Source of the DNA: a virus | IMG/VR virus record: IMGVR_UViG_3300045988_138926 | Location: 17,121 to 81,120 of that record | Reading direction: 5' to 3' (one strand) | Length of the DNA stretch: 64,000 bases | Shown here: piece after piece, positions 1 to 64,000 of the stretch | Position numbering within the stretch: the stretch's first letter is position 1 | How the letters are laid out: the number at the start of each line of letters is the position of its first letter | Program-made: the position numbers and the translations under genes | Notes under the pieces: model-generated | The model's input: only the letters and a program-made list of their open reading frames with translations | Told to the model about the DNA's origin: nothing | Databases searched by the model: none

Positions 1-1749
1 ATTCTTTCCAAGTACGTCAATGAAAACCAGAAAGAGATAGACGAGCTTGAAGCACAATTTCGTTCTTTCGCTGAAATCGTTTATGGCAAACAGGAAGAAT
101 CTAAGCGTAACGAGAGGATGGATGCTTTTTTCAGGGATGGCGGGGTTGTTGATCTGAATCAGGTAAAGAAACAAGCTAAGGCTTTTAATATTGCAGAATC
201 AGATGCTAAGAACTGGATATATGACGAGTATGTTAAGCAAACCAGAAAAATGGCTGAAGGTGGACCTACTCAGAAGGAGCTGGAGGAACTTAGAAAGAAT
301 GCTATCGGCTACAATAAGCTTATCAATCAGTTATTTGGACGAACTCTTAATATGACTGTATCTGATGTTAGTGGTCGTGAGCAGATCCTTAATCCTGATT
401 CCAGTGTCAATGCCAACCAGAATCTCCAACATAGAAGCAATTTAGGATACGGCAGGGTAAATGATAAGGCGGTATCTAATTTGCTCGACATAAACCGATG
501 GGCTAACAAGTACAATACGGATGGTGATTTTGATACAGAAGGTTTCCAGAAAGGATACAACAGGCAATTAAATGCATTGTGGGCGTTAGCTGATGTAGGC
601 GCTATTACGAATGCTGATGCAGCCAAGAAATTCAGAGATGAATACGGATTCTGGGGCCAGGACGCCGGAAGCTACGGAGGGAATCAGGCTTATAATTCAT
701 TTGCCGTAGATGATAAGTTTGGTCAGACAACAGCTACTCGTTCTTATTATGGGTTGGACGTTGTTTCGGCAGAGCAAAAAAGATTGTTAAACGAAAAAGG
801 GATAAAGAATTATGTTGACTTATTTGGTGATAAATCTGATGCCGCTAAGAAGATTCTGGGCTCCGATTATAATAAGTTTGTTGCTTTAAGAGATAGTGGG
901 TTAATGCCGGAAATAGACTTCGTTCTTGAGTCTGTTAAACCAGAAATGAAGCCTATTGAGGCCGGTCCCATAGCACCAGGCCTTACACCGCCTAAGATTG
1001 GATCTCCTGGAGGGATAGAGGTAAAACCGAAAGCAAGTACGCCTACGACTGCAACCGACACCGATACAGAGGAGGTGGTTGAAGACAACGGATCTAAAGG
1101 ACAGGGCAGACCGGCGGCGTTCGGTCCTATCTTCCCAGAGATGCTGAGAACGCTCGATACAGGCTTGGAGATAGAAGGTCTGGAAAGACATCAGGCTCCG
1201 AGAATAGATCCGGTTCTTCAATCTGCTGATCAGTATATCAACGAGCTCAACCGCGCGACATCGGCTCAGTTGGACGCAGTAGGTGACGTGCCCGACTCCC
1301 AGCGGGCTGCTATTCTGGCTAATATGAACGCCATAGCTGGAAGCAATATAGCCAAGTACGTTAATGAAGTAAATTTCAATAACGCAAGGCAAATAAACGA
1401 AGCTGATAGATTCAATGAAATGGCTTATGTTCAGACAGATGATAAGAACATAGCAGAAAGGCAACGTTATGAATCTGGGTTGTTGAAAGCTATGGCTATA
1501 AGGGATGAAAATCTTGCTCGTTATTATGACAGTATAAACAGCGAGATACAGAATAAGTTTAATGTTCGAACTTCATTAAATACCATAGCATCCATAGCTC
1601 CGAATATGAGAATGCTTCCAAGTGGTCAAATTATTTACGTTCAAGGCAATCAGGATGTGATGAATATGGGTGATTATTCTACACCTTATTTGAAGAGCTT
1701 GGAGGATGATGAAGAAGATAAATATAAAAAGAGAAGGAGAAATAGCTGA
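1..1749 (+). CDS. 5'-truncated large ORF (at least 583 codons; listed ORF 543 aa from ATG 118), unknown function, virion/late-block protein
   Basis: Frame 1 is open from base 1 with no stop before the ATG at 118, so the gene probably starts upstream of the window. A Pro/Thr-rich linker is present (PPKIGSPGGIEVKPKASTPTTATDTDTEE). The stop overlaps the next start (ATGA at 1746-1752). Confidence 0.8.
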   Translation: MLSKYVNENQKEIDELEAQFRSFAEIVYGKQEESKRNERMDAFFRDGGVVDLNQVKKQAKAFNIAESDAKNWIYDEYVKQTRKMAEGGPTQKELEELRKNAIGYNKLINQLFGRTLNMTVSDVSGREQILNPDSSVNANQNLQHRSNLGYGRVNDKAVSNLLDINRWANKYNTDGDFDTEGFQKGYNRQLNALWALADVGAITNADAAKKFRDEYGFWGQDAGSYGGNQAYNSFAVDDKFGQTTATRSYYGLDVVSAEQKRLLNEKGIKNYVDLFGDKSDAAKKILGSDYNKFVALRDSGLMPEIDFVLESVKPEMKPIEAGPIAPGLTPPKIGSPGGIEVKPKASTPTTATDTDTEEVVEDNGSKGQGRPAAFGPIFPEMLRTLDTGLEIEGLERHQAPRIDPVLQSADQYINELNRATSAQLDAVGDVPDSQRAAILANMNAIAGSNIAKYVNEVNFNNARQINEADRFNEMAYVQTDDKNIAERQRYESGLLKAMAIRDENLARYYDSINSEIQNKFNVRTSLNTIASIAPNMRMLPSGQIIYVQGNQDVMNMGDYSTPYLKSLEDDEEDKYKKRRRNS

Positions 1750-4700
1750 TGGCTTCACAATATAGTATTCTAAGGCAATATGCCCCGTATGTTAGTCCTT
1801 ACAACATAGATCTTGTTAAGGACGTCATGATGTACAAACAGCAGAAGGTTGATGCTGCTCGTGAAAAGATCTATACCCAGGTAGATTACCTTATGGGTCA
1901 AGAGATAGATAAACCTGAAGCCCGCGCTTATATGGAGGATAAGATGTCAGGTGTGATTGCTAACATCAATCAAAAATTCAAAGGCGTGGATCTTTCTTCT
2001 GATGGTGTTACGAGAGCCATACAAGGAGAGATAAGTTCGGTGTTGGATGATACGGTCATTAACGCTATTGCCGGTACAAAAGAAGGCAAGAGGGTTATGA
2101 AGGAAATAGAATCTATAAAACAGAATCATCCTGAACTTTATTCTCCTATTAATGAATGGCATGCTTTGGATCCTTATTACAAATGGAGGTCAGATGGTAA
2201 AGCAGGATCAAGGTTAGGAGGTCTTCATTATTCTCCTTATGTTGATTATACTAAGGAGATAAATAAGCTGGTCAGTGACTTTAGGAAAAACAACGAAGGC
2301 AAGAAGATTCAGACAACAGAATATGATGTTAAAGGTAATCCTACTGGTGGAATCATAGAAGTCAACGTAGATGAGCTTACTGATTCCCAGATAAGGAATT
2401 TTGTGTCTGCTAACTTATCTGAAAACATGAGGAATCAGATGAGAATAGAAGCATCATACATGGCAGCTACCAATCCGGTGTTCAGTAATCCGGATTTGGT
2501 TAGTCAATACATTGGGTCTTATGTCGAAAGATATGATAGGCACATAGGAGCATTGGAAGCAAAAAAGAAATCAGTAGGGGATAATAAGGATATTATTGAT
2601 CGTATTGACAGCCAGATACAGGAAGCTAAAAATCAGAAAGCAGAAGCTAAGAGGGAGGCAGATATAATAATAGCTTCATCAGATCCAGTAGCGGCTGCTA
2701 ATTTTGTTGTTACCAATAATCTTTTCGATAAGATGACTGATGCATGGAGATACGACAATACAAGTTTTGAAAGGAAGAAAGATGATCTTTATTTTGCAAG
2801 GTTGGCAGAGGATAGGGCTCAGCAAAAGTTTTTGACTGATAATGCTAAGTCTATGGTTGAAATATCATTGGCAAAAGAGCAACTTGCTCAGGCTAAGATT
2901 GAAACCGAATACATGCGTACTTACGGTGCCAAGATGGGAACTGAAAGCTCATCCGCAGGCACGACAGGCGCAGGCGGTATAAGGGTTCCTATGGCTCCTA
3001 TGGACGGTCCTACGGCTATTAACTCTGGAACGGGTAAGACAGGATCTATTAACTTGGCTAATATTCCTTATGAGTTACTTAAATCTCATTCTACAGATCG
3101 TAAAGCCAATTTATTGAAATTATATAATTCATTATCTCCTACAGACAGAAGTAATATCGTTGCAGCATCATACGAAGAAGAAAAAACTGACCCAGGATTG
3201 TATGCTAATATGACTCCTGAAGAACGGATATATTCTTATTTAAAAAATAATGGAGGTCAGAAAAACGGATATTTTGGACAAGGAAATAACAGATTGTCTG
3301 AAGCTTATGATGCTTTACTTCTTTCTGATTCTAAGGCAAATGGAGCTACAAAGGCTATAAATAACATAACTGATTATCAAATAGATAATATAGTTACTAA
3401 AAAAAATAAGGATATTATCAGTAAAGTTCGTAATGCTAAGTTTATGAAAGGAAATTCTTTTATAAATCTTACCGATACAGATGATAAGGCTGGAGCCTTC
3501 CTGCTCGCCACAGCCATAACAACTGGTGTATCTGATGCCGTAGGGTTCAGAGAATACATGATGGACCCTTCAAGAGGAATAGATATTCTTAGTGCTATAT
3601 CTCCGTCATTAGGGGCTAAGGTGAGTGCCGGCAAGTTGGGGAAAAACATATCTGATGCTATTACAAGCGAGAATAATGGTTCCTCTACTGGTACATTAGC
3701 TCTTATTAATGGAATGAAGAAACTCAACGGCGATCCTGATTTTAATATATCTGATTATATGACCATAGATAAGGATGGTGATATAGATTTAAAAGATTAT
3801 CAGGAAGGTGAACCATTAACTATTACCCAGCTAAGATATGCTGAGAAAAACAGTAGAGTGTCTGATATGATAGCAGGTCAGATGCAGGATGAGATAAAAA
3901 TGTCTGTATCTCCTGATCAGATTTCTGATAAGTTATCTCAGTATCATTACCTTGATTCTTACAAAAGATACAATTGGAATGCCGATTCACCGGAAAAGTC
4001 TTTGCAGAAGGCTCAGTTTAGAAGATTGTCTGGTTACATGGCAGGAAAGGTAAATAATCTGGATCCTACTGCTATTAATGCCATTAATATGGATGCCGAG
4101 ATAGATAATGGCACTGTTAGAAGATTCTTGACTGCTCAAGTAGGTTCCGGTAAAAATTCTTATGTTACAGAAAGGGTTGAGATTACGAATGACGAGCTTC
4201 TTAAGGCGGGTATAGATCCTTCGGTCGAGGAGCGTAATTATCCGGTGGATGGTTACAAATCAAGTTTTGGAACCTGTGATTTTGTAGATACCGGAAAGAA
4301 GGAAGGTTATTCTTATGATAAGTATCTTATACGTAATGGTCTTCCCCGTTTGGCTTCTAAGGCTGATGTTAAGAATGATCTTTATGATATAGTAAAGGTT
4401 CATGGTTCTTACCTTAAGCCAGAAGAAATGAATGTTGTTAAAACCCTTGTTGATAATTTTATTGACATGTCTGATAATATATCAGTTCAGTTGGAGGGAA
4501 TGGACGATAGGGGTTCAAGAGAGGTAGCGGTCAATTTCTATGACAAAAGGACTAAAAATTCTAAAAATCCTGCATTGTTGTTCTCGGATTTTGTTCCTTT
4601 GGATCCAGGTAATGATGAGTATGCGGATTACTGGAATAGCATTCACCAGAAGTGTCCTCAGTACTTCTTTGTAAAATATGTGAAGGAGGCTGTTCAAGAA

Positions 4701-4808
4701 CGTCTTGATCAGATGAGGGATCCGTATATGAGAGGAATAAATATCACGCCCAATATGAATGACAAGTTTAGTAAGTTGAACGATTTTTTGCAGAAAATTT
4801 ATGGCTGA
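1749..4808 (+). CDS. hypothetical large protein, 1019 aa, unknown function (virion/late block)
   Basis: Long uninterrupted ORF. Its start overlaps the upstream stop and its stop overlaps the next start (ATGGCTGA), i.e. translational coupling. No motif recognisable by eye. Confidence 0.85.
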   Translation: MASQYSILRQYAPYVSPYNIDLVKDVMMYKQQKVDAAREKIYTQVDYLMGQEIDKPEARAYMEDKMSGVIANINQKFKGVDLSSDGVTRAIQGEISSVLDDTVINAIAGTKEGKRVMKEIESIKQNHPELYSPINEWHALDPYYKWRSDGKAGSRLGGLHYSPYVDYTKEINKLVSDFRKNNEGKKIQTTEYDVKGNPTGGIIEVNVDELTDSQIRNFVSANLSENMRNQMRIEASYMAATNPVFSNPDLVSQYIGSYVERYDRHIGALEAKKKSVGDNKDIIDRIDSQIQEAKNQKAEAKREADIIIASSDPVAAANFVVTNNLFDKMTDAWRYDNTSFERKKDDLYFARLAEDRAQQKFLTDNAKSMVEISLAKEQLAQAKIETEYMRTYGAKMGTESSSAGTTGAGGIRVPMAPMDGPTAINSGTGKTGSINLANIPYELLKSHSTDRKANLLKLYNSLSPTDRSNIVAASYEEEKTDPGLYANMTPEERIYSYLKNNGGQKNGYFGQGNNRLSEAYDALLLSDSKANGATKAINNITDYQIDNIVTKKNKDIISKVRNAKFMKGNSFINLTDTDDKAGAFLLATAITTGVSDAVGFREYMMDPSRGIDILSAISPSLGAKVSAGKLGKNISDAITSENNGSSTGTLALINGMKKLNGDPDFNISDYMTIDKDGDIDLKDYQEGEPLTITQLRYAEKNSRVSDMIAGQMQDEIKMSVSPDQISDKLSQYHYLDSYKRYNWNADSPEKSLQKAQFRRLSGYMAGKVNNLDPTAINAINMDAEIDNGTVRRFLTAQVGSGKNSYVTERVEITNDELLKAGIDPSVEERNYPVDGYKSSFGTCDFVDTGKKEGYSYDKYLIRNGLPRLASKADVKNDLYDIVKVHGSYLKPEEMNVVKTLVDNFIDMSDNISVQLEGMDDRGSREVAVNFYDKRTKNSKNPALLFSDFVPLDPGNDEYADYWNSIHQKCPQYFFVKYVKEAVQERLDQMRDPYMRGINITPNMNDKFSKLNDFLQKIYG

Positions 4809-7800
4809 CAATAATATAGATAGATATAATCCTGCTGCTAAAACCACTTACGAAGATGTGGCAAGGCAAAGGAAATTAGCCGAAGAAGAGAATTACACTC
4901 CGGCTACATTACCAGAGACGACAACACCTCTGGTTCCTAATTATATGCCTGGTGAAGGTGTGTATGCCCAACCTAAATTTCCGGATTACGCATCAAGGAT
5001 AGCTGCTGCCGAATACGAAGAACCGTATATAGCCAAGGAGATAAGCAACAGCTACTCGGAGGCACTGGCTCGTAACAGCTACAGGGGGGCTACACCTGCC
5101 CCGCCGCCTCTTAATCCCTATGGACCGAAGGTAAGTATCCGTGAAAGTCATCAGATGGGTAATGATGGGGTATGGCGTACAAAATATCCCAACTATATTC
5201 CGGGTATAAACAATGAGGATTATTATGCCAGAAGACAGAGCGGATGGAGTAAGTTTTGGAATGGTGTAGGCAAATTCGCTTTAAAGTCCGCATTGTACGG
5301 TGCGCAAGGAGTTGTGTCATTGCCTGACAAACTTATCAATATGGCATCTGAGGGAAGTTACAAAGCTGCGTTAAACACTAACATGGATAAGTTTGTAGGT
5401 GATCTTGACCAGCAAATAGACATGCTTCTTCCCCATTATTACAAGAAAGAGGTAGAAGATTATAATTTTGGTCAGAAGCTTTTTAAGGATACCGGTAATT
5501 TCTTGTGGAATGACGTCCTTGGTAATGGTATGTCTTTTACCGTAGGAGCCATGATATCAGCGTACATGACCGGAGGACTTGGAGTTGGATCATTGGGTAA
5601 TATAGGCGCTAAATTAGGTGGAAGAATCGGAGCTAAGTTAGCAGCAAGGCAAGCTGCCAATAGGGGCATAGGAAGCCTTAAAAGCGTGTTTAACGACTAT
5701 GTAAGAAAAGGAGTTGCTACCGGAAGAAATGTAGGGGAGGCGGCTAAGACCATGACGTTGTTGGCTACCAGTGCCGGATTCGAGTCATCGGTTGAAGCAA
5801 ATTCTTTTATGAAGCAATCTGAGTCTGATTTCAAGGATTATTATCGTAAGATTTATGGTCGTGATCCCAATGCAGAGGAAATGGCTGTTTTTCGTAATTC
5901 TAATGCTGATGTAGGTAGTGCTATATTTGCCGCCAATATGGGTATCATAGGATTATCTAACTGGCTTCTTTTTGGTAAGTATATAGGGTTAGGAGGCAAG
6001 GCTATACCAGGGTTGGAAAAGAGGCTCAACAAGCATTTATTTGGATTAGGGACGGAAGTTGCTAAGCCGGGAGAGATGGCTATTAAAATAACCAATCCCA
6101 ATATAGGACAGAAGATAGCAGGCAATGTTTTCAATATCATGAAAAGACCGGTATCTGAAGGCTTATGGGAAGAAGGATCTCAAGGTGCTGTTCAGAATAC
6201 GGCTGAGGAATATGTTAAGTCAAGATATGATAATGTCGCCATGAACGGAGCCGTTGATGTTCTTGATGCTATTTCTGAAGGATTTAAAAAGCAATATACG
6301 TCTAAAGAAGGATGGACTGAAATAGGAATCGGTGCTATTATCGGTTCTTTGTTTGGTATGAGAGAAGGCTTCTTTGGGGTGAAAGAGTATAGTAATAGTC
6401 AGATCTTGCTGGAAAGGCAAGTGAATGAATATAACAAAGCATCTTCTAATCTTAACACGGCGGCTTTGAATACGTTGAAAAAATCAATGAGTTTAGGGCC
6501 TCAAGTTCGTTCCGATGCCCAGTCTATGACTGGTAAGGAGCTTGATGATGCTATGTTTGAAAAGATGTCTATTGACAACCAAATGGGAACCTTAGAGGAT
6601 TCGGCTGAAAATTTCCGGCAGATGATTGATATGATGCCTATTTCGGAAATAGCCGAAGCTAATGGAATGTCTTTAGAAGAGGCAAAGAAATACAAGGATT
6701 CTATTATTGATAATTATAACAATCGTCTTTCGGATTTCAGATCTGCCCAGAGTTTTGCCGAAGATCTTATAGGTGATGACTCTAAGATTGAATTTAGAAA
6801 ATACGTGGCTCGTAATGCCTTCCTTGGTCTTCAATCAGAATCAAGAATGAAAGACATAGCTTCTGTCATAGAAACGCTTTCAGGACAGCCTCGCGTGGCA
6901 GATGCGCTAAGTACGTTCTCCCGGCTGTCGGACAGAGCAAGGGAGCGGGCGATGGCTATCCGTGGCATACGGTCAAGGATAGAAGAACTTGAATCCGAAA
7001 TAGAAGATCTTGCTACCCGCCCTCGTAACGTAGAAGGGAAAGATCCACAAGCTGAATCCATACAACGAAAAACCAAAGAATTGGAAAGCCTTAGAACCAA
7101 TTATAATAATTCGTTGTCTGAGTTATCAACGTTAATAGGAAAAGAGTTTTCGATAGAAGAGCTGGTAAGTAAAACCGAATCTGTTTTATCTTCTCCTCTT
7201 TCTCCCATAAGTTCACAAGATGTGATAGAAGCCTATGATACGCTTGTGGCTTTTGATGATTATTTTAATGTAAAATCAAGACAGGAAAAGAAGTTTACAG
7301 CCAAAGACAAAGCCATGAGATCCTTGGTAAATGAATACCGAAGGAGTTTGATGGACTATAGGAATATGAATAACTTCTTGTCTAAGATGCTTGATAAAAG
7401 ATTCTTAGCTAAGGAAAATAGGGGATTTTCAAAAGCGCTGTCTTCTCTATGGTCTACTCCTTATAAAGGGGATGACAAGGTTCCTGATTTTGCAGAGCCT
7501 AATAAAGTTGGTGAATATGACACTGATGAGGTAGTAGATCAAGCTGTGTCAGAAGGTAAGATTTCGGAAGACGAAGCTTGGACTATCAAGGCTTTTATGC
7601 ATGCTCTTGATAAAGTAAGGGAAGATAGGATGAAGGAAGCAGAAGATGATATAAAAGAGTCACCGCTTACGGAGTCTGTATCGGATGAAGATTATGAGGC
7701 TGCTATGGATAATCCTATTATGGTTCCGGCCGTAAGGCAGTCTATAATTGATAAACTATATACAGGTAATGCCGATCTTCTTACTGCGAGAGAAAAAGAT

Positions 7801-10800
7801 GTGTATGATAAATACAAACAAGATTTTGATGATTATGTATCGTCTTTGGGTGACAGTCCTGTTAATCTCATAAAATCATTATCTGAGAAGGCTGATAGGC
7901 TTACAAGTCCGAGATCTGTGTATGAGGATAATAAAGCTATTATTGATATGGCTAAATCCAATTTAGAACCAGATCAAAGGAAGGAACTTGATGATGCTAT
8001 TTCTTCGTATGTTGATATAATGAACAGACGGGATAAAGGGGAGAAGGTTGACGAAGATAAGCTTGCCGATTCTGTATTTACCATAGAAGATCTTGGCCAG
8101 GTTGGAAACATCACAGATCTCCTTCCTTATATCGAACAAAACAGGATTATTGATAAAGGTCGTATTTCCGAATCTACGTTAAGTAATTTTGGGGAGGATG
8201 ATACCAATATAGATTCTCTTGTAAATGAGTTAGATGAATCCGATAATACGCCTGGAGCTAACATAGATAGTGCCCAAAATCCAGAGACGTTGATGGTTAG
8301 AAGAATATCCAACGATGGCAACGAAAGGTATGAAATTGCGGGTCTTAGAGCCGATAAATTTATATCTTCTATAAAATCATTGGTTCCTATTCAAATAAGC
8401 TCTGAAACGAACGCTAATGGTACTAAAAGGTATTCTCTTAACATAGGTGGAGAAACGGCTACTATAATTGAACTGCCTTATCATGCGAGATGGTCTATAG
8501 ACAAAGAATCGGCTCGTGTTCTTAACCGTTACACAGACGTGTCTATTCAGGACGTGGGTAATTCCTATTCTTTGGTTTATAAGCGTCTTGATTCAGATGA
8601 ATTGGTTCCGTACAGAACGGGTGTCGGATTCGGAGAGAATGAGGTAGATAAAATAGATCAGGAAGCATTATCTTCTTTGAAAAAAGGAGATAAGGTTAAT
8701 CTCGAAATAGATGTAAATGATACTTATAATCAGTCTCTTTTTGCCGAATACAATGATGCTGTTCAGTCCGGCGATAAAAAAAGAATAGAATCTGCTGAGA
8801 ATAAACTGGTGTCCAATATGGTTATCAAGGTCATGAGTGGGAACAGATTCGTTTCTGTTGTAAAAGCTGATACAGGAGGCATAGATGGTATAAGTAAAAT
8901 AAGAAGAACGGCTTTTAACAAGTGGAAGAAGGACGCCGGCCGGTCGGCTACCATCGGCGTCGGCACGCATGTTGTTGCCCAGACCCTTCCCGGAAGACCG
9001 GTGTTTAACATGAAGGTGAACGGTCAAGGATATGGCCAGATAGAAAATCTCCCTATTACCGAAAAAGGTGCTGAAAAAGTATCTGATGTTGGATATGTAT
9101 TAAATGGCAAAGTCGTGCTTAAGAACGGATCTAAATACACAGGCTTCCCATTTGCTTATTCTATATTAAATGACAAGGGGAATAATTACAAAAATGTAAG
9201 AGTTCCGGTAGTCGTCATCAAAGGTAAAAACGGTCTTAATTATCTTTTCCCAGTTAGCCTACGTTCTGTAGAATCAGAGGAAGGGCAGAAATGGATGTCT
9301 TTTATAGATATGCTGCTTGAATCTGGTGATTCTGAATTGCTACAGATGGGTCAAGATGACATACAAGATCTTAATGCGTATCTAACCAAGTTAGGTCTTG
9401 ATCCGGCTTCGTATCAAGTATCGTATTTGAATCCTATTTCAGGGCTTAGAAAAGCTCGTGAGGCTATAGAAAAATTATCTACGGTTCCTGATGTTGTTAA
9501 GTGGGTAGAAGATGAAAGCAGGAATGTGAAAGACATTGTGACGTCTGAAGTAGAATCTGGAATAGATTTCGAAGGTGAGATGTTTGTCGCTCCTAAGATC
9601 AGGATTCAGTTTGGCAAATCATCTTCCAGACCTAAATCGCTTATAGAGGATGATCTTCCTTTCTCTGATGAGGGTAAGACCGTTACTTCTAAGGTAGAAG
9701 ATGTGGAAGTTTATGAAGAGGAAATGCCAGAGGAAGGGGCTGTCCGGGAGACTCAGCCGGCGCCATTAGCTCAGCCGGCTCCTGCGGCACAAGCTGCACA
9801 GTCTTTACCTGGCAAGAAGCGTACCTCCAGGAAAAACTTCTCTCTTATGTTAAACGAAATAGAATCTCATATAGAAAAAGAAGGATTGCTGTCTTATGCT
9901 AATATTTTTGATTTTATAGCAAGAAAGATTGTAGGAGGTGATTTGAGGTTTCTTCGTGAGAGAGGTAATCCTAAAAGTCTTAAGGAGGAAATGGGATTAG
10001 AACCTAAAGGAACAGTAGGTGATAAAATATCCACTCCTTCCAGTAAAGGTGGTAAGACCTTAGAAGAATACGTTTCTTGGCTTCGTTCTCAAACAGATCA
10101 GGTGGTGGTTGATTATGTTGGTCCAAGATCTGACGAACAAATTATATCAGAGTTGAAAAACTTTTTGAAATATATTAATTTTGTTCCAAGCAAGGCTTTG
10201 AATTATTCTCTTAGAGTCAATGGCATGGATGCCCTAAAAGAATATGGCACAAAAGAGGAAGTAGAAAAAATGGAATCTGACATCAATAGTTTGGTTTCTG
10301 AAGTTTTGCCTACGGTAGATAATCAAACTGTAGAAGATGTTTCTACTGCAATAGAATCAAATAACCTGCCTGCCATATGGAGACCTATGGAAAGCCTTGA
10401 TATGACAAACGAGGAAAAAATAGAGTTTTTGAATAACGTAGCAGATTTCCTTAGCGGCATTCCAGAGTATGATGCTGTTGTGGAGTCTATAGAGTCAGAA
10501 TCAGATAATATTTTAAATGATGGAAAAGAAGGAAGTGCAGAAGGCGGTGCAGTACGCGCTGAGGAAGATGGCGATAAAAAGGGAGATGGAAAAAGAGAAG
10601 GACAACCCAGAGATGATGGCAAAGCTGAGGGAGATGTCTATTTACCTGGATCTGAAGAAGGAAGAGTAGATAACTATAAGAAGAACGGAGATAAGTTCTC
10701 TGATATTGCCGAAGTTACTTTATGGTTACTTAGAAGGGCTGCCGGCATAACCTCTATCCCGGAAGGAGAAGAGGTTTATGTAGAGGGGGATGAAGTTAAT

Positions 10801-11445
10801 AGCATTATGACCGATATGGAATCAAGGTACGGGATAGACACCATCAACCACTCGCATACGACTAAGGCTATAAGGGATCTTAACGGCGTATCAGGTTATA
10901 AAGTAGAATACGGCTTAACCTTTTTAACATACGATCCTTTTATTAGAATATCCAATCCAAGGAAAGAATCTAAGGCCGAGAAAGACGAACCTCGTATATC
11001 CGAAGAACCGCTTACTCACATATCAAGGGTAACAACCCCTTATTTCCTGTACGGCGGTGATGAAGCATATACATCTGTTCCGGCTAAGGTAGAACCTATA
11101 CCGGAGAAGATAATGGGTCGTAATGGCATTAAATTTGGTATGAGTGTAGTCGAGTTAACCAAATTAGGGTACAAAAAAGCTGGTGGAAACTGGATATATA
11201 AATTCTATATGAACTCAGGTGTGTATGATTTGTATAATATCAGTACCGGTGAAGCGTTTAGGGTAAAACCGGATCTTGGAGTTAAGATAAGTTCCAGTGC
11301 ATTCATCCGTTCTTTATCTCAATCTGGTAGAAAAATACAAAATATGATGAGTAATATGAGCCAGGAAGAGATAGATAGGAATAAGAATCTTGTAGAAGGT
11401 TCTGATAATTCGGATTCGATAAATGAGTTAAATAAGGAGTGTTGA
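4801..11445 (+). CDS. giant protein, 2214 aa, unknown function (candidate virion/injected or tail-associated protein)
   Basis: 6.6 kb ORF, third in the coupled chain. It has acidic low-complexity tracts (EGSAEGGAVRAEEDGDKKGDGKREG...) and a Pro/Ala/Gln linker (QPAPLAQPAPAAQAAQ). Many antisense shadow ORFs lie inside it. Confidence 0.9.
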   Translation: MADNNIDRYNPAAKTTYEDVARQRKLAEEENYTPATLPETTTPLVPNYMPGEGVYAQPKFPDYASRIAAAEYEEPYIAKEISNSYSEALARNSYRGATPAPPPLNPYGPKVSIRESHQMGNDGVWRTKYPNYIPGINNEDYYARRQSGWSKFWNGVGKFALKSALYGAQGVVSLPDKLINMASEGSYKAALNTNMDKFVGDLDQQIDMLLPHYYKKEVEDYNFGQKLFKDTGNFLWNDVLGNGMSFTVGAMISAYMTGGLGVGSLGNIGAKLGGRIGAKLAARQAANRGIGSLKSVFNDYVRKGVATGRNVGEAAKTMTLLATSAGFESSVEANSFMKQSESDFKDYYRKIYGRDPNAEEMAVFRNSNADVGSAIFAANMGIIGLSNWLLFGKYIGLGGKAIPGLEKRLNKHLFGLGTEVAKPGEMAIKITNPNIGQKIAGNVFNIMKRPVSEGLWEEGSQGAVQNTAEEYVKSRYDNVAMNGAVDVLDAISEGFKKQYTSKEGWTEIGIGAIIGSLFGMREGFFGVKEYSNSQILLERQVNEYNKASSNLNTAALNTLKKSMSLGPQVRSDAQSMTGKELDDAMFEKMSIDNQMGTLEDSAENFRQMIDMMPISEIAEANGMSLEEAKKYKDSIIDNYNNRLSDFRSAQSFAEDLIGDDSKIEFRKYVARNAFLGLQSESRMKDIASVIETLSGQPRVADALSTFSRLSDRARERAMAIRGIRSRIEELESEIEDLATRPRNVEGKDPQAESIQRKTKELESLRTNYNNSLSELSTLIGKEFSIEELVSKTESVLSSPLSPISSQDVIEAYDTLVAFDDYFNVKSRQEKKFTAKDKAMRSLVNEYRRSLMDYRNMNNFLSKMLDKRFLAKENRGFSKALSSLWSTPYKGDDKVPDFAEPNKVGEYDTDEVVDQAVSEGKISEDEAWTIKAFMHALDKVREDRMKEAEDDIKESPLTESVSDEDYEAAMDNPIMVPAVRQSIIDKLYTGNADLLTAREKDVYDKYKQDFDDYVSSLGDSPVNLIKSLSEKADRLTSPRSVYEDNKAIIDMAKSNLEPDQRKELDDAISSYVDIMNRRDKGEKVDEDKLADSVFTIEDLGQVGNITDLLPYIEQNRIIDKGRISESTLSNFGEDDTNIDSLVNELDESDNTPGANIDSAQNPETLMVRRISNDGNERYEIAGLRADKFISSIKSLVPIQISSETNANGTKRYSLNIGGETATIIELPYHARWSIDKESARVLNRYTDVSIQDVGNSYSLVYKRLDSDELVPYRTGVGFGENEVDKIDQEALSSLKKGDKVNLEIDVNDTYNQSLFAEYNDAVQSGDKKRIESAENKLVSNMVIKVMSGNRFVSVVKADTGGIDGISKIRRTAFNKWKKDAGRSATIGVGTHVVAQTLPGRPVFNMKVNGQGYGQIENLPITEKGAEKVSDVGYVLNGKVVLKNGSKYTGFPFAYSILNDKGNNYKNVRVPVVVIKGKNGLNYLFPVSLRSVESEEGQKWMSFIDMLLESGDSELLQMGQDDIQDLNAYLTKLGLDPASYQVSYLNPISGLRKAREAIEKLSTVPDVVKWVEDESRNVKDIVTSEVESGIDFEGEMFVAPKIRIQFGKSSSRPKSLIEDDLPFSDEGKTVTSKVEDVEVYEEEMPEEGAVRETQPAPLAQPAPAAQAAQSLPGKKRTSRKNFSLMLNEIESHIEKEGLLSYANIFDFIARKIVGGDLRFLRERGNPKSLKEEMGLEPKGTVGDKISTPSSKGGKTLEEYVSWLRSQTDQVVVDYVGPRSDEQIISELKNFLKYINFVPSKALNYSLRVNGMDALKEYGTKEEVEKMESDINSLVSEVLPTVDNQTVEDVSTAIESNNLPAIWRPMESLDMTNEEKIEFLNNVADFLSGIPEYDAVVESIESESDNILNDGKEGSAEGGAVRAEEDGDKKGDGKREGQPRDDGKAEGDVYLPGSEEGRVDNYKKNGDKFSDIAEVTLWLLRRAAGITSIPEGEEVYVEGDEVNSIMTDMESRYGIDTINHSHTTKAIRDLNGVSGYKVEYGLTFLTYDPFIRISNPRKESKAEKDEPRISEEPLTHISRVTTPYFLYGGDEAYTSVPAKVEPIPEKIMGRNGIKFGMSVVELTKLGYKKAGGNWIYKFYMNSGVYDLYNISTGEAFRVKPDLGVKISSSAFIRSLSQSGRKIQNMMSNMSQEEIDRNKNLVEGSDNSDSINELNKEC

Positions 11446-11484
11446 GTATGAGAAGGAGATTTTTTTAATGCTGCGGATAATTTT

Positions 11485-11979
11485 GTGGGAGGATGTTATA
11501 ATAAGTTATCCAATGAAGATATAAAAAGGCTTGGAGGAAAAAGACCTTATGTATGTCAGTTTAATAAAATTCATATACATATAGGACCTGTATTAAAAGA
11601 TAATGATTCTGATGAAAGTTATGTAATGTTTAATAGCGACTGGAATTATGGCGGTTATGAATCTATGGTTTATCATCATAGCAATAATGGTATTTTTATA
11701 TTAGGTGAAAATAAAATTGGTAATATAGAAGACCATATACAAGATCTAACATATTGGTACGAATATGATCCAAGCATTAATGAAAATTATTGTTATTGTT
11801 ATTATGAAGCTGATAATAGCGGAAATGCCATTAAATTGAATGGTGAGTTTAGTAATGTCAGCACCGTTTTTAACATTCCCAGTTTGAAAGTTACTACTCT
11901 TCGTGATGGCGGTTTAAGTTTTCCAGAGATTTATATAGAAGGAGTTTGGGATCCGTTATTGTATAAGTCGGTTTTATAA
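11485..11979 (+). CDS. hypothetical protein, 164 aa (GTG start; true start uncertain)
   Basis: The ORF track start codon is GTG. First in-frame ATG is further in (around 11619). A TAatTTTG motif overlaps the annotated start. Asn/Tyr-rich small protein. Confidence 0.4.
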   Translation: MGGCYNKLSNEDIKRLGGKRPYVCQFNKIHIHIGPVLKDNDSDESYVMFNSDWNYGGYESMVYHHSNNGIFILGENKIGNIEDHIQDLTYWYEYDPSINENYCYCYYEADNSGNAIKLNGEFSNVSTVFNIPSLKVTTLRDGGLSFPEIYIEGVWDPLLYKSVL

Positions 11980-12005
11980 TTAACTTTGCAAAAAAGTTAA
12001 TCATT

Positions 12006-14264
12006 ATGGGTGTCAAATGTCAGATAGAAAAAAAGGAAAATGAAATAAAACGGGTTAAGGCTCCTAACGGGGAGCCTTCCGTTCTTTACGAAAGTGCCTT
12101 AAAATTATTAGGAAACAGCGAGCGGGCCCTTCAGGTATGGGCTAAGGTTTACACTCCTGGTTTTTTGTCGTATTACGGTCATTGGAATAACCCGGCTCCA
12201 GGGGAGATGTTTAATACCGATTCCAATGGTGAACCTCTTTTAGAAGACGTGCTGTCGTATATGAAGCGTCAAACTTATTTTGCCGATCCTCTAACGGATC
12301 AGGATGTTAAGGATGTAAGAGATTTTCTTTTATCTACCTATGGTGTTTATACGGCACCATCATTATCCAACATCATTCTTCATTATTTTTATGTAGATGG
12401 TAGTTTGATACTGAATGAGCAGAATTTAAGAAGATCAGGCTTGTATAATGAAACAGAGATAAGTAGAATCTTATCTGATCCTTCTGTTCTTAATGAAGTT
12501 TCGACATCCATGAGGAAGTTATTGGATTATTCCAATAACGAACATGATAGGGAAAAAGATAATTATTTTATGTCTGTTGACTATCAGTATGGTCCTATTG
12601 TTTACAAGGAGGGAGTGTTTAACCAATTTGGTAAAAAAGTACCATATAATCCTTCTGAGCTTTATTATGCTATGCGTAAAACAGTAGCCGGCATAAAAAA
12701 ATTTTCTGAATTTTCATCTGCTTTTGAATCGTTGAGAAACTCATATCCTGAACTGGTTGAGAAATTTGTTTCTGATAAAGAATTTGCCGAATCTATGTTT
12801 GATGAGTTTTTATCTACGAATAAGATTCCGGTAATAAACATAGAAGGGGATGATGTGGTAGAAGGCAAGAGAAGATCCTTGTCTAAGCTACAAGATCTGT
12901 CTTATTACAATCCTGGCAAAATAGAGTTCCTAAGAGCTCGTATATCAGCTTATTTACATAGGGTTAATGCCGACACCGAATCCGATTTAAGAAGCATGAT
13001 ATGGGATATAGAAGAGGCTTGTACGTGGTTTGGCATAGATATAATAGGGGCGTCAGAAACTTATGATGGCACAGAAGAATCTTTGAATAAGATAGATAAT
13101 TTGATGCTGGATCTTGATATTTATGTGGCCAGGCATAATGATGTAAATTATGCTCCAACGCTGGCATCTTCTATAGATGATGTTCTTGGTGATAGCACAG
13201 ATTATTATTTTGGATTATTACCGGAGTATATGAATAATTTGAATATCGTTTATTCTGAATCCGATATAGACCCAGTAGAGGCATTTGAGAAACATTCATT
13301 GCTTAAGGTAGGAGATAATCTATATCAAAGGATCAGCAAAGATGATCTTAACGAGATGTATCAAATATCAACAGTGTTAGCCAAGCACAACCTAACTCAT
13401 TTTTCTACTAAAATATATCCTGAATCTTGTTTTAAGAACGGCGTTTTGGATAAAGAGAAAGTACGGAACGTAGATAATAATACGCTCATGGCTTCCATTA
13501 AAAAATACGTCAGATCGTTCATGGATTCTCAGAACACGGAGGACATGATAATGACCAGGATGGCGTTTGGGCACCCGGCGGTACTTGACGTTCCTTACGT
13601 GGATGTGGATCGGGAGTATAGTCGATACATGAACAAAAAACAAGATAGCGAAAACCCATTATCCTTATTCGATTTATACCAATCTTACCTTGACAACAAA
13701 CTCCATAAAACAAAATTATATGATAATGCCTATAAGTATCTTGACTTCAAACCTGGTCCATCTTTGGGCCTTATTTCTGATGATCCTGATATTTTGAAAT
13801 CAATAGAATTATCTTTATCTGGAAAAGACAGGTTGATGTTGTTTGATTATAGCATGACCAGTACCGACCCTTCTTTATCAGAATTGTTTTATTTGGAGAA
13901 GTATGACTCTTCGTATGCCGGGAATGATTTTGAACACTATTTTTACACCAGGCACCCGTATCTGTTAAAAGAAAAATCGGGCCCTAATATCGTAGAGCAA
14001 GATGGTGTTATAACAGCCGAAGGTATTTATGATAATTTTATAAGAGTAGGTAATAAGATATGGTCTAAAGTAAGCGAGAGTAGTTCCGGCTCTATCTACC
14101 AAAATCTGACAGGAACCGAATCGGAGGTGAAATACGATTCTACTCAGAAGGCTAAGACGGTAGAAACTGATTACGCTCCATACCAAAATAGATCTGGCTT
14201 GACGCAAGATATGACCGTAAGCAAGTCTGAATTGGATGATCTTAATAAATTGGAATGCAGGTAA
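12006..14264 (+). CDS. hypothetical protein, 752 aa, unknown function
   Basis: Long ORF co-oriented with the late block. It is followed by an intrinsic terminator hairpin. Confidence 0.8.
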   Translation: MGVKCQIEKKENEIKRVKAPNGEPSVLYESALKLLGNSERALQVWAKVYTPGFLSYYGHWNNPAPGEMFNTDSNGEPLLEDVLSYMKRQTYFADPLTDQDVKDVRDFLLSTYGVYTAPSLSNIILHYFYVDGSLILNEQNLRRSGLYNETEISRILSDPSVLNEVSTSMRKLLDYSNNEHDREKDNYFMSVDYQYGPIVYKEGVFNQFGKKVPYNPSELYYAMRKTVAGIKKFSEFSSAFESLRNSYPELVEKFVSDKEFAESMFDEFLSTNKIPVINIEGDDVVEGKRRSLSKLQDLSYYNPGKIEFLRARISAYLHRVNADTESDLRSMIWDIEEACTWFGIDIIGASETYDGTEESLNKIDNLMLDLDIYVARHNDVNYAPTLASSIDDVLGDSTDYYFGLLPEYMNNLNIVYSESDIDPVEAFEKHSLLKVGDNLYQRISKDDLNEMYQISTVLAKHNLTHFSTKIYPESCFKNGVLDKEKVRNVDNNTLMASIKKYVRSFMDSQNTEDMIMTRMAFGHPAVLDVPYVDVDREYSRYMNKKQDSENPLSLFDLYQSYLDNKLHKTKLYDNAYKYLDFKPGPSLGLISDDPDILKSIELSLSGKDRLMLFDYSMTSTDPSLSELFYLEKYDSSYAGNDFEHYFYTRHPYLLKEKSGPNIVEQDGVITAEGIYDNFIRVGNKIWSKVSESSSGSIYQNLTGTESEVKYDSTQKAKTVETDYAPYQNRSGLTQDMTVSKSELDDLNKLECR

Positions 14265-14308
14265 TTTTTGTATACATATATATAGTTTTTTCATAGTTAT
14301 AATTTGGG

Positions 14309-14340
14309 AAGTGAGGCTTGTGAAAGTCTCACTTTTCTCA
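14309..14340 (+). terminator. rho-independent terminator after the 752-aa gene
   Basis: 9-bp stem aagtgaggc/gtctcactt with loop ttgtgaaa, followed by TTTTCTC. Confidence 0.5.
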
Positions 14341-14488
14341 TATATGTACGTATATCAATAACATACAAGAAAAGTTAGATTTTCATTGTTTATGAATTAT
14401 TTTTATTAAGTTTGCAATATTAGTTTCAGGAAGGGATTATGGAAATAAGGAAAAAGTAAGAACCGAACGTAACTAATAACAGTAGGAA

Positions 14489-14686
14489 ATGAGAATCAGT
14501 ACCATCAAACGTAACAACAGCATTCATCTTATGTATAAAAACATTATGAATGATTTAGGTCAATTAAGAACTGTAGTTTCAAAATCCTATATTTATAATC
14601 TGATACAAAATCAAACCGGATTAAGTATCAGAACTATATCCCATGTCTTGAATCACACAAAAGAACAGGATACAGATTCTTTGTGA
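14489..14686 (+). CDS. small hypothetical ORF, 65 aa, inside a 700-bp intergenic region
   Basis: Only ORF in the 14265-14973 gap. Weak coding evidence. Confidence 0.2.
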   Translation: MRISTIKRNNSIHLMYKNIMNDLGQLRTVVSKSYIYNLIQNQTGLSIRTISHVLNHTKEQDTDSL

Positions 14687-14767
14687 AAAGCATACATTTT
14701 CATACATTTGTGTGTTCTTTAGTTTTTAGATTTAAGTTTTTCATGGTATTAGTTTAGATTAGTGTAG

Positions 14768-14804
14768 ATCAGGGTTCGCAGTGATGCGGGCCCTGATTTG
14801 ATTT
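14768..14804 (+). terminator. GC-rich hairpin plus T-tract, intrinsic terminator
   Basis: atcagggttcgca/gcgggccctgat, a 12-bp stem with two G-U pairs and loop gtgat, then TTGATTT. Confidence 0.45.
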
Positions 14805-14973
14805 AAAAAGTATTAAAATATTTGTTATTTAAAATCTTGTTCCTATCTTTGTTCCAGAAACAATGAACAACGAGATCCCACCTCTGGTTGTTTGATGTTG
14901 AAAGATATTTTTGGCTCATTAGGGTTTGTCATAGTGGGATCTGACATTCTCTTTTGGGCCTATTTTTTTTATT

Positions 14974-15834
14974 ATGTGTAATAGTATTATTTTAAAATTA
15001 GAAGATATATCTTCTATCAAGAGGTATTTTGAGTTTATCTTGTCTCAAACAGAAAAAGGCGAAAAGTTTCCCATTAAACTTGATGATGTTTTCGCTCTTG
15101 TGTATAGTAGAAAGGATAAGGCTGTTAGAGCACTTATAGATAGCGATCAATTCATGCAAGATATTGATTATAAGGTTTTCCCCCTAAATGGGGAAAACTC
15201 AAATGGTGGTAGACCCTCTATGGTCTACATGTTGTCTGTATCATGCTTAGAATATTTTATAGCCAGAAAAGTTAGATCGGTTTTTGAGGTTTATAGAAGT
15301 GTATTTCATGGATGTGTTTATAATGAAAAAAGAAAATTAATACCTGATTTCTCCAATCCAGCAGAGGCAGCAAGAGCATGGGCCGATCAGTATGAAGCTG
15401 CTCAGAGAGCTATAGCTGAAAAATCTCAGGCAGAGGCAGAGAAGCAACAAGCCTTGAAAACAATAGAAGAGCATAAGCCTGATGTAGAATTTGCCGAGTC
15501 TTTTAGGAAAGTAGACCATAACAATATGTGGCTGATTCGTGATATTGCCAAAAAGTTAGAACAGAATGGTGTTATCATCGCTGAAAAGAATTTACGTTCA
15601 TTCCTTGAAGAAGCTAAGTTTATGTTTAGAAACGGTCTTGGAAAATGGGAGTTGTATAGTAATGTTGTAGCTAAAGGATATGGTGTGTATAGATCATATT
15701 TTGTAGATAAGTATTCCGGAGAAAGGGTTAATCAACAAACTATCTACATGACAGGATCCGGATATGAAGTAACCCTCAATGGCATAAAAGGAAAACTTAA
15801 AAATGTATTTTTAAAATATGGTAAATTTTCTTGA
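14974..15834 (+). CDS. antirepressor-like protein with C-terminal KilAC-type domain
   Basis: DFSNPAEAARAWADQYEAAQRAIAEK..., then IRDIAKKLEQNGVIIAEKNLRSFLEEAKFMFRNGLGKWELY...GYGV. This matches the remembered KilAC pattern NPAxLARAWAEEYE ... FAKLL ... LFxWLR. Sits at the start of a gene array after a long regulatory gap. Confidence 0.55.
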   Translation: MCNSIILKLEDISSIKRYFEFILSQTEKGEKFPIKLDDVFALVYSRKDKAVRALIDSDQFMQDIDYKVFPLNGENSNGGRPSMVYMLSVSCLEYFIARKVRSVFEVYRSVFHGCVYNEKRKLIPDFSNPAEAARAWADQYEAAQRAIAEKSQAEAEKQQALKTIEEHKPDVEFAESFRKVDHNNMWLIRDIAKKLEQNGVIIAEKNLRSFLEEAKFMFRNGLGKWELYSNVVAKGYGVYRSYFVDKYSGERVNQQTIYMTGSGYEVTLNGIKGKLKNVFLKYGKFS

Positions 15835-15845
15835 GTTTATTTATA

Positions 15846-15885
15846 GGTAGTGTTTTAAAAGAATAAAAAACACTACCTTTTTTTG
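15846..15885 (+). terminator. rho-independent terminator after the KilAC gene
   Basis: ggtagtgtt/aacactacc, a 9-bp stem, followed by TTTTTTTG. Confidence 0.55.
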
Positions 15886-15953
15886 TTTCTGTCTTTTCTG
15901 AAAATACTTCTCTTCTATAGGAAATAAACACACCCATATTCCACCCTGCAATC

Positions 15954-17018
15954 ATGATCTTTGTTACGTGCTTCATGCACGTATGTTTAACAATTAAATA
16001 CTATAAAATTATGGGTGGTGATAAAATCGTCCTTTTAGATGGAGCCGGGGCTAACGGTGGTGGTGCAGCCACTAACGGTCTTCTTTCAATGATTCCCGGC
16101 ATGTTTGCTAATTTGATAGGTGGTAATAAAATGGATCCGAATCTGGTGGCGGCTTTGATGAACGGTCGTAACAACCAGGACGGTTTCGGTGGGGCTAACG
16201 GTTGGTGGCTCTGGATAATTGTTTTGTTCTGGCTGTGGGGTGGACGCGGCTTCGGTAACGGTTTTGGAAATGGCGGTGATTGTTGCGCCAATGGTTTGCC
16301 GGCTCAGTTGAATAACGATTACGGTCGTGAACTTTTGATGCAGGCAATTCAAGGTAATCGTAGCGCCATAGATCAGATTGCTTCTGCTTTGAACTGTTCT
16401 ACTACTCAACTTCAGAACGCTATCTGCAACGTACAGGGTGCTATTGATAAAGTAGCTGGTCAGGTAGGTATGACTTCTCAGGCTGTTATCAACGCAGTTC
16501 AACAACAAGGTTGTGAAATAGGAAATCAAATCAGCTCTTGCTGCTGCAATCTGAGTTCGTTGATCAATCAAAGCACTTGCCAGACTCAGGGAATGATTAC
16601 TCAGCAAGGTTTTGATAACCAGCTTCGCACGTTGGAACAAACCAATATCTTGCAGAACGGTCTCAACCAAGGTCTGGCTAACAATCGTGAGCAAGCTACA
16701 AGCCAATTCAATATCTTGTCTGCGAAACTTGACGCCCAAACCGTTATGATCAACGACAAATTCTGTCAGTTGGAAATGAGGGAGATGCAGAACACTATTG
16801 CTCAACTTCGTGAAGAAAAAGCGGCTTTGACAGCTTCGGCATTATCTCAGCAACAAACCCAGAATATCGTTGGTCAATTACGCCCGACGGCCGTCCCGGC
16901 CTACCCCTCTTGTTCTCCTTACCAGGCTTATACTTGGGGACAGGTATTCGGAGGAGGTTGCTGCAATAACGGATGTGGATGTAACAACGGATGTTGCAAT
17001 AACAACGCTGCTGTCTGA
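15954..17018 (+). CDS. Gly/Asn/Cys-rich low-complexity protein with one predicted TM helix, 354 aa
   Basis: N-terminus GAGANGGGAATNG..GFGGANG, then hydrophobic WWLWIIVLFWLW. A Gln-rich central segment. C-terminus GGGCCNNGCGCNNGCCNNNAAV. Two long antisense shadow ORFs (16086-16805, 16795-17370) are rejected. Confidence 0.7.
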   Translation: MIFVTCFMHVCLTIKYYKIMGGDKIVLLDGAGANGGGAATNGLLSMIPGMFANLIGGNKMDPNLVAALMNGRNNQDGFGGANGWWLWIIVLFWLWGGRGFGNGFGNGGDCCANGLPAQLNNDYGRELLMQAIQGNRSAIDQIASALNCSTTQLQNAICNVQGAIDKVAGQVGMTSQAVINAVQQQGCEIGNQISSCCCNLSSLINQSTCQTQGMITQQGFDNQLRTLEQTNILQNGLNQGLANNREQATSQFNILSAKLDAQTVMINDKFCQLEMREMQNTIAQLREEKAALTASALSQQQTQNIVGQLRPTAVPAYPSCSPYQAYTWGQVFGGGCCNNGCGCNNGCCNNNAAV

Positions 17019-17041
17019 TTTTATTAAGAAAGGAGGCTAAT

Positions 17042-17455
17042 ATGGCTTGTGTTTCTAAAATAGGATCGTTGTATGAGATGGTTACGAAGAATGTTATTGT
17101 CAGTACGACAAATACAGTCTTCGGTATTAACCCACGGGCTTGGATCGCCCTTCCGTGTGAGGGTCTTATCCTTCTTAAAATAAGGCAAGTAGTCCCCACA
17201 GCCGGAAGTGCTCTACCGGTACAGATTGCGGTCCCGGCAAACAGCACAGTTTCAACAGTAGGATCCGACACCTGTTGCCCGGTTACGGGAGTGAATGTCG
17301 TGAACCCTATTAACGTAGCTGTCACGGGTGCTGCTATGGTAAATGGCACAGAACGCCTTCTGTACTTCAATAAAGTTCGTGGCGTGTTAAGATTAATGGA
17401 TTGCTGTGTTCCAGTAGCGGCAGCCCAGGCGTCTGAAGTTAAAGCAGGTAAATGA
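17042..17455 (+). CDS. hypothetical protein, 137 aa
   Basis: ORF 24 nt after the previous stop, beta-rich and Val/Thr-rich. Followed by a terminator. Confidence 0.55.
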   Translation: MACVSKIGSLYEMVTKNVIVSTTNTVFGINPRAWIALPCEGLILLKIRQVVPTAGSALPVQIAVPANSTVSTVGSDTCCPVTGVNVVNPINVAVTGAAMVNGTERLLYFNKVRGVLRLMDCCVPVAAAQASEVKAGK

Positions 17456-17462
17456 TTTCAGT

Positions 17463-17490
17463 AGGGTGATGGAGATCATCACCCTATTTT
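17463..17490 (+). terminator. intrinsic terminator
   Basis: agggtgatg/catcaccct stem with loop gagat, then ATTTT. Confidence 0.45.
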
Positions 17491-17505
17491 CACCTAACTA
17501 ATATT

Positions 17506-18000
17506 TTGATCATGTTTTCAGATTTGAAGAAAGGGTTTCAGGTACATACCCTTGATACTAATACAGTACCTAAATACGAATTGGGAAAGGTAGTAGCCGT
17601 ATCCGAACCCAGGTATCTTCCTCCTCAGCCAGGTCAGTATCAGGCGATGCAGACCCGCGTGGTGGATCTGACGGTAGAGCTCACTGGCGAAACCAAGACC
17701 TATACGGTCCCGGAATCCCAGAATGTGGCTAAGGCTATGGGCATAACATTATCTACCAGCATAGATCCGATTATGAACGAACTGAATGCCATAAAAAGCA
17801 CCAGTCAGGAAATAATAGACAGCGTAGATGCCCATCGTGCCAAGATAGAGGCTTGTGAATCTATATTAGAAGACATCAATCCGGCATTCAAACAAACGAG
17901 AGAGCAGGATCGTAAAATAGCTGGTATAGAAAATAAGGTGAATGACCTTACTGATTCATTCGAAGATTTAAAGAAGTTAATTGTAGAACGTTTGAAATAA
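17506..18000 (+). CDS. hypothetical protein, 164 aa
   Basis: ORF with a coiled-coil-like C-terminus. Confidence 0.6.
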   Translation: MIMFSDLKKGFQVHTLDTNTVPKYELGKVVAVSEPRYLPPQPGQYQAMQTRVVDLTVELTGETKTYTVPESQNVAKAMGITLSTSIDPIMNELNAIKSTSQEIIDSVDAHRAKIEACESILEDINPAFKQTREQDRKIAGIENKVNDLTDSFEDLKKLIVERLK

Positions 18001-18007
18001 GTATAAT

Positions 18008-18376
18008 ATGATAGTATATGATTTAAATTCAGGACACAGAGAATATCCTGGATATGACGAGATAGAAGACAGACGAGGTGGAGGCAGAGGCAGAAGCCGG
18101 CGTTCTGATGGGACGTACATGGGATACGGTGGTGGTATTTACGACCATTACGGTATGCATGAGAAGATGAAGGAAATGGAAGAACGCGAAAACGAGCTGG
18201 AAGAAAGGGAAAGAAGGCTTGAAGAGCGCGAACGTCGTCATGAAATGGAGGACCGGGAATACCGGAGGATGGGTTACGAATCCTACCCGACCGATTACTA
18301 TGGAGACGACAGATACTACGGTGACGGACCTCAGATGCGTAGAGGTCGCGGACGTGGCAGAGGTCGTTCTTATTGA
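18008..18376 (+). CDS. Arg/Glu/Gly-rich disordered protein, 122 aa (RGG/RGRGRGR plus ERERR repeats)
   Basis: GGGRGRSRRSDG ... ERENELEERERRLEERERRHEMEDREYRR ... RRGRGRGRGRSY. Extreme composition. Candidate nucleic-acid-binding protein. Confidence 0.5.
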   Translation: MIVYDLNSGHREYPGYDEIEDRRGGGRGRSRRSDGTYMGYGGGIYDHYGMHEKMKEMEERENELEERERRLEERERRHEMEDREYRRMGYESYPTDYYGDDRYYGDGPQMRRGRGRGRGRSY

Positions 18377-18469
18377 GGAGCAGACGCAGAGGATCCAGCT
18401 TATCAGAAATATGTAGATACTTACGGCTATCATTTTTCTAATGCTCTCGCTGATGAGGCGGTAAAGAAG

Positions 18470-18763
18470 ATGGTCAACGTCGATGGATCCAAGAGGATCT
18501 GGAAGCAGCCGGAAATAAAAGATATTTTTGAAAAGTGCGGAGCGAAGAAGCCGGATAAAGCGACATGGGGCGATGTCCAATATGTCTTTGCAATGTACTA
18601 TTCGGATGGTTTTCCGAAGGTCTTCAAATGTGAGAACGAGTTGGTGAAAGCTACGTTAATGTATTTGGATGATCCGGATGCTCCCGAAGGAGTAGCCTTT
18701 ATAAGATGGCTTGCCGTGCAAGATTACCTCGGCGAAAAAATAAACTGGAAGGATCTGACCTAA
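18470..18763 (+). CDS. hypothetical protein, 97 aa
   Basis: ORF followed by a GC-rich hairpin and T-tract. Confidence 0.5.
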   Translation: MVNVDGSKRIWKQPEIKDIFEKCGAKKPDKATWGDVQYVFAMYYSDGFPKVFKCENELVKATLMYLDDPDAPEGVAFIRWLAVQDYLGEKINWKDLT

Positions 18764-18867
18764 GATCCAGACCCAGGTCCTTCCGGTGGTGCGGGAGCCA
18801 TAGTAAAAAATATGATTCCCGCATTCCCGTTTTTCCCGTTTGGAAAAAAAGGAATAAAAATATTATA

Positions 18868-18908
18868 CCGGTCGGCGGGCAATAGAATACCCGTGGCCGG
18901 TTTGTTTC
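18868..18908 (+). terminator. GC-rich hairpin plus TTTGTTT
   Basis: ccggtcggcggg...cccgtggccgg, an imperfect GC stem, then TTTGTTTC. Confidence 0.4.
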
Positions 18909-18921
18909 ACATAACTTTTTT

Positions 18922-19104
18922 TTGGATATGAATATAGCACACGAATCTAAATCGAATAAAACCCCATTGTATTTAATAGGAGAGTTGATTGGCGTACCGA
19001 ATACGGTTATGGACACGGCATTGCATGAACTGAAAGATAGAATAGATAAAGACCCTAAATATAAAGATGTTAAAAATTGGCTCGAATCTTTACCCAAGAT
19101 CTGA
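18922..19104 (+). CDS. small hypothetical ORF, 60 aa
   Basis: Short ORF followed by a terminator. Confidence 0.3.
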   Translation: MDMNIAHESKSNKTPLYLIGELIGVPNTVMDTALHELKDRIDKDPKYKDVKNWLESLPKI

Positions 19105-19126
19105 ACCTATTTTTCCCAATACCAGG

Positions 19127-19157
19127 CCCGATGCGATTTTAACGTATCGGGTTTTTA
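19127..19157 (+). terminator. intrinsic terminator
   Basis: cccgatgcg/cgtatcggg stem followed by TTTTTATTTT. Confidence 0.5.
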
Positions 19158-19206
19158 TTTTAATTCATATTGTTTTATTTTAAATCTAATTAATTTATGA
19201 ATGTCG

Positions 19207-19214
19207 TACATTTG
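19207..19214 (+). promoter_or_regulatory. TAcaTTTG, Bacteroidota-type -7 promoter motif candidate
   Basis: Exact TAnnTTTG match 17 nt upstream of the ATG at 19232, directly after a terminator. Confidence 0.25.
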
Positions 19215-19231
19215 TTGAAAAAGTATTTTTT

Positions 19232-19459
19232 ATGGAAAATAAGGAAGATTACGTTGGTTACGAAGATCAAGAACTGTGTAACCGGTATTACAAAGAGGCC
19301 GAAGCCATGAGGCAAAAGCAGGACTGGTCTCGGCTTAGGGCTGTCCCTGCTCCGGCCAAGGGAACGCCATCGCCCGGCTGGGGTCAGCTTGGACGTGGAA
19401 ATGAAGTTCGTGTCAAGTACGTTAGCATCAATTCAGGATTGGGAGGGGATAGATTATGA
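19232..19459 (+). CDS. small hypothetical ORF, 75 aa
   Basis: ORF. Its stop overlaps the next start. Confidence 0.4.
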   Translation: MENKEDYVGYEDQELCNRYYKEAEAMRQKQDWSRLRAVPAPAKGTPSPGWGQLGRGNEVRVKYVSINSGLGGDRL

Positions 19460-19671
19460 CTGTAGAAGAATTAGCCGGCAAAAGATACGGTGGCGAATTT
19501 GTTTTCATGTTTGGTCATCTTGAAGGTAGAACAAGATTCGTTTTTGAATGCTTTGATCCAAGACCTGATCATGAAGGTAAAAACACTTATATAGTTTCTT
19601 ATTTTGATAAGGGACTTCGTAGAAGAGATGTGGTAGATGTGCCGTGTTATATGAATATTTTGCCAAAATAA
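19456..19671 (+). CDS. small hypothetical ORF, 71 aa
   Basis: ORF coupled to the upstream ORF. Confidence 0.4.
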   Translation: MTVEELAGKRYGGEFVFMFGHLEGRTRFVFECFDPRPDHEGKNTYIVSYFDKGLRRRDVVDVPCYMNILPK

Positions 19672-19874
19672 TGGAAACATTAATCTTAGATGTACCTGTA
19701 TTTTCCGGTAAGATTATTTCTCCTATCTGGATTAAAGCCGTAAGAGATTTTCAATCCAAATCGAAGACAGAAAGAGACTCGTATTGTTTGATTTGTGGAT
19801 GTACAGGAGGGTGTAACTTGTGCGATGATATAAGTAAATATAGGATTTCAGAACAATTAAAATATTACAAATAA
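19644..19874 (+). CDS. small Cys-containing hypothetical ORF, 76 aa
   Basis: Contains CLICGC...CNLC. Confidence 0.35.
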   Translation: MLYEYFAKIMETLILDVPVFSGKIISPIWIKAVRDFQSKSKTERDSYCLICGCTGGCNLCDDISKYRISEQLKYYK

Positions 19875-19995
19875 TGGAATTAAAAGATTCAGTCAGGGTA
19901 ATGACTAAAGAAGAGTTCGAATCAGCAATCAACGAAGATATTAAATTCGTTGAAGGAATTAAGCATTTTTTAAACATGATGATGCTACGAGGGTA

Positions 19996-20604
19996 ATGGA
20001 ACACGTAAAGTCCGTGTTAGAGGCATCAGTAGACTACCACTACCCGAATCATCCTGAACCTGAAGCAGAACCTGGAGACATGGGAGAGGTTTCTGATGGA
20101 TACCATACTTTCAATGAATTGTATCGGTACCGCATGTTGTATAACGCCGCCTTCTTTAATCTATTAGCCAGAAACGGACAGGTTGAAGTTTGCAAATCAA
20201 GGAGACACAGCGATGGAGAAAAATGCTTCGGTTCTGATGATTGGTTTATTGTGATGGCGATCCTACCTACCGGTCAGGTATCTAATCACTATGAAAGCAA
20301 ATACTGGGATTTGTTTGATGTTCCTGAAAGAGAAACCGCTTTCGAATACGATGGCCATACACCAAATGAAGCTGCCGACAGACTTAAAAAGTATCTCAAA
20401 CTGCCTCGTCGTGGCATGACATTCGAACAGGCTTTAGAACGGCTTAAATTAGGTCGTAAGATAAAAAGAATCGATTGGGGTAAAAAGTATATCTGTATGT
20501 TTGACGTAAATATATTGATGGTAGATACAGGTCAAAAAGTAGCATCAAATTGGAATCCAACCGAACATGATATTATGTCTAATGACTGGGAGATTGCGGG
20601 ATGA
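19996..20604 (+). CDS. hypothetical protein, 202 aa
   Basis: ORF. Stop overlaps the next start. Confidence 0.6.
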   Translation: MEHVKSVLEASVDYHYPNHPEPEAEPGDMGEVSDGYHTFNELYRYRMLYNAAFFNLLARNGQVEVCKSRRHSDGEKCFGSDDWFIVMAILPTGQVSNHYESKYWDLFDVPERETAFEYDGHTPNEAADRLKKYLKLPRRGMTFEQALERLKLGRKIKRIDWGKKYICMFDVNILMVDTGQKVASNWNPTEHDIMSNDWEIAG

Positions 20605-20876
20605 GTTTGTTTGTATGTTCAAAATGTGGCTGTATAGATAATACAGCCACATCATATTACTGGGCTCTTATAAGACCTTGTAAGAATCGTATTTACGATA
20701 AGTCGCTAAAGGGATATGAAGGCAAGCCTCTTTGTTCTGAATGTGCCGCTATTGAATATAGTAAGGGGGGAGAAGTGGTGGTAGTTCCTGGAACGTGGCA
20801 TGGTAAGTTCAAGAAAGAATGGCCTACTGAAGAAGAAAAGAAGCATATTGGTAAAAACGGTATTTTAAATATGTAA
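20601..20876 (+). CDS. Cys-rich zinc-binding-like small protein, 91 aa
   Basis: CSKCGC...C...CSEC. Confidence 0.5.
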   Translation: MSLFVCSKCGCIDNTATSYYWALIRPCKNRIYDKSLKGYEGKPLCSECAAIEYSKGGEVVVVPGTWHGKFKKEWPTEEEKKHIGKNGILNM

Positions 20877-20879
20877 ATT

Positions 20880-21185
20880 ATGTGTGATAAGGAAATTGTT
20901 GTATGTGCAGCTATATGGGTTCAAGATCACAAGAACAAGCCTCACGGTCCAGTAAATATACCATCTGGAACCGTATTTTGTGGATTGAGACACTGTTCCA
21001 TAATATCGCAACATGCGGCATACGGTATAGCCCATAAAAACCGCAGTGTTCAAGGATTTTTGACAAGCAAGAATCGGTTTTTAACAAGAGAGGAAGCGTC
21101 TGAACTTGTTAGAAACAATAATCAGGAAATGGTAGTAGATAGGAGTGTCATTAGAGAACAATTGTATTCAGAAGATCTATATTAA
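20880..21185 (+). CDS. hypothetical protein, 101 aa
   Basis: ORF. Confidence 0.45.
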   Translation: MCDKEIVVCAAIWVQDHKNKPHGPVNIPSGTVFCGLRHCSIISQHAAYGIAHKNRSVQGFLTSKNRFLTREEASELVRNNNQEMVVDRSVIREQLYSEDLY

Positions 21186-21202
21186 CTAAAAAACAAAACA
21201 AC

Positions 21203-21556
21203 ATGGGGTTTAAAATCAAAAAGTCAATCACTTATGATATGATGGACGACAGTCGGGTAGAGTATGAATTTGATAATACCAATGATTTAAATCATATCAT
21301 ATTTAAAGGTAATTGTAGAGAACCTTTTTCATTTAGCAGAGTACTTGTTGAAGAATTAATTAAGACATTTGAAACCATACAGGATAGATACTCTGATAAT
21401 TATGAACTTAAGGTCTATCTTTACAATTGTATAATTCAACTGAGCGTAAATCCAAAGGACCCCAGTGAATCCTTTTTTGGCGTATATGATAGAGATGAGA
21501 TGAAATTGATATACGGAATAAAGATCAGTATTCTGAAAGGAATGTTTGGCATATGA
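21203..21556 (+). CDS. hypothetical protein, 117 aa
   Basis: ORF. Confidence 0.45.
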   Translation: MGFKIKKSITYDMMDDSRVEYEFDNTNDLNHIIFKGNCREPFSFSRVLVEELIKTFETIQDRYSDNYELKVYLYNCIIQLSVNPKDPSESFFGVYDRDEMKLIYGIKISILKGMFGI

Positions 21557-21659
21557 TTACCAAGCAGGACATATCATAAAAAAATGGCGGAATTGAACTA
21601 TTTAAACAAATAATAAAGTCGGATACGTAAGTTATCCGACTTTTTCATATATTTGCGTT

Positions 21660-21983
21660 ATGGCAAAAGGTTATTATTGGATACCACAAACAGATGAAAC
21701 GTTAAATGGCAGAAGCTATTACGTGGCTAAGATAGTAGGGGATATCACGTTTGATACTAAACGAAAAAGAATCGTATTTCAAGCTGATAGGTATTTCCCT
21801 GTAGGATCTGTTTTCCATTTTACGCACAATTGCTTCAATTATATCATAACTTGCCGACTTCGTAAGCCGGGGCTTTGGTTTGAAGCCAGGAGAGAAGATT
21901 CGGGCTCTATTTGCCCTGAAGATATTGAGCGCTTTGAATCGGGAAGGTTTATACACCGAGATGGGTACATGCATTACATATAA
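21660..21983 (+). CDS. hypothetical protein, 107 aa
   Basis: ORF. Confidence 0.4.
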   Translation: MAKGYYWIPQTDETLNGRSYYVAKIVGDITFDTKRKRIVFQADRYFPVGSVFHFTHNCFNYIITCRLRKPGLWFEARREDSGSICPEDIERFESGRFIHRDGYMHYI

Positions 21984-22095
21984 GCTGAACTTGACGATTT
22001 TTCGTCAGATTATAATTTTTTTCTCATATTATTTTTAAGCCATCAGACTGAGAAGTTAGGTGGCTTTATTTTTTATGATATGCTTTATTTTTAAC

Positions 22096-22103
22096 TACCT
22101 TTG
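22096..22103 (+). promoter_or_regulatory. TAccTTTG, Bacteroidota-type -7 promoter motif candidate
   Basis: Exact TAnnTTTG match 23 nt upstream of the ATG of the 2148-aa gene. Confidence 0.25.
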
Positions 22104-22126
22104 TCTCATAACAAAAATGTTTTATC

Positions 22127-25100
22127 ATGGTATCAACGTGTATTATTAAAAGAGATAATAAAAAGAAAGTTGTTTCTGTCTCTACCAGATCAGGGGACAG
22201 GTCTATGTTGTTTGATAAGATAGCATCTATTCCTCTTATGGAGAACAGGGAACGGGCTACTACTGTTTTTAAAACCGTATTTTCTAATAAGTTCTTAAAG
22301 GCTTTTGGCGACTGGAGAAAGAGAGTGCCTATCAACAAACAGGCCTACAATAAGGTGAAATCCAACATCGATCTTATTCCGGAAGCCTATAGAGAAAGGG
22401 TACTGGATAAGGCTTCTAAGATGAGTAATCCTGTTCTTGTGTCAAAATCAGATGCACCTTATGAAATCCAAGAATCGGGCTTTGGATTTTACAGCCAAGA
22501 TCTGGGTGATAATATTATGTTGGTGGATGCTATGGTTCCGTCAAGTATTTCCGTACCGGAAGGACCGGGAATAGACGCCGGGCAGTATTTACAAGATGCT
22601 ATATCTTCGGACTTCACTCCCGTATCTATGGTACAGGATAAGGGTGTTAATTATATGGTTATAAAAGACGGTCTTAAGATATTTAGCCCAGAAGAGTTAC
22701 CACAGACAGATTCTAATCCTGTGGGTGTAACGTATCAGACCGGAGAGCCTCGTTTGTTTTTCATGAACGATCGTAATCAATTATTTGAAGATTACGGAGA
22801 AGCTCTTCGCTCTGGCGGGAATGATATTAGAATAGGATTCTTATCAGGCACCGTTCAAGAATCTACCGTGGATGGCGTGGCAGACATTACTTACAAGGCT
22901 GGAAAGTATGTTCTTAATAATCCCAAATCTTTTATACCGGTCATGACCGCTTCTGCTTCTACTTCTTTATCAACAAAAGGTGGTATAATTAACTACCTTA
23001 TAAAGAAAGGTCTTTTGTCAGGATCTAAGATATTCGATCCTGAAACAAGAAGCTATTATCTTACAGGAGAAGGTCATACAGGACAAATTAGACTTTTCAA
23101 TTCAGCCTTATCCTACACCGAGCTCCGTAATCATTTTGGTTCAGATGTTTCCATGAACGACCAAGGTATGATAACCATAAGCTCGTTGGATAATAGTAAG
23201 GTAACTATGAGGCTCGCCACCGGAGGAACGGAAAGGGTTAGCAAAGAGCAGATAAAGAACGATCTTAAGTCAGGAAGATACAATGAATTGGACGCCAAGT
23301 ACGATCATTTTGATGCGCTTGTAGTTTCATTCATATTAGAAGACAACGATCTTTATGCTGATACTAAAGCTAAGATCGTATCAGATTATAGCAGGCAGGA
23401 ACGTGATCAACGAAATTCTATTGTCGAGATACTGAAAACGTTGGGCGTTAGTGTCATAGGTATGACCGATTATATAGAGAAGTATCAAACCAAATACGGG
23501 CACGAACCTTCTGCTAAGGCATTGGCGGATATTGCCAATAACGTAATAGCAGTTGGTGAAGATGCTACTTTATCTGATTTAGTAGAAGAAACAGCCCACT
23601 TCCTTGTAGAGGCATACAGAGATCAGAATGCTGTTGAGGCTGTTCTGCAAGATGTAGAAGGTACGGAAGAGTGGAACCAGTATGCAGGTCAGTATTATAA
23701 TACATACGGTAAGGTATATGAGGGAGCTGAGCTTGATAATGCGGTTAGGAGAGAAATTCTTGGAAAGATCCTCGCCAGGGAGATGCAGACCGGAACAGCA
23801 CAGGCGCCGGTAGAGCCCACCTCCTTCCTGGGGCGCGTCCGGCAGCTTTTCTCTGGAATAGTAAGCTGGCTTAAATCAGCTTTATCAACCCAAAGACAGG
23901 ATTTGAATAACGTTATTAAAAACATTCGTGATCTTGCCATTACTGACATAGATAAAGGATTTGACACTTCTCTGTTAAAGGATAATGACTTTACATTATA
24001 CTCCCTTTCTTCTATGAACAAGAACAAGTTTCTTGAGTCTAAGATCAGATCGCTAAGAAAAACATTAAGAGACTTACGTCAGATAAGCTCTGATAGGGCT
24101 GTAACTACGTCTATGACCCTTGCGCAGCTTAAGACCATAGAGGATAAGATAAATAAGGTAGAGACCGAAATAGACAAGAATGAGATGGCGGCTGCCATGA
24201 ACAGCATGATCTCCACAGCCGAAGCTCAGGTCAGATACTTAAGCAATGTGGTGAACACCATCCTTCATGGTGATACCAAAGACGGCAAGCTTCACTTCAA
24301 TACCAATGATCGAAAGAACGTAGATATTATTGACAATCAGGTTCTTCCGATCATGAACGATCTTCGAGGATATATCTGTAACAGAAGTACCGAATTTGAT
24401 GAACGTGAAAAGCAGGATTATACAAATAGGATCAATACCGTCATTGCCGACATCAATGGTATTCAGTCTGATATTAAATCAGTACAAGACCTTGATGAAA
24501 GTACGTTGCTTGATAAGTTAATGAACGAACTTCATGTGCCGGCAGATAAGGTAAAGAGAGTAAAAGAATTTTTCGACAAGGTTCAACACGATGTTTCTTG
24601 GATAAGTAGGTGGTTTGGTATATTAGAGCATTCTTCCAGTCCGTTCAATAACGCTCTTGGAGCTATGATTGCCAAAGACAATTACAATGCGATGGTGAAT
24701 GCCCAGCCCGCCATATCCGACTTCCTGGCATATGCGAAAAAGCATGGTTTTAACAAATCTGAATTTGAAAAACTGCTTCAGAAAGTAGACGGCAAAACTT
24801 CTAATTACCTTCGTAGTGCTCTTGATATGGCTAAATACGATCGTAATAAGAAGCTGGCGCAGATGCGAGCGTTTGCGACTGCCATGAACATAGAGATATC
24901 AGAAGAAGAAATTGGTGATGTGGTTGACAATAACCGTAATTACGTATTTAAAAGAGAAGTAGTTGACAAGGATGGAAATACGGTTACTGAAAACGCTAAA
25001 TTCAAACCATCGTCTGATAGAGTTAATACCGATATTTTTACCATCGAGCAGGAAAAGATCTATACGGAACAGATGGAAAAGTGGGATGCTGAAAATTCGG

Positions 25101-28100
25101 AACTGGAATTTAGCGAAAGTTATGCCACAAGAATGGAATCCATATACAAAAAGGCTGAAGAAGAATTAGGGCATCCGGTTTCTCAAACAACCAAAGAATA
25201 CCTTAATGCTCTATCCAGGCAAAAACGGATATTGAGGCAGCCTTTTATTGATAGCGGTGGTAATTTTGATGAGGTTGCCTATTTTAAAAGCAGCAATTAC
25301 GAAGAAGAAGGACTGCTTCGTAAACAACGTAAGGAAGCAGCTTCAGAATACATATATGTAGGAACCAGGAGAGTGGAAAAAACCGGCGACCAACTTAAGA
25401 TGGCTAAAGAAATACAAGCTATAAATGAAGTTTGGAGAAAGGAATCAAATAATGTTACCAATGCCGTATCAGAATCGTTTTTGCAAAAATTAAGAACGAT
25501 TCAGAGCGAGTCGGGAGGAGAAGCTGCGCTGAAGACACTTATGTTGGGAGGTCACCTGTCGTTCAATGATCGGTTTTGGAATGAAGTAGAATCGGAACAG
25601 TCGGCGCGTACCGAATCAAATAACAAGGCTTCGTATCTTAAAATGGCGCATGATATCATTAGTTCTACGACAAGTGATAGAGATGCGACTGACGTGGATT
25701 CGATTGTGAAAGATATAGAAAAAAATAAGGCCATTATCAAGGAAATAATCGGAAACAATCGCGATGTGGCTGATATCGGAGAAATTAACGAAGCGACATT
25801 TACCTCATCCGAAAGAGATGCTTTTAGGGCCGCATCTGAAGCTATTGAAGCTGATTACGCTATCTTAATAGATTATGCTAAGATGGTGGGTCTTGAAGAT
25901 ATTGATAAGTACCTTACTAAAAGCAGTAAGGCCGAAAACGAAGTAAATCAGTCTTATTTAAATGCTCTTGCTGACTCCAAGGAAGTGGAATGGAAGTTCG
26001 TACAACGTCATACTACGGCGAAGAAAGCAAAAAGGATTCAGGCTTTAAGGGATAAGCTGTTTAAGGCTGCTGATAACCGATATCTGTTTACCGTATCTGA
26101 AACCAACTACCTGTCAGAAAAGCTTGGTATAAGCAAAGAATTAGACGGTAGAGATTTTAGGAATGCTGTTAATGCTAAGATGGCCAGCTTATTTTTAAAT
26201 AATACAAGGGAAGAGGGTATAGAAGCTGACATAAAAGCGGGCATAGAAGAAGCTAATGCTATTGTTAATGAATTTGCCAGGAGCCAGGTCTTTTCGTACT
26301 ATAAACGCATGGCGCCTACTGGATATGCGGCTATGATCGACAAAATCGGTCGAGGTGAGATAGATGTAGCGCAGATGGTTAAGGACGTACAGAATGGGAC
26401 ATCCACACAAGATTATGGTATGGATATATCATACCTGTCTTTTGACCCTGCAAGAGCATGGGTGGCTGAATCCGAGGCCGAAAATAGCGGTCGTAACCCT
26501 GATTATGTAAAAGACCACGGGTATGGTCATCGTATGCCCAAGAAGAGCCTGTATCGTGATGAATCGTATTTCAACGACTTCGGCATTAAGTATGATGCTG
26601 ATGGTAATGAGGTCGCTACTAAAAACGTAGAGCAGTGGAATATGATTCAAAAACTCAAGGAAATAAAAAGACAATCCCTTGATCTATATAAAGAGCAGAG
26701 CCCTAATCTGTATGCTATTCCACAGATATCCAAACAAGATATAGAACGTATAGAAGGATTGGGTATTAACTTCAAAAATACGGTTCGTAATTTTGTATCA
26801 GATCTGTGCCTGGACAGAGTAGACGATTCTTTATACGGTAAAACCAGACAAGGGGAAGTATATGATCCGGAAGACAGACTTAGGTCTATACCTAAATACT
26901 ACATATATGAATTGGAAAACCAAGATGATGTATCTCACGATTTTGGCTACTCTTATTCGATGCTTATGATGCAGTCATCGTTATACAACGAAAAGCAGAA
27001 GTCTATAGAGCTTGCCCAAGGACTGGAACAGATGTTGCTGAATAAGCAATTTGAAGGCGGGAAGAAAGCTGAAGCAACCCAAGCATATCAGATGTTCAGG
27101 GACTTCTTCAATGACCATTATTATGGCATTAGGATGAACACCAAAAAACTGACGGTAAACATCGGTGGATACACAGTAGACCTTACCAGGATAATGATGG
27201 CCGTTGAAAGATTTATGTCGGTCATGAACTTGGCGCTGTCCCCGTTTGTGGCAGCTACTGGCGCCTTAACAGGTCATATTAACCTCATCATGGAATCTGC
27301 CGTAGGACAGTATATAAGCAAAGATTCCCTTAAATACGCATCGGCTGAGTTTTCACGTCTTGCGCCATCTTGTATAGCAGAAACCGGAGACATAGATAGG
27401 AAAAGCAAATTATATGTCATAGGTGAGAGAATGGGGATTTTCAACATACGAAACAGAATGTATGGTGCCGGATACAATAGAGTGGCCAGGACCTTAATGC
27501 GTTCACCGATGTATGCTTTTATGGAGATCATGAACTACCCTCTTGACCCGCAGGTTATGATTGCCACTATGGATAACGTGCGATACTATAAAGGTCGGTT
27601 CTACACGTTCCAGGATTTCAAGATGGAAAAAGAACGCAATAAAGAACAGAGTACTATAAAAAGAGAATGGAATGCATTAAAAGATCGTACTTTATGGAGT
27701 ATGGTAGACGTCGTGGATGGAAAGGTGGTCGTAAAACCTGGATCGGGTGTTACTGCCGAGGAAGTTGAAACCCAAATGGCTATAACCCGTAATCAAGTTC
27801 GTAGCTTGTCTCAGATATGTAACGGATCTTTGAATGAAGAAAATCGGACTGCCGCATCACGCAACTGGATAGCCAGGTTCATGACCGCCCACCGAGGATG
27901 GTTGGTGCTGGCGGCTCAACGTCTGTGGAAAAGGCGTGGCTTCAATTTCCAAACAATGCAAGAAGAGGAGGGACTGTCAATTACGTTAAAGAATATGATA
28001 GCCAAAACATTTAGCTTAGCTTCCGAGTCTGGTATGAAAAACATCATAGATGCCTGGAACGAAAATAAAGACAATATGAATGAGGTAGAGAAAACTAATC

Positions 28101-28573
28101 TCAAACGCCTCAGTGTCTATGCCGGTACGTTCCTTATCATGCAAGCCGTATCTATGCTTCTTGCCGGGTGGCGTGATGATGATGAAAACGAAGAAAGTTG
28201 GCTTACTCAATTCGGATCCTACGTCGGATTCAGAACCATAAATGAAATAGCTTCACAGATGCCATTTATTATGGAGCTTAACGTGGTTGATATCATTAAC
28301 GACCCGTTTGTTATGGGACGGAAACTTAAGGACCTTACCGATCTTAGGAATTATTCACTTGATAAAGTAACATCTGGTACATACAAGGGGGAGGCTAAGT
28401 TATTTAGGCAACTCGCCAAACAGACGTTTATCAAACAATGGTATAATATCAAGACGCCGGAAGACGTAGCGCGCGCCTATAATTGGTGGCAGCAGACGAA
28501 CAACAAGTCAATGATGTTCTTCATCGGCGCCACTCCTGATTCGGAAGGAGACGATGATGTTAGTTACAAATAG
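22127..28573 (+). CDS. giant protein, 2148 aa, unknown function (second >2000-aa ORF)
   Basis: 6.4 kb ORF. Mostly alpha-helical by composition. No catalytic motif recognised by eye. Confidence 0.9.
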   Translation: MVSTCIIKRDNKKKVVSVSTRSGDRSMLFDKIASIPLMENRERATTVFKTVFSNKFLKAFGDWRKRVPINKQAYNKVKSNIDLIPEAYRERVLDKASKMSNPVLVSKSDAPYEIQESGFGFYSQDLGDNIMLVDAMVPSSISVPEGPGIDAGQYLQDAISSDFTPVSMVQDKGVNYMVIKDGLKIFSPEELPQTDSNPVGVTYQTGEPRLFFMNDRNQLFEDYGEALRSGGNDIRIGFLSGTVQESTVDGVADITYKAGKYVLNNPKSFIPVMTASASTSLSTKGGIINYLIKKGLLSGSKIFDPETRSYYLTGEGHTGQIRLFNSALSYTELRNHFGSDVSMNDQGMITISSLDNSKVTMRLATGGTERVSKEQIKNDLKSGRYNELDAKYDHFDALVVSFILEDNDLYADTKAKIVSDYSRQERDQRNSIVEILKTLGVSVIGMTDYIEKYQTKYGHEPSAKALADIANNVIAVGEDATLSDLVEETAHFLVEAYRDQNAVEAVLQDVEGTEEWNQYAGQYYNTYGKVYEGAELDNAVRREILGKILAREMQTGTAQAPVEPTSFLGRVRQLFSGIVSWLKSALSTQRQDLNNVIKNIRDLAITDIDKGFDTSLLKDNDFTLYSLSSMNKNKFLESKIRSLRKTLRDLRQISSDRAVTTSMTLAQLKTIEDKINKVETEIDKNEMAAAMNSMISTAEAQVRYLSNVVNTILHGDTKDGKLHFNTNDRKNVDIIDNQVLPIMNDLRGYICNRSTEFDEREKQDYTNRINTVIADINGIQSDIKSVQDLDESTLLDKLMNELHVPADKVKRVKEFFDKVQHDVSWISRWFGILEHSSSPFNNALGAMIAKDNYNAMVNAQPAISDFLAYAKKHGFNKSEFEKLLQKVDGKTSNYLRSALDMAKYDRNKKLAQMRAFATAMNIEISEEEIGDVVDNNRNYVFKREVVDKDGNTVTENAKFKPSSDRVNTDIFTIEQEKIYTEQMEKWDAENSELEFSESYATRMESIYKKAEEELGHPVSQTTKEYLNALSRQKRILRQPFIDSGGNFDEVAYFKSSNYEEEGLLRKQRKEAASEYIYVGTRRVEKTGDQLKMAKEIQAINEVWRKESNNVTNAVSESFLQKLRTIQSESGGEAALKTLMLGGHLSFNDRFWNEVESEQSARTESNNKASYLKMAHDIISSTTSDRDATDVDSIVKDIEKNKAIIKEIIGNNRDVADIGEINEATFTSSERDAFRAASEAIEADYAILIDYAKMVGLEDIDKYLTKSSKAENEVNQSYLNALADSKEVEWKFVQRHTTAKKAKRIQALRDKLFKAADNRYLFTVSETNYLSEKLGISKELDGRDFRNAVNAKMASLFLNNTREEGIEADIKAGIEEANAIVNEFARSQVFSYYKRMAPTGYAAMIDKIGRGEIDVAQMVKDVQNGTSTQDYGMDISYLSFDPARAWVAESEAENSGRNPDYVKDHGYGHRMPKKSLYRDESYFNDFGIKYDADGNEVATKNVEQWNMIQKLKEIKRQSLDLYKEQSPNLYAIPQISKQDIERIEGLGINFKNTVRNFVSDLCLDRVDDSLYGKTRQGEVYDPEDRLRSIPKYYIYELENQDDVSHDFGYSYSMLMMQSSLYNEKQKSIELAQGLEQMLLNKQFEGGKKAEATQAYQMFRDFFNDHYYGIRMNTKKLTVNIGGYTVDLTRIMMAVERFMSVMNLALSPFVAATGALTGHINLIMESAVGQYISKDSLKYASAEFSRLAPSCIAETGDIDRKSKLYVIGERMGIFNIRNRMYGAGYNRVARTLMRSPMYAFMEIMNYPLDPQVMIATMDNVRYYKGRFYTFQDFKMEKERNKEQSTIKREWNALKDRTLWSMVDVVDGKVVVKPGSGVTAEEVETQMAITRNQVRSLSQICNGSLNEENRTAASRNWIARFMTAHRGWLVLAAQRLWKRRGFNFQTMQEEEGLSITLKNMIAKTFSLASESGMKNIIDAWNENKDNMNEVEKTNLKRLSVYAGTFLIMQAVSMLLAGWRDDDENEESWLTQFGSYVGFRTINEIASQMPFIMELNVVDIINDPFVMGRKLKDLTDLRNYSLDKVTSGTYKGEAKLFRQLAKQTFIKQWYNIKTPEDVARAYNWWQQTNNKSMMFFIGATPDSEGDDDVSYK

Positions 28574-28709
28574 ACGAAGAATATCGGACTTGCATTGTTT
28601 TTGTATGATTCCAATATGCTATATTAGTATCGTCAAAGAGTAGATTGTACGTTTTTTGTTCTTACTTGAAAGATTATGTAGGTTTAATTTTTTCTGAAAT
28701 TGTTTTCTT

Positions 28710-28751
28710 ACCGGTTCTCAGTCAGAGATGATAGAGAACCGGTTTCTTTTG
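28710..28751 (+). terminator. intrinsic terminator closing the plus-strand block, at the convergence point
   Basis: accggttctc/gagaaccggt, a 10-bp stem with a 14-nt loop, then TTCTTTTGTT. Confidence 0.45.
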
Positions 28752-28784
28752 TTATGAAAAAAAGGTATATAATTACCTAAGTTT

Positions 28785-29273
28785 TTAAGCATTAACTTCA
28801 TGACCTTCCCTATCTGTTAAAGCCAAACCAACACCTTCTATAACGTATCCTACTACAGGAGCCTTATCAAATTCCTCCTTCGTAGCCCAAGTAGCATTAT
28901 CAGGCATCAGATCCTTAAATGCATCCGAAACATCACCTTGGCACCAGCAGTTATTTGATGCAACAATACCCTTCCCTTCGATATTGATATACATTTTTCT
29001 TCCACCACATCCAAGGCTATTCCATCCTCTTGGCACGTTTTCCACCATAGGCTTAAGCACCCAGCTTTCACCGTCTATCCTAACCCATCCAGGATCGTCT
29101 TTGTGCTTGTCGTACATATTTTGCCAAAAAGAGCATTCGTAGCACCATCCCTTGTCTTCCATGATAGTTCTTATCTCACACCTTTTAAATCCATCTGCAT
29201 CCAACGTGTGCGGAGAATGAGGCTGGTGAGGGGTGCCACATTTTGGACATACGAGTTTTAAATTATCTTTCAT
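28785..29273 (-). CDS. hypothetical protein, 162 aa, Cys/His/Trp-rich
   Basis: Last gene of the minus-strand array. CPKCG...C...C motifs. Confidence 0.55.
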   Translation of the reverse strand: MKDNLKLVCPKCGTPHQPHSPHTLDADGFKRCEIRTIMEDKGWCYECSFWQNMYDKHKDDPGWVRIDGESWVLKPMVENVPRGWNSLGCGGRKMYINIEGKGIVASNNCWCQGDVSDAFKDLMPDNATWATKEEFDKAPVVGYVIEGVGLALTDREGHEVNA

Positions 29274-29508
29274 ATTGCTTTACTTTTACGATTTTAATAG
29301 AATCACCAATATTGTATTCTCCTTGGTATCCAACGAATTTTATAATTTTATTATTTTTAAATATTGAAACTCTTTTGTCTTCACCATAATATATCACACG
29401 TCCACCATCTAAAGGAAGTAGATCATATATAACCCATCCTTCATTAACCTGATGATTATTTGAACATGATGATAATACTAATGTCATCAATAAAATAAAA
29501 TACTTCAT
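29263..29508 (-). CDS. small lipoprotein, 81 aa
   Basis: MKYFILLMTLVLSSCSNN is a signal peptide with lipobox L-S-S-C. This implies a bacterial host. Confidence 0.6.
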   Translation of the reverse strand: MKYFILLMTLVLSSCSNNHQVNEGWVIYDLLPLDGGRVIYYGEDKRVSIFKNNKIIKFVGYQGEYNIGDSIKIVKVKQYER

Positions 29509-29515
29509 ATTATTT

Positions 29516-29707
29516 TCAGCATAAAAATTTGTAACCTGGTTTTACAGCTTCCGCTTCTTCTCTCGTATCAAACATTAAGGTAGTGACAGCTCCTATGCCT
29601 TCACAAACGTAAGATACTTTTACCCACCACCTAAAAATCCCAGAGCCGTAATCATCATAGTACGGCTCAGAAAGAACTTCTTCTACATACCCATCCAAAT
29701 AATTCAC
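29516..29707 (-). CDS. small hypothetical ORF, 63 aa
   Basis: ORF in the array. Confidence 0.35.
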   Translation of the reverse strand: MNYLDGYVEEVLSEPYYDDYGSGIFRWWVKVSYVCEGIGAVTTLMFDTREEAEAVKPGYKFLC

Positions 29708-30426
29708 GATCGCTCCTCCTTATTTTCAGATTCTGCCTCTTCGAGTATGCTGATCACCTTATCAACAATATCCGAATCGGACATTTTCTCAATAAAAACA
29801 TCCATCGCCTTAGTTATGTCATTGGCTTCTTTTTCTTCAAGAGCTATTTCCCCACCGGTAATAGCATCAGATAATGATGTAGATAAGTGTCTTATCTTAT
29901 CAATGCTCATAAACGTAAATGGATTACCACCCCAGCCACCACCCATTTCTTTCATGATCTGATATCCACCTGAGATAAGTCTGCCTGATGTCGTGGCCAA
30001 GGAGGATACGATTAGGGACAGTACCGCCGCTTCCGTCCGCTCCTCGGACACACCCCTCGACCACACGGCTGCCCTTATAGCGCCGGCCAGGTCGTCTATG
30101 TATGGCATGAGGCAATCTTCCATCGCTTGTGTTATATCAGCTATAACCTCACTACGCTCTTTATTTATGTAGTAGATAGAAGCATTGTACTTCTTTATCT
30201 CTTTGTCCATATCATTTAAAAGACGCTTGATATTGTGCTTATACATAGGACTGGTTTTAATTACTTCCTTTAGCTTAAGAATGTAATTATAAGCCTGGTC
30301 GTTTACGAACAACGTCATGGTCTCAACCGTTGAATGAAGCGTGTTAAGACTGTTAAGAATCTTATCGAAATTGTTTATCAAATAAGCTTTTCTGGCTTTT
30401 GCCGCGTAATTAATCATCGCATTCAA
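29704..30426 (-). CDS. hypothetical protein, 240 aa
   Basis: ORF with overlapping start/stop to its neighbours. Confidence 0.6.
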   Translation of the reverse strand: MNAMINYAAKARKAYLINNFDKILNSLNTLHSTVETMTLFVNDQAYNYILKLKEVIKTSPMYKHNIKRLLNDMDKEIKKYNASIYYINKERSEVIADITQAMEDCLMPYIDDLAGAIRAAVWSRGVSEERTEAAVLSLIVSSLATTSGRLISGGYQIMKEMGGGWGGNPFTFMSIDKIRHLSTSLSDAITGGEIALEEKEANDITKAMDVFIEKMSDSDIVDKVISILEEAESENKEERS

Positions 30427-30952
30427 ATTTTAGATTTTCAAGTTCGAGTATTTGTAACCTAAGAGACTTAATTAAATCCGTTCTCTGTTCCTCTGCATGT
30501 TTTAAAGCCTCTTCCTTGCTTTCAAAAGCACAATCCCCTATCTGATAAGGGGTGTAACGACCAGGAGTGTCGGCTAATAAAAGACCACCACAATCTTCTA
30601 TTCTGGCTTTTACCTTTCTTATTTTCCCATCTTTTAGACACATGTCCGTAACCCATACGAATTTACCATATAATTTATCATACTCTTCTAATCTCTCTTC
30701 TTGCAATTCATACCATTTAGGCTTAGGAAATCTTAATGTGAATCTAATTTCGGTATCTTTCTCTAAGACATTAATATCATACGCCTCCGGCCACAGTTCT
30801 TTTATACTGTCTTCGTCTTCAGCATACGCCACCAATACAAATGAATTACTGGATTCTGCGCTACACCAATACGGGTATTTTATAGGCCATTTGACTGGAC
30901 GGTAATCATTGTCACAGTCATCCTTTCTAATGTGAAATCTTGCTCTGATCAT
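30410..30952 (-). CDS. hypothetical protein, 180 aa
   Basis: ORF. Confidence 0.55.
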   Translation of the reverse strand: MIRARFHIRKDDCDNDYRPVKWPIKYPYWCSAESSNSFVLVAYAEDEDSIKELWPEAYDINVLEKDTEIRFTLRFPKPKWYELQEERLEEYDKLYGKFVWVTDMCLKDGKIRKVKARIEDCGGLLLADTPGRYTPYQIGDCAFESKEEALKHAEEQRTDLIKSLRLQILELENLKFECDD

Positions 30953-30953
30953 A

Positions 30954-31262
30954 TTATTCTACTTTTTTGATTTCGCTCAAATCGTCTTCATACACCAAAT
31001 AAGATCCTCTTCCAGGTCTTCCTTCTTTATTGGGTGCCTGGATTGTAAATATGACTGTTCCAGCACTCATGATTTGAACGCTCTTGAAGAAACCAACAAG
31101 AGATTCTTTCGAACGTTTGTAAAGAACGCTCACTTTATCTCCCTTCTTGAATCCATAAACAGAATCGAAATAATCCTTTTTAATTCTTTCAATATTACTT
31201 CTGTGTTTGTCCATTGCTTCAAACTCGTCGTCTAACAGACGAATCATTTGTTCTTTTGTCAT
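30954..31262 (-). CDS. hypothetical protein, 102 aa
   Basis: ORF. Confidence 0.5.
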   Translation of the reverse strand: MTKEQMIRLLDDEFEAMDKHRSNIERIKKDYFDSVYGFKKGDKVSVLYKRSKESLVGFFKSVQIMSAGTVIFTIQAPNKEGRPGRGSYLVYEDDLSEIKKVE

Positions 31263-31347
31263 TTCTTTTCCTCCTTATAATTTATGATGTGAATGGTTTT
31301 GTTAATTCACCAAAGCGCTTATTGATGACAAGCACCTAATTATGTTA

Positions 31348-31977
31348 TTATTTAAATCTCCATATATATCCATAAGCCATGAACTTATCCCCTCTACATA
31401 CCTTTGATACAAAACTTGGATCATATCCGTCATTCGCCACAGATGACACCGATTCGTAGTTCTTTAAAACATTCCCCTCTTTATCTAATTTTAAAACTTC
31501 TTTTTTTAGGTGATCGTATAATCCATTTTCATGATTCAATATTGATGCTTTCGACATCTTTTCTTTTACATTTCTTCTGCTAAAAACATCTTTCATTGAA
31601 TTTGCAAGTTTCTCTTTAACATCCTCTCTATTCATTGCTAATTTTAAAGATTTCGAGGCGTTTATTCTTGTTTGTGGAAAATTACAATTCTCTTTTGGAG
31701 TGCACCATCTTAAATTGTCGCTTCGATTATCATTTCTTATACAATTTATATGATCAACATGATTTTTCCATTCTTCTTTTTCACAAAATGCCAATGCTAC
31801 AAGCCTATGTACATAGAGTTGTTTTAGCACTCCCTCTCTTCTTAAAGACACAGTATTATATCCATTTTCTTTTTCTTGCTGTTTCAATATTTTCATGCTT
31901 TTCAGACTTCTAATATTACCCATATTACTTACTTGATATCCATTATATCCGTCAATATCAGCCCATTTTTCTTCCAT
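31348..31977 (-). CDS. free-standing HNH homing endonuclease (HNH_3 / NUMOD-type)
   Basis: NGYQVSNMGNIRS ... LYVHRLVALAF ... VDHINCIRNDNRSDNLRWCTPKEN. Flanked by 70-85 nt gaps unlike its neighbours. Confidence 0.75.
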   Translation of the reverse strand: MEEKWADIDGYNGYQVSNMGNIRSLKSMKILKQQEKENGYNTVSLRREGVLKQLYVHRLVALAFCEKEEWKNHVDHINCIRNDNRSDNLRWCTPKENCNFPQTRINASKSLKLAMNREDVKEKLANSMKDVFSRRNVKEKMSKASILNHENGLYDHLKKEVLKLDKEGNVLKNYESVSSVANDGYDPSFVSKVCRGDKFMAYGYIWRFK

Positions 31978-31992
31978 TGTTATTTCGCTTTT

Positions 31993-32517
31993 TTATATTA
32001 ATCCCTTCCCGTGCTTATCATACCACAGCATAGTTATCACATTCCATGCAGCCGCAGCTAAATGGTGCACGTTAGTCTCTTTATCCATTCTCTCTCCTTT
32101 CAGGTATGCCATTATATGCCTGGCAGCCGCAGCACGATACCGTTCAAACCCGTTGTCAAGGTTCTGCCATTTATTGGGTCCGTACTTCTTTGCACCAGCA
32201 TGATAGACTCTTACAATGTCTTCAATCTCCTCCATTGGAAGTAAATCCCATCGTAGTTTATCGTCAATGATGTCATTTTTCACCGATTTGTTTTCTCTGG
32301 ATACTTTGACAGGAATAATACCCATAATATCCGTTTCTGTGACGAACGTCTCTCCATTGCAACAAACCTCGGCATATTCATCATTTACTTCTATGTCTGA
32401 TACCGCCTCGACTATAGCTCCTTTGGTGATTTTAAATTTGGAGCTGATTACATCGTCTTCCAACATGCGAAAAATAGATCCTTTTGGATAAAGGATATTT
32501 TTAGTATTATCATCCAT
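31993..32517 (-). CDS. hypothetical protein, 174 aa, possible nucleotide pyrophosphohydrolase-like (DUF5664-like) C-terminal domain
   Basis: YHAGAKKYGPNKWQNL...ERYRAAAARHIMAYL...HHLAAAAWNVITMLW. This resembles a phage dNTP pyrophosphohydrolase N-domain pattern. Low certainty. Confidence 0.5.
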   Translation of the reverse strand: MDDNTKNILYPKGSIFRMLEDDVISSKFKITKGAIVEAVSDIEVNDEYAEVCCNGETFVTETDIMGIIPVKVSRENKSVKNDIIDDKLRWDLLPMEEIEDIVRVYHAGAKKYGPNKWQNLDNGFERYRAAAARHIMAYLKGERMDKETNVHHLAAAAWNVITMLWYDKHGKGLI

Positions 32518-32572
32518 CTTTTATCTTGTTTTATCGTTGCTTTAATTAATTGATATAATAATATATAATCCA

Positions 32573-33199
32573 TCATCCTTTTTCTACAAAGCGATCAAAT
32601 TCTTCTCCGCTCATGACAATGCGGTTAATGATAATTATGCCGTTATTGCTATAACTATCATTTTTAACTCCCATATCATCAAGCTCCTTCTTTAAGTCTT
32701 CAAATGTGGGACCTTTCTTGTCTTTGAAAAATAAAGTAGCATGTGCAACCTTTCCGTTGTTTAGTTTTACCCTCACGGTATAGATATACCCTTTTTCCTC
32801 TTCATCCTTTTTGTTGACACCATCAAGGATGCTATTTATCATATCCTTGTCCTCACGTGATAGGTTGGATATGGCTATTCTGCCCTTTAATCTAAATATT
32901 TCGTTTTCGTTCATGACTTTCTGTTTTTTATTGTTTTCAAAATATTGTCTTACAGCTTCTATAGCCTTATCATCATCAAAAGCTTCTTCAAACTCCGTGT
33001 AGAACCTATCTCGCTCCATGCAGAATGTGTTTTTCCCTTCCGGTATAGGACGGAACACAACCACCCTCTCTTTGTCGTGATTGGTTCCTATTATGTTATT
33101 GTCTAAGATAATAGAATACTTTCTTGAACTTTTGTTGATAACAACATCATGTTGAAGACCATACAATTTAAGTATTTCCCTTAATTCATTTGTTTCCAT
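32573..33199 (-). CDS. hypothetical protein, 208 aa
   Basis: ORF. Confidence 0.55.
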   Translation of the reverse strand: METNELREILKLYGLQHDVVINKSSRKYSIILDNNIIGTNHDKERVVVFRPIPEGKNTFCMERDRFYTEFEEAFDDDKAIEAVRQYFENNKKQKVMNENEIFRLKGRIAISNLSREDKDMINSILDGVNKKDEEEKGYIYTVRVKLNNGKVAHATLFFKDKKGPTFEDLKKELDDMGVKNDSYSNNGIIIINRIVMSGEEFDRFVEKG

Positions 33200-33556
33200 T
33201 TACATCACTCCTACTAAATTCACTTTTATAGAACCATTTATGGTTTTAATGCTCCCATCTATGGTTGAAATCACATCATCTATATCATTTATAATGCCTT
33301 CCATGTCATCAACCACCTCCTCCATATCAGTTACAGCCCGATCTGATTCCCAATATCTTTCTGAGTCTTGTAACGATTCCGGTATATTATCTCTCGCCTC
33401 CGTCTCTTCATCTAAAATCATATCAATATCATCTTTGGCTGAATTTATGTTGTGCTTTAACTCCGATAACTTTGATTTGATGTATTCAAAATCTGTTTTA
33501 TACTTATTTGCGTTTTTGATAACATCTGATATTTTTTTTCTTCTCTTGTTGTTCAT
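33200..33556 (-). CDS. acidic hypothetical protein, 118 aa
   Basis: ORF. Asp/Glu-rich. Confidence 0.45.
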   Translation of the reverse strand: MNNKRRKKISDVIKNANKYKTDFEYIKSKLSELKHNINSAKDDIDMILDEETEARDNIPESLQDSERYWESDRAVTDMEEVVDDMEGIINDIDDVISTIDGSIKTINGSIKVNLVGVM

Positions 33557-34983
33557 GCTTTTATCCTATTATAATATTCGATAATCTTTTCTTTCCTATC
33601 TCCCGGTTTTACTGCCATATTCTCAGCCAAGAACCTAAAATACGACACCGGTATGTCCTTGAATCTAATTCCTTCATATTTTCCAAACCACATTATTATA
33701 CTGTCAAGATCGTCTTCTCTCCTACCATCTCCATTCACAGATTTAAGAGAAGCTGCCCGGCGAAGGATTTCGTCTTTGGTAACAATATCCCCCATCCTTA
33801 TATTGGACAGAAGTTGATCGCCGGCAAACATACACCATCCCTTAGAAGGAAATTGTTCGATCGTTAAATCTTCTATCCGGCCGAAACGCCTCATGTTGTC
33901 GCAGCAATCAACTATCAGCGCCTCTTTCTTGTCAGGATGGATGCGGACGGCGCGGCCTAATATTTGGTAATAAGTTGAATATGAGAAAGTTGGTCGACCA
34001 AACATCACACAATCAAGTTCAGGAAAATCAAATCCGGTAGCAAGCGTTGAATAATTAAAAACCACCTTCAACTTACCTTCTTTGAAATCGGATATGATTT
34101 GCTCTCTTTTCTTTTTGGTTGTTAGCGATGTTACGACACCGGTTATGGCTCCCATCCTGGCATTCATGAACTCTGATATTCTATTACATGATTCGATAGA
34201 ATCCATGCAAACCAAAATGGCTTTACGCTCGTTCATAAGTTGAAGAAGGCGCTTGTAGATAGAGTTGTTTAAGCCGTTTCGTACAATACTTTCTTTAATA
34301 GATTCGTTGGTGTATTCGGCTCCGGTGCTGTTTAACATCAGAGCCGATTCATCAAACGACCATCGTTCGTACTTAAGTGGGCACCAAAACCCTTGAGAAG
34401 TTAGCTCTTGTATTTGAGTTACGTGAACTATCTTCTTAAAGAAGTTATGTTCGTCTTTCGTCAGCATATTGAGCTTGCTATAGTTCCCTTCCAGCATGGA
34501 GCTGTAGGTCCGGAGGCGGCAGGGCGTGGCAGTGAAGCCCAGCACCTTCGCCTCTGGGAACTCGTTCATAAACTCCATAAATTCAGAACCTTCTTCTGGG
34601 GAATATCCTGAATGACATTCGTCTATCAATAAGGTATCTATCCCTATATCCTTCAACTTCGCTACATCTTTCTTTATGCTCTTTAATGTTGCATAAGTCA
34701 TGGCCGACAGTTCTTTTACACCACATGAAGCAGAATATATAGTAGGCTCAGAGCCGAATGATATAGCCTTCGCATAATTCTGCTCCAGAATCTCTTTAGA
34801 TGGTTGCAATACAAGAATAGGTCTTTTTAATTCATGAGCTATCTTGCTAATTATTAAAGACTTCCCCGCTGCACACGGCAAGACTTCTATGCCAGGCTTC
34901 TTAGATCTTCCTGTAAGAAACTTAAGCCCGGCATCTACTGCCTCTTTTTGGTAAGGTCTAAGTTCAAAGCCCACTGCAATCAA
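33553..34983 (-). CDS. SF2 DNA/RNA helicase (DECH-box, UvsW/type III res-like)
   Basis: LRPYQKEAV; Walker A LPCAAGKS; Walker B LLIDECH; motif III FTATP; helicase C-terminal domain. Confidence 0.75.
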   Translation of the reverse strand: MIAVGFELRPYQKEAVDAGLKFLTGRSKKPGIEVLPCAAGKSLIISKIAHELKRPILVLQPSKEILEQNYAKAISFGSEPTIYSASCGVKELSAMTYATLKSIKKDVAKLKDIGIDTLLIDECHSGYSPEEGSEFMEFMNEFPEAKVLGFTATPCRLRTYSSMLEGNYSKLNMLTKDEHNFFKKIVHVTQIQELTSQGFWCPLKYERWSFDESALMLNSTGAEYTNESIKESIVRNGLNNSIYKRLLQLMNERKAILVCMDSIESCNRISEFMNARMGAITGVVTSLTTKKKREQIISDFKEGKLKVVFNYSTLATGFDFPELDCVMFGRPTFSYSTYYQILGRAVRIHPDKKEALIVDCCDNMRRFGRIEDLTIEQFPSKGWCMFAGDQLLSNIRMGDIVTKDEILRRAASLKSVNGDGRREDDLDSIIMWFGKYEGIRFKDIPVSYFRFLAENMAVKPGDRKEKIIEYYNRIKA

Positions 34984-35362
34984 TATTATAATTCTGTGCG
35001 TAAAATCTTATTTCTTCTACCATTATTTTCCTTGCTATTTCTATATCGTCTTCATCCAAGCATATATTACATTCTACATAATCGGGATACGATATAGTAT
35101 TTGCATCTCCTATCGTGTATGCGCAACAATAATCAAACTCTGGTTCTTTGGCTACAGGAATAAAATCTTTGTCATCTGCCTCTGACAAAGCGCAGTACTC
35201 AACATCTGTTTCACACAATACAGTCAATTTTTCGACTTTTATAGTCAGATTATTATCTTCATAATGACCACTATAAAGCCATAATTCCTTCCCCTTGTTT
35301 TTGTAGAAGTCATCCAGTCTTTCCTTGATACTTTTCGCTTTTTTGATTTCAATCTTTTCCAT
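34964..35362 (-). CDS. hypothetical protein, 132 aa
   Basis: ORF. Confidence 0.45.
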   Translation of the reverse strand: MEKIEIKKAKSIKERLDDFYKNKGKELWLYSGHYEDNNLTIKVEKLTVLCETDVEYCALSEADDKDFIPVAKEPEFDYCCAYTIGDANTISYPDYVECNICLDEDDIEIARKIMVEEIRFYAQNYNIDCSGL

Positions 35363-35372
35363 GACATTTTTT

Positions 35373-35681
35373 TTAATTAGTTATTAAAATATATCTTTTA
35401 ACAATATCTTCAAGCTCCATAGAAAATAACAAACCTGGGCTTTTTTCGTACTCGTACAGAGTGTACCCTTCCTTTATGTCTAATATCTTAATCACATGCT
35501 TGCCTCTTTCAAATGGATCCGTGAAGTAGCCTTTGTATTCGTATCTTTGACCTACTTTTATTTTGTCGGTTTTCTTCTTCATCTTATACCGATCTATCGC
35601 CCTGCTTATTTTTATAAGAGCCGTTACAAACAGGTATGATAATAAAAAGACTGCCGCTCCTGTTATCAATGCTTCTTTCAT
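35373..35681 (-). CDS. small membrane protein, 102 aa
   Basis: N-terminal TM helix ALITGAAVFLLSYLFVTALI. Confidence 0.45.
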   Translation of the reverse strand: MKEALITGAAVFLLSYLFVTALIKISRAIDRYKMKKKTDKIKVGQRYEYKGYFTDPFERGKHVIKILDIKEGYTLYEYEKSPGLLFSMELEDIVKRYILITN

Positions 35682-35847
35682 TGCACCTCTTTTAAGTAAT
35701 TAAACCAAATAGCTTCCATCTTTTCCTGAAGCTCAAACGCCTTTTTAAAATTTCCGCACCGTACCGCCACGTTCCTCATCTCTTCAAGATATATGACTTC
35801 CGGATCTTGCCGGTATTTTGTTCTTAACTTTTGAACATCCTCGTATT

Positions 35848-36867
35848 TCATCGCTTTATCTTTTTAGACGGATCCCAATCTGAAGAGAAAGGGCATTCGT
35901 TTTTGTTATGTAATCCAAAGTCACAATAATAACACAGTGCCGACGGGCAGGGTAGCTTGTTTTGCGAAACAGGCTGGCTTAGGGTGGCACGCCGCTTGCT
36001 ATACCTGGCTCCTTCTGCTCCCTGGATGTACGCTTGAAATGATTTTACACTATTATCTTCAAAATCATACATTTTAGATAAAGTGTCATTTAGCATCTCT
36101 ATAGATTTTGTTTTACGTTCCTCATCCACTTTAACCTTTTGGTATTGTCTGGTCCTGGTAAAGAAATAGATGTTCATATCTGGCAGAACTCCACCATATT
36201 TTCTATAGATGTAAAACGAATATATAGGATGCTGTAAATTCGTTTCCAACTTCTTAGAATCAAAAACCTTATTACCTGATTTCCAATCTATGACATAATG
36301 GTGAACTACGTTCTTGCTCTTTATAGCCAGATGAAGATCTACCGATCCTACTATGTACACATGTGTATGAACGTCACCATTTATATCAACAGGCTTAGGA
36401 AGACGATACGGCAGCACAAAATCTTCTTCGACTCCAATTATAGCGCCGTGTCTGATAAGTTTCTCACAGGGATTAAGATCACTATCAGCTATCATAAACC
36501 TATTGCCATCTTTTTTAAACAGATCCACAATCCAAGCAAGAAGTTCCCCAGATTGCTTCATGGCCATCATCATATTTTCTGGTGATTGCCAAGGTATGTC
36601 TTCTTGGTAAGCATAGTAACTTATCGCTTCCCCCAGGTCTTTGCCAGAAGGCTGTCTTCCGTTCTTAAAGAAGTATTCCAGTGTCTTATGGATAACCGTA
36701 CCATAGGATGTAGCTTCTTGTTTTTCCGTAGACCTTTTGCCCTCCACGTAAGTTTTATACCATTTCATTGGACAAGTAAGAAACGTATCTATCTGGGAAT
36801 AAGATATGGCAAGACGTTTCACACCATTAAACTCCTTATATAGCAAATGCGTTTCCGGGACCATCAT
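35848..36867 (-). CDS. Cas4/RecB-like PD-(D/E)xK exonuclease with Fe-S cysteine cluster (putative)
   Basis: N-terminal Cys (FLTCPMKWY). Core D...VIDWKSG. C-terminal CPSALCYYCDFGLHNKNECPF (C-x5-C-x2-C-x9-C). This is the Cas4/AddB nuclease architecture. Confidence 0.45.
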   Translation of the reverse strand: MMVPETHLLYKEFNGVKRLAISYSQIDTFLTCPMKWYKTYVEGKRSTEKQEATSYGTVIHKTLEYFFKNGRQPSGKDLGEAISYYAYQEDIPWQSPENMMMAMKQSGELLAWIVDLFKKDGNRFMIADSDLNPCEKLIRHGAIIGVEEDFVLPYRLPKPVDINGDVHTHVYIVGSVDLHLAIKSKNVVHHYVIDWKSGNKVFDSKKLETNLQHPIYSFYIYRKYGGVLPDMNIYFFTRTRQYQKVKVDEERKTKSIEMLNDTLSKMYDFEDNSVKSFQAYIQGAEGARYSKRRATLSQPVSQNKLPCPSALCYYCDFGLHNKNECPFSSDWDPSKKIKR

Positions 36868-37211
36868 AAGTCATTGTCTTTAAATCCTTCTGGGTAATAT
36901 ACGACATACTTCTTACCGTCTTCTGGTGTCATGGCAAACTGCATGTAGTTATTACGATTACGATGCTTGCCATCCAATCCTCGTTTCCAATACAGGATAC
37001 CGTCTATATCCACATAAGATCGGCCGCGGTCGGCTCTAACCACGTCCGTGTGTAGCAGATACCCGTCGGAAGACACAATCCACACTTTATCCCCTTTGCT
37101 TAAATAAGATATTCTTTTTCTTACAACAACCCTTTTCTTATTATCCAATACAAATTCCTCGTCAGTCATACTCTTCATCCTCCTCTTCTTCTGTTTCAAA
37201 ATCAATTCCAT
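36864..37211 (-). CDS. hypothetical protein, 115 aa, immediately downstream (minus-strand sense) of the orphan omega-RNA-like element
   Basis: ORF. No IscB similarity. Confidence 0.5.
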   Translation of the reverse strand: MELILKQKKRRMKSMTDEEFVLDNKKRVVVRKRISYLSKGDKVWIVSSDGYLLHTDVVRADRGRSYVDIDGILYWKRGLDGKHRNRNNYMQFAMTPEDGKKYVVYYPEGFKDNDL

Positions 37212-37311
37212 ATCCCATATTCTATTAAATATATTTAAAGTTATTCGTATGTTTTAATACATCCCCTCGGAGACCTTTCGGTCTCCTTGGTAGATGTAAA
37301 TCCCGTTAGGG

Positions 37312-37523
37312 ATAAGTCAGGATTTCTCCTGTAAGTACCCATCGCCAATGTTATAAGAGGTTTTATATAATGGCAACACTGTTTCGTCAAATACACTACT
37401 CCTGTTTAATCACCATCCTTAGAGCTACGGACTTGGGTAAACATCCGTAGGTAACTATCTATTCTCAAATAACGTAGCCTTCGTTTCAAGGCTTAGGCTA
37501 ATAACCCGATCTCTGAAAGAGAT
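37312..37523 (-). ncRNA. orphan IscB-type omega-RNA (HEARO)-like structured RNA, paralog of the element upstream of iscB
   Basis: About 75 percent identical over roughly 210 nt to 49176-49387 in the same orientation. Differences are compensatory in at least three stems: cagga/tcctg vs cagag/ctctg, agcctt/aaggct vs agtgtt/aacact, and atctct/agagat vs aatagc/gctatt. Strand is inferred from the iscB copy. Confidence 0.55.
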
Positions 37524-37750
37524 GTATTAAACTTTTATAATAGAATTATATTAGTTTAATACTATTTGGGGTTATAACACTGATCATAATGCTTGGTCAG
37601 TTCTTCTGGTTCTAAATCTTGTCCAAAATCCATGTTAAAAATATCGTAATTAGTAAAGCACTAAAAATCACTATTCCTGCTGGCATGAAATCTATAAATG
37701 CTGCTTTTGCTTCTTCAATTAGGCCCAAGTGTAACCTTGGGCCATTGTAT

Positions 37751-39451
37751 TTATTTTTTGTCATCTCCTTTTAATTTCTTTAAAGTATCTGCAATCGGAA
37801 GCTGATCGATGACTCCCAATGCCGGAGCGACGGTCTTGACAACATTGTTAAGGAAATTACCGGTACTGTTCTGACCGCCGTCAAATACCGTGATATTTCC
37901 GAGGTTAATGTGCTCAAATGCTTTAACCTGTTCTCCAGCAATTTCTTTCCACTGATTAACCATCTTGTACTGGATGGCGATCTGGGGATTGGATTCTGCT
38001 GCTTCCACCATAGCCTTAAATCCGTCGGCTTCTGCCATTAACGACTTTTTCTTACCTTCGGCTTCTGCCTCCAGCTTCATCTGAATAGCTTTTGCCTCCG
38101 CCTCAGCTTTTGCCAAATGTGCTGCTGCCTCAGCCTCAGCCCGGCGTTTGATCTTCTCGGCCTCGGCATCAGCTTGTAAGATAGCCTCTTCCTTCTGGGT
38201 TTCAGCCGGCACAATCTTTTCAGCCTTAAGCGCAGCCTGAACTTTCTTAGCCTTAGCTTCTTCCACTTCTTTATCAGCAAGCTCTTTTGCCGTTTTTACA
38301 GCCGCTTCCGATTTAACTTTTTCTTCTCCGGCCTTCTTTTCTGATTGAGCTTTGATAATCTGTAGTTCTGATACTGACACAGCAACCTCCTTCTGGGCAT
38401 TGTTGTATCCTATAGACGCATTTTTCTCAGCCTCAGCCTTCTTAATCTGAGCTTCAGAGTCTTGTATTGCTATAGCTGCTTCCTTGTCAGCTTCAGCCTT
38501 ATTCTTTCCGACTTCTTCCATCCTTTCAGCCTCGGCTTTATTTACTTCAAGTTCTGCCTTAGATCTTACAATCGCCGATTCCTTGTCGGTTAAAGTTTTT
38601 GCGATAACCGCAGCCCTGTCTCTATCTGCTTGAGCTACGCCGATCTGTTTCTCTTTATCGGTTAAAGCCAAGGCTATTTCTTTTTCTTTCTTCGTTTCAG
38701 CTACTATCGTTTCCTTTTCTTTTTCAGTACAAGCAATTTGAATCTCTTGTTCTTTTTTGGTATTAGCCACAGCCGTTTCTTTCTCCTTCTGCTGTACAGC
38801 AATCTTAATAGCACCCAGCTTCTCCTGCTCTTCGATATTAGCTTGTGCTTCGTTCAGAGCCCTACTTTCAGCCTCCTTACCAAGGTTCATAATATAACCT
38901 GCTTCGTCTCTGATGTCACTGATGTTGATGTTCAGGAGGTAAAGACCTAACTTGTTAAGCTCGTTATCAATGTTCTTTCTTGCCTTATCCAAAAACTCAT
39001 CCCTGTCAGAATTAAGTTTTTCGATTGTCATTTCAGCAATAATCAAACGCATCTGACCGTAAACGATGTCCGTAATAAGATTTTCAGTAGATTCGGTATC
39101 CATCCCCAAAAGTCTTTCTGCCGCATTTTGCATGATTTCGGGATTTGTACTGATAGCTACTGTAATGGTCGTAGGTACATCTACTCTAATATTCTGAGAT
39201 GACAAAGCACCGGTAAGCTTGCAATCTATTTGCATAGGCTCCATTGACAAAACATCATAGCTTTGAATAATAGGCAAGACGAATGCCGCTCCACCATGAT
39301 ATAATTTCGCCGACTTCTTTTCCCCACCTGTCTTACCGTAAACGACCAAGACCTGATTAGGCTTACATCTACGATACCTTGATAAGACTCCGATGATTGT
39401 CAAAATAATCACTACAGCTAAGATAGCTGACACGTACATGATTGTTGTCAT
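37751..39451 (-). CDS. flotillin-like SPFH/band-7 protein (FloT/YuaG-like), 566 aa
   Basis: N-terminal TM anchor YVSAILAVVIILTIIGVL, then an SPFH domain, then a long Ala/Glu/Lys-rich coiled coil (EAEKNASIGYNNAQKE...KAEAEAKAIQMKLEAEAEGKK) typical of flotillins. Confidence 0.8.
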   Translation of the reverse strand: MTTIMYVSAILAVVIILTIIGVLSRYRRCKPNQVLVVYGKTGGEKKSAKLYHGGAAFVLPIIQSYDVLSMEPMQIDCKLTGALSSQNIRVDVPTTITVAISTNPEIMQNAAERLLGMDTESTENLITDIVYGQMRLIIAEMTIEKLNSDRDEFLDKARKNIDNELNKLGLYLLNINISDIRDEAGYIMNLGKEAESRALNEAQANIEEQEKLGAIKIAVQQKEKETAVANTKKEQEIQIACTEKEKETIVAETKKEKEIALALTDKEKQIGVAQADRDRAAVIAKTLTDKESAIVRSKAELEVNKAEAERMEEVGKNKAEADKEAAIAIQDSEAQIKKAEAEKNASIGYNNAQKEVAVSVSELQIIKAQSEKKAGEEKVKSEAAVKTAKELADKEVEEAKAKKVQAALKAEKIVPAETQKEEAILQADAEAEKIKRRAEAEAAAHLAKAEAEAKAIQMKLEAEAEGKKKSLMAEADGFKAMVEAAESNPQIAIQYKMVNQWKEIAGEQVKAFEHINLGNITVFDGGQNSTGNFLNNVVKTVAPALGVIDQLPIADTLKKLKGDDKK

Positions 39452-39482
39452 AACTTTTAAAATTTAATTGTTGATAAAAAAA

Positions 39483-39971
39483 TTAGATACTTAATTCTCC
39501 TTCTTCATATTTTATATTCGCCTTGTCGCCGTTTTTGTAGGTTTTTCCAGACAAGCATCTTACTCTCATTTGCTCTTGTCTTCCATTTTTCGAAATATTT
39601 ACCATATAATGATTCTTCCCTGATCTAAATACTATCTCCACTTCTCTTCCGTTTAAATCTTCCGGACATTCGTACACCATTTCTTGCTTTAACTTAAGAA
39701 GTAACTTATATACGTAAAACAAAATGATAAAGAAAAACGACCCTATCACAACCCCTACTAAATGGGAACCCGAAAAGTACGTGGCCCAGCTATATCCAAG
39801 AATAAAATGCGTTATACCCTTGAATGATATGATGTCCGACAAAGACATGCTTAAATCAGAAGCACTGTCAATATCCGTATCCAGATCAGATCCTAATATC
39901 GACAACAAAAACTGTATAACAAAAGCAAATGATGCTATTAAAGCCATGCATAAAATTATATCACTTCCCAT
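39483..39971 (-). CDS. NfeD-like membrane protein (YuaF-like flotillin partner), 162 aa
   Basis: Multi-TM N-terminus followed by a soluble beta-rich C-terminal domain. Lies immediately upstream of the flotillin gene, as in nfeD-floT operons. Confidence 0.55.
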   Translation of the reverse strand: MGSDIILCMALIASFAFVIQFLLSILGSDLDTDIDSASDLSMSLSDIISFKGITHFILGYSWATYFSGSHLVGVVIGSFFFIILFYVYKLLLKLKQEMVYECPEDLNGREVEIVFRSGKNHYMVNISKNGRQEQMRVRCLSGKTYKNGDKANIKYEEGELSI

Positions 39972-40212
39972 ACCCTTCTGTTATTATTTTGTAAACAAGA
40001 TCAGTCATATCTTTGATGGTCTCCATATCATAATCAATAATAACAATATTGAATTTTTGTTCCACCATCACTTCCAGTTCAATTTGATCAACAGAATCTA
40101 ATCCAAGTTCTTTAAACGTCACATCTTCTTCATGAACTATATCTATTTCCGAATTAAGAAACTGAGTAATAATTATATCCTCTATTATCTTTCTGATTCT
40201 TACTTTTTCCAT
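39961..40212 (-). CDS. acyl carrier protein-like, 83 aa
   Basis: FKELGLDSVDQIELEVMVEQKFNIVI matches the ACP phosphopantetheine-attachment motif LGxDSLdxVELvM. Confidence 0.65.
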   Translation of the reverse strand: MEKVRIRKIIEDIIITQFLNSEIDIVHEEDVTFKELGLDSVDQIELEVMVEQKFNIVIIDYDMETIKDMTDLVYKIITEGYGK

Positions 40213-40913
40213 TGCTTTCTAATTTTGTTAAATAAATACGTTTTTATGTTTTTCAATCGCTCTTTGTCTGTTTCAGAACTTCCGGTAAACAAATAATCCG
40301 GATTGCCTTTAGCTGGCGGCGTAGGCAATTTAGATACGGCAAACAACCAATCCATTTCCTTATTCTTCTTAGACTCCAAATAAGGCTCGGTAGCGATCTT
40401 AAATTTTTCAGCTATTAAGTCAAAGAGCTTTGAATTTTTAAGGTTCATATGAACTGAAAAAGCCTGAGAAGGCGGTTTCCATATGAAGTTGCATAAGCTC
40501 ATTGTATAATCTCCTGACTCTGCTATATAAGATTCCGTTACCTGAAGTATGACCTCTTTCTTGAATGAGGTGTTACCCATAAACCAACACAATCTGGATT
40601 CTGCTTCTTTTCTGCTGACACCTATGTCTTTTGAATATGATTCGTACATTCCTATCATAATCTTCAACGTTTCCAGAACCTCGTCTGTCATTTCCGGTGT
40701 CTCTATATAATTCACAAAAGACGTTCCTTTGTTGGTCAATCTCATCACGCCTGATTTTAATTTCTCAACCAGGCCAAGCTCTATATACCTCCCAGCATCT
40801 TCTTCCGGCATGGCTTCGATCATAACCGTATCCTTCTGTCTTATGGCAAGAAGATTGGCAAGATCATTAGGAGTCATGTCTGATGCTGCAAGTTGTCTGA
40901 AATTGATGTACAT
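40200..40913 (-). CDS. hypothetical protein, 237 aa, first gene of the ACP-NfeD-flotillin run
   Basis: ORF. Its stop overlaps the ACP start. Confidence 0.6.
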   Translation of the reverse strand: MYINFRQLAASDMTPNDLANLLAIRQKDTVMIEAMPEEDAGRYIELGLVEKLKSGVMRLTNKGTSFVNYIETPEMTDEVLETLKIMIGMYESYSKDIGVSRKEAESRLCWFMGNTSFKKEVILQVTESYIAESGDYTMSLCNFIWKPPSQAFSVHMNLKNSKLFDLIAEKFKIATEPYLESKKNKEMDWLFAVSKLPTPPAKGNPDYLFTGSSETDKERLKNIKTYLFNKIRKQWKK

Positions 40914-40915
40914 TC

Positions 40916-41197
40916 TTAATCAGCTTTAATAAAAATAACATTCTTGTTATCTTGTCTATCAACATGTCCACATGGACCAATAATTATGTCTGTACATGAA
41001 CAAGAATCGTAATCTTCGAATATACATCCATCGCATGTATCACCTTCCACACATTTCAATTTTACAAGTCCGGCAGTAAATACTTCTCCTACTTTAAATT
41101 CCTTCTTTTCCATATTCCCTCCTTGTTTTTTAACTGTTGTACCCTTCTTTAATAATCGAATTTCTACCGGTAGATACCGACTGTCGAAGATCGTCAT
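40916..41197 (-). CDS. Cys-rich small protein, 93 aa
   Basis: C..C..C clusters. Confidence 0.4.
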   Translation of the reverse strand: MTIFDSRYLPVEIRLLKKGTTVKKQGGNMEKKEFKVGEVFTAGLVKLKCVEGDTCDGCIFEDYDSCSCTDIIIGPCGHVDRQDNKNVIFIKAD

Positions 41198-41732
41198 GTA
41201 CAGAATCTACCGTAGAATACTTGTTTCTGGTTGTAAAAATCACTTCCAGCATCTCCTTGTAATCACCTAAAGCTACTTCGTATCTCGGATCTACTTTGGC
41301 TTTTCTTTCAGCCTCTGCATTACTTTTAGCCAGTTCTCGATCAAGAAGATCTTCTTTGATTCGGTCAGCAATCATATCAAGTTCTTTTTTAATAACTTCT
41401 CCTGCTGCCCGAAGTTGACCTTCTACGTCACCAAGCTGGTCTTGGACGGTACCTATTTCTTTCTTTAGACGATCGTATTCGTTAATCATACCCATATCAC
41501 CTGCATAGCCGGAAAAGTCCTTGATTATTTTGGTTCCTTCTTTAAGGAGCTCAATGACTCGTCTTTTACGTTCTCTGCTTATTAAAGACGGAAGACGATA
41601 ATTCATATCCGCCACCGCCTTATCATGTATGGAGTTGATTAAAAACATCTCTCTTTCATCCCCTGCAAATTCAGTAAGAACCAAAAGGAACTTACTTATC
41701 AGGTATTCGTTTTCTTCTACTGTTAGTCTCAT
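41130..41732 (-). CDS. hypothetical coiled-coil protein, 200 aa
   Basis: ORF. Confidence 0.5.
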   Translation of the reverse strand: MRLTVEENEYLISKFLLVLTEFAGDEREMFLINSIHDKAVADMNYRLPSLISRERKRRVIELLKEGTKIIKDFSGYAGDMGMINEYDRLKKEIGTVQDQLGDVEGQLRAAGEVIKKELDMIADRIKEDLLDRELAKSNAEAERKAKVDPRYEVALGDYKEMLEVIFTTRNKYSTVDSVHDDLRQSVSTGRNSIIKEGYNS

Positions 41733-41747
41733 GGTTCTTATTTTTTT

Positions 41748-42881
41748 TTAATACAATGACTGTTCTTCTTTTGTCTCTTGTTCTTGTTCCTGATTGTCCG
41801 TAACATCTTCCACAGTATAGAGCTTGGGCGGCGTCGGCGGCTGGTTGGGGTTCACGAACTTCGTCCCTCCCTCCCCGTACATCCATCCATGCCCCGGCAA
41901 GATCTCTGGGTGGATTGTATTAGTAAGCTCTTCCATACTAACTTGCCTTACCTTCAGTATATGATGAAACACCAGTCCGGCTGTCCTGAATGATGTTTTG
42001 TTTTCAGTTTTAAACCTATCAAGAGTCTGATACCAATCTTTCCCAAATATCATATACTTATCCAGCCCGTACCTACGAGGATTGTGCAAACCTATCATTA
42101 ACGTACATAACTGACCCAGCGTATCAGACTGGTAAAAATCAGAAAGACGCGGAGGCTGCTCTTGTGGGCTTTTTATCCTTCCTTCTATCTCTCTGTTGAA
42201 TTGGGATATGATGAGGAAAAATATGTTTTTATATACTAATTTAGCTTCGTTCATAACCGCCACCAAATCATCTATAGCCGACTTAGGATCTAACCCCATT
42301 CTTTTTATCAAAGCAATATGATCGACTTTAAATATTATAAGACGTTTGTCTTTATGTTTGGTAGCTATATGATACACAGCCGCCTCAAACTCTTTTACCG
42401 TACACGGAGCATCGATGTATATTATATTATTCCTGATTTCACCTTGAAGGATTTCAAACATCCTCATCTCTTCTACTGTATTAGAATCTTGCCTTCTTAA
42501 TATTTCAGGAGCCCGCTTTTTCATATCCTGGCTCATTCTACGAAGAAGAAGATCTTGAGGATTCATTTCGAACTCGCAATTAACAAGAAAATAATCTTCT
42601 GCTTGCGGGTTGATCATCGGATTCATCACATTTTCCAATATCTTTTGGGCCACATACGATTTACCCACAGATGGCCGAGCCCCTATGGCAATAGCATGCT
42701 GAGGGAAAATACCTCCAAGCAAAGCCTCATCAATATAATCGTATCCGGTTTTAGCGGGGATAAGCTCTCCCCGCCTGTATTTTAAGATATTCTCATACGC
42801 CTCTTCCATAACCTGTTTGGAGGTTTTGAATATCCTTCTTATATCTATCCTATTTGCTATCTCCTCGTGCATTTTTGTCAC
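41748..42881 (-). CDS. DnaB-like replicative helicase (RecA-fold C-terminal domain)
   Basis: AIAIGARPSVGKSYVAQKI is the Walker A; VNCEFEM is equivalent to the SLEM motif. Overall DnaB C-domain pattern. Confidence 0.6.
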   Translation of the reverse strand: MTKMHEEIANRIDIRRIFKTSKQVMEEAYENILKYRRGELIPAKTGYDYIDEALLGGIFPQHAIAIGARPSVGKSYVAQKILENVMNPMINPQAEDYFLVNCEFEMNPQDLLLRRMSQDMKKRAPEILRRQDSNTVEEMRMFEILQGEIRNNIIYIDAPCTVKEFEAAVYHIATKHKDKRLIIFKVDHIALIKRMGLDPKSAIDDLVAVMNEAKLVYKNIFFLIISQFNREIEGRIKSPQEQPPRLSDFYQSDTLGQLCTLMIGLHNPRRYGLDKYMIFGKDWYQTLDRFKTENKTSFRTAGLVFHHILKVRQVSMEELTNTIHPEILPGHGWMYGEGGTKFVNPNQPPTPPKLYTVEDVTDNQEQEQETKEEQSLY

Positions 42882-43161
42882 CTTTTGTATCCGATTTGGA
42901 TCCCCTATTAGCTTTTACTGATTTATACCTAAGACCGTTTTTGGTATGAGAACAATCTTTGCCTTTCCTCCAGCTTTTGCCTTTCTTCTTGTCCGTTTCG
43001 TAGTTTTTACGACCAAGCTCCCGGCGTTTGGCTTTCTGTTCCGGTCTGGCATTTATCTCCTTGTCCTTTTTAGCCTTTTTCTTCCTGGCTTCGGGATGAG
43101 TCCTGTAGTACTCTGTTGATCTGCCCATCTTCTTACATTTTTTTGATTGATAATAGCACAA
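42850..43161 (-). CDS. highly basic Lys/Arg-rich small protein, 103 aa
   Basis: KKKAKKDKEINARPEQKAKRRELGRK... Confidence 0.4.
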   Translation of the reverse strand: MCYYQSKKCKKMGRSTEYYRTHPEARKKKAKKDKEINARPEQKAKRRELGRKNYETDKKKGKSWRKGKDCSHTKNGLRYKSVKANRGSKSDTKGDKNARGDSK

Positions 43162-43179
43162 AGATAGGCAATTCTCGCC

Positions 43180-43746
43180 CTATTTCAACCTGCCGTAACT
43201 CATATCAGGATCACACCAGACATACCCGTCTTTCTCATCATGAAGATACTCAGGACATCCTCTACATGCGCTACTTCCTGACACTATTTGATTGTTTTTA
43301 TTAGGGCACTTATCTCCAGGTTTATGCCATTCTATTCTCGAACTTGATCGCTCTTTGTTTACATGACAGAATTGAAATACTTTTCCCATCGTCTTCTCGC
43401 CAAACATACCTATATGTGTGTATTCTTCCGGTATAGAGAGAAATTCAGATAAATCTTTATACATCCTTTCCCGTTCCTCCGGCGTAGACCATAGTCTGTC
43501 AAGTTCGGCATGGACTCTTATCTTAAGAGATCTCAGTGATGGCCCCGCAAGCCGGCCTTTAGCTTTTCCCTTATTCGGCCCTGATTCATGAACACCGACA
43601 TAAGCGTTGCATGGTTTACACATCATAACCATCCCTAAGCCTTTTCTGCTATATATTTTATCGGCATTGACCAACTCGGTTTCTCTTCCGCAATAAGGGC
43701 AAATTTCGCCTCTTAAAATCCGTTGTTGCCGCACATTGAGTTCCAT
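43180..43746 (-). CDS. zinc-finger protein, 188 aa
   Basis: CPYCG...CKPC and C-terminal CRGCPEY motifs. Confidence 0.5.
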   Translation of the reverse strand: MELNVRQQRILRGEICPYCGRETELVNADKIYSRKGLGMVMMCKPCNAYVGVHESGPNKGKAKGRLAGPSLRSLKIRVHAELDRLWSTPEERERMYKDLSEFLSIPEEYTHIGMFGEKTMGKVFQFCHVNKERSSSRIEWHKPGDKCPNKNNQIVSGSSACRGCPEYLHDEKDGYVWCDPDMSYGRLK

Positions 43747-43991
43747 ACTCTATCCTTTTGTTTCTCTTTAAACTTTTCATACAAACTGCTTTCAGTTTCC
43801 ATTTCCGAGATCTCCACCTCTACGTCCTCTCTTTTGAAAATTACTTTCTTGGCTGTAGGATACGCACATTTAGAGATACGAATAGCATTACGAATAGCGT
43901 AAACAAAATACGTTTCTGGTGATGATTCGATCACCACTACCTCGTTTAAAGTGTTTTTATAATTTTCCATGTTGTTATCTACTTGCTTCAA
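43713..43991 (-). CDS. hypothetical protein, 92 aa
   Basis: ORF. Confidence 0.4.
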   Translation of the reverse strand: MKQVDNNMENYKNTLNEVVVIESSPETYFVYAIRNAIRISKCAYPTAKKVIFKREDVEVEISEMETESSLYEKFKEKQKDRVWNSMCGNNGF

Positions 43992-44328
43992 TTACACACC
44001 CTGGATTATCTTCACATGCCTCTTTGTATTCGATAAGAAACTTAAGAAATGAATCATAAGACCCCCATCCGTTTTCTGGTTCGTATCTCAAAAGACTCTT
44101 TCTCTTGGAGATCATAATATATATACCTTTTGTGAGTATCTTCACCATCTCCTTAGTATCTATTTCCCTGCCCAATTCTTCCGGTCTCCAAACATAATCG
44201 TATAGTGTTTCTTTGTTTTCTGATACGAATATTTTTTGTGCCATCTTGTTCATGTTGTGGGTGATGTTTGCAACCCATTTACGATCCTCTTCTTTCTTCT
44301 TGCTCTTAATATAAACGTCCAGGCTCAT
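43975..44328 (-). CDS. hypothetical protein, 117 aa
   Basis: ORF. Confidence 0.45.
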   Translation of the reverse strand: MSLDVYIKSKKKEEDRKWVANITHNMNKMAQKIFVSENKETLYDYVWRPEELGREIDTKEMVKILTKGIYIMISKRKSLLRYEPENGWGSYDSFLKFLIEYKEACEDNPGCVIEASR

Positions 44329-45319
44329 AATATTTCTCTTTTACTTTGTTATTAATTATCAAATCTGCCACATCATCTCCGTCCCCTACATTCTCAACAC
44401 TCTGAAGATAGTCCGATACTTTTATCCTTGACTTCATCATCATCCCATCTATCTTTTTACTCCATGTGTCAAATGCTTGTCCTTTGTCCGGAAAAGCTAC
44501 AGTCTTTCTATCTTTTAAAACATCTATCACTTCCGGTCTTAAGTTCTGCAACCCACCGGTAGCTACAAACAACTCATCTGGTTTATTCACGGCGCATATA
44601 ATAGCCGTCTTTTCTGACTCCACCAAATTAACTACCTTATCTGGATACTGGCTTAGAAGATGTTCTCCAAACAGGCATTGTCTAAGCAAGAAGTCTCTTG
44701 CATGCAACGAGTGATAAAACATGACATGAGGTCGCTCATTGTCACCGTCTTTTTCCTTCACTCTTTTTACATCAATCTCATTCCCCTGGCTGTCGGTCTT
44801 TATATAAAAATCCATAATCTTGCCGGTTCTGCATACAAAGTCCTTATCTATCTGCCAGAATATACAACACCCTTTCCATCCCCATAAGTCCATTGTTCCG
44901 ACATGATACCTTCTGAATACATCAGATACCCTTTCTTTTCCCCATAGAGACGATAAAAATCTAAATACGGTGTTTCTATCGTCTGGGACTACAGTCCTCT
45001 CAAACTCGCTAAAAGGTATGTAATTTACAACGTCAGGATTTATAGGAGGACGATAAGCTCTTATACACTTATTTCCCGAAATCCAAAGATCTTTGTCACC
45101 TACATCCTTACCAGTGGGTCGTTTATCGTAACCGCAAGTCCGTTCGTGATCGCATCTTCCGAACTCGTTTCCAACAACCTGACCTGTTGCCACATCAATA
45201 TAAGGAGTGAGGCACCGGCTTTTCCCGCAAGCCGGGCAGGTCAGCTTTAGTCGGCTCCTGCCAGGCCTGCGGTCAAGTTGAAACCGGGGTACGTTTTCGT
45301 ATCTTCTAAAATCAAGCAT
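44306..45319 (-). CDS. zinc-finger plus TOPRIM-like protein, putative DNA primase
   Basis: CPACGKSRC...RCDHERTCGY zinc ribbon. Then LVESEKTAIICAVN...TVAFPDKGQ, resembling the TOPRIM E...DxD pattern. Confidence 0.4.
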   Translation of the reverse strand: MLDFRRYENVPRFQLDRRPGRSRLKLTCPACGKSRCLTPYIDVATGQVVGNEFGRCDHERTCGYDKRPTGKDVGDKDLWISGNKCIRAYRPPINPDVVNYIPFSEFERTVVPDDRNTVFRFLSSLWGKERVSDVFRRYHVGTMDLWGWKGCCIFWQIDKDFVCRTGKIMDFYIKTDSQGNEIDVKRVKEKDGDNERPHVMFYHSLHARDFLLRQCLFGEHLLSQYPDKVVNLVESEKTAIICAVNKPDELFVATGGLQNLRPEVIDVLKDRKTVAFPDKGQAFDTWSKKIDGMMMKSRIKVSDYLQSVENVGDGDDVADLIINNKVKEKYYEPGRLY

Positions 45320-45328
45320 AATGCTTAT

Positions 45329-46648
45329 TTATATTACAAATCTTTTAGACATTTCCTCAGCAATATCATATACGACAATATGATCCTCTTCATTGTAAGG
45401 CTTATTGATATTCAGCACTCCCTTTCTCACTTTGAACCTCTTGTCTTTTCTGATATGATTCAACATCCCTTGTTGGAATACACAGTCTGCCTTCTCCATA
45501 GCAGCATTTTTATCAGACCATTCTTTTAGCGTATAACCTTTACTGTTCGTGCTTTTTGGAGAAAAATTCATAATACGTGCATCAATTCCGTACCAGTTTT
45601 TAACCATTCTCCTTTCAGCCTCCAATTGAAAAGCATGTTCATTTCGTATGTCACCTGATTTAAAATCTAAGATAACAATCTCTTCTTTCTCCACTTCTCT
45701 CACTTCCTTCTTCGGATCTCCTTTTTTGAACTGCCCCGTAGCCCTTTGATATACGGCTCCAAAATAACCTTCTTCTTTGTATTTGAATGTCATTTTAACC
45801 ATCGCATCAATAGGTGTTGCTACAAGGTAATCCTCTAAAGAAAGGATTCTTTCTATCATCATCGGCTTAACCTTATACTCCGAACAAAACTTAGCAAACT
45901 TCATAACTCTGACAATCATATCGTCAAGATCATCTATGCTACCAAAGAATTTGTCAAGATTCTTTTTCGATATCTTCAGCTTGCCTTCTTGCACTGTCTT
46001 AACTATAAAACTTCGATTTAAGACCATATCTCTACCTGTCAAGTACAATCCATATAGGTAGTGCATGATCGTTCCTTTATCTGCATCATATTCTGATACT
46101 TCTTCCGGATTGCGACCAATCATCCTCATCTCCTGTCTCCATTCTTGAAGAGCCGTCTTGTCATCTACGAATCCGTCTCTGATCATGGTTGTTACCGAGG
46201 CGTATATCTTGGCTGTCCCATCGTCCATCTTTCTTACATAAAAACGATTACCGTCTAATGTCAATCTTACGAATTTGGGAGTCTCGATCTTCTTTAACTC
46301 ATCACAGATATAAAACGGTTCTAACGTTTCCTGATTTTCTGTAAACGGATTCGAATCCTCTTCTCCAGGGTTAGGAGCGGCTTCCTCCTCCGGAGCTTCC
46401 GGTTCCTCCTTCTGGGCCTGCTCTGGCTCAGGCGCCGGCTCTTCAACTACTGGAACCTGTCCACCTCTTTCCGCTATGTCTCTGTTCTTTATTAAAGACA
46501 TAACCTCCTTCTTCAACTGCTCCGGTGTTTGATTAGGATCTGACACCGACATCACAACATCGTTCATTCTAAACAACGTATTTCCTTTTCCCTCCACCAT
46601 AGGTACAAACCCTAAATCTGTCAATATTTTTATTTTCTGTTCTATCAT
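45329..46648 (-). CDS. hypothetical protein, 439 aa, possible PD-(D/E)xK nuclease domain
   Basis: Acidic Pro/Glu linker, then ATPIDAM...EIVILDFKSG...QLEAERR motifs compatible with a PD-(D/E)xK fold. Confidence 0.55.
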   Translation of the reverse strand: MIEQKIKILTDLGFVPMVEGKGNTLFRMNDVVMSVSDPNQTPEQLKKEVMSLIKNRDIAERGGQVPVVEEPAPEPEQAQKEEPEAPEEEAAPNPGEEDSNPFTENQETLEPFYICDELKKIETPKFVRLTLDGNRFYVRKMDDGTAKIYASVTTMIRDGFVDDKTALQEWRQEMRMIGRNPEEVSEYDADKGTIMHYLYGLYLTGRDMVLNRSFIVKTVQEGKLKISKKNLDKFFGSIDDLDDMIVRVMKFAKFCSEYKVKPMMIERILSLEDYLVATPIDAMVKMTFKYKEEGYFGAVYQRATGQFKKGDPKKEVREVEKEEIVILDFKSGDIRNEHAFQLEAERRMVKNWYGIDARIMNFSPKSTNSKGYTLKEWSDKNAAMEKADCVFQQGMLNHIRKDKRFKVRKGVLNINKPYNEEDHIVVYDIAEEMSKRFVI

Positions 46649-46730
46649 CGCAATTTCTCAATTAATTCCTCTTTAACATAATACAACACAGTTACAGTCT
46701 CATCAATATCTGTGGCTGCTTTCTCAAATA

Positions 46731-47252
46731 CTATTTGGGGTTATATCTGTCAATTATTTCAATAATCAACCTACCTCTTTCTTTAATCATTCCCCTGCTT
46801 TCCATATCCAGTACCTTCTTTACCGCATATTTCCACACAAAAGGAAATTCTGTTTCAAGTTTATCAAATTCTATCCGGTCAAGATACATGTCGAATACCG
46901 TATGCTCCGATTCATGTAGAAAAACTATATTATCTCTGCAAGTGGCAACCGACTTATATATCCTTTTCGGAAGTATGTGACATACGTTACATACTGTAGG
47001 AAAATGAATAGCCCTACCAGTCATAGACATCCGAATACTATTTAGCTCTTCCAGCATAAGACGAAAAAACCCGGATAAATCCGGGCTCTCTAACTTTTTC
47101 TTCTTGCTGCTGTTTTTAATGGATGTAATTCTGTTTTTCTTCTTCGGAGTCAACTCTTTGCTCCTGCAAGCCTGGCATAAGCCATGACTTCTTATCATCA
47201 CTTTTCGTCCGCATCGTTCGCAGACGTATAGCTTCTTTTCCTTGCTTTCCAT
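46731..47252 (-). CDS. zinc-ribbon protein, 173 aa
   Basis: CERCGRK...CQAC at the N-terminus. Confidence 0.5.
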   Translation of the reverse strand: MESKEKKLYVCERCGRKVMIRSHGLCQACRSKELTPKKKNRITSIKNSSKKKKLESPDLSGFFRLMLEELNSIRMSMTGRAIHFPTVCNVCHILPKRIYKSVATCRDNIVFLHESEHTVFDMYLDRIEFDKLETEFPFVWKYAVKKVLDMESRGMIKERGRLIIEIIDRYNPK

Positions 47253-47437
47253 TCGAATAATAATGATATTATTGAAAAGAACAATCCCGCTGAAGCCAGT
47301 AGATAAGGTACGTTCATTAATAATTTAGATACCTCGTCTGTCTTAATCACTATCAGAAGGAAAGCGCCTGCTGAAAGCAATGATATTATCGCCACAACAA
47401 GCGCTATGTTGGAAACTACATCAGCCTTACTCTTCAC
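47198..47437 (-). CDS. small membrane ORF, 79 aa
   Basis: Two hydrophobic helices. Overlaps its neighbour. Weak. Confidence 0.3.
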   Translation of the reverse strand: MKSKADVVSNIALVVAIISLLSAGAFLLIVIKTDEVSKLLMNVPYLLASAGLFFSIISLLFEWKARKRSYTSANDADEK

Positions 47438-47924
47438 TCTTCTTCTCGCCTAATTTTTCAGCTCCCTTCTGAAGATCGTATTTGAATACGTCAATGATCT
47501 TCGTTTCAGCAATAGCTTCGCAATTCCAGTCTCCTAACGTGCCCTGCATACCTTTAGTTAACACAGCTTCGGCATCTTTAGGATTGCCGGCTTGGACATA
47601 CATATAGCATGGCGTTTTCTTTTCTTTACCTTTCTTTTCATCCAGTGTAATGTAATTCACCTTGCACTTATACCAGTACTCAGCTTCTCCGTTGAAAAAG
47701 ATTTCTGACACTTTAATAGGGTTAATTTTTACAACCTCGAAAGAATTGTACAAATCCTTAAAGATCTCCAACGATCTTGATTCTGCCTCTGTATAAGACA
47801 AGGCATCTACCAAATACTTTTCAGTTACTTTCTTTTTTTTGCCGTTCTCGATATTATCAATCTCGGCTTTTACCGTAATTTCAAACCAACGATTCATGTC
47901 TATATTTTTATTCAAATTAATCAA
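47427..47924 (-). CDS. hypothetical protein, 165 aa (TTG start in track; the ATG at codon 10 is a more likely start)
   Basis: ORF. Confidence 0.5.
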   Translation of the reverse strand: MINLNKNIDMNRWFEITVKAEIDNIENGKKKKVTEKYLVDALSYTEAESRSLEIFKDLYNSFEVVKINPIKVSEIFFNGEAEYWYKCKVNYITLDEKKGKEKKTPCYMYVQAGNPKDAEAVLTKGMQGTLGDWNCEAIAETKIIDVFKYDLQKGAEKLGEKKSEE

Positions 47925-49147
47925 TCCATTTCCTTTTGTACCATAAAGCGTTTACACCTTGATAATTTCAATTTCTTGTATGTAATATCTCTTTGGTTTT
48001 TACCATCAATATCTCGAATATTAAAACTACCGGTTTTACGCCTTGCAAATATAAAGTAATAACTGTTTTCAAACATAACCCTATCAAACAATCGGAAACC
48101 AAAAACTTCAAAAGGAGATTGATTTGGTCTTTTTATCCCTCCTTTTGGAATCTTTTGTTTATGGATCTGACGATTATGTCTTCTTACTAATCTTACTTTA
48201 TAATAATAACCTAACCTTATAGCATCAAAGTTTTTAGAAATAACAAATGCATCGAAAACATGAGATTTTTCAATACCATGTTTAATCCTATTGTATTTTG
48301 TAACATAACCGAAAGTCATAGAAATGTTGTCGTATTTAGATTTTAGTTCTTCATACAATCTCCATTTCATTATTCCCATTACGGCTGCGTCGCGAAGCGA
48401 CTTGCCTCTTCTGATCTTTAAATCTATATTACCTTTATGGTATTCTTTATGACAAGTTTCACATAAGGTAATAAGATTAGATGGGGAATCTCCACCTGTC
48501 TTTCGTGATTCAATATGATGAACATTCAATACTGGGTCTTTTGACTTTCCCTTACAATGCTGGCATTTATGTCCATCTCTTGCTAAAACATATTCCCTAA
48601 CGTTCCAAAATCCAAGTTGATCACCCTCCTGATATTCTTTACCTGATATATTAGGATTGTTAATCTTTTGAGTATCAAATTGAGCTACTTCGATAACAAT
48701 ACGAGATATTGGTAATATAGAACATACATTGTCAATAACACGAATATGGGCGTCTACTTTGTATTTCACCGAAGGTGCTACCCATCCCGGACGCTTACTT
48801 TTTATTCTATTATCAAAACGAGGTTTTCTATATCTCAATCTATTTCGTCTTGATCTTCGTAGCTCCCTTCTGGTAGACAAAAGATCTACAATATCATTTC
48901 TAAGGATTACTTCACTACTGTAAAGTTCTTTGCTTTTCGTTGTAGCCGATAAACCAACATGTTTAGTACCAGCATCAACGCCTAACACAATTTCTTGTTT
49001 GTAATCAGATGTTACGTACATTAATTTGATGGTAAACGGACATAGGTTTACAACGACTGCCTTTTTGTCTTTAAGCAGTCTCCTAACCTTACCATGCCTT
49101 GTTGTGGGCATCATAGGTTTACCATTTATGTCTTGTACGTACACCAT
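47921..49147 (-). CDS. iscB: IscB, RNA-guided HNH+RuvC nuclease of the IS200/IS605 (OMEGA) family, 408 aa, catalytic residues intact
   Basis: PLMP-like N-terminus (KPMMPTTRHGKVRRLL). RuvC-I IVLGVDAGTKHVGLS. Arg-rich bridge helix RRELRRSRRNRLRYRKPRF. RuvC-II IVIEVAQFD. HNH CQHCKGK...NVHHIESRKTGGDSPSNLITLCETCH. RuvC-III HVFDAFVIS. Confidence 0.85.
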   Translation of the reverse strand: MVYVQDINGKPMMPTTRHGKVRRLLKDKKAVVVNLCPFTIKLMYVTSDYKQEIVLGVDAGTKHVGLSATTKSKELYSSEVILRNDIVDLLSTRRELRRSRRNRLRYRKPRFDNRIKSKRPGWVAPSVKYKVDAHIRVIDNVCSILPISRIVIEVAQFDTQKINNPNISGKEYQEGDQLGFWNVREYVLARDGHKCQHCKGKSKDPVLNVHHIESRKTGGDSPSNLITLCETCHKEYHKGNIDLKIRRGKSLRDAAVMGIMKWRLYEELKSKYDNISMTFGYVTKYNRIKHGIEKSHVFDAFVISKNFDAIRLGYYYKVRLVRRHNRQIHKQKIPKGGIKRPNQSPFEVFGFRLFDRVMFENSYYFIFARRKTGSFNIRDIDGKNQRDITYKKLKLSRCKRFMVQKEMD

Positions 49148-49175
49148 ATCTACAAACGTTTTTAATGTTTATTCA

Positions 49176-49387
49176 ACATAAGTCAGAGTGAAACTCTGTT
49201 AGTACCCATCGCCAATGTTATTTAAGGTTTTTTTGTAAGCAACACTGTTCCTGAATACCAGAACTGTTTAATCACTTACCTTAGAGCTACAGACTTGGGC
49301 AAACATCCGCAAGTAACTATCTATTCTTAAATAACGTAGTGTTTGTTTCAACACTTAGGCTAATAATCGGAATAGCTTTTGGCTATT
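49176..49387 (-). ncRNA. omega-RNA (HEARO-type) scaffold upstream of iscB
   Basis: Lies 29 nt upstream of the iscB start. Hairpin-rich (cagag-tgaaa-ctctg; agtgtt-tgtttc-aacact; aatagc-ttttg-gctatt). Has a covarying paralog at 37312-37523. The guide segment is expected just beyond 49387. Confidence 0.6.
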
Positions 49388-49600
49388 ATGCATAATACAA
49401 TACAAATTGGTTATGATTTGTATGAGTTATGTATTATTCTCGATTATTCGTAGCTACGAAATACTTACACCCCTCTAAGTGCGTCAGGGCTTCAATTATA
49501 GCATTCTTTATCTCTTTTTCTTCCATTATGTTTGTTTTTTTTGGACAAAGATATGTCTTTTGATAATAAAAAAGATTCAAAATGATTTAATTTAGCTTAA

Positions 49601-50044
49601 TTACTGCTCTTTTGATTCGTCCGGTATAGGCATGTCAAACTTTTTTCTGATAAACGACTCTGTTTCTTCATTGAATGGATAGGCTTCCTTAATAAAATTC
49701 ATAGCTACTTCCATGTCACCGTCTGCTATATCTTTATACCTTTCAAAGATACCAACCAGGTCATTGTTGTATGAACGTTCTTGTTTTATGTTGTACACGT
49801 ATTTCAATACCCTGTCTTTAATTTCATTGGCTTTTTTCACAGTATCATTGAAGGAATTTGCACTTTCCAATTCTGGATCTTTGTTTTCCTTGTTTACCTT
49901 ATCAAACTCTTCCTCGCTATATCCTGCTTCTCCTGTAATGGCTGGGCAAACACTTTCCTCTATGATCCAAAATTGTTCATACGAGCCTGTCAGAAACCTT
50001 GATTCTATTTTAAATGCATTATATTTAACAAGCAAATTAGCCAC
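49601..50044 (-). CDS. hypothetical ORF, 147 aa, between iscB and tnpB; may overlap the TnpB right-end/omega-RNA region
   Basis: ORF with no HuH transposase motifs. Confidence 0.35.
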   Translation of the reverse strand: MANLLVKYNAFKIESRFLTGSYEQFWIIEESVCPAITGEAGYSEEEFDKVNKENKDPELESANSFNDTVKKANEIKDRVLKYVYNIKQERSYNNDLVGIFERYKDIADGDMEVAMNFIKEAYPFNEETESFIRKKFDMPIPDESKEQ

Positions 50045-51260
50045 CTCAGTTGCACCTTCTACGGTTCTAAAACCGATGCCGATATCTTTTAACTTGACAC
50101 ACTCCCATCGCTAAAGCAAATGGGATTCTTGGATACAAACGCAAGAAACCCCGATATTAATATCGCTGGAATTACTCTTGCTCTCCAATTCGGAAATGCC
50201 CTTCCGAAGTATATTACGGGCTGCAAGAACATCACGGTCGTTAACCGCGCCGCACGACGGGCATACCCACGTGCGGTCGCGTAACGACAGTCCTTTATTA
50301 ATGCAGCCACATTCACAAGTTTTGGAAGAAGGATACCATTTGTCAATCTTGTGTATCGTTACTCCATACTTTGAAGCAACGTACGTAAGTTTATCAATAA
50401 AAGAAGAATGACTAAGATCGGAAACTTTCTTTCCCCACAAACGTCTCATTCCTTCAATGTTTAGATCTTCAATAAAAATATAATCATATTGTTTACACAA
50501 CTGGTGTGCTAATCCCCATTGAAAGTCTGATCGAAGATCGTTTATTTTACGATACGCTTGTTGGAGTTCAAACAGTCTCCTTCTTCTATTGTTGGATCCT
50601 TTCTTTGCATTAGAAAGCTGTTTGTTTAGTTTTCTAATCTTGTTTTGATATTGTTTGAAGAATAGAGGAGAATCAATTTTGTTACCATCGCTTTTAGTTA
50701 GATAAGTTTTCAGCCCAAAATCCAACCCTATAGATGCACCATCATGTGTCTTTCTATAAGAGTTTATAAGATTATGATCTGTAATAATTATCAGGCTATA
50801 TCGATAGCATGTTTCTCTAACTATTCTAATTTGTTTAACATTACCTTCGTAGACTCTACTGTATGAAAATCTAAATCGTTTCTTTCCTTTATTGATTGTT
50901 AGACAATTACCATTCAGGGTAAACCCACCTTGTTTGAATACAAAAGAATTGAATTTCTCCGGTGATTTAAACTTAGGAGGTCGTTTAGCCAACTTCTTAA
51001 AGAAACGATTATAAGATTCATCAAGACGTTCAAGTATTTCTTGCACTGTTTGGGAATGAAGAAGATTTCTTTTTATCCTTTTAGCAAAATGCTTCTTCAT
51101 CTTACCAATTGATATATATTTTCCAAACAGTTTGTAGTATCTACGTTGTAGAGCTAACGCATGATTCCATACAAAACAACATTCTCGAAGCATTTTGTCC
51201 AGATACTTCGTTTTCTTGGAATGATAGATGTTGTATTTGTATGAAATCATTTTTTTATTT
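49950..51260 (-). mobile_element. IS200/605-family TnpB-only element; right end and omega-RNA expected within about 49950-50250; boundaries approximate
   Basis: Inferred from TnpB, whose omega-RNA derives from the ORF 3' end plus right end. No TnpA ORF nearby. Confidence 0.4.
50111..51250 (-). CDS. tnpB: TnpB, RNA-guided RuvC nuclease of the IS200/IS605 family, 379 aa
   Basis: RuvC-I ASIGLDFGLKTY. RuvC-II IFIEDLNIEGM. Zinc finger CECGC...CPSCG. RuvC-III NDRDVLAARNI. The 3' part is locally GC-rich relative to the rest of the window. Confidence 0.85.
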   Translation of the reverse strand: MISYKYNIYHSKKTKYLDKMLRECCFVWNHALALQRRYYKLFGKYISIGKMKKHFAKRIKRNLLHSQTVQEILERLDESYNRFFKKLAKRPPKFKSPEKFNSFVFKQGGFTLNGNCLTINKGKKRFRFSYSRVYEGNVKQIRIVRETCYRYSLIIITDHNLINSYRKTHDGASIGLDFGLKTYLTKSDGNKIDSPLFFKQYQNKIRKLNKQLSNAKKGSNNRRRRLFELQQAYRKINDLRSDFQWGLAHQLCKQYDYIFIEDLNIEGMRRLWGKKVSDLSHSSFIDKLTYVASKYGVTIHKIDKWYPSSKTCECGCINKGLSLRDRTWVCPSCGAVNDRDVLAARNILRKGISELESKSNSSDINIGVSCVCIQESHLL

Positions 51261-51325
51261 GTAATTTTGATTCAAAATTAATCAAACCAATTCATCCACC
51301 TTCTAAAGTATGGTGGTTTTGTTGG

Positions 51326-51511
51326 TTAAATAATCATAAATACTGGAACTCCCGTTCTTGGATACACGACTTCTTTTTCGTTCTTTATATTCCAGTTTTT
51401 AGCTTCAATTGGAATACCTTTACCAGCAAGCTCTTTGTCTATATACAGATATATCTCTTTGCATGTCAATGACACAATCTCATCTCTGCTTAAATCAAAA
51501 ACTGTTTTCAT
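51326..51511 (-). CDS. small hypothetical ORF, 61 aa
   Basis: ORF in the co-oriented array. Confidence 0.3.
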   Translation of the reverse strand: MKTVFDLSRDEIVSLTCKEIYLYIDKELAGKGIPIEAKNWNIKNEKEVVYPRTGVPVFMII

Positions 51512-51711
51512 TTTTTTTTATTCATTAAATTAAACAACTTACTTCTTTGTTCAGGCTCCGTATATTCCACCCATATATCGGCTGCCACATTTCTAAGAAA
51601 TTCCATAAAGTCTTGATGATCCCTATATTCAGTAGAATCTATTTTCTTTATAAAACTTAGGATTTCCTTTAGCATTTTATTGTTTTCTTCAAGAAGCTCT
51701 CTGTCGGTCAT
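51508..51711 (-). CDS. small hypothetical ORF, 67 aa
   Basis: ORF coupled to its neighbour. Confidence 0.35.
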   Translation of the reverse strand: MTDRELLEENNKMLKEILSFIKKIDSTEYRDHQDFMEFLRNVAADIWVEYTEPEQRSKLFNLMNKKK

Positions 51712-51732
51712 GATCTCGTGAAAATATATTAT

Positions 51733-52068
51733 TCAACATGTAATAGGCAGTAAATTTTCGATGTAGGCCCATCTTACGATATGGAAAATTCTAACAGCTA
51801 TTTTCCAATTAGAGTTATTTGGCCCACAGACAATAGGAGTTTCATCTTGTTTAATAGCAATCAACATTCCACTGTGTTGTGGTGTTTCGCTTGCATCATG
51901 CCACGCACTGTTGATGCTCCATTCTGCACCCGCCATGAAGTCTTCACGGCAATTATCCTTGCGTAAAGCATAATCGTCTGCATCCACTTCTTTGATAACG
52001 TTTCGCCTAAAATGTGTTTTACCTATGGAATAATCTTTTGCTGCTTTTTCAATATCTTCTCGTTTCAT
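51733..52068 (-). CDS. hypothetical protein, 111 aa
   Basis: ORF. Confidence 0.45.
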   Translation of the reverse strand: MKREDIEKAAKDYSIGKTHFRRNVIKEVDADDYALRKDNCREDFMAGAEWSINSAWHDASETPQHSGMLIAIKQDETPIVCGPNNSNWKIAVRIFHIVRWAYIENLLPITC

Positions 52069-52081
52069 TTCTTTTTAAATT

Positions 52082-52501
52082 TTACAGCATAGATTGAACA
52101 TATTCCAAATATTCTTGAGCTTGTTCAGGGGATTCGAATTGAGATGTCTCTTCGTTATATAAAGGAGCATAGTTGGCTTGTTTCAATAAATTGTCGTAAA
52201 ACATATTGATGAATATTTTTAATAGATCGGCTGTATTATTCGCTGTTCCCATTGTTACTCCATGACATCCATCTCCCATATTTACATATTCGTTACTAAA
52301 AGACATCCCACCTTTTATACCATATCGAATTTGAGCGATGTATATGCGTTCGAAATGTACTTCAAACCAAAGATTATGTTCTGATTTTTCATATTCTTTG
52401 ATTGATAAGCAGAATATGCCAAAAACAAATTTCAACTCTTCTTTTGTAATTTCTGCCGGATTTTTTGTCAATATTTCTTTAACTTGTTCTTTCGTTATCA
52501 T
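52082..52501 (-). CDS. hypothetical protein, 139 aa
   Basis: ORF. Confidence 0.5.
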   Translation of the reverse strand: MITKEQVKEILTKNPAEITKEELKFVFGIFCLSIKEYEKSEHNLWFEVHFERIYIAQIRYGIKGGMSFSNEYVNMGDGCHGVTMGTANNTADLLKIFINMFYDNLLKQANYAPLYNEETSQFESPEQAQEYLEYVQSML

Positions 52502-52661
52502 GATTCGCTATTTTTTAAAGTTTATCTATTATTTTGTTACCCATTTCCTGCCATTCATCACTCACGCTTATAACCAATCCTATGACAGTGAATGATAATA
52601 ACAACGTAAAAATAAGCCATAACAGAAAGCAGATAAAAACACATACATACCTCATGATTTT

Positions 52662-53429
52662 TTAGTTGTTAGATAAAAGCAAAATCGGTTCATTTGACTC
52701 CGCAATTGCTTTTATTTGTTCTGGATTGATAAAACTCTTGACTTGTTCACTTATCTTACAAATAGATTTGATCATATCAACGAATAATTTTGAGGTGCAT
52801 TCGTTGCATTCCACTTCCATTACCGGCTTATGTCGATTGTATGATATGCATGTTACATAATTCAGCCAGTGCGCATAAGTTCCTTTTTCTGTATTTAACC
52901 TGCCGTATTCTACTTTTGTCTCTCCATTACCATATTCAATTACTCTTTTTAGAAATGGTTTTGCATAAACACTAAAACCGAAAGGTTGGGTGTTTAAGGC
53001 ATCTAAACGAGAAGTTCCATCTCTCCATTTCCCGTTTTCATCACCTCCTGTCCATTCTTTAGAGGCATTAGGGACAATATTTCCATTTTTGTCATATGAA
53101 AACATGCAATTCGTTTCCAGTTGATACTTAATAACAGGCACTTCCTCTACTATTTTATAACTCAAACATCTCTTCAGAACTTCCCTGATTTGACTTTCCA
53201 AGTCAGAAAGTGCTATACTATTGAAATATCCTTCGTTGCCTAATCTGTTTGTAGGTAATTTGATCCCATAAGAATGAATCTTATCCACATCTTCTTTTGA
53301 CAAGGTAGTGGTAAACACTCCTTCTTTGGTGACATTTACTTTAACAGTTACGGACAAACTGTTGTTAGCATTCTTTTCCGTTATATTTAGTGTTGTTAAT
53401 GCTGCCATAATCAGATCTTTTAAAATCAA
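52662..53429 (-). CDS. hypothetical protein, 255 aa
   Basis: ORF. Confidence 0.55.
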   Translation of the reverse strand: MILKDLIMAALTTLNITEKNANNSLSVTVKVNVTKEGVFTTTLSKEDVDKIHSYGIKLPTNRLGNEGYFNSIALSDLESQIREVLKRCLSYKIVEEVPVIKYQLETNCMFSYDKNGNIVPNASKEWTGGDENGKWRDGTSRLDALNTQPFGFSVYAKPFLKRVIEYGNGETKVEYGRLNTEKGTYAHWLNYVTCISYNRHKPVMEVECNECTSKLFVDMIKSICKISEQVKSFINPEQIKAIAESNEPILLLSNN

Positions 53430-53704
53430 TTCGAATAAATATAATACATTCCTGCTTCATATACCCTATGTACATCAGGGTCATTCTTGTCTTCCGGTTC
53501 CAATTCACTCTCTTCGCGAGTATAATCCCATTCAGAGTTGTAGTACATATCCTCATTTGTTTTCTCCAAGGAGCAATCTTTCATCAAATTCATATTTTCT
53601 CCCCATACTGCAACTTCTTGTCGTTGCTCTTCTTCTGCCATAAGGGATATTTTGTCTTTTAATTCTTTCCAGGTATTTTCAATTCCTTTCTCATGTTCTT
53701 TCAT
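53426..53704 (-). CDS. acidic hypothetical protein, 92 aa
   Basis: ORF with stop/start overlaps. Confidence 0.45.
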   Translation of the reverse strand: MKEHEKGIENTWKELKDKISLMAEEEQRQEVAVWGENMNLMKDCSLEKTNEDMYYNSEWDYTREESELEPEDKNDPDVHRVYEAGMYYIYSN

Positions 53705-54507
53705 TCATTTGTTTCGCTTATAAAATTAACAACATTCTTTAGATACCCTTCTGTCATCTCTATGAAATTAACACAATCTAATTTGCTTAATTTGTAAATC
53801 AATGCCGGATTGTGTATTATGGCTATAATTTGTGTTTGTGGTTTATGAAATGACAATACATTGTAAATCTGCATTATGTTGTCAATATCAAGATTCCTGT
53901 CTGGCTCATCCATGAGAACCGTGTATTCAAAACTGCTTTCTGTTAATGTTATGCGGTTTCTTTTATAATACTTCAACAGGTTATCAATTCTTTTAATCCA
54001 AAACGCATTTGATTTTTTCTTGTATTCTACAAGATCTTGTATTGGAAATGTATAATCCTTTTGACCGAACATTAAATTGAAAAGTGATTCCAATGATAAC
54101 ACCACTTTTTCTCCATAAGATTTTTGAATGCTATTCACATACAAATCGAAATTGCTGATGTTTTTTGATACACTATCTCGATTTGTCTCCGTTGACGGCA
54201 ATAAACGGAATACTTTCCCTGCATAATCGGATGATATATCAATCCCATCAAAAACCTTATCATCGTCATCAAATATAGGTGGAAAATCCAGTGCCTCGGT
54301 CGGCATTTCAGAGCACATGGATTTCTCGCATAACGCATACATTGATATGATGTTAAGCAAAGTTGATTTTCCACTACCGTTTTTACCTATAATTACATTC
54401 ACTCCTGACTTGAAAATAAATTCTCTGCCATTTTCAAATGCTTCTATATCCGAAACATATTCAAATGGAGTTTTTGTATTGTCTTTTATTTTTACTGATG
54501 TTATCAT
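53701..54507 (-). CDS. P-loop ATPase, ABC/AAA_21-like (SMC/RecF/OLD N-domain type), 268 aa
   Basis: Walker A VIIGKNGSGKSTLLNII. Walker B VLMDEPDRNLD. Confidence 0.6.
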   Translation of the reverse strand: MITSVKIKDNTKTPFEYVSDIEAFENGREFIFKSGVNVIIGKNGSGKSTLLNIISMYALCEKSMCSEMPTEALDFPPIFDDDDKVFDGIDISSDYAGKVFRLLPSTETNRDSVSKNISNFDLYVNSIQKSYGEKVVLSLESLFNLMFGQKDYTFPIQDLVEYKKKSNAFWIKRIDNLLKYYKRNRITLTESSFEYTVLMDEPDRNLDIDNIMQIYNVLSFHKPQTQIIAIIHNPALIYKLSKLDCVNFIEMTEGYLKNVVNFISETNE

Positions 54508-54550
54508 ATGTAATCCTTTTTAAAAATCAATTACCGCCCGAACCCTGTTA

Positions 54551-54796
54551 CTATTGTACTTGTTGCTGTAGTTCGTGTAGCCACTGGAGAAGCTCACGTA
54601 CCATGCGTTGCTCTGGCTGCCCCGTCCACTCCCTGTACCCTACATTAAAACCAATAGGATCATACCTTTTGATCATAGTGCCATAATTCTCTCTACCGCA
54701 ATATCTGTTCCTTCCTCCAATAATCCATGCTTCATCGTCTCTATCTGGAGATATGGAGTTAAGATATTTTTCATAATCCTTTCTACTCTTTCCCAT
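54551..54796 (-). CDS. hypothetical protein, 81 aa
   Basis: ORF. Confidence 0.4.
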   Translation of the reverse strand: MGKSRKDYEKYLNSISPDRDDEAWIIGGRNRYCGRENYGTMIKRYDPIGFNVGYREWTGQPEQRMVRELLQWLHELQQQVQ

Positions 54797-55151
54797 CTTT
54801 GTCTTGATTTAAGCAATAGTTAATAAAATAAGCAACCTGTTCATTTTCCCCTGGATTATTATAATCATAAAAAGTCATATCAGTATAATCCAGCATGACT
54901 ACACGAAAATCGTTTTTTTTGACATACACTTCCGTTAAATACATAGGATTTTCATCAATTTCTATTATCACCGGAAACTGATCATCAAAGTCAAATACAT
55001 CATTAGTTTCTTTAAATTCTTTAAACCCTTTAAATTTTAGCCTTATAATTCCATTGTTTTCTGCTAATGCTTCTCTGATGTACTCTAATCTTTTTGCATT
55101 CAGACTGGCCTCTGCTTCTTCTATTTCTTTATACAACTTATTTAAATCCAT
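54783..55151 (-). CDS. hypothetical protein, 122 aa
   Basis: ORF. Confidence 0.5.
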   Translation of the reverse strand: MDLNKLYKEIEEAEASLNAKRLEYIREALAENNGIIRLKFKGFKEFKETNDVFDFDDQFPVIIEIDENPMYLTEVYVKKNDFRVVMLDYTDMTFYDYNNPGENEQVAYFINYCLNQDKDGKE

Positions 55152-55653
55152 ATTCCACTATATTTATGTTATCGAATTTTTCTTTTATAATATCCAAGGC
55201 GCGGCACTCGTTTGTTATCATGGCATACTTACCTGGCTTCATTCTCCACAAATTAAAATACCTTGTCACATTCATAGTGGCATTAAATAATGATATTTCA
55301 TATTTTGTGTTTCCATTTTTATCACGTCCTATGTTTTTAACATAACATATGTCTGGCTCGTATTTGAAATAATTTAAAAGCCTATACCAGCCTTTTCCCT
55401 GACATGTCTCAAAATTCCATTTTCCAACAAGCCTTCTGTATCCTCTTACTGGTATTTTCACTATTTCCCTTGGCACGATTTCAATATACTTTCCTTCTCC
55501 GATTGGTATAGTCATATTACCTGCCTCTTCCGTGCAAAAGTATTCTATTTCAGATGCCATGTCTTTATATACATAGAACCGGTATAGGTTCCCGTCAGGG
55601 TCTACCCGATCCATGTAATATAATATCACTTTGTCTACTTTTATCGTTTTCAT
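55138..55653 (-). CDS. hypothetical protein, 171 aa
   Basis: ORF. Confidence 0.5.
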   Translation of the reverse strand: MKTIKVDKVILYYMDRVDPDGNLYRFYVYKDMASEIEYFCTEEAGNMTIPIGEGKYIEIVPREIVKIPVRGYRRLVGKWNFETCQGKGWYRLLNYFKYEPDICYVKNIGRDKNGNTKYEISLFNATMNVTRYFNLWRMKPGKYAMITNECRALDIIKEKFDNINIVEYGFK

Positions 55654-55973
55654 TCCTTTATTCTACTTATCTTTAAATTGTTATTCTTACAGTATTCCTT
55701 CAGCCAACTATCCGTTAGATAACGATTGACTCTATCATATTTCTTTTTCGAACCCTTGCTCCAGAATTTCCATTCGTTTGTGATATCATACCCATATTTA
55801 TCAAACCAATAGATATAATACACTACGTTACCGTATAAATCTACTCTTTTTCTTTCCTGTATGACTACCTCGTAAGGTATCTTCTTGTCTCTTTTCTCCA
55901 TCTTTGTCCTCCTTTCTTGAATAAAAAAAACGGCACCTATCTTCACAGACCAGTGCCGGTAACTAACTCGCAT
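55650..55973 (-). CDS. hypothetical protein, 107 aa
   Basis: ORF. Confidence 0.45.
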   Translation of the reverse strand: MRVSYRHWSVKIGAVFFIQERRTKMEKRDKKIPYEVVIQERKRVDLYGNVVYYIYWFDKYGYDITNEWKFWSKGSKKKYDRVNRYLTDSWLKEYCKNNNLKISRIKE

Positions 55974-55979
55974 GGAAAA

Positions 55980-56390
55980 CTACTTAACCTCAACTAATTC
56001 TACAGAGCTGTAGAATTTAGTGAAGCTACCAACAAATTCTCTTATATTTTTATATTCTTCTGGTCGTTTTCTGTTACCGTCTTTTATGTAATTCACCCAC
56101 AGTCTATCCTCTATGTTCTTAATCGCATTTTCTATCGTAAATTCGTCGCTGACACACATTAAGCACGAAGATCCGGTTTTCTTATGTGGTTTGTACATTC
56201 TTGAAAAAGACCACATTTTTATCCTGTCGTATATATATCCGTTGTTTGGATAAACGAATCCTATCCGGCTGTCACCTTCTTTGGCATAAAATACACCTGG
56301 CTCCTTCCCGCCCTTTCTATATACTACGAATCCTTTTTCTTTTAGGATCTTAACCACTTTATTTAATTTATTTTCTACGTTCATTTTCAT
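55980..56390 (-). CDS. hypothetical protein, 136 aa
   Basis: ORF. Confidence 0.5.
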   Translation of the reverse strand: MKMNVENKLNKVVKILKEKGFVVYRKGGKEPGVFYAKEGDSRIGFVYPNNGYIYDRIKMWSFSRMYKPHKKTGSSCLMCVSDEFTIENAIKNIEDRLWVNYIKDGNRKRPEEYKNIREFVGSFTKFYSSVELVEVK

Positions 56391-56841
56391 GCAAAAATTT
56401 AAAAACGACCTTCATTACATTTCCAAAGTTCTCCACCTTAACCCACTCATGAGCTACTGCTCTAAGTACGGATGTTTCGTATGTCGGAATATCGTCTTCT
56501 TCAACCACCTTACAGGAAGCCAGAACTCCTTCAGTCGGCTTTAGTCCGCGGTCATGCAGCTCGCAGAGACCGTCCGGCTGGCGGAATGCGCACCACCCGT
56601 CTTTCTCTGTTGGCTGGATCATCGCTATTGGTTTTTCTTTCACGGCAAGATACCCTACCATCCACATTGTTTCTTTTAACCTGTCAGCGTATCCGGCATC
56701 TATGATAGCCTCTATGTCTTTTGGCGTACCAATACAAGGAACCTTACACATGTTCTTGCATTTATCACATGCACAAGGTTGCTCCCATCTGTTATGATCT
56801 ATACCTACCAACTTCTTTATCCGTTCTACTTCTTCTTTCAT
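56368..56841 (-). CDS. Cys-rich hypothetical protein, 157 aa
   Basis: CACDKCKNMCKVPC cluster. Confidence 0.5.
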   Translation of the reverse strand: MKEEVERIKKLVGIDHNRWEQPCACDKCKNMCKVPCIGTPKDIEAIIDAGYADRLKETMWMVGYLAVKEKPIAMIQPTEKDGWCAFRQPDGLCELHDRGLKPTEGVLASCKVVEEDDIPTYETSVLRAVAHEWVKVENFGNVMKVVFKFLHENERRK

Positions 56842-56842
56842 A

Positions 56843-57124
56843 TTATACTATCTCTGTTAGTTTTTCATAATACAACTTCATTTCCGGTGAAGCATATTCC
56901 ATGAATGCTTCGAATAAGTAGGGTACCTCTATTATCATATTCACATTACAACCTTCTGCCTGTGAAAGAGATTCAAGATCATTACTGTATGAACACGTTA
57001 CATGAGCTCCTACATTAAACACATGTAAATCTAATCTTACATATTCCATACATAAATCTAACGCTTTAAACAAGTTCTCTACCTCAATCTCCTGAAATAG
57101 GTCTATAAACATCCTTAAATCCAT
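56843..57124 (-). CDS. hypothetical protein, 93 aa
   Basis: ORF. Confidence 0.4.
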   Translation of the reverse strand: MDLRMFIDLFQEIEVENLFKALDLCMEYVRLDLHVFNVGAHVTCSYSNDLESLSQAEGCNVNMIIEVPYLFEAFMEYASPEMKLYYEKLTEIV

Positions 57125-57507
57125 TATTTTACTACCCTTTCTATGTGTTTAATTAATACTACTGCCATCCCCTTACCTGTTTTTATCGCACATTCCGATC
57201 CTTTTATCCATTCTACACACCCTACATACTTTTCCGTAGCATGAAATCCTGGATTGTATTTCCCAGATGTACTGAACTCTACCGTATCCCCTACCTTCAG
57301 ATCATCAAAAGCAATAGACCATGTGGTCCAAATTCTATCATGTCTCCCAGGCTGAATGGCTCCGATTACGCCTTTTTTACGACCGTTTTTTATCGCCCTT
57401 AGTATTATCTTCCTATCACCTTCGATAAGGCTGCAAAAGCGCCCGTAAAAGGTCAAATCAACCTGTTTTCCTCCTATTTCTTCTCTTATTTTTGTTATTC
57501 TGTTCAT
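57124..57507 (-). CDS. hypothetical protein, 127 aa
   Basis: ORF. Confidence 0.5.
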   Translation of the reverse strand: MNRITKIREEIGGKQVDLTFYGRFCSLIEGDRKIILRAIKNGRKKGVIGAIQPGRHDRIWTTWSIAFDDLKVGDTVEFSTSGKYNPGFHATEKYVGCVEWIKGSECAIKTGKGMAVVLIKHIERVVK

Positions 57508-57751
57508 TTTCTGATTTTGTTTTATTTTTTTCTTTGTTTTTTCTATCTTCTATAGAAGATGATAATAACATTATCTTTTCTATGTTACTTTTCGACTGTA
57601 AAAAAGAATCGCATTTCATTACTACTACCACCTTCTTAAGTTCTCCATTATCATATAGCGATACACGCATCATGTTTTGCACCTCGTCCACTATCAGACC
57701 TGGAGTAGTCTTAGCCATTTTGCGTAGCTTATTATACTCCGGTCTTTCCAT
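57458..57751 (-). CDS. hypothetical protein, 97 aa, basic C-terminus
   Basis: ORF. Confidence 0.4.
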   Translation of the reverse strand: MERPEYNKLRKMAKTTPGLIVDEVQNMMRVSLYDNGELKKVVVVMKCDSFLQSKSNIEKIMLLSSSIEDRKNKEKNKTKSENEQNNKNKRRNRRKTG

Positions 57752-58016
57752 TTCCTCTGTTTATTACTCTATAGTATTTATCCTTATCCCCTTCTTTCAA
57801 CTTCTCCAGATAGAAAATTCCATCATGTAAATGAGACAAACAAAACCTGTATCCGTATTTCTGTACTCTTCTTACATGATCCCTCAGTCTTATCTCTTCA
57901 CTTTTGTCTTGTACTTTGATTTTAATACTGTCTCCTTCTTTGATTGTGTATAAAATAGTTTGAATCTCTTCTTTTTTCATCTTATAAAATATTTTAACGG
58001 CAGCACCTATACTCAC
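57732..58016 (-). CDS. hypothetical protein, 94 aa
   Basis: ORF. Confidence 0.4.
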   Translation of the reverse strand: MSIGAAVKIFYKMKKEEIQTILYTIKEGDSIKIKVQDKSEEIRLRDHVRRVQKYGYRFCLSHLHDGIFYLEKLKEGDKDKYYRVINRGNGKTGV

Positions 58017-58043
58017 GCACCACTACTGCCTTATGTTTAACAA

Positions 58044-58853
58044 TTAAATACTTAACTCTTCAATGGTCAAGCCTTTTTCTTTTGCCCACTTTAGCATCGC
58101 GCATAATTCTGTTTCTGACTTATATTTCGGATCACGCCACGCCCATCCGAATTTATCCAGGACATGATGATATAATTCGTCGGCCTTTGCCGTGTAAATG
58201 TCTTTGAATAAATGCTCCGAACCTTCCGGTATAAGCATCTCTGTTGTTGCAAAATCGGAATACGATAAACATCCGTAAGCATATTCTGTTATTTCACTCC
58301 ATGCTTCTCCGGCTTTAAATCCAAATTCTTTTACAAAAGCCAAAGTTAGATACATATTTAATAATATTGTTACATCATATTCCGAATCTGACTTTCTTTC
58401 TATTATTTCCTTTTCAAATTCCTTTAAATCTTCAGGCCCTAAAAAGATGTATCCTGATACCGACCGGTAATTAGCCTCCGCATACTTCTTGCATTTATCA
58501 TCATTGGCAATCTTACCAATGTTAGATAACATCTTTTGCCTCCATTCATCACAAAACTCTACCCTTACATCCATCCAATCAGTACCATAATTGTGATCTT
58601 TTGGATGTCCGACCGATATTACCTTTATGTTATTCACACCATATTCATAAAGGCGTTCGCCCACCTTATTCGCCCATTCCTGTACAAAAGGAATAAACTT
58701 ATTGCAATAAGAATCAAAATCAAAATCTAATTCATCCTCATATTCTGGCATCTCTTCATAATCTTGTTCAAAGAAATAGCGAGGATCTGCTATTGTTTCA
58801 TAGAAACTTACGTTAATGAAACAAAACTCGTTGGTTGTCGTTTTTAATATCAT
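58044..58853 (-). CDS. hypothetical protein, 269 aa
   Basis: ORF. Confidence 0.6.
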   Translation of the reverse strand: MILKTTTNEFCFINVSFYETIADPRYFFEQDYEEMPEYEDELDFDFDSYCNKFIPFVQEWANKVGERLYEYGVNNIKVISVGHPKDHNYGTDWMDVRVEFCDEWRQKMLSNIGKIANDDKCKKYAEANYRSVSGYIFLGPEDLKEFEKEIIERKSDSEYDVTILLNMYLTLAFVKEFGFKAGEAWSEITEYAYGCLSYSDFATTEMLIPEGSEHLFKDIYTAKADELYHHVLDKFGWAWRDPKYKSETELCAMLKWAKEKGLTIEELSI

Positions 58854-59104
58854 AACTTTTTGTATTTACGTACATTTTTCTTGCCATAGAATCTACACAT
58901 GGCACGAATCTGACTATAAAATACTTTTGTCCTCCTGGCCTCAAAGTATTTAAACATTTCTTCATTCTTTGTTTCCCACACGTAATCCGTTTGGGAACTC
59001 ATGTGATTTTTGTCCTTGCGCGAATAATGGTAATATGATACCACAACACGTTTCGCACCATTCTTTACAGGTACGATATTCACATCTATGTTATTATCTG
59101 TCAT
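58850..59104 (-). CDS. hypothetical protein, 84 aa
   Basis: ORF. Confidence 0.4.
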   Translation of the reverse strand: MTDNNIDVNIVPVKNGAKRVVVSYYHYSRKDKNHMSSQTDYVWETKNEEMFKYFEARRTKVFYSQIRAMCRFYGKKNVRKYKKL

Positions 59105-59223
59105 ATTATTATTGTTTTATGCATTATACAAATACAAAGAGCGCATACCTTCACAGGCCGGCGCTCCTTTCAATAAAAATGAAAAAACTAATATTACATA
59201 AACATATTGTTTTCTGCTCTTTA

Positions 59224-59457
59224 TTACAATACTTTTGTTCCGCAATTATTATATCTTCCATGCTCTTTTTTCGTATCATTCAAAATTTCAAAAACCATCT
59301 TCTTATGATCTTTGTTTGGCAACTTGTCTTTAATAGCCGATATTACACCAGCTATAGACGTAAAGCCTGAATCCGTTATTGAACATAGTAATAATCCCCT
59401 GTCATCGCTGGTGCTTATCGCTGACGCCTTTATAATATCATTCTTATATATTCTCAT
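59224..59457 (-). CDS. hypothetical protein, 77 aa
   Basis: ORF. Confidence 0.35.
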   Translation of the reverse strand: MRIYKNDIIKASAISTSDDRGLLLCSITDSGFTSIAGVISAIKDKLPNKDHKKMVFEILNDTKKEHGRYNNCGTKVL

Positions 59458-59477
59458 AACTTTTTTGTTTTATTGTT

Positions 59478-59572
59478 TGTGAGATGCCCAGAATCGAACC
59501 AGGACCGGTACATACATGCCGGCACGCCGCGTCATCCCCCTATATGATACAGAAATAGGCATGCCTATCCTC
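59478..59572 (-). tRNA. tRNA-like element with a canonical T-arm and 3' acceptor strand (GGTTCGATTCT...), non-canonical or long 5' part; possible divergent or type II tRNA, or an intron-containing one
   Basis: Minus-strand RNA ends ...CCUGGUUCGAUUCUGGGCAUCUCAC. A D-arm-like UCAU-AUAGGGGG-AUGA is present. The 7-bp acceptor pairing is imperfect when folded by hand. Confidence 0.3.
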
Positions 59573-59633
59573 ACGAACCGACATGCCAAAACCCAAAACT
59601 TAATTTGATGAATAAAATAGATTAACAAAAATA

Positions 59634-59948
59634 CTATTCTAATTCTTTTATAATATCTTTCACAATATTCAGCCTTACCTCCTTCGTTTCTGGACTAAGA
59701 CAACCAAACCACCCATAAAACGTTCTTGTTTCCTCTGGTTCTGTGGCCATACTTATCTTCTCTTCCAATTCCGGGAAATATATTCTTACCATTTCGTCTG
59801 AACGAAACTCATAGATATTTTTATGTGTTTTGAAATACATAAACACTACATTTCTTAACGCAACACATATATATTCCCCATCCTCTAACCTATCAATCAT
59901 CTCATATACCTTTTCCCATATGAATAATCGCTCTTCTTTTGTAAACAT
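59634..59948 (-). CDS. hypothetical protein, 104 aa
   Basis: ORF. Confidence 0.5.
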   Translation of the reverse strand: MFTKEERLFIWEKVYEMIDRLEDGEYICVALRNVVFMYFKTHKNIYEFRSDEMVRIYFPELEEKISMATEPEETRTFYGWFGCLSPETKEVRLNIVKDIIKELE

Positions 59949-59956
59949 ATCCTTCT

Positions 59957-60304
59957 TTATTTTTGTGGTATTATTTGACTGTATGCAGACTTTTCCATGT
60001 ACACAACACTATGCTCCTGTCCAAGTATTTTCTTTGCTGCCTCTTTCTTTATCGCACAATATCTCCCTGTACGATACGGATTCTTTTGATCTGATCCATC
60101 CTCGACTTCGATAATAAAACAGCCTCCGTCATCTATTATCTTTTTGCAATTGTCACATACTCCTCCCGTGCATATATGATGCGGCGCCTGACCTTTGATG
60201 TTATTCCCTAATAAAGCAATCCCCATCTCTTCTCCACATATCATGCAGACTTCTATAGACGGATTCAATCCGTGTTCTGGATGTAATGTAATACTGTCTT
60301 TCAT
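59957..60304 (-). CDS. zinc-ribbon protein, 115 aa
   Basis: CMICGEE...HHICTGGVCDNCKK. Confidence 0.5.
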   Translation of the reverse strand: MKDSITLHPEHGLNPSIEVCMICGEEMGIALLGNNIKGQAPHHICTGGVCDNCKKIIDDGGCFIIEVEDGSDQKNPYRTGRYCAIKKEAAKKILGQEHSVVYMEKSAYSQIIPQK

Positions 60305-60333
60305 TTTCTTTCCTCCTTTGTTTTTAATATTGT

Positions 60334-60404
60334 GTGAGATCGCCGGAATCGAACCGACCTACCGCACCATGAATCCCATAAAGCAAATGCTCCGATCTTC
60401 GCAG
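60334..60404 (-). tRNA. tRNA-like element (T-arm GGUCGGUUCGAUUCCGGC plus acceptor 3' strand); 5' half non-canonical
   Basis: Ends ...GGUUCGAUUCCGGCGAUCUCAC. The flank TATTGTGTGAGATCGCC parallels element 1. Confidence 0.3.
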
Positions 60405-60646
60405 ACGGGAGCATTCTGTCTAAAGCATAAGAAAATTAATGAAGAAAATCTTCCTCACTTACGCCATAGCATCTAAAATAGCTATCAACACTATTTCTAT
60501 GACAAGCATAATAGAGAATGTCTTAAATATCTTTTTCATATCTCCTCCTTTTTTATCTGTTCTTTTCACGTTCCACAATAAACTGTTCCGGCTCTGCTCC
60601 GACCTACGTTCCACCTACAACCGCAGGCCTTAGCCCAAGGCGCCGC

Positions 60647-60907
60647 CTACTCCCCCTCTATGGCAGCCTGTTCGTACCTACAACACCAGTCTCCATCTAT
60701 ACAACTATTGCTATGCGATAACAAACATTTATCCTTATAACAATCATAAAAAATACATCTCTCACAACTGTAATCCCTAACATCTACACAGCTAACTACC
60801 TTAGCATATACTATACCATCACTGCCTTCTATTCCTTTTACCCCAAAAATAGAACCTTCTCCCTCCTTACTCAAATCTAAGTCAGGCGCAAAGTCATATA
60901 CGTTCAT
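60647..60907 (-). CDS. Cys-rich small protein, 86 aa, first gene of the minus-strand array
   Basis: Multiple Cys. ORF at the edge of a 2-kb non-coding region. Confidence 0.45.
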   Translation of the reverse strand: MNVYDFAPDLDLSKEGEGSIFGVKGIEGSDGIVYAKVVSCVDVRDYSCERCIFYDCYKDKCLLSHSNSCIDGDWCCRYEQAAIEGE

Positions 60908-60984
60908 GTTGTTTATGTTTTAATTGTTATACATTCCGATTACTACTAATCTATAGAATATAGGTTTCAACTCTCAACCTATTG

Positions 60985-61146
60985 AATTTTGTAGAATAAA
61001 CTCACATTATGCCGTTTTAAAGCACTGTAAGTCTTAATTTTGTAGGAAAACCCTACATAATGCTGTTTTAAAACGCTGATCTGTTGAATGTTGTTGGAAA
61101 ACCCTACATAATGCTGTTTTAAAACGCTGATCTGTTGAATGTTGTC
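60985..61146. repeat. tandem direct repeats, about 51-bp unit, 2 perfect plus 1 degenerate copy
   Basis: ggaaaaccctacataatgctgttttaaaacgctgatctgttgaatgttgtt at 61045-61095 and 61096-61146. A degenerate copy lies at about 60985-61035. Confidence 0.8.
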
Positions 61147-61147
61147 T

Positions 61148-61190
61148 GTTGAATTTTGTTGGAAGGAAGTTGAATTTTGTTGGAAGGAAG
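61148..61190. repeat. tandem 21-22 bp repeat x2 (gttgaattttgttggaaggaa), followed by a polypyrimidine tract 61195-61230
   Basis: Seen directly. The motif TTGAATTTTGT also occurs at 60981 and 61033. Confidence 0.8.
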
Positions 61191-61923
61191 TGCCCTCCCT
61201 CTCCCTCTCCCCAACCCCGGCTGATCCTCCGACTTTCTGCATAGAAACTGCGCTCTCGGCCTCACTACAGGCATACGGAGAGCGCTACAAGCTTATACTA
61301 TGGCATGGGATATGGGGTGTTTAGAGATAATATCATTCCATAGAGAGAATAGAGAGCCTTCAGCCCACGCCCTACCGTCTGCTCCTCCTATCAAGATAGA
61401 TATTCAAACCTATAATCAAAGCCAAAAACAAAAAGCAAAAGACCATTACAACATTATACTGATCCGCTCCGTACTCCAACATAGAACGAATACCAACCGA
61501 CAGAAAATAAAGATCAGCTACTAATAAAAACCACCACATAAAACAAAAAAAATACAATAAGTATGTCCGAAAATACGGGTATTATAAAGCATAACTAATT
61601 GATAATCAAGCATACCTTATTTTTAAGAAAAATACAATAAGCCCAATTTTCAATCCATAGAGACGAAAAAGGCGGCATCCGACACCATATTTTGGGTCAG
61701 AAAACCGCCTACAGTTTCGTTTTAGACCAATTTTAACGACAATATATAGACAAAATACCGGCATTATATCCAAACAGCCTTATTTTTGTTTCAATTTGAA
61801 CCAATATACGCATTCCTACCTTGTTTGTCGTCGTGTTCACTCTCAGAATATCCTACCCGTAAATAGAAAGAGTAGGATACAAAAATAGGGCTGCTCCGAT
61901 ATTCGAAACAACCCTATTCCTAT

Positions 61924-62130
61924 TTAAATACTGTTTATATTTTCCTTAACGTACGTTCTTGACGTATGAACTTTACGCTTGCACTTTTCTTTTCCGGTAT
62001 CGGAATGATACGCCTCTTTGAGATCACGATACAACATAAATTCACGATACGCTCTTTTCCGCTTTTCTTTGGCTTCTTTCCTGGACAGACCGCGAACATC
62101 TACCATGTAAGATTTAAATTTCCTTTCCAT
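61924..62130 (-). CDS. small basic ORF, 68 aa, in a gene-poor region; weak
   Basis: Lys/Arg-rich ORF. Confidence 0.25.
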   Translation of the reverse strand: MERKFKSYMVDVRGLSRKEAKEKRKRAYREFMLYRDLKEAYHSDTGKEKCKRKVHTSRTYVKENINSI

Positions 62131-62346
62131 TTTCTTTATGCTTTAATTATGATTAACCCCAGCGGTTAAGTGCTTCAATATAGAAACCCTCCGCCTCTTT
62201 GTACTCACTTTCGCTTAATGTTTCCACTGTATCTATGTAGTTACGCAATGTTATTTTTACGCAACTGTTTTTAGATTTATTGAACGCTTCAGTTAAAGCG
62301 TTAATCATTGCTTTCTTTTCCATGCTATTATATTATTTATAATTTA

Positions 62347-62410
62347 GAGGTTGCTCTGGAATCGAACCAGACACGCATTCCTATTCTATACGAATTTTAT
62401 GCTACAACCA
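62347..62410 (-). tRNA. short tRNA-like element (perfect T-arm UCUGG-UUCGAUU-CCAGA, acceptor GGUUG/CAACC); only about 63 nt, D-arm not evident
   Basis: Minus-strand RNA UGGUUGUAGCAUAAAAUUCGUAUAGAAUAGGAAUGCGUGUCUGGUUCGAUUCCAGAGCAACCUC. Confidence 0.3.
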
Positions 62411-62880
62411 ACAGCCCGTAATTAGTACGTAGTTCTTGTGTACAGGCCCGTACTATGTTGTTATTATATTTTCCGTCTGCTACACTATTTCGCCACACAT
62501 AACGGCATAGTGTCCTTGCGTTTTGATACGACACGTCCCTACATGGTAGGCTACATGCTTGTACCCTGTAATTTAATCTACAGCCTTGTTCTATTTTTTC
62601 GTGTAAGCAAGTAAGACACGTTTCGATCTGGAGATAAACCTCGTACAACGGTATGTTTTCCAAACTGTACTAACATACCTAACATAAACCACACTTATTT
62701 AGTGCAGTTCATGCAGCAATACCGTATTTTTAATTGCCAACGGCTTCGATACCGGTATATCTATCTCCAATATGTAAAATAACTCTCTGTTTTGTCAGCT
62801 TCAGTCTAAAGCATACGCGGGACGTGCACCCACTGACAACGGCGTACAGACGCGTTAAGGTACGCGCCCAACCTTGTTTT

Positions 62881-63420
62881 TCACTGCTGATTGCTTTCGT
62901 GTGCTAAATACTCAGATACACACTTTGCAACGGTACGAATAGAATAAGATTTGATCTTAACGGCTACATAAGTAGATTTATATTCGTCCGTCTCTTTAAC
63001 GATCCATTTTGCACTACTTTTCGTTTCCAACGTTTCCGCGGTTGCAAATCCGAAAGGCTTATACTCACCGCCATAAACTACATTATCGGAGCACCAATCA
63101 GCTGCTTTCGCCTCAATTCCTTTCTCTTTGTCTACTTTGTTATCCTTATATACTTTAGAGTATAGGGAAAACTTAATAAAGGTGTCGCCGACTTTAGGTA
63201 ACATTTGGCTACATACAGCAACTAAACGTTTTTTGTCTTTGGCGAGTGCTGCCACCTTCACCGCGTATTCTGCCGGTATTTCCAACGCTTTACATACCGC
63301 CTTGAGGTCTGCACAATTTGCAAATAAAGCATTGTACAACTTTACTGCACCTACTAAATTCGAGGCATTCTCTTTGATAACAGCGTTTTGCAGCTTGTTA
63401 ACGTTCTTCTTCGTAATCAT
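62881..63420 (-). CDS. hypothetical protein, 179 aa
   Basis: ORF with Lys/Ala-rich composition. Isolated gene upstream of a non-coding terminal region. Confidence 0.55.
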   Translation of the reverse strand: MITKKNVNKLQNAVIKENASNLVGAVKLYNALFANCADLKAVCKALEIPAEYAVKVAALAKDKKRLVAVCSQMLPKVGDTFIKFSLYSKVYKDNKVDKEKGIEAKAADWCSDNVVYGGEYKPFGFATAETLETKSSAKWIVKETDEYKSTYVAVKIKSYSIRTVAKCVSEYLAHESNQQ

Positions 63421-63649
63421 AACTCAATATATTTTAATTGTTAAACAAATGATATTCAATTTAATAGCCCACAACGCAGGCGATTAACAGATATAGATAT
63501 AGTTAGCCCAACGGGTACACTATATAGGTTTATCATGTCAACTATGTGCTATCGCTTTAACACATTGCAAATATACTACATTTATCAATACTACAAATAT
63601 ATATGCTATCTTTTTTTTGTTAACTTGTATTAATTTCGATTATATTATC

Positions 63650-63796
63650 TGATTATCAGCAAGTTATAAAACGAACGAGAGCAGTATTATACGCGTACAT
63701 TAATATGTAGAATATATGCTTATTTAAGTTGCTTATAATCAATAGGTTATAATAATACATTGATTATCAATAATTTAAATAAGTGATTGATAATCA
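63650..63796. promoter_or_regulatory. three copies of the 9-bp palindrome TGATNATCA (63650, 63761, 63788; a fourth at 61600), candidate operator or initiator sites
   Basis: Seen directly. Two copies extend to a similar 16-mer, TGATTATCAGCAAGTT and TGATAATCAGCGAGTT. Confidence 0.4.
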
Positions 63797-63818
63797 GCGA
63801 GTTTTTAGGTTTGAGGTA

Positions 63819-63875
63819 AAAACGCGTTTCCGGTTTTCCAGCGAAGGGGGTGTGGGGAAGAAAACGCGTTTCGGG
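63819..63875. repeat. two copies of the palindrome AAACGCGTTT within 15-bp repeats (AAAACGCGTTTCCGG and AAAACGCGTTTCGGG), 42 bp apart, flanked by G-rich and then C-rich tracts
   Basis: Seen directly. Confidence 0.7.
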
Positions 63876-63907
63876 GGCGGGAGGTTCGTGATAGGTACCC
63901 CCTCTCT

Positions 63908-64000
63908 CCCATCACATAAACATTTCACCATTCCTCTCCCTCATCACATAAACATTTTTCATATCCCTCATCACATAAACATTTTTCATATCCCTCATCA
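63908..64000. repeat. 27-bp tandem direct repeat array (ccctcatcacataaacatttttcatat), at least 3.3 copies, truncated by the window end
   Basis: Copies at 63938, 63965 and 63992, plus a degenerate copy at 63908. No spacers, so not CRISPR. Confidence 0.8.

What the first reader, a model, noticed from the sequence alone, without database searches (positions are those of the whole stretch)
37312..37523. Orphan second copy of the IscB omega-RNA scaffold, maintained by compensatory substitutions, 12 kb from iscB
A roughly 210-nt sequence in the non-coding gap between ORF 36864-37211 and the flotillin gene is a diverged paralog of the RNA encoded immediately upstream of iscB (49176-49387). Identity is about 75 percent and the orientation is the same.

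The differences are not random. At least three hairpins change both strands of the stem so that pairing is preserved: cagga/tcctg vs cagag/ctctg; agcctt-cgtttc-aaggct vs agtgtt-tgtttc-aacact; atctct-gaa-agagat vs aatagc-ttttg-gctatt. Meanwhile single-stranded stretches such as gtacccatcgccaatgtta, ctatctattctyaaataacgtag and ttaggctaataa are identical. Structure-level selection on a copy with no nuclease gene beside it suggests a functional stand-alone omega-RNA. It could retarget the phage-encoded IscB in trans with a different guide, or it could be a noncoding regulatory element derived from the IS.

The ORF sitting where iscB would be (36864-37211, 115 aa) has no IscB similarity.
Basis: partly seen in the sequence, partly recalled or inferred. 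Interest (0 to 1): 0.85.

Follow-up and report, generated by a model that had tools for sequence, protein, structure and literature searches.

The report
Guide-RNA-only mini transposon in a phage
The "orphan" RNA is the intact guide-RNA module of a 364-bp, protein-less miniature copy of the IscB transposon that has jumped into at least ten places in related gut phages; this is a known kind of element (guide-RNA-bearing PATE), and here an uninterrupted target allele is available for testing it.

Summary
Window 37331-37575 (minus strand) scores 102.7 bits against Rfam HEARO, the IscB omega-RNA family (cut-off 83). The copy upstream of iscB scores 110.4.

The interpretation needs correcting. The orphan is not a paralog kept in place by selection. 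It is part of a discrete 364-bp element, 37213-37576. The 97%-identical phage csAssE-Sib lacks exactly this stretch. Full-length copies (91-98% identical) occur in about 45 viral contigs at 10 or more insertion sites. Eleven of twelve flank types begin TATG, usually the start codon of the next gene.

The element keeps the omega-RNA end, a conserved tail hairpin and the other transposon end, but has no iscB. Its omega-RNA is closer to those of other IscB lineages than to the resident one. Variation among copies is block-wise and matches variants seen in IscB-linked RNAs, so the compensatory differences were largely inherited or imported by recombination.

The guide is the flanking 16 nt, 37577-37592, not the sequence beyond 37523. 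It matches the csAssE-Sib empty site 16/16, followed by TATG.

Most likely it is a mobile, guide-only element that uses IscB in trans for homing or retention. That function is inferred, not shown. Novelty: a new member of a known kind.

The parts
37213..37576 (-). Whole 364-bp miniature, iscB-less ISC (IS200/IS605-family) element. In RNA sense it runs 5'-TATAACCCCAAAT ... AATAGAATATGGGA-3'.
   Evidence: Absent from csAssE-Sib, where the flanks abut with zero gap. The same unit is present full-length at 10 or more other sites in viral contigs.
37331..37575 (-). Omega-RNA scaffold (HEARO). It includes P1 (AUAACCC/GGGUUAU), two 5' hairpins and the conserved core.
   Evidence: Rfam RF02033, 102.7 bits against a cut-off of 83, model positions 1-211. 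Covariation.
37300..37331 (-). Two 3' hairpins beyond the Rfam model: CAGGA-GAAA-UCCUG (37318-37331) and AUCCC-UAAC-GGGAU (37300-37313). The second replaces the AUGUU-GAAUA-AACAU hairpin of iscB-linked copies.
   Evidence: Alignments A3 and A4. Helix 12 is 99% paired with changes on both sides. Helices 12 and 13 are 98-99% paired within the mini lineage.
37259..37297 (-). Extended G+C-rich hairpin in the tail: outer stem ACAUC/GAUGU, inner stem GGAGACC-GAAA-GGUCUCC. Function unknown. Candidates are RNA 3'-end formation or stabilisation, or a transposase-binding hairpin.
   Evidence: 99-100% paired in 38 mini copies. The diverged mini elements in L002 and L013 have a hairpin at the same place with different sequence: ACAUUCC/GGAAUGU and CAUACUCCG/CGGAGUAUG (read by eye, not folded).
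37213..37258 (-). A+T-rich terminal segment, the other transposon end (the left end in the transposase's frame).
   Evidence: Ends exactly at the empty-site junction. Shares ATTTAATAGAA and overall layout with the 3' ends of L016/L083-type iscB elements. Homology is short, so this is only partly established.
37577..37592 (-). Predicted 16-nt guide, GCAUUAUGAUCAGUGU. It is phage DNA flanking the element, transcribed by read-in from the flotillin and 50-aa genes upstream.
   Evidence: The element boundary coincides with the 5' end of the scaffold. The guide matches the csAssE-Sib empty allele 16/16. It has no second match with 2 or fewer mismatches in the window. The 16-nt length is assumed from characterised IscB systems.
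37209..37212 (-). TATG target and TAM motif abutting the element. Its ATG (37209-37211) is the start codon of the 115-aa gene.
   Evidence: Eleven of twelve distinct mini flank types begin TATG; one begins TACG. iscB elements of the window's type are followed by CATG or TATG at 7 or more sites.
47899..49447 (-). Full iscB element, the candidate trans partner. Omega-RNA 49148-49447, iscB ORF 47921-49147 (408 aa), guide 49448-49463 (UAUUUCGUAGCUACGA). It is followed by CATG (47895-47898), the start codon of the DUF4494 gene.
   Evidence: HEARO 110.4 bits. Pfam RRXRR 204 bits plus HNH. OgeuIscB structures 7utn/7xht, E=2e-43. Ends were set by comparing copies at different insertion sites and by the point where homology to csAssE-Sib resumes, 49448.
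46727..46745 (-). Vestige of a second mini copy: its first 19 nt, TATAACCCCAAATAGTATT, at 'site D'.
   Evidence: Exact match to mini nt 1-19, next to the site-D 5' flank. Loci L061 and L032 carry the full element here. The window lacks 436 nt, with the 10-nt microhomology AAATAGTATT at the junction.

Best explanation
SHOWN. Window 37213-37576 is one insertion of a 364-bp non-autonomous, protein-less derivative of the IscB insertion sequences (ISC, IS200/IS605 superfamily) that populate this group of roughly 80-170-kb human-gut phages. It amounts to an iscB element with the gene removed.

It keeps:
- the omega-RNA end (a complete HEARO scaffold plus its two 3' hairpins);
- a conserved G+C-rich hairpin;
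- the opposite A+T-rich terminus.

It sits immediately 5' of TATG, here the start codon of the 115-aa gene, with no duplication required to explain the junction. It is polymorphic: present here and absent in csAssE-Sib. The same unit occurs at 10 or more other TATG sites in related phages. This window also holds a 19-nt vestige of a second copy.

INFERRED.
1. As in all IscB elements, the guide is not inside the element. It is the approximately 16 nt of flanking DNA (37577-37592) joined to the scaffold by read-in transcription from the co-oriented upstream genes.
2. The resulting RNA, loaded in trans onto an IscB such as the resident 408-aa enzyme 11.7 kb away (whose own elements abut CATG or TATG), would recognise the uninterrupted allele GCATTATGATCAGTGT|TATG.
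3. That allele arises after excision, or is carried by a co-infecting phage such as csAssE-Sib.
4. Cleavage followed by recombinational repair from the element-bearing genome would restore or spread the element (homing or retention).
5. First insertion at new TATG sites presumably needs a Y1 transposase (TnpA) supplied in trans.

The compensatory differences from the iscB-linked copy reflect descent from a different omega-RNA lineage, plus block exchange among omega-RNA copies. They are not evidence of in-place selection.
For: Identity:
- HEARO 102.7 bits, full model length.
- Eighteen mini copies score 89.4-117 bits. Eighteen iscB-linked copies score 88.9-110.4, so there is no sign of decay.

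Discrete element:
- csAssE-Sib (97% identical flanks) has the two flanks adjacent with zero gap.

Mobility:
- Full-length copies at 91-98% identity lie at flank types A, B, C, D, E, F, G, H, I and J plus recombinant flanks.
- The 3' flank is TATG in 11 of 12 types.
- Several contigs carry 2 copies.

Structure:
- Family-wide, 83.7% of cells are paired against 76.3% in shuffles and 35-44% in slid controls. 47 pairs change on both sides.
- Within the iscB-less lineage alone, 91.9% are paired and 19 pairs change on both sides. Helices 6 and 9 are 100% paired across 2-3 haplotypes.
- An older mini lineage (L002, 79% identical, same tail layout, also directly 5' of TATGGA) still scores 89.4 bits.

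Guide and target logic:
- The scaffold's 5' end is the element boundary.
- The empty allele carries a 16/16 protospacer followed by TATG.
- Upstream genes are co-oriented, as Meers et al. report for IscB elements (10.1101/2023.03.14.532601).

Partner:
- iscB appears intact: RRXRR and HNH domains, and it aligns with OgeuIscB through the RuvC-I and HNH motifs.
- Its family's flanks are CATG or TATG.
- At least 11 of about 45 mini-bearing contigs also hold an iscB element among the loci captured. This is a lower bound.

Transposase:
- A Y1 TnpA (Pfam Y1_Tnp, 132.6 bits) exists in 8 related viral contigs. One of them, contig 113423, also carries a mini copy and an iscB element.

Precedent:
- Standalone omega-RNAs function with IscB (Hirano 2022, PMC9581776, citing Altae-Tran 2021).
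- PATEs 'often encode omega-RNAs' that must be acted on in trans (Meers 2023).
Against: - No transcript, ribonucleoprotein or cleavage data exist. Trans use is an inference from anatomy.
- Conservation of the scaffold could reflect youth (copies are 91-98% identical) and repeated gene conversion from iscB-linked copies, rather than selection on the orphan itself.
- The tail is no more variable than the RNA part: 15 of 99 variable columns against 62 of 265.
- Some changes do break pairs. A22C in the second 5' hairpin occurs in 11 of 38 copies, and one 3' hairpin pair is broken in 2 of 38 (L122, L149).
- Compatibility of this scaffold (77-81% identical to the resident one) with the resident IscB is untested. 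Its nearest iscB-linked relatives belong to IscBs 84-85% identical to the resident enzyme.
- No TnpA was found in the window, though the test was weak. The TnpA found in relatives is linked to tnpB elements whose TAM is TTTAT, not TATG.
- Homology of the element's 3' terminus to full iscB elements is short.
Confidence: 0.75

Rival explanations
1. Inert passenger. The element is a selfish miniature transposon mobilised through its ends. The omega-RNA is retained only because the right end lies inside it, the copies are young, and it is repeatedly overwritten by gene conversion. It guides nothing.
For: - Copies are 91-98% identical.
- Variation is block-wise and matches iscB-linked haplotypes.
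- The tail is as conserved as the RNA.
- A few uncompensated stem changes exist.
- One copy in this window has already been deleted.
Against: - The whole 245-nt scaffold, far more than a transposase-binding end, is intact in every one of 38 distinct copies, with Rfam scores equal to those of iscB-linked RNAs.
- A 79%-identical mini lineage (L002) still passes the Rfam cut-off.
- A deletion that removed iscB precisely yet spared every RNA helix and the two 3' hairpins is what selection for RNA function would leave.
Confidence: 0.22
2. An intragenomic duplicate of the iscB-linked omega-RNA has diverged in place under selection for structure, giving a stand-alone RNA that retargets IscB to a new, unrelated site.
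For: - Two HEARO copies lie in one genome, with compensatory differences.
Against: - The locus is an insertion with its own two ends, absent from the sister phage.
- Identical units occur at many other sites.
- Its RNA is nearer to other IscB lineages than to the resident copy.
- The guide equals its own flank and has no other match with 2 or fewer mismatches in the window.
Confidence: 0.02
3. In-place decay. A full iscB element once sat here and lost its gene by deletion at this locus.
For: - The layout is that of an iscB element minus the ORF.
Against: - The same deletion junction and tail are found at 10 or more different insertion sites.
- The deletion therefore happened once, and the product then moved.
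Confidence: 0.02
4. Domesticated cis-regulatory module. The structured RNA or hairpin serves phage gene expression (terminator, insulator, or promoter/leader) for the gene whose ATG it abuts.
For: - It is always placed directly 5' of a start codon and co-oriented with the gene.
- The tail hairpin is conserved.
Against: - The downstream genes differ from site to site.
- The sister phage expresses the same gene without the element.
- Placement is explained by the TATG target plus survival of non-disruptive insertions.
- Promoter and terminator scans found nothing distinctive.
Confidence: 0.04

Closest known systems
Standalone (iscB-less) omega-RNA loci that work with IscB in trans (Altae-Tran et al. 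2021, as cited in Hirano et al. 2022, PMC9581776)
   Same: - A complete IscB-type omega-RNA scaffold with no adjacent nuclease gene.
- An IscB encoded elsewhere in the same genome.
   Different: - Here the host genome is a phage.
- The RNA is shown to be part of a bounded 364-bp mobile unit with a known empty site.
- Function in trans is not tested here.
- I could not read the primary paper, so detailed comparison rests on the secondary citation.
PATEs (palindrome-associated transposable elements) of the IS200/IS605 superfamily that carry omega-RNAs (Meers et al. 2023, 10.1101/2023.03.14.532601; Kapitonov et al. 2016, PMC4810608)
   Same: - Short and protein-less.
- Retains both transposon ends.
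- Multiple copies.
- Must rely on transposase and nuclease supplied in trans.
   Different: - Meers et al. discuss these PATE-borne omega-RNAs as needing TnpB in trans; the one here is IscB-type (HEARO).
- It is carried on phage genomes.
- Transposase-binding hairpins are not identified here.
ISC (IscB) transposons inserting at N|ATGA (Kapitonov et al. 2016, PMC4810608)
   Same: - Insertion immediately upstream of an ATG-containing 4-nt target, without target duplication.
- Non-autonomous.
- Ends defined by empty-site comparison.
   Different: - The target here reads TATG (YATG for the full elements), with G, A or T at the next base.
- Insertion sites coincide with gene start codons.
Transposon 'non-restorative' homing and phage homing endonucleases (review PMC13565253)
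   Same: - Predicted cleavage of an element-free allele in a co-infecting genome, followed by copying-in of the element.
   Different: - The specificity would be RNA-guided.
- It would be split between a guide-only element and a nuclease encoded 11.7 kb away.
- This is not demonstrated.

Membership tests
HEARO / IscB omega-RNA (Rfam RF02033) | Scores at or above the curated gathering score over the full covariance model | tested here: met
   102.7 bits against 83, model positions 1-211, E=5e-20.
HEARO / IscB omega-RNA (Rfam RF02033) | Helices supported by covariation in relatives | tested here: met
   93 sequences: 83.7% paired against 35-44% in slid controls, and 47 pairs changed on both sides. 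38 mini copies: 91.9% paired, 19 such pairs. The core structure was taken from the Rfam alignment, not derived from these sequences. The 5' hairpins, the two 3' hairpins and the tail hairpins were drawn by hand from the window sequence.
HEARO / IscB omega-RNA (Rfam RF02033) | Encoded directly upstream of, and co-oriented with, an iscB (HNH) ORF | tested here: not met
   The next ORF (36864-37211) has no Pfam hit and no IscB similarity. iscB lies 11.7 kb away. The feature is met for the 49-kb copy. It is typical of the family rather than required, since standalone copies are reported (PMC9581776).
HEARO / IscB omega-RNA (Rfam RF02033) | The scaffold's 5' end coincides with the transposon end, and the guide comes from flanking DNA | tested here: met
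   The empty-site junction is at 37576/37577 and the Rfam hit starts at 37575.
HEARO / IscB omega-RNA (Rfam RF02033) | Transcribed and bound by IscB; directs DNA cleavage | not testable with these tools
   No expression or biochemical data.
PATE-like non-autonomous IS200/IS605 (ISC) element | Discrete ends shown by a filled versus empty allele | tested here: met
   csAssE-Sib has zero gap between the flanks.
PATE-like non-autonomous IS200/IS605 (ISC) element | Several copies at different genomic sites | tested here: met
   10 or more flank types in about 45 viral contigs.
PATE-like non-autonomous IS200/IS605 (ISC) element | Insertion next to a short conserved target motif, without target-site duplication | tested here: met
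   TATG in 11 of 12 flank types. The junctions need no duplication. A 3-nt TAT ambiguity remains at the two ends.
PATE-like non-autonomous IS200/IS605 (ISC) element | Both ends shared with a protein-coding relative | tested here: inconclusive
   The omega-RNA end is clearly shared. The other end shares only ATTTAATAGAA and its general layout with L016/L083-type elements.
PATE-like non-autonomous IS200/IS605 (ISC) element | No protein-coding capacity | tested here: met
   The only ORF of 40 aa or more is a 51-aa GTG frame (37241-37396) that overlaps the RNA. It was not scanned against any protein family library, and I judge it to be a chance ORF.
PATE-like non-autonomous IS200/IS605 (ISC) element | Subterminal hairpins bound by a Y1 transposase; mobilised by TnpA in trans | not testable with these tools
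   Hairpins exist near both ends, but their role is unknown. No TnpA was found in the window, by a weak test using remembered query sequences. A Y1_Tnp gene (132.6 bits) occurs in 8 related contigs, linked to tnpB.

The most novel reading that the evidence does not exclude
The mini elements act as dispersed guide cassettes. Each insertion adds one more guide to a single phage-encoded IscB, so a phage carrying several of them cuts, at several loci at once, any co-infecting relative that lacks those insertions. This would drive the elements (and linked phage genes) into rivals or exclude them. It would be a natural multi-guide system with the nuclease in trans, carried on a virus, and would resemble an early step from transposon guide RNAs towards arrays of guides.
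Probability: 0.3. Interest if true: 0.65.

Novelty: new member of a known kind. Interest (0 to 1): 0.4.

Why it matters
Guide-only derivatives of IS200/IS605 elements and standalone IscB omega-RNAs have been reported, mostly from bacterial chromosomes. This locus offers a clean natural test case in phages:
- exact element boundaries;
- a sequenced sister genome that carries the predicted 16-nt protospacer plus TATG motif uninterrupted;
- an apparently intact IscB 11.7 kb away;
- dozens of related copies at other sites.

It would let one test directly whether an omega-RNA works in trans, whether such elements home between co-infecting phages, and what the TAM of this IscB group is.

It also carries a methodological caution. 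Compensatory differences between two RNA copies in one genome need not mean selection on both, when the copies belong to a recombining family of mobile elements.

Tried and rejected
- **MAFFT gap placement.** MAFFT misplaced the gap in the window/csAssE-Sib alignment. I reset the junction by eye and confirmed it by flank matching.
- **5' end of the iscB-linked RNA.** I first took the Rfam start (49414) and a 'TATAACC' at 49415 as its 5' end. I rejected this after comparing same-subfamily copies at other sites and the point where csAssE-Sib homology resumes. The true end is 49447.
- **iscB reading through the element end.** I first thought iscB read through the element end at about 47945. I rejected this once the conserved 3' terminus (...AAAATATAGA|CATG) was seen at 7 or more sites.
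- **Empty site for the iscB element.** An exact empty site could not be recovered. csAssE-Sib has 151 unrelated nt there, and the flanking gene differs.
- **Second targets for the guides.** None was found with 2 or fewer mismatches in the window.
- **More copies of the tail.** None in the window. Searching the element's 5' end found the 19-nt vestige.
- **TnpA in the window.** Nothing found, but the queries were TnpA sequences written from memory, so the test is weak.
- **Host identification.** The conserved 20-mer gave a single hit in 185,579 species genomes, a 'Vibrio olivae' contig. It has the same element and flank as the viral loci and is probably phage or contaminant.
- **Promoter and terminator scan.** The sigma-70 and intrinsic-terminator scan was uninformative.
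- **Literature.** Nothing found on csAssE-Sib, or on phage-borne IscB mini elements in the one search that looked for them. Altae-Tran 2021 is not held.
- **Two apparent partial tails.** In L065 and L128 these were only loci cut at their ends.

Full report
**1. Observation**

The gap between the 115-aa ORF (36864-37211, minus strand) and the flotillin operon holds a full-length match to Rfam HEARO (RF02033), the family now known as the IscB omega-RNA. The match is 37575..37331 on the minus strand, 102.7 bits against a gathering score of 83. The RNA upstream of iscB (47921-49147, minus strand, 408 aa) scores 110.4 bits. These are the only two Rfam hits in the window.

The three hairpins it listed are real. 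In 93 distinct relatives two of them stay 99% paired while changing on both strands, and the third changes on both strands at all 6 pairs but is 74% paired on this alignment. IscB carries RRXRR and HNH domains and matches solved IscB structures at E=2e-43. The 115-aa ORF is unrelated to IscB.

**2. What it is part of**

The nearest sequenced phage, csAssE-Sib (OR575929.1, human gut, 151 kb), is 97% identical across 36.0-39.5 kb but lacks about 360 nt. Its two flanks abut exactly...GCATTATGATCAGTGT|TATGGAATTG.... The window therefore carries an insertion, 37213-37576 (364 nt). A 3-nt TAT ambiguity remains at the two junctions.

On the RNA strand the insert begins TATAACCCC..., one base before the Rfam hit starts. 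This matches the rule that the IscB scaffold begins at the transposon end and the guide lies outside it (Meers et al., 10.1101/2023.03.14.532601).

**3. It is mobile**

A 22-mer specific to the tail returned 35 loci.

Most 20-mer loci have the RNA followed directly by an iscB 70-99% identical to the window's. About 45 contigs instead carry the same 364-bp unit, full length, at 91-98% identity and with no iscB.

These copies lie in at least ten different flanking contexts. Eleven of twelve flank types start TATG on the 3' side (TATGGA, TATGAA, TATGAG, TATGAT, TATGGC, TATGTT); one starts TACG. The 5' flanks share nothing. In most cases the ATG of the motif looks like the start codon of the next gene.

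Several contigs hold two copies. The window itself holds the first 19 nt of a second copy at 46727-46745. The rest of that copy was lost through a deletion at a 10-nt microhomology.

Because the same deletion architecture appears at many sites, in-place decay of an iscB locus is excluded.

**4. Anatomy**

In RNA sense the element contains, in order:
- P1 (AUAACCC/GGGUUAU) enclosing two hairpins;
- the conserved HEARO core;
- a terminal hairpin, CAGGA/UCCUG;
- a small hairpin, AUCCC/GGGAU, which takes the place of the AUGUU/AACAU hairpin found before the iscB start codon in full elements;
- a longer G+C-rich hairpin (37259-37297);
- an A+T-rich end, ...ATTTAATAGAATATGGGA.

Two diverged mini elements have the same layout: L002 (79% identical) and L013 (78%). 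By eye, their tail hairpins differ in sequence but still pair, and L002 again sits directly 5' of TATGGA.

The far end resembles the 3' ends of L016/L083-type iscB elements only over a short stretch. Derivation of that end is therefore only partly established.

**5. The full iscB element**

Comparison of same-subfamily copies at different sites puts its ends at 49447 (ATAATCGAG...; P1 is AAUAAUCG/CGAUUAUU) and 47899 (...AAAATATAGA). It is followed by CATG, the start codon of the DUF4494 gene. Sister copies are followed by CATG or TATG.

The Rfam alignment mis-registers the 5' end because this subfamily has a longer 5' hairpin. The full elements and the mini elements therefore share a YATG-type target.

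**6. The compensatory substitutions**

The structure is well supported family-wide. It is also supported within the iscB-less lineage alone: 91.9% of cells paired, 19 pairs changed on both sides, and helices 6 and 9 100% paired across two or three haplotypes.

These haplotypes are the same ones seen in iscB-linked RNAs, and they move as blocks:
- Copies at the same site A differ by the whole UACGGA/UCCGUA versus AAGGAA/UUUCUU hairpin.
- Site-C copies carry the GUGUU/AACAC variant of the resident iscB RNA.
- In L007, L018, L126, L128 and L015, the central roughly 160 nt of the mini RNA has been replaced by the iscB-linked type.
- L015 comes from a phage whose iscB element is 99.6% identical to the window's. 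Its replaced region is 95.9% identical to the window's iscB RNA.

The window's mini RNA is itself closer to the RNAs of other IscB lineages than to its neighbour. It is about 89% identical to L016/L082 and 97.8% to L083 over the core, against 77-81% to the resident copy.

They do not by themselves show selection on the orphan.

What does argue for retained function:
- Every copy has an intact scaffold.
- Rfam scores are indistinguishable from iscB-linked RNAs: 89-117 against 89-110 bits.
- An older mini lineage still passes the cut-off.

Against this:
- The copies are young.
- The tail is as conserved as the RNA.
- A few stem changes are uncompensated.

**7. Mechanism**

This section is inferred. 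Read-in transcription from the co-oriented flotillin and 50-aa genes would give 5'-...GCAUUAUGAUCAGUGU joined to the scaffold. With IscB supplied in trans, the target is the uninterrupted allele plus TATG. That allele is exactly what csAssE-Sib carries.

Cleavage and recombinational repair would reinstate or spread the element. [quoted passage not shown]

The guides have no other match with 2 or fewer mismatches in the window. Retargeting to an unrelated locus is therefore unsupported.

New insertions need a Y1 transposase:
- None was found in the window, though the test was weak.
- A canonical TnpA (HUH motif and catalytic Tyr; Pfam Y1_Tnp, 132.6 bits) lies next to tnpB in 8 related viral contigs.
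- One of these contigs also holds a mini copy and an iscB element.
- Its tnpB relatives use the TAM TTTAT, so whether it can move the ISC or mini elements is unknown.

**8. Comparison with known systems**

Standalone omega-RNAs that work with IscB are cited in PMC9581776. PATEs that encode omega-RNAs and depend on nucleases in trans are noted by Meers et al. ISC elements inserting at N|ATGA are described in PMC4810608.

The present element fits these descriptions. It passes every HEARO test except adjacency to iscB, and every PATE test I could run. Transposase binding and the homology of the far end remain open.

It is a new member of a known kind. Its distinguishing features are its phage setting, its start-codon-adjacent TATG sites, and the visible exchange of RNA modules between copies.

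**9. Verdict**

- Observation: confirmed.
- Interpretation: partly supported.
- Interest: moderate (0.4).
- Main value: a well-defined natural system for testing trans-acting omega-RNAs and RNA-guided homing between phages.

Noticed in passing
window 46727-46745 (minus strand): A 19-nt vestige (TATAACCCCAAATAGTATT) of a second mini element at 'site D'. The rest of the element and about 82 nt downstream were deleted at the 10-nt microhomology AAATAGTATT. The NinG-like ORF 46731-47252 now ends in remnant-encoded residues, ...YNPK*.
   Followed up: yes
window 50094-51334 (minus strand): A tnpA-less tnpB element (TnpB 379 aa; Pfam OrfB_IS605 and Cas12f1-like TNB) is inserted exactly at csAssE-Sib position L003:4246, inside a gene that is an intact 222-aa CDS there. 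On the minus strand the flanks read TTTAT|element|GTTAAAAGAT, so the predicted TAM is TTTAT. The window's gene is split into ORFs 51326-51511 and 49601-50044. No group I intron was detected at Rfam thresholds.
   Followed up: partly
L151-L157 and L058 (IMG/VR contigs, including 3300045988_113423 and _131853): Autonomous IS605-type relatives of the window's tnpB element (76-84% identical) carry a divergently oriented 132-aa Y1 transposase (Pfam Y1_Tnp, 132.6 bits). Some alleles have HIH changed to YIR or YIH in the HUH motif, and so may be inactive.
   Followed up: partly
L134/L138, L077 and L065, compared with window 37577-39607: Some mini copies have recombinant flanks. In L134 and L138 the 5' flank maps to window 39607, an internal TATG of the 162-aa gene, while the 3' flank is site A; the 2.4 kb that includes the flotillin gene is missing. 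L077 has its 5' flank at 39478. L065 joins the site-F 5' flank to the site-E 3' flank. This suggests deletions or rearrangements by recombination between mini copies, or adjacent deletions.
   Followed up: partly
L015:8-300, L007, L018, L126, L128, compared with window 49198-49400: In these site-A copies the central roughly 160 nt of the mini omega-RNA has been replaced by the iscB-linked type. L015 is 95.9% identical there to the window's iscB RNA and comes from a phage whose iscB element is 99.6% identical to the window's. This looks like gene conversion between the two RNA genes within a genome.
   Followed up: partly
window 47895-47898 and 37209-37212; related loci: Both the full iscB elements and the mini elements of this family end immediately before CATG or TATG, which is usually the start codon of the next gene. 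The element therefore replaces the gene's native 5' leader.
   Followed up: partly
L150 (NZ_JBHMEP010000019.1, 'Vibrio olivae' CECT 8064, 20-kb contig): This is the only hit to the conserved 20-mer in 185,579 species genomes. It carries an iscB element with the same flank as viral loci L038 and L040, and its IscB is 80% identical to the window's. It is probably a phage or contaminant contig rather than Vibrio chromosome.
   Followed up: partly
L143:723-3209 and 7735-8934: Two mini copies lie 2.1 kb apart at different TATG sites, and an iscB element lies within the same 12.5-kb stretch of one viral contig.
   Followed up: no
window 47899-47937 compared with L003:3411-3449: The last roughly 39 nt of the iscB element still align weakly with csAssE-Sib sequence at the end of an 86-aa gene; AAAAGGAAA is shared. 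That gene is truncated in the window: 151 nt of csAssE-Sib (L003:3450-3600) have no counterpart in the window, while the gene's N-terminal part survives as ORF 49434-49580. The cause is unresolved. It may be chance similarity in A+T-rich DNA, or a more complex history at this insertion site.
   Followed up: no
window 37751-39451 (minus strand): The phage encodes a 566-aa flotillin / SPFH (Band 7) protein. It is absent from some relatives (L077, L134, L138), so it behaves as an accessory module.
   Followed up: no

Follow-up and report, generated by a model that had tools for sequence, protein, structure and literature searches.

The window, the complete 64,000-nucleotide stretch analysed here, is part of the genome of an epsilon crAss-like phage from the human gut. 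It shares 93% nucleotide identity and gene order with csAssE-Sib (OR575929.1), a complete genome of 151 kb. Within the block of replication genes lies a variable accessory slot, bounded upstream by an ORF of 237 aa (nt 40200 – 40913) and downstream by a PD-(D/E)XK exonuclease gene (nt 35848 – 36867; Pfam PDDEXK_1, 1.5e-20), the position of which is constant in all relatives examined. In relatives the slot is empty, or is filled by ORFs with no assigned function or by an acyl carrier protein (ACP) gene with methylase and radical-SAM genes. In the present lineage it holds four to five items: an ACP-like gene, an NfeD-flotillin operon, a gene for a 50-aa membrane peptide, a 115-aa ORF and, in some strains, a HEARO RNA. 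The four ORFs described in an earlier sequence-only reading (237-aa, ACP, NfeD and flotillin) are all present and, like the other features given coordinates here, all lie on the minus strand. As that reading had noted, they overlap or adjoin, with overlaps of 13 nt (237-aa/ACP) and 11 nt (ACP/NfeD) and a gap of 31 nt (NfeD/flotillin). The 237-aa protein carries a MarR-like winged helix at its N-terminus and is part of the replication backbone conserved among crAss-like phages; its gene adjoins that of DnaB in relatives without flotillin and lies outside the NfeD-flotillin cassette.

The second gene of this putatively host-derived cassette (nt 37751 – 39451) encodes a protein of 566 aa with the layout of a flotillin: a membrane anchor at the N-terminus, then an SPFH/Band_7 domain, a coiled coil rich in EA and, at the C-terminus, a Flot domain. 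Two Pfam models match above their gathering scores, Band_7 (PF01145; residues 30 – 211, 7.6e-26; 91.7 bits, cutoff 23.6) and Flot (PF15975; residues 450 – 559, 2.1e-9; 38 bits, cutoff 27), bearing out the identity first proposed, and human flotillin-2 and flotillin-1 are the top PDB matches by sequence. The single hydrophobic segment lies inside residues 1 – 28, while residues 216 – 449 consist to 56% of E, A and K and contain 24 EA/AE dipeptides. With the FloT equivalog model (NCBIfam NF058507) the score is 144.5 bits, far short of the 700 required, so the protein is a member of the flotillin family and not a FloT equivalog. There is also a weak match to PHROG 200 (6.8e-5).

The first gene of the cassette (nt 39483 – 39971) encodes a protein of 162 aa, predicted to begin with transmembrane helices and to end in an OB-like beta-barrel. 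The earlier suggestion that it is NfeD-like, more precisely a YuaF/YqiJ-type NfeD (NfeD2), is supported mainly by predicted fold and gene position. Helices are placed by AF2 at residues 2 – 26, 44 – 65 and 72 – 98, with strong hydrophobicity in two of the segments and moderate in the middle one, and the C-terminal domain is predicted to be soluble, all-beta and OB-like, as in NfeD2 proteins. Published short NfeD proteins, of ~140 – 170 aa and with about three N-terminal hydrophobic stretches, agree with this (PMC2636767). The Pfam NfeD model (PF01957) gave nothing at E ≤ 0.1 for the window protein and matched 2 of 50 family members at 6e-5 or better; no NCBIfam model covers the family. A profile of the C-terminal domain matched YuaF (E 0.011) and 3wwv (0.8), and in profile searches of PDB sequences no other single match over the full domain was as good as that to YuaF. 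Designer beta-propeller repeats, which topped these searches, were disregarded as sums of sub-threshold repeats. The gene lies directly upstream of flotillin in the window, in loci L083 and L084, and in 79 of the 80 Bacteroidales species loci recovered. The yuaF-floT order named in the sequence-only reading agrees with the published one (PMC2636767) and is also that of the Bacteroidales operons.

Upstream of the pair, in the same slot and outside the operon as found in bacteria, is the ACP-like gene (nt 39961 – 40212; 83 aa). Its product matches Pfam PP-binding (PF00550; 26.7 bits, cutoff 20.8), PHROG 5934 'acyl carrier protein' (2e-8) and 65 ACP sequences in PDB (E ≤ 0.01), confirming an ACP-like identity. 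Ser39 stands in a DSL-type motif in the canonical context, as had been supposed: ELGLDSVDQIEL aligns with ELGLDSLDTVEL of solved ACPs, with the serine at the start of helix II. This serine is retained in 156 of 159 ACP matches over the scanned loci; in a sister lineage, the positional counterparts in two loci without flotillin (L170, L256) carry Asp in its place. A flotillin-free ACP gene is found beside the methylase and radical-SAM genes in a related lineage. The protein is no housekeeping AcpP equivalog by the NCBIfam cutoffs: none of the 14 models reaches its threshold, the top score being 30.3 bits where 71 are needed. Among the 206 annotated features of csAssE-Sib, the closest complete genome, none is labelled as a phosphopantetheinyl transferase, acyl-ACP synthetase, ketosynthase, acyltransferase or lipid enzyme. 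The proposed tie to lipid remodelling is therefore without support and, given also the Asp of the sister lineage, an acyl-carrier role is uncertain. Compared with the phage acyl carrier proteins of PHROG 5934, the likeness lies in the profile match and Ser motif, the difference in the lack of an annotated partner enzyme in csAssE-Sib and in the Asp-bearing counterpart.

Two small elements follow the flotillin gene. An ORF of 50 aa (nt 37612 – 37764), with a hydrophobic C-terminal helix at residues 19 – 50, overlaps the flotillin stop by 14 nt and is phage-specific, as it occurs in none of the 80 bacterial loci; in viral loci it accompanies flotillin and is lost with it in deletion variants. 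Beyond it lies an orphan HEARO RNA, the ωRNA of IscB (nt 37331 – 37575), a polymorphic insert beside the cassette. The full-model match to Rfam RF02033 (102.7 bits, gathering score 83) establishes the ωRNA-like element noticed earlier as a bona fide HEARO. It is missing from csAssE-Sib and is carried by 9 of 59 flotillin-bearing and 5 of 17 flotillin-less loci; since its presence is independent of that of flotillin, HEARO did not bring the cassette here. The idea that the cluster is accessory cargo moved in beside the ωRNA holds in spirit, the genes occupying a variable slot, while the involvement of HEARO does not. No terminator-like sites were found on the minus strand within the cluster by a sigma-70 promoter/terminator scan, which is uninformative for a phage of Bacteroidales type, and PADLOC gave no defence-system match for the cluster proteins, its two hits being at chance level (E 0.01 – 0.02).

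Bacteroidales are known hosts of crAss-like phages, and the chromosomal flotillins of the 80 Bacteroidales species loci are 62 – 67% identical to the phage protein, their NfeD-like partners 28 – 42%. The operon of Bacteroides, Parabacteroides, Phocaeicola and Prevotella is a direct homologue of the phage pair and its likely source, being alike in spacing and order; on one bacterial metagenome contig the pair lies amid housekeeping genes. The phage copies nevertheless diverge beyond any pair among these genera, the phage flotillin is ~15 – 25 aa longer than most sampled bacterial ones, with the coiled coil as the most diverged region, and the genomic neighbours are wholly different. In a neighbour-joining tree the two phage flotillins cluster together on a long branch, and in this set phage-to-bacteria identity is 58 – 70%, against a bacteria-to-bacteria median of 87%. 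With so crude a tree, so long a branch and such divergence, neither the donor nor how many transfers took place is tightly fixed; sequence similarity and shared synteny suggest a single capture of the operon from a Bacteroidales genome. The joining of P. vulgatus to the phage branch in neighbour-joining trees was treated as probable long-branch attraction.

NfeD2-flotillin (SPFH2) operons have been described as yuaF-floT(yuaG)-yuaI in B. subtilis and yqiJ-yqiK in E. coli, and the pair is reported to move laterally as a unit (Hinderhofer et al. 2009, PMC2636767). The phage cassette resembles both in having a small NfeD gene first and flotillin second, in the N-terminal hydrophobic helices and C-terminal all-beta domain of the NfeD, and in the anchor, SPFH domain, EA-rich coiled coil and Flot C-terminus of the flotillin. 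It differs in residing in a virulent-type crAss-like phage, inside the replication block. Relative to yuaF-floT, moreover, the phage NfeD has diverged so far that Pfam does not match it directly, the flotillin reaches 144 of the required 700 bits, and the phage-specific 50-aa membrane ORF follows flotillin where B. subtilis has yuaI. Among phages, SPFH/Band_7 ORFs have been noted in the T4-like 44RR, Aeh1 and RB43 (PMC1524935) and in GIB1 (PMC13239085). These, with PHROG 200 and Vibrio phage KIT04, are likewise SPFH-superfamily membrane proteins of unassigned role, but they are mostly short SPFH-only or lipoprotein types, and a recognisable NfeD-flotillin operon of host type is shown for none of them. 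In 50,697 phage records, KIT04 is the one further complete annotated genome with a match labelled 'flotillin family protein'; this shows 29% identity, the ORF upstream of it encodes a membrane protein of 82 aa that lacks an OB domain, and a pattern scan of IMG/VR found no relatives. A literature search found no paper on phage-encoded flotillin, and the csAssE-Sib paper mentions neither flotillin nor ACP. Phage Perkons was rejected as a lead, as it concerns integration into the host floA gene.

Flotillin is missing from 17 of 77 loci, or ~22% of phage contigs that are nearly identical in other respects, and the junctions are of at least three kinds. The deletion covers nt 39477 – 37643 of the window and leaves the NfeD-like gene and the ACP gene in place. 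Internal NfeD-Flot fusion remnants are also seen, the coiled coil varies in length through in-frame indels, and in a few contigs flotillin carries in-frame TAG codons. Stops occur in the ACP gene as well, while five backbone ORFs (DnaB, the PD-(D/E)XK nuclease and the 237-aa, 200-aa and 115-aa ORFs) were stop-free on the scan. All four TAG events in flotillin are CAG to TAG, a change that accounts for 61% of the possible nonsense transitions of the gene. Recoding of TAG to Gln was considered for these codons; the five stop-free backbone ORFs contain no such TAGs. Between the window and a second phage lineage (L084), flotillin has a pN of 0.11 and a pS of 0.77, and NfeD a pN of 0.23 and a pS of 0.89, with synonymous sites saturated; judged from these values, purifying selection acts on flotillin between the two lineages compared, both of which bear the gene. 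The cassette is a real yet dispensable accessory. As about one fifth of natural strains have deleted flotillin, its benefit would be conditional and not essential, and the retention of the NfeD-like gene in flotillin-less strains is unlike what a strictly obligate pair predicts.

Taken as a whole, the analysis points, with confidence a little above the balance, to a Bacteroidales-derived NfeD-flotillin cassette in a variable slot, maintained by selection as a conditionally useful membrane scaffold during infection. The pair would be co-transcribed with the early/middle replication genes and probably acts as in bacteria. The mechanism is modelled on S. aureus NfeD-FloA, a complex in which NfeD, through its OB-like domain, binds the coiled coil of flotillin and stabilises oligomers, and which holds unfolded membrane proteins without ATP (PMC11222466); FloA is of the shorter flotillin paralog type. 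[quoted passage not shown] The complex may then serve membrane proteins as a scaffold, or as a holdase that needs no ATP, supplementing or replacing the flotillin capacity of the host during infection; the membrane and its phage or host proteins could in this way be kept working until lysis.

An assembly chimera or host contamination, with bacterial DNA misjoined onto a phage contig, might be suspected from the similarity of flotillin to Bacteroidales chromosomal genes, but this reading is already refuted: the junctions on both sides recur, with the same gene order, in the complete 151-kb genome and across over 130 independent contigs of IMG/VR, the identity to bacteria is just 62 – 67% for flotillin and 28 – 42% for NfeD, and GC content and strand skew run unbroken from the cluster into the flanking DNA. 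The phage origin of the cluster presumed by the sequence-only reading is thereby confirmed. Its treatment of the four genes as a single functional cluster did not hold. A unit joining acyl or lipid chemistry to the formation of membrane microdomains would fit their common strand and overlapping or adjacent starts and stops, their occurrence together in 138 of 159 viral loci, and the canonical ACP serine in both flotillin-bearing phage lineages and all close relatives scanned. Tight packing is, however, the norm throughout this gene block, and bacteria pair NfeD with flotillin only, neither the ACP nor the 237-aa gene being found in any of 80 operons. In phages the 237-aa backbone gene is found by itself, accompanied by ACP only, or as one of all four; the ACP gene persists when flotillin is deleted, and its flotillin-free form, with Asp for Ser, adjoins methylase and radical-SAM genes. 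With the enzymes of acyl chemistry also absent from the csAssE-Sib annotation, a four-gene unit is very unlikely: NfeD-flotillin is one module, and the ACP and 237-aa genes are separate phage genes outside it.

More weight attaches to explanations that accept the module and differ on its role, although each is improbable. The repeated deletions, fusion remnants, in-frame stops and coiled-coil indels would suit a near-neutral passenger, captured host DNA under loss and with no part in infection, and the frequent natural loss of flotillin could perhaps indicate low value. A pN of only 0.11 with synonymous sites saturated speaks against this, as do the complete and intact domain set, the intact gene in ~78% of strains, and retention at the same position in two diverged lineages, which argues for long-term selection. 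Alternatively, the phage flotillin might act as a mimic or dominant-negative subunit, co-assembling with host flotillin (~65% identity) and subverting microdomains involved in signalling, envelope stress, defence or superinfection. The host operon is there in all 80 Bacteroidales species loci recovered, and in its SPFH and C-terminal domains the phage protein shows 76% identity to the Bacteroidales flotillins, with far more divergence in the coiled coil (47%) and NfeD partner (36 – 38%). Bacteria, however, show the same pattern among themselves, SPFH and C-terminus being conserved while the coiled coil and NfeD evolve faster, so that it is not specific to mimicry; nor has a poison subunit any obvious need of its own NfeD partner. 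We consider this doubtful. There is also a small chance that NfeD-flotillin and the 50-aa peptide build a phage-specific membrane platform that alters the outcome of infection, which might shield the inner membrane from membrane-targeting abortive-infection effectors or premature lysis, or might instead anchor replication or assembly. If so, it would be the first case of a prokaryotic virus encoding a functional flotillin system, and the presence/absence polymorphism of flotillin would reflect a host-strain-dependent arms race.

The finding is incremental and introduces no new kind of system, as the cluster genes are already labelled in GenBank (csAssE-Sib) and in IMG. It does correct the picture of the gene cluster to that of a variable cargo slot in a replication module, with the ACP and 237-aa genes standing apart. 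Bacterial flotillins and their NfeD partners are poorly understood and have no established role in phage infection, yet a complete host-type operon is carried by one of the most abundant groups of human-gut phages. Strains with and without flotillin offer a natural comparison for the part that a flotillin scaffold may play in infection.

The four genes lie on the minus strand exactly where the sequence-only reading had placed them: a 237-aa gene (nt 40200 – 40913), an acyl carrier protein (ACP)-like gene of 83 aa (nt 39961 – 40212), an NfeD-like gene of 162 aa (nt 39483 – 39971) and a flotillin gene of 566 aa (nt 37751 – 39451). Taken in that order, their junctions are a 13-nt overlap, an 11-nt overlap and a 31-nt gap, a scan of the minus strand revealed no terminator-like sites inside the cluster, and a 50-aa ORF (nt 37612 – 37764) overlaps the flotillin stop by 14 nt. 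When nt 30000 – 50000 was compared with the phage collection, a single record was matched (93% identity over 83% of the query), that of csAssE-Sib (OR575929.1), the closest complete genome, which is 151 kb in length and of human gut origin. Its record already annotates a 'flotillin family protein', a 'transmembrane protein' and an 'acyl carrier protein' in the identical order, embedded in a replication block that also encodes a DnaB-like helicase, a primase/helicase, an exonuclease and an ATP-dependent helicase. The csAssE-Sib genome paper assigns the phage to the epsilon crAss-like group (proposed genus Epsilonunovirus); neither that paper nor the one defining the epsilon group mentions a flotillin or an ACP. 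Flotillin is encoded on 165 IMG/VR contigs, the best 80 of which show at least 96% protein identity and are mostly 75–155 kb in length. Because the gene order is shared with csAssE-Sib, the cluster recurs on many IMG/VR contigs, and GC content and skew run unbroken through the region, a chimeric assembly containing host DNA, which had been kept in view earlier, is excluded. Both GC skew and AT skew switch sign at about nt 28000 – 29000; in the csAssE-Sib annotation, genes upstream of this switch are on the plus strand, and the replication and accessory block that follows it is on the minus strand.

The 566-aa protein is a genuine flotillin, and profile searches gave no cause to reassign it. 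It matches Pfam Band_7 (7.6e-26) and Flot (2.1e-9), each above the gathering score, among solved structures its sequence comes closest to human flotillin-2 and flotillin-1, and NCBIfam FloT matches at 5e-42, yet with 144 bits against an equivalog cutoff of 700. There is a single N-terminal hydrophobic segment, and E, A and K make up 56% of residues 216–449. In close relatives the protein varies from 408 to 659 aa by in-frame indels of the EA-rich coiled coil, which map to nt 38100 – 38800 (e.g. protein hits P0286, P0288, P0293 and P0299); the last of these, a bacterial homolog, has part of its SPFH domain internally duplicated, which may be an assembly artefact.

Assignment of the 162-aa protein is less direct, as it has no direct match in Pfam, PHROGs, NCBIfam or PADLOC. 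An exhaustive phmmer search recovered a family of 192 cluster representatives with full-length matches, mostly 155–180 aa, and when 50 members were scanned singly, two matched Pfam NfeD at 6e-5 or better. When a profile built from the last 67 residues was searched against solved structures, YuaF (2k14, E 0.011) was the best of the single matches that span the full domain, and the stomatin operon partner 3wwv was found at E 0.8; matches to designer propellers ranked above YuaF and were rejected as repeat artefacts. [quoted passage not shown] We accept it as an NfeD of the YuaF/YqiJ type, as proposed from sequence, mainly on fold and gene position, sequence support being weak.

A scan of one genome per bacterial species shows where this pair of genes, the cassette, has its relatives. 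It recovered 80 chromosomal loci from Bacteroides, Parabacteroides, Phocaeicola, Prevotella and relatives, with flotillins 62–67% identical to the phage protein over the full length, and in 79 of the 80 a homolog of the 162-aa protein (28–42% identity) is encoded directly upstream on the same strand. The same pair occurs on one bacterial metagenome contig with housekeeping genes on its flanks. The upstream position expected of NfeD was thus borne out, but the ACP and the 237-aa gene, together with the 50-aa, 93-aa and 200-aa ORFs, occur in none of the 80 loci. The two phage flotillins pair with each other in neighbour-joining trees, and so do the two NfeD-like proteins from phages; in each case the branch is long and lies inside the Bacteroidales set. 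Flotillin identity has a median of 87% between bacteria but is only 58–70% between bacteria and phage. Phage and bacteria share 76% identity in the SPFH and C-terminal parts, 47% in the coiled coil and 36–38% in NfeD, and the rank order is alike among the bacteria themselves. The simplest reading of these comparisons would be a single capture of the host operon by an ancestor of these phages, and we regard the identity and origin of the cassette, taken jointly, as very probable.

The sequence-only reading had treated all four genes as one cluster and had connected the ACP with lipid remodelling. The 83-aa protein itself is ACP-like: it passes Pfam PP-binding and PHROG 5934, although it falls below all NCBIfam ACP cutoffs, and Ser39 occupies the canonical position in an alignment with solved ACPs. 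Relatives share a fixed backbone consisting of a primase-like gene, DnaB, an ORF of ~200 aa, the 236/237-aa gene, a variable slot, a PD-(D/E)XK nuclease gene and a ResIII helicase gene. The slot is empty in L257 (a related phage locus, as are the other L-numbered phage loci), holds one 101-aa ORF in L254 and two unknown ORFs in L255, and in L170, L171 and L256 carries an ACP-like gene, a DNA methylase, two small ORFs and two radical-SAM genes. In the window, csAssE-Sib and L084 it contains the ACP, NfeD, flotillin, a small membrane ORF and further small ORFs (50 aa and 115 aa in the window). More distant relatives have a homolog of the 237-aa gene near DnaB, without ACP or flotillin. The ACP-like protein of the methylase/radical-SAM lineage has Asp where the attachment Ser would be (GFDDLD), and neither a phosphopantetheinyl transferase nor an acyl-ACP synthetase nor a lipid enzyme appears in the complete annotation of csAssE-Sib. 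The four genes are thus two units, namely the 237-aa backbone gene bounding the slot, and the ACP and the NfeD-flotillin cassette as separate items of slot cargo; the lipid connection finds no support. The related contigs L170 (nt 6675 – 9946), L171 and L256, of ~150 kb, in which the Ser-to-Asp gene is followed by the methylase and two radical-SAM genes, may carry a DNA-modification module with an unmodifiable carrier-like subunit. TnpB (OrfB_IS605/Cas12f-like) genes are dispersed in L084 (nt 13497 – 14288), L171 (nt 1592 – 2812), L254 (nt 8044 – 9628) and csAssE-Sib (nt 58986 – 60125 and 64190 – 65413), one of them adjoining a Y1 transposase beside the PD-(D/E)XK nuclease gene, and the ResIII helicases of L171 and L173 are split by inteins or LAGLIDADG inserts.

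The ωRNA-like element next to the cluster, whose position had raised the possibility that the cluster was moved cargo, is a real, full-length HEARO RNA (nt 37331 – 37575, minus strand; Rfam score 102.7 bits, gathering score 83) with no adjoining IscB ORF. It is a polymorphic insert of ~360 bp (IMG/VR loci L175–L253), found in 9 of the 59 loci with flotillin and in 5 of the 17 without and absent from csAssE-Sib, and it did not carry the cassette to its present position. A complete IscB element lies at nt 47921 – 49414 on the minus strand, where a second HEARO (nt 49198 – 49414, 110.4 bits) directly precedes a 408-aa IscB ORF (nt 47921 – 49147) with RRXRR (1.5e-60) and HNH domains. As csAssE-Sib annotates no IscB ORF beside the neighbouring DUF4494 gene, the element has the look of an insertion when the two genomes are compared; in principle, its protein could work in trans with the orphan HEARO.

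Between the window and L084, a second, diverged phage lineage with the same gene order, identities are 82% for flotillin (pN 0.11, pS 0.77), 61% for NfeD (pN 0.23, pS 0.89), 38% for the ACP (pN 0.41, pS 0.74) and 76% for the 237-aa protein (pN 0.14, pS 0.74). Synonymous sites are saturated, and all four genes are therefore under purifying selection. Flotillin is nevertheless lost in natural strains. Among 80 IMG/VR loci picked via the 237-aa gene, and so without bias towards flotillin, 77 were complete across the slot; 60 carry flotillin and 17 do not. In the latter, the NfeD-like gene is followed by a 119-aa ORF and the nuclease within about 70 nt, or within about 430 nt where HEARO is inserted. 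The missing stretch corresponds to nt 39477 – 37643 (1.8 kb), i.e. flotillin and most of the 50-aa ORF, while the NfeD-like gene is kept. The junction, seen at L176 (nt 8437 – 8492) and 16 other loci, lies in short T/A-rich microhomology and has at least three variants, in backgrounds whose ACPs differ by up to 19%. The protein database also holds short ORFs in which the N-terminus of NfeD (the membrane region) is fused in frame to the C-terminal domain of flotillin; these (P0028, P0033, P0025, P0030, P0045 and P0046) represent additional metagenomic versions of the cassette with internal deletions. Five distinct contigs (L049/L240, L241, L206/L078, L212/L079 and L221) have an in-frame TAG in flotillin, at codons 405, 490, 500 and 527. 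Each coincides with a CAG (Gln) of the window. Local recoding of TAG to Gln could account for them, or they could represent decay of accessory genes; a few contigs also have in-frame stops in the ACP (codons 22, 43 and 52) and in the 188-aa and 102-aa ORFs, with none in the five backbone ORFs scanned (DnaB, PD-(D/E)XK nuclease, 237-aa, 200-aa and 115-aa). Because of the deletion in 17 of 77 loci, the fusion remnants and the in-frame stops, flotillin is an accessory gene, kept over long periods but not essential.

What the pair does can be proposed by homology. In S. aureus, NfeD interacts directly with FloA, its OB-like domain binding the flotillin coiled coil and stabilising oligomers, and the complex holds unfolded membrane proteins independently of ATP and aids stress survival (PMC11222466). 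Eukaryotic flotillin complexes of solved structure are described as large membrane-bound cages. The phage pair would most likely form an assembly of the S. aureus type at the host inner membrane in early to middle infection, supplementing the host's own flotillin system, though it could instead co-assemble with that system. Such a scaffold or holdase function is put forward tentatively, and a captured cassette serving as a scaffold is, overall, the explanation towards which we lean slightly.

Phage ORFs with SPFH/Band_7 domains have been on record since 2006 (PMC1524935), and their role is still called unclear (PMC13239085). Flotillin matches were found in 11 of 50,697 records of the phage collection, of which only csAssE-Sib and Vibrio phage KIT04 are complete annotated genomes where the match is labelled as belonging to the flotillin family; the KIT04 protein differs in being 29% identical to that of the window and in lacking a partner with an OB domain. 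The remaining nine matches are in short or unannotated records and align only partially. Protein families, operon and the notion of accessory genes taken from hosts were all known before, and public records already label the genes; a search of the literature yielded no publication on an NfeD-flotillin operon encoded by a phage. What is new is a further phage-borne case together with the natural presence/absence polymorphism of flotillin, which is useful in that it occurs in a very abundant gut phage.

Follow-up and report, generated by a model that had tools for sequence, protein, structure and literature searches.

The window analysed here, a stretch of 64 kb, belongs to an epsilon crAss-like phage of the human gut. 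Its early/replication gene block carries three independent, non-autonomous elements of the IS200/IS605 family (IS605-type): one encoding TnpB, one encoding IscB, and a mini-element that has an omega-RNA and no protein. We consider this account of their identity and anatomy very likely to be correct. The ends of each element were mapped to the base, with an IS-free relative, crAssE-Sib, and related loci as reference; when 80 loci per family were compared, similarity stopped at the same bases (TnpB, about 20 sites; IscB, about 13). Insertion took place without target duplication and beside a fixed motif: the TnpB element has TTTAT on its 5′ side, and the IscB-type elements adjoin ATG, or CAT on the opposite strand. 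The omega-RNA scaffolds are conserved and covarying, and their ends coincide exactly with the element boundary. A classical NUMOD4-HNH homing enzyme is also encoded in the window (31348-31977).

The TnpB element is 1242 bp long (50094..51335, minus strand), starts with GATTATTTAACC and ends with GTGTGTCAA. It is missing from crAssE-Sib at exactly its insertion point, and identical ends are present at about 20 distinct sites in the 80 related loci. Empty sites were recovered for six insertion sites of the family, and the empty site TTTAT/TGTAAG (slash, insertion point) settles a 1-nt ambiguity at the left end. The transposon-adjacent motif TTTAT (51336..51340, minus strand) lies immediately 5′ of the element; its core, TTAT, is kept there at all distinct sites, and the empty sites consist of TTTAT followed by the guide. 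The tnpB ORF (50111..51250, minus strand) is intact and encodes 379 aa, with Pfam matches to OrfB_IS605, a Cas12f1-like TNB domain and an HTH domain. In alignment with ISDra2 TnpB (8bf8/8exa; E 1.4e-30), the RuvC residues D (GLDFG), E (FIEDL) and D (NDRD) are matched and the zinc-finger cysteines are present. Compared with 72 intact copies it has a dN/dS of about 0.10, and 72 of 75 TnpB ORFs are intact at the same length. Each end has a subterminal hairpin with the same CTTTAG loop: CCACCATA-CTTTAG-AAGGTGG at the left (51296..51316, minus strand; sequence reading and DNA fold, z -2.9) and CCCATTTG-CTTTAG-CGATGGG at the right (50104..50124, minus strand; DNA fold). The stem of the latter differs between copies in a covarying manner; L097, for one, has CCCACCGCC/GGCGTGGG.

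The TnpB omega-RNA scaffold (50094..50283, minus strand) overlaps the last ~170 nt of tnpB and stops at the right end of the element, 17 nt past the stop codon. An earlier, sequence-only reading of this DNA had expected it around 49950-50250, but its end is at 50094. Of the 53 pairs that RNAalifold gave for 42 copies, 8 show compensatory changes; synonymous divergence of tnpB is 0.078 over the overlap versus 0.39 upstream. The last 190 nt of tnpB have a GC content of 50%, compared with 33% in the remaining ORF. This excess had been seen before and taken as a sign of recent arrival. The excess is real, but because of the compensatory pairs and the drop in synonymous divergence the GC-rich patch is, on comparative sequence evidence, the omega-RNA scaffold embedded in the coding sequence.

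The TnpB element splits a phage gene. The N-terminal fragment (51336..51511, minus strand) shares 92.6% identity with L001 9833-10209 and joins the element at the insertion point, and the C-terminal fragment (49601..50093, minus strand), whose listed ORF begins at a GTG at 50044, is 81% identical to L001 9188-9833. Removal of the element in silico restores an open frame of 224 codons. In crAssE-Sib the intact gene encodes a protein of 222 aa, of unassigned function, which matches no Pfam family at the curated threshold.

The IscB element is 1550 bp long (47898..49447, minus strand); its guide-side end starts with ATAATCGAGAATAAT and its motif-side end finishes with AATATAGAC. Copies at about 13 other sites are similar to it from 47898 to 49447 and no further, and homology to crAssE-Sib is lost at 49447/49448, on the guide side. 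No convincing hairpin was found at the motif-side end (DNA fold, z +0.97). The intact iscB ORF (47921..49147, minus strand) encodes 408 aa, with Pfam matches to RRXRR (E 1.5e-60) and HNH (E 3.7e-9) and with the solved OgeuIscB structures 7utn/7xht matched at E 2e-43. In alignment, the protein retains the RuvC residues D, E and H..D, HH..N of the HNH motif, a zinc motif (CxxC..CxxH) and "PMMP", which resembles PLMP. The C-terminal 76-89 aa, the expected motif-reading domain, match no solved IscB in sequence, and a structure model of the protein (mean pLDDT 50) is too poor for use. The dN/dS of iscB is about 0.06. Over 100 homologs have a length of 406-408 aa, and the best 120 are at least 80% identical and lie on contigs of at most 160 kb. 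Both ORFs lie on the minus strand where the sequence-only reading had put them, and the assignments and intact catalytic residues that it gave them are borne out by Pfam and by PDB structure alignments.

That reading also placed an omega-RNA upstream of IscB, and Rfam agrees: HEARO (RF02033) matches 49198-49414 on the minus strand with 110 bits against a gathering score of 83. The complete IscB omega-RNA (49148..49447, minus strand) has its scaffold starting from the first base of the element and also comprises two hairpins downstream and an additional stem-loop on the 5′ side. RNAalifold on 34 copies gave 81 pairs, 17 with compensatory changes, the extra 5′ stem included. The first helix, ATAATCG/CGATTAT, covaries with ATAACCC/GGGTTAT of the mini-element. 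The inferred adjacent motif ATG (47895..47897, minus strand; CAT when read on the opposite strand, in the context ATTCAT) directly follows the element and doubles as the initiation codon of the DUF4494 gene (47427-47897). An ATG follows the element at every one of the ~13 distinct sites and opens an ORF of 82-919 codons at at least nine of them. The IS-free allele at the DUF4494 junction reads ..TAATACA/ATGAATCG.

The mini-element (37212..37575, minus strand; 364 bp) is PATE-like: it scores 102.7 bits with Rfam HEARO, and no IscB ORF was found near it. It lies 10 kb from the IscB/TnpB pair, outside the coordinates of the sequence-only reading. Relative to the empty site ..GATCAGTGTT/ATGGAATTG of crAssE-Sib it is a precise insertion, and it is also found at two further ATG-flanked sites (L039/L042 and L065). 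Its own ATG (37209-37211, minus strand) is the start codon of the ORF at 36864-37211.

A guide of 16 nt can be predicted for each element from its flank. The predicted TnpB guide, GTTAAAAGATATCGGC (50078..50093, minus strand), is the flank directly 3′ of the right end, placed by analogy with the guide position in the known architecture of the family. TTTAT followed by this sequence is uninterrupted in 90 IMG/VR contigs versus 3 that are occupied, and by this count the insertion at 50094..51335 looks young; crAssE-Sib differs from the guide site by one mismatch. The homing role that had been suggested for the guides is in line with this match of the TnpB guide to its element's own empty site. 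The predicted guide of the mini-element, CATTATGATCAGTGTT (37576..37591, minus strand), together with ATGGAA forms an unbroken site in crAssE-Sib and 111 IMG/VR contigs, and the occupied junction is present in 14 contigs. The predicted IscB guide, TATTTCGTAGCTACGA (49448..49463, minus strand), is the flank 5′ of the scaffold, placed by the end of conservation among copies, and lies within a remnant of an 86-aa phage gene (49448-49526). It is displaced relative to the common allele because of a 6-nt deletion at the junction; in IS-free alleles the sequence matching it is followed by TAGTAA, not ATG, and the element's own guide probably recognises only its own excision joint. The IscB site is occupied in 24 contigs, and the DUF4494 junction is IS-free in at least 120. 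Judging by sequence match, two of the three guides (TnpB and mini-element) fit empty alleles that have the right motif and are still carried by most related phages. The low counts of occupied alleles fit a recent or mildly harmful insertion and an active drive equally well.

The IscB and TnpB elements are two separate insertions, neither a tandem array nor domesticated. All four presence/absence combinations occur among related contigs, in agreement with the independent acquisition proposed before. IscB had been described as directly followed by TnpB. The two do share an orientation, but TnpB precedes IscB on the coding strand, and between the genes lie the C-terminal fragment of the split gene, the remnant of the 86-aa gene and the omega-RNA. 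The tight abutment of IscB and phage genes had been read as a mark of an older or domesticated gene. In fact the IscB element abuts a phage gene because its insertion motif is ATG; it ends right before an ATG at about 13 sites and is a minority allele here. Nor is the co-occurrence of both OMEGA classes as unusual as had been thought: IMG/VR holds about 300 relatives of each class in this lineage of epsilon crAss-like phages, with two or three copies on several contigs. Among GenBank phages, IscB homologs are found in 31 records and TnpB homologs in 377. Restriction of the clade to phages is supported on the IscB side by the 120 best homologs and their contigs of at most 160 kb, and on the TnpB side by a scan of 185,579 species genomes that detects close relatives only and gave one match alone (56% identity).

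As the sequence-only reading noted, neither gene has a TnpA partner. No Y1 transposase was found among the 48 ORFs of 100-290 aa in the 64-kb window, beside any of 160 related copies, whose element lengths are constant, or in the one bacterial-MAG relative; the crAssE-Sib paper reported just two TnpB-type transposases. A missing TnpA is normal for IS605-family elements of this kind: for iscB genes a nearby tnpA is seen in only about 1.5% of cases, and for tnpB genes in about 25% (PMC10055086).

In architecture and motifs the elements resemble ISGst2 (TnpB2) and ISGst5 (IscB), likewise non-autonomous members of the IS605 family, of Geobacillus stearothermophilus (Meers et al., PMC10055086), where, as here, the guide lies beyond one end and the motif beyond the other. 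The IscB omega-RNA is bounded there by the transposon end, with the guide outside the element, and PATEs with omega-RNAs act in trans (PMC10055086). The experimentally determined motifs are TTTAT for GstTnpB2 and TTCAT for GstIscB (PMC10055086), compared with TTTAT, ATTCAT at the window's IscB site and NNYCAT at most sites here. In both settings most copies lack an internal tnpA, IscB is co-oriented with upstream transcription, and protein-less PATE relatives bear omega-RNAs. In contrast, the Geobacillus elements reside in a bacterial chromosome and those described here in genomes of one phage lineage, so that potential targets are sister chromosomes in the former and alleles in other phage genomes in the latter. 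Unlike the Geobacillus elements, IscB-type insertions here nearly always fall right at the start codon of a phage gene in the same orientation. ISDra2 TnpB (PDB 8bf8, 8exa, 8h1j) aligns over residues 11-352, including RuvC D/E/D and the zinc finger; in both elements the omega-RNA overlaps the gene 3′ end and stops at the right end, the 3′ flank supplies the guide and the target has the motif on its 5′ side. The window TnpB element differs in its motif (TTTAT versus TTGAT), an oddly spaced first zinc-finger cysteine pair (C-E-C-G-C), the lack of tnpA and a stop codon just 17 nt from the right end. The window IscB shares with OgeuIscB the PLMP-like motif, split RuvC, bridge helix, HNH insertion and aligned catalytic residues, and has the HEARO match immediately upstream of its gene. 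However, it has 408 aa versus 496 aa, its omega-RNA has an extra covarying 5′ stem-loop of ~45 nt without counterpart in the Rfam model, and its inferred motif begins with ATG, differing from OgeuIscB/HEARO.

A mechanism may be assembled from published work on ISDra2 and the Geobacillus ISGst elements. A Y1 TnpA acting in trans, from the host or another element, would excise and insert the elements as single strands beside the motif. By transcription across the boundary, each omega-RNA would gain a 16-nt guide copied from the flank. The nuclease would then cut any DNA joining the motif to this flank, either the joint left by scarless excision or an uninterrupted allele in a sister genome or in that of a co-infecting phage, and repair by recombination with an occupied genome would copy the element back in, which amounts to homing or gene drive. 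The mini-element would need, in trans, the IscB encoded 10 kb away. We judge the last step, homing between phage genomes, to be about evenly balanced between true and false.

The phage could have recruited the nucleases as weapons or regulators, with guides that serve it by excluding competitors or acting on the host and not by spreading the element. The guides do match alleles of related phages able to co-infect, both proteins are under strong purifying selection in a phage-restricted clade, homing nucleases can be a means by which one co-infecting phage interferes with another (review, PMC13565253), and domesticated TnpB derivatives are known, according to a preprint (bioRxiv 10.1101/2023.11.30.569447). 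Yet domesticated systems have a fixed locus, whereas each guide here is the flank of its own insertion and differs by site, and the elements retain both transposon ends, occupy many sites and are minority alleles at every examined site. The TnpB copy even disrupts a phage gene. Moreover, an empty allele is cut in the very step by which the element homes into it, which would make any gain for the phage a side effect; we consider recruitment unlikely. Somewhat less probable still is that the elements are stranded relics, once mobile and now vertically inherited, with inactive nucleases and RNAs as passengers. This would fit the failure to find TnpA in the window, the crAssE-Sib paper and the bacterial-MAG relative, the displaced IscB guide, and a few frameshifted or shortened copies (e.g. 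L097, L109, L134 and some IscB loci). Against it, dN/dS is 0.06-0.10 over synonymous divergences of 0.4-1.2, nearly all TnpB ORFs are intact, and compensatory changes preserve both RNA structures. Dozens of distinct sites among close genomes, several copies per genome, recent-looking rare alleles (3 versus 90) and a mini-element at at least three sites likewise speak against relics.

The sequence-only reading had itself asked whether iscB and tnpB are conserved, non-mobile core genes of the phage group. They are co-oriented with phage genes and tightly packed against them, but neither is present there in crAssE-Sib, the closest annotated relative, and many IMG/VR contigs have an IS-free DUF4494 junction (at least 120) or an uninterrupted TnpB target (90). 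Clear, identical element ends also recur at many unrelated positions. The core-gene explanation is thereby refuted, and we give it almost no credence.

We regard the elements as ordinary members of a known transposon family, of note as a possible natural setting for RNA-guided homing between phages. Phage homing endonucleases, free-standing or intron-encoded (T4 Seg/Mob, NUMOD4-HNH), offer a parallel: the nuclease targets the allele that lacks it, as proposed here, and spread by recombinational repair in co-infection would be expected for the window elements as well. Recognition by an RNA guide would set the latter apart from these enzymes. If this is true, the elements could spread between co-infecting phages in the manner of a gene drive, with a recognition that would reset automatically at each new insertion site, while new sites would depend on a separate transposase.

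The three elements in the window, a TnpB element (50094-51335), an IscB element (47898-49447) and a mini-element (37212-37575), all on the minus strand, are non-autonomous members of the IS200/IS605 OMEGA family by all of its testable defining features. The 1242-bp TnpB element interrupts the sequence ..CCAGTATTTAT|GTTAAAAGATGTCGG.. of phage crAssE-Sib, an annotated relative free of these insertions. Its ORF (50111-51250, 379 aa) matches the Pfam domains OrfB_IS605, Cas12f1-like TNB and HTH, and alignment with ISDra2 TnpB (E 1.4e-30) shows that the RuvC residues D (GLDFG), E (FIEDL) and D (NDRD) and the zinc-finger cysteines are kept. Among 80 related IMG/VR loci, which represent about 20 genomic sites, similarity starts and stops at the same bases; each site has TTAT or TTTAT before the element and unrelated sequence after it. 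For six of the positions empty sites were recovered; they read TTTAT|flank with no target duplication, and assign the G that follows TTTAT to the element. Subterminal hairpins are present at both ends and have a CTTTAG loop in common, and the stem of the right-end hairpin covaries among the copies. Only 85 nt separate the left end from the tnpB ATG. We regard the anatomy and the mobility of these elements as established.

The last 190 nt of the TnpB element, lying mostly inside the tnpB coding sequence, have a conserved structure with 53 consensus pairs, 8 of them compensatory. The GC content of this stretch is 50%, versus 33% upstream, and the synonymous divergence of tnpB is 0.078, versus 0.39 upstream. 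On this comparative evidence, the structured stretch is a predicted omega-RNA embedded in the gene, and it explains the GC-rich 3′ part of tnpB, which a sequence-only reading had taken for a sign of recent arrival. Conservation of the scaffold ends at ..GTCAA; the flank beyond differs by site, and the 16 nt next to the right end (50093-50078, minus strand), GTTAAAAGATATCGGC, constitute the predicted guide. The insertion is in the middle of a phage gene for a 222-aa protein, with 60 codons on the N-terminal side and about 163 on the C-terminal side. The tnpB stop codon, TAG (50111-50113), is in frame with the downstream fragment of the split gene, with no stop codon in between (50044-50110), and its read-through would fuse TnpB to the C-terminal fragment. 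This arrangement is probably due to chance (one in three). The standard genetic code applies, since it leaves other long ORFs of the window, exceeding 2000 codons, intact and no tRNA, suppressor tRNAs included, was found in the window; recoding of the TAG was therefore rejected. Rescue of the split gene by splicing, as in an IStron, was also rejected, because no group I intron, or any other intron family, was found in an Rfam E-value scan of 46000-53000.

The IscB element is 1550 bp long, starts at 49447 with ATAATCGAGAATAAT... and ends at 47898 with ...AATATAGAC; its ends were placed by comparing it with copies from about 13 further sites. The ORF (47921-49147, 408 aa) matches the full Pfam RRXRR model over residues 2-175 (E 1.5e-60) and HNH over residues 195-238. 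Alignment with solved IscB structures (OgeuIscB, E 2e-43) pairs the catalytic residues of RuvC (D, E and H..D) and of HNH, as well as the zinc motif, and the domain set of PLMP, split RuvC, arginine-rich bridge helix and HNH is present. Residues 320-408, where the C-terminal motif-interacting domain would lie, have no sequence match in PDB. An AlphaFold model built on a shallow alignment has a mean pLDDT of 50, with residues 350-398 at about 70 and beta-rich, and the length and sequence of the protein are conserved in more than 100 homologs. The Pfam matches, together with the alignments to OgeuIscB and ISDra2 TnpB, bear out the sequence-only reading that an IscB and a TnpB with intact catalytic residues are encoded at 47921-51250.

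Immediately upstream of iscB, on the same strand, a match to the HEARO RNA family (RF02033) was found at 49198-49414, scoring 110.4 bits against a gathering score of 83, with 17 compensatory pairs among 34 copies. The Rfam start at 49414, which would place the guide in AATACATAACTCATACAAATC, was rejected as the boundary between guide and scaffold. The 33 nt from 49447 to this start are conserved at every site and form an extra stem-loop with compensatory changes, which is part of the RNA, so the boundary lies at 49447. The first helix of this omega-RNA, ATAATCG/CGATTAT, covaries with ATAACCC/GGGTTAT in the mini-element. The guide thus joins the scaffold exactly at one end of the transposon, and the motif is located past the other. 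For that other end, the position 47937/47938 suggested by BLAST against crAssE-Sib was rejected, as copies at other sites remain similar down to 47898; the apparent homology to crAssE-Sib there is a match of AT-rich to AT-rich sequence. No clear hairpin was seen at the motif-side end in a DNA fold. An ATG directly follows the IscB element at every site, and at no fewer than 9 of the approximately 13 sites it opens a co-oriented ORF of 82-919 codons. In the window, the DUF4494 gene starts with this ATG, and the other strand reads ATTCAT. The tight abutment of IscB and phage gene had been read as a mark of older age; it is accounted for by insertion before an ATG at every site, that is, by target choice, together with selection against disruptive insertions. 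In five related loci (L043, L044, L047, L048 and L051) the ATG-side flank runs into what appears to be the 5′ half of a tRNA gene (ATGGTATATTTAGGACCCGTAGATCAATTGG), so the ATG is not always a start codon.

A second HEARO match (37331-37575, 102.7 bits) has no IscB ORF nearby. It belongs to the mini-element, which relative to crAssE-Sib is a precise 364-bp insertion into ..CATTATGATCAGTGTT|ATGGAATTG.. with a start codon directly after it. The empty site in crAssE-Sib fixes both boundaries, and two further sites, both flanked by ATG, carry this mini-element too. With an omega-RNA and no protein gene, it is PATE-like. The core of its scaffold has 81% identity to that of the IscB-linked copy, and we infer that it would use IscB in trans, as has already been proposed for omega-RNA-only PATEs (PMC10055086). 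In nine related loci (L052, L057, L063, L069-L073 and L079) we observed a subfamily of 400-aa IscB proteins, about 85% identical to the one in the window, whose elements differ at the motif-side end (..GCATCCGATTATATTAAAG) and resemble the mini-element in the 5′ region of the omega-RNA. Judged by these sequences, this subfamily looks like the parent lineage of the mini-element.

No Y1_Tnp/TnpA transposase was found in the window, in the flanks of related copies or in the single relative from a bacterial MAG. The 80 copies of the TnpB element are all 1239-1243 bp long, too short for a tnpA gene. The lack of tnpA makes the TnpB element non-autonomous and does not exclude it from the family, as about 75% of the loci with tnpB and 98.5% of those with iscB have no tnpA (PMC10055086). 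The motifs also agree with known systems: the ATTCAT beside the window's IscB element fits the experimental motif TTCAT of a Geobacillus IscB, and TTTAT is the motif of Geobacillus TnpB2 as well as of the TnpB element studied here (PMC10055086). Since homologs of TnpB and IscB are found in 377 and 31 GenBank phage records, respectively, neither protein is new to phages. The novelty is modest and consists in the phage-restricted clades, the start-codon-abutting IscB-type insertions, the guide-only companion and the population data.

The phage itself is epsilon crAss-like. Its nearest annotated record is crAssE-Sib (OR575929.1, 151 kb, human gut), with flanking genes about 88% identical. According to the crAssE-Sib paper, some phages of this group have two TnpB-type 'transposases'; the paper makes no mention of IscB, IS200/IS605 or HNH, and uses 'homing' only for the diversity-generating retroelement of the phage (PMC11054128). 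The genes around the elements form a replication module (primase/helicase, DnaB-like helicase, replication factor, NinG and DUF4494), and every gene in this part of the window is on the minus strand. The sequence-only reading had IscB directly followed by TnpB. Both are present, and their order is the reverse: on the coding strand TnpB comes first, followed by the C-terminal fragment of the split phage gene, a remnant of a small phage gene, the omega-RNA and IscB. Elsewhere, a free-standing classical homing endonuclease gene (31348-31977, minus strand; NUMOD4, E 6e-15, and HNH_3, E 2.5e-10) adjoins a dATP/dGTP diphosphohydrolase gene (31993-32517), and the window therefore contains both protein-guided and RNA-guided nucleases of the homing type. 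Two window ORFs of 100-290 aa have further domain matches, one to a Tad2-like (Thoeris anti-defence 2) domain (E 3.8e-11), the other to the antirepressor KilAC domain.

For each nuclease, IMG/VR yielded about 300 relatives, nearly all on phage contigs of 80-155 kb, some of which carry two or three nuclease copies. In a large protein collection, the best 120 IscB homologs have identities of 80% or more, and their contigs do not exceed 160 kb. For TnpB, a scan of 185,579 species genomes, which detects close relatives only, returned a single relative with 56% identity. This locus (L165) is on an 86-kb contig of a Candidatus Cryptobacteroides MAG (JBGVNX010000030.1), and the neighbouring ORFs are phage-like by a reading of their translations. 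A phage or prophage that was binned into a Bacteroidales genome may be the source of the contig; if so, it would hint at host range. Strong purifying selection on both nucleases is established by dN/dS values of 0.10 for TnpB and 0.06 for IscB. The two insertions segregate independently: all four combinations of presence and absence of TnpB and IscB exist in related contigs, and only one IMG/VR contig has both window insertions together. By exact-word counts in IMG/VR, the TnpB target (TTTAT plus guide) is uninterrupted in 90 contigs and occupied in 3, the mini-element target is uninterrupted in 111 and occupied in 14, and the DUF4494 junction of the IscB element is uninterrupted in at least 120 and occupied in 24. 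Two of the guides match extant empty alleles.

Among related phages, the elements of both families keep a constant motif-side junction and vary in the guide-side flank. Self-cleavage could be considered as the cause of this variability. For the large variants this explanation has largely been replaced, as their flanks are bounded by neighbouring motifs: a further TTTAT directly precedes the alternative flanks of TnpB elements, and a further ATG directly follows those of IscB elements, with deletion of a 129-296 bp interval or of a whole small gene. Variants that run from motif to motif suggest either unequal recombination of copies located at adjacent motifs or aberrant strand transfer by the transposase. 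The comparison of these flanks suggests that the elements may remodel phage genes by recombination of nearby copies or by aberrant transposition, and a motif-to-motif deletion accounts for the approximately 190 bp of an 86-aa gene missing at the IscB site of the window. In several related loci a single element was left at the joint of a TTTAT..TTTAT or ATG..ATG deletion (L101 5158-5460, L085 5158-5290, and L005/L013).

Small deletions of 6, 10, 24, 6 and 12 nt were also observed abutting the guide-side end, in the window (49448-49452) and in the related loci L003, L010, L077 and L083. Each of them shifts the guide, and they are seen on IscB and TnpB elements in different phages. In the common allele of the IscB site, the flank ..ACGATAGTAA is followed by ATGAAG in IS-free genomes, and this combination is, as read from the alleles, the predicted proper IscB target. 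The window allele has a 6-nt junction deletion (..GCTACGA|ATAATCG). As a consequence, its predicted guide, TATTTCGTAGCTACGA, faces TAGTAA in IS-free genomes (..ACGA|TAGTAA). The joint left by excision of this element would read ..ACGA|ATGAAT, and the guide probably recognises only this joint.

The steps by which these elements would move and spread are taken from the published mechanism of the family. A Y1 TnpA supplied in trans would move the elements. Read-through or internal transcription would yield omega-RNAs with guides copied from the flank, and the nuclease would then cut the joint of motif and flank in excision products or in genomes without the element. Recombination would restore or spread the element, with replicating phage genomes and co-infecting relatives supplying targets and templates. 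Homing of TnpB and IscB has been demonstrated in bacteria and on plasmids, and between co-infecting phages it has so far been only theoretical (PMC13565253). We tentatively propose a gene drive, a reading that, with all its parts taken jointly, we consider rather unlikely to hold in full: resident IscB, TnpB and omega-RNA-only clades would drive between co-infecting epsilon crAss-like phages. These clades would be long-time residents of gut-abundant phages, and the drive would act between phage genomes rather than sister chromosomes. The IscB-type motif would be the complement of a start codon, CAT, so that insertion would fall exactly before phage genes; the AT-rich end of the element would replace the native upstream region and make the insertion nearly harmless. 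One IscB would be armed both by its own guide and by the guides of mini-elements, a CRISPR-like multi-guide arrangement without an array. Finally, alleles deleted between neighbouring motifs would be driven through the population, and phage genes would thereby be actively pruned.

For the annotation of epsilon crAss-like genomes, the elements explain the 'transposase' and 'HNH endonuclease' calls, the split gene and the truncated small gene. With 408 aa and 379 aa, respectively, and simple inferred motifs, the IscB and TnpB are compact candidates for genome editing. For the biology of the family, this phage lineage is a natural data set: hundreds of sequenced genomes, alleles with and without the elements whose frequencies are known, guides readable from the sequence, and a guide-only element that would depend on a nuclease elsewhere in the genome. 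Together, these features make homing from phage to phage testable.
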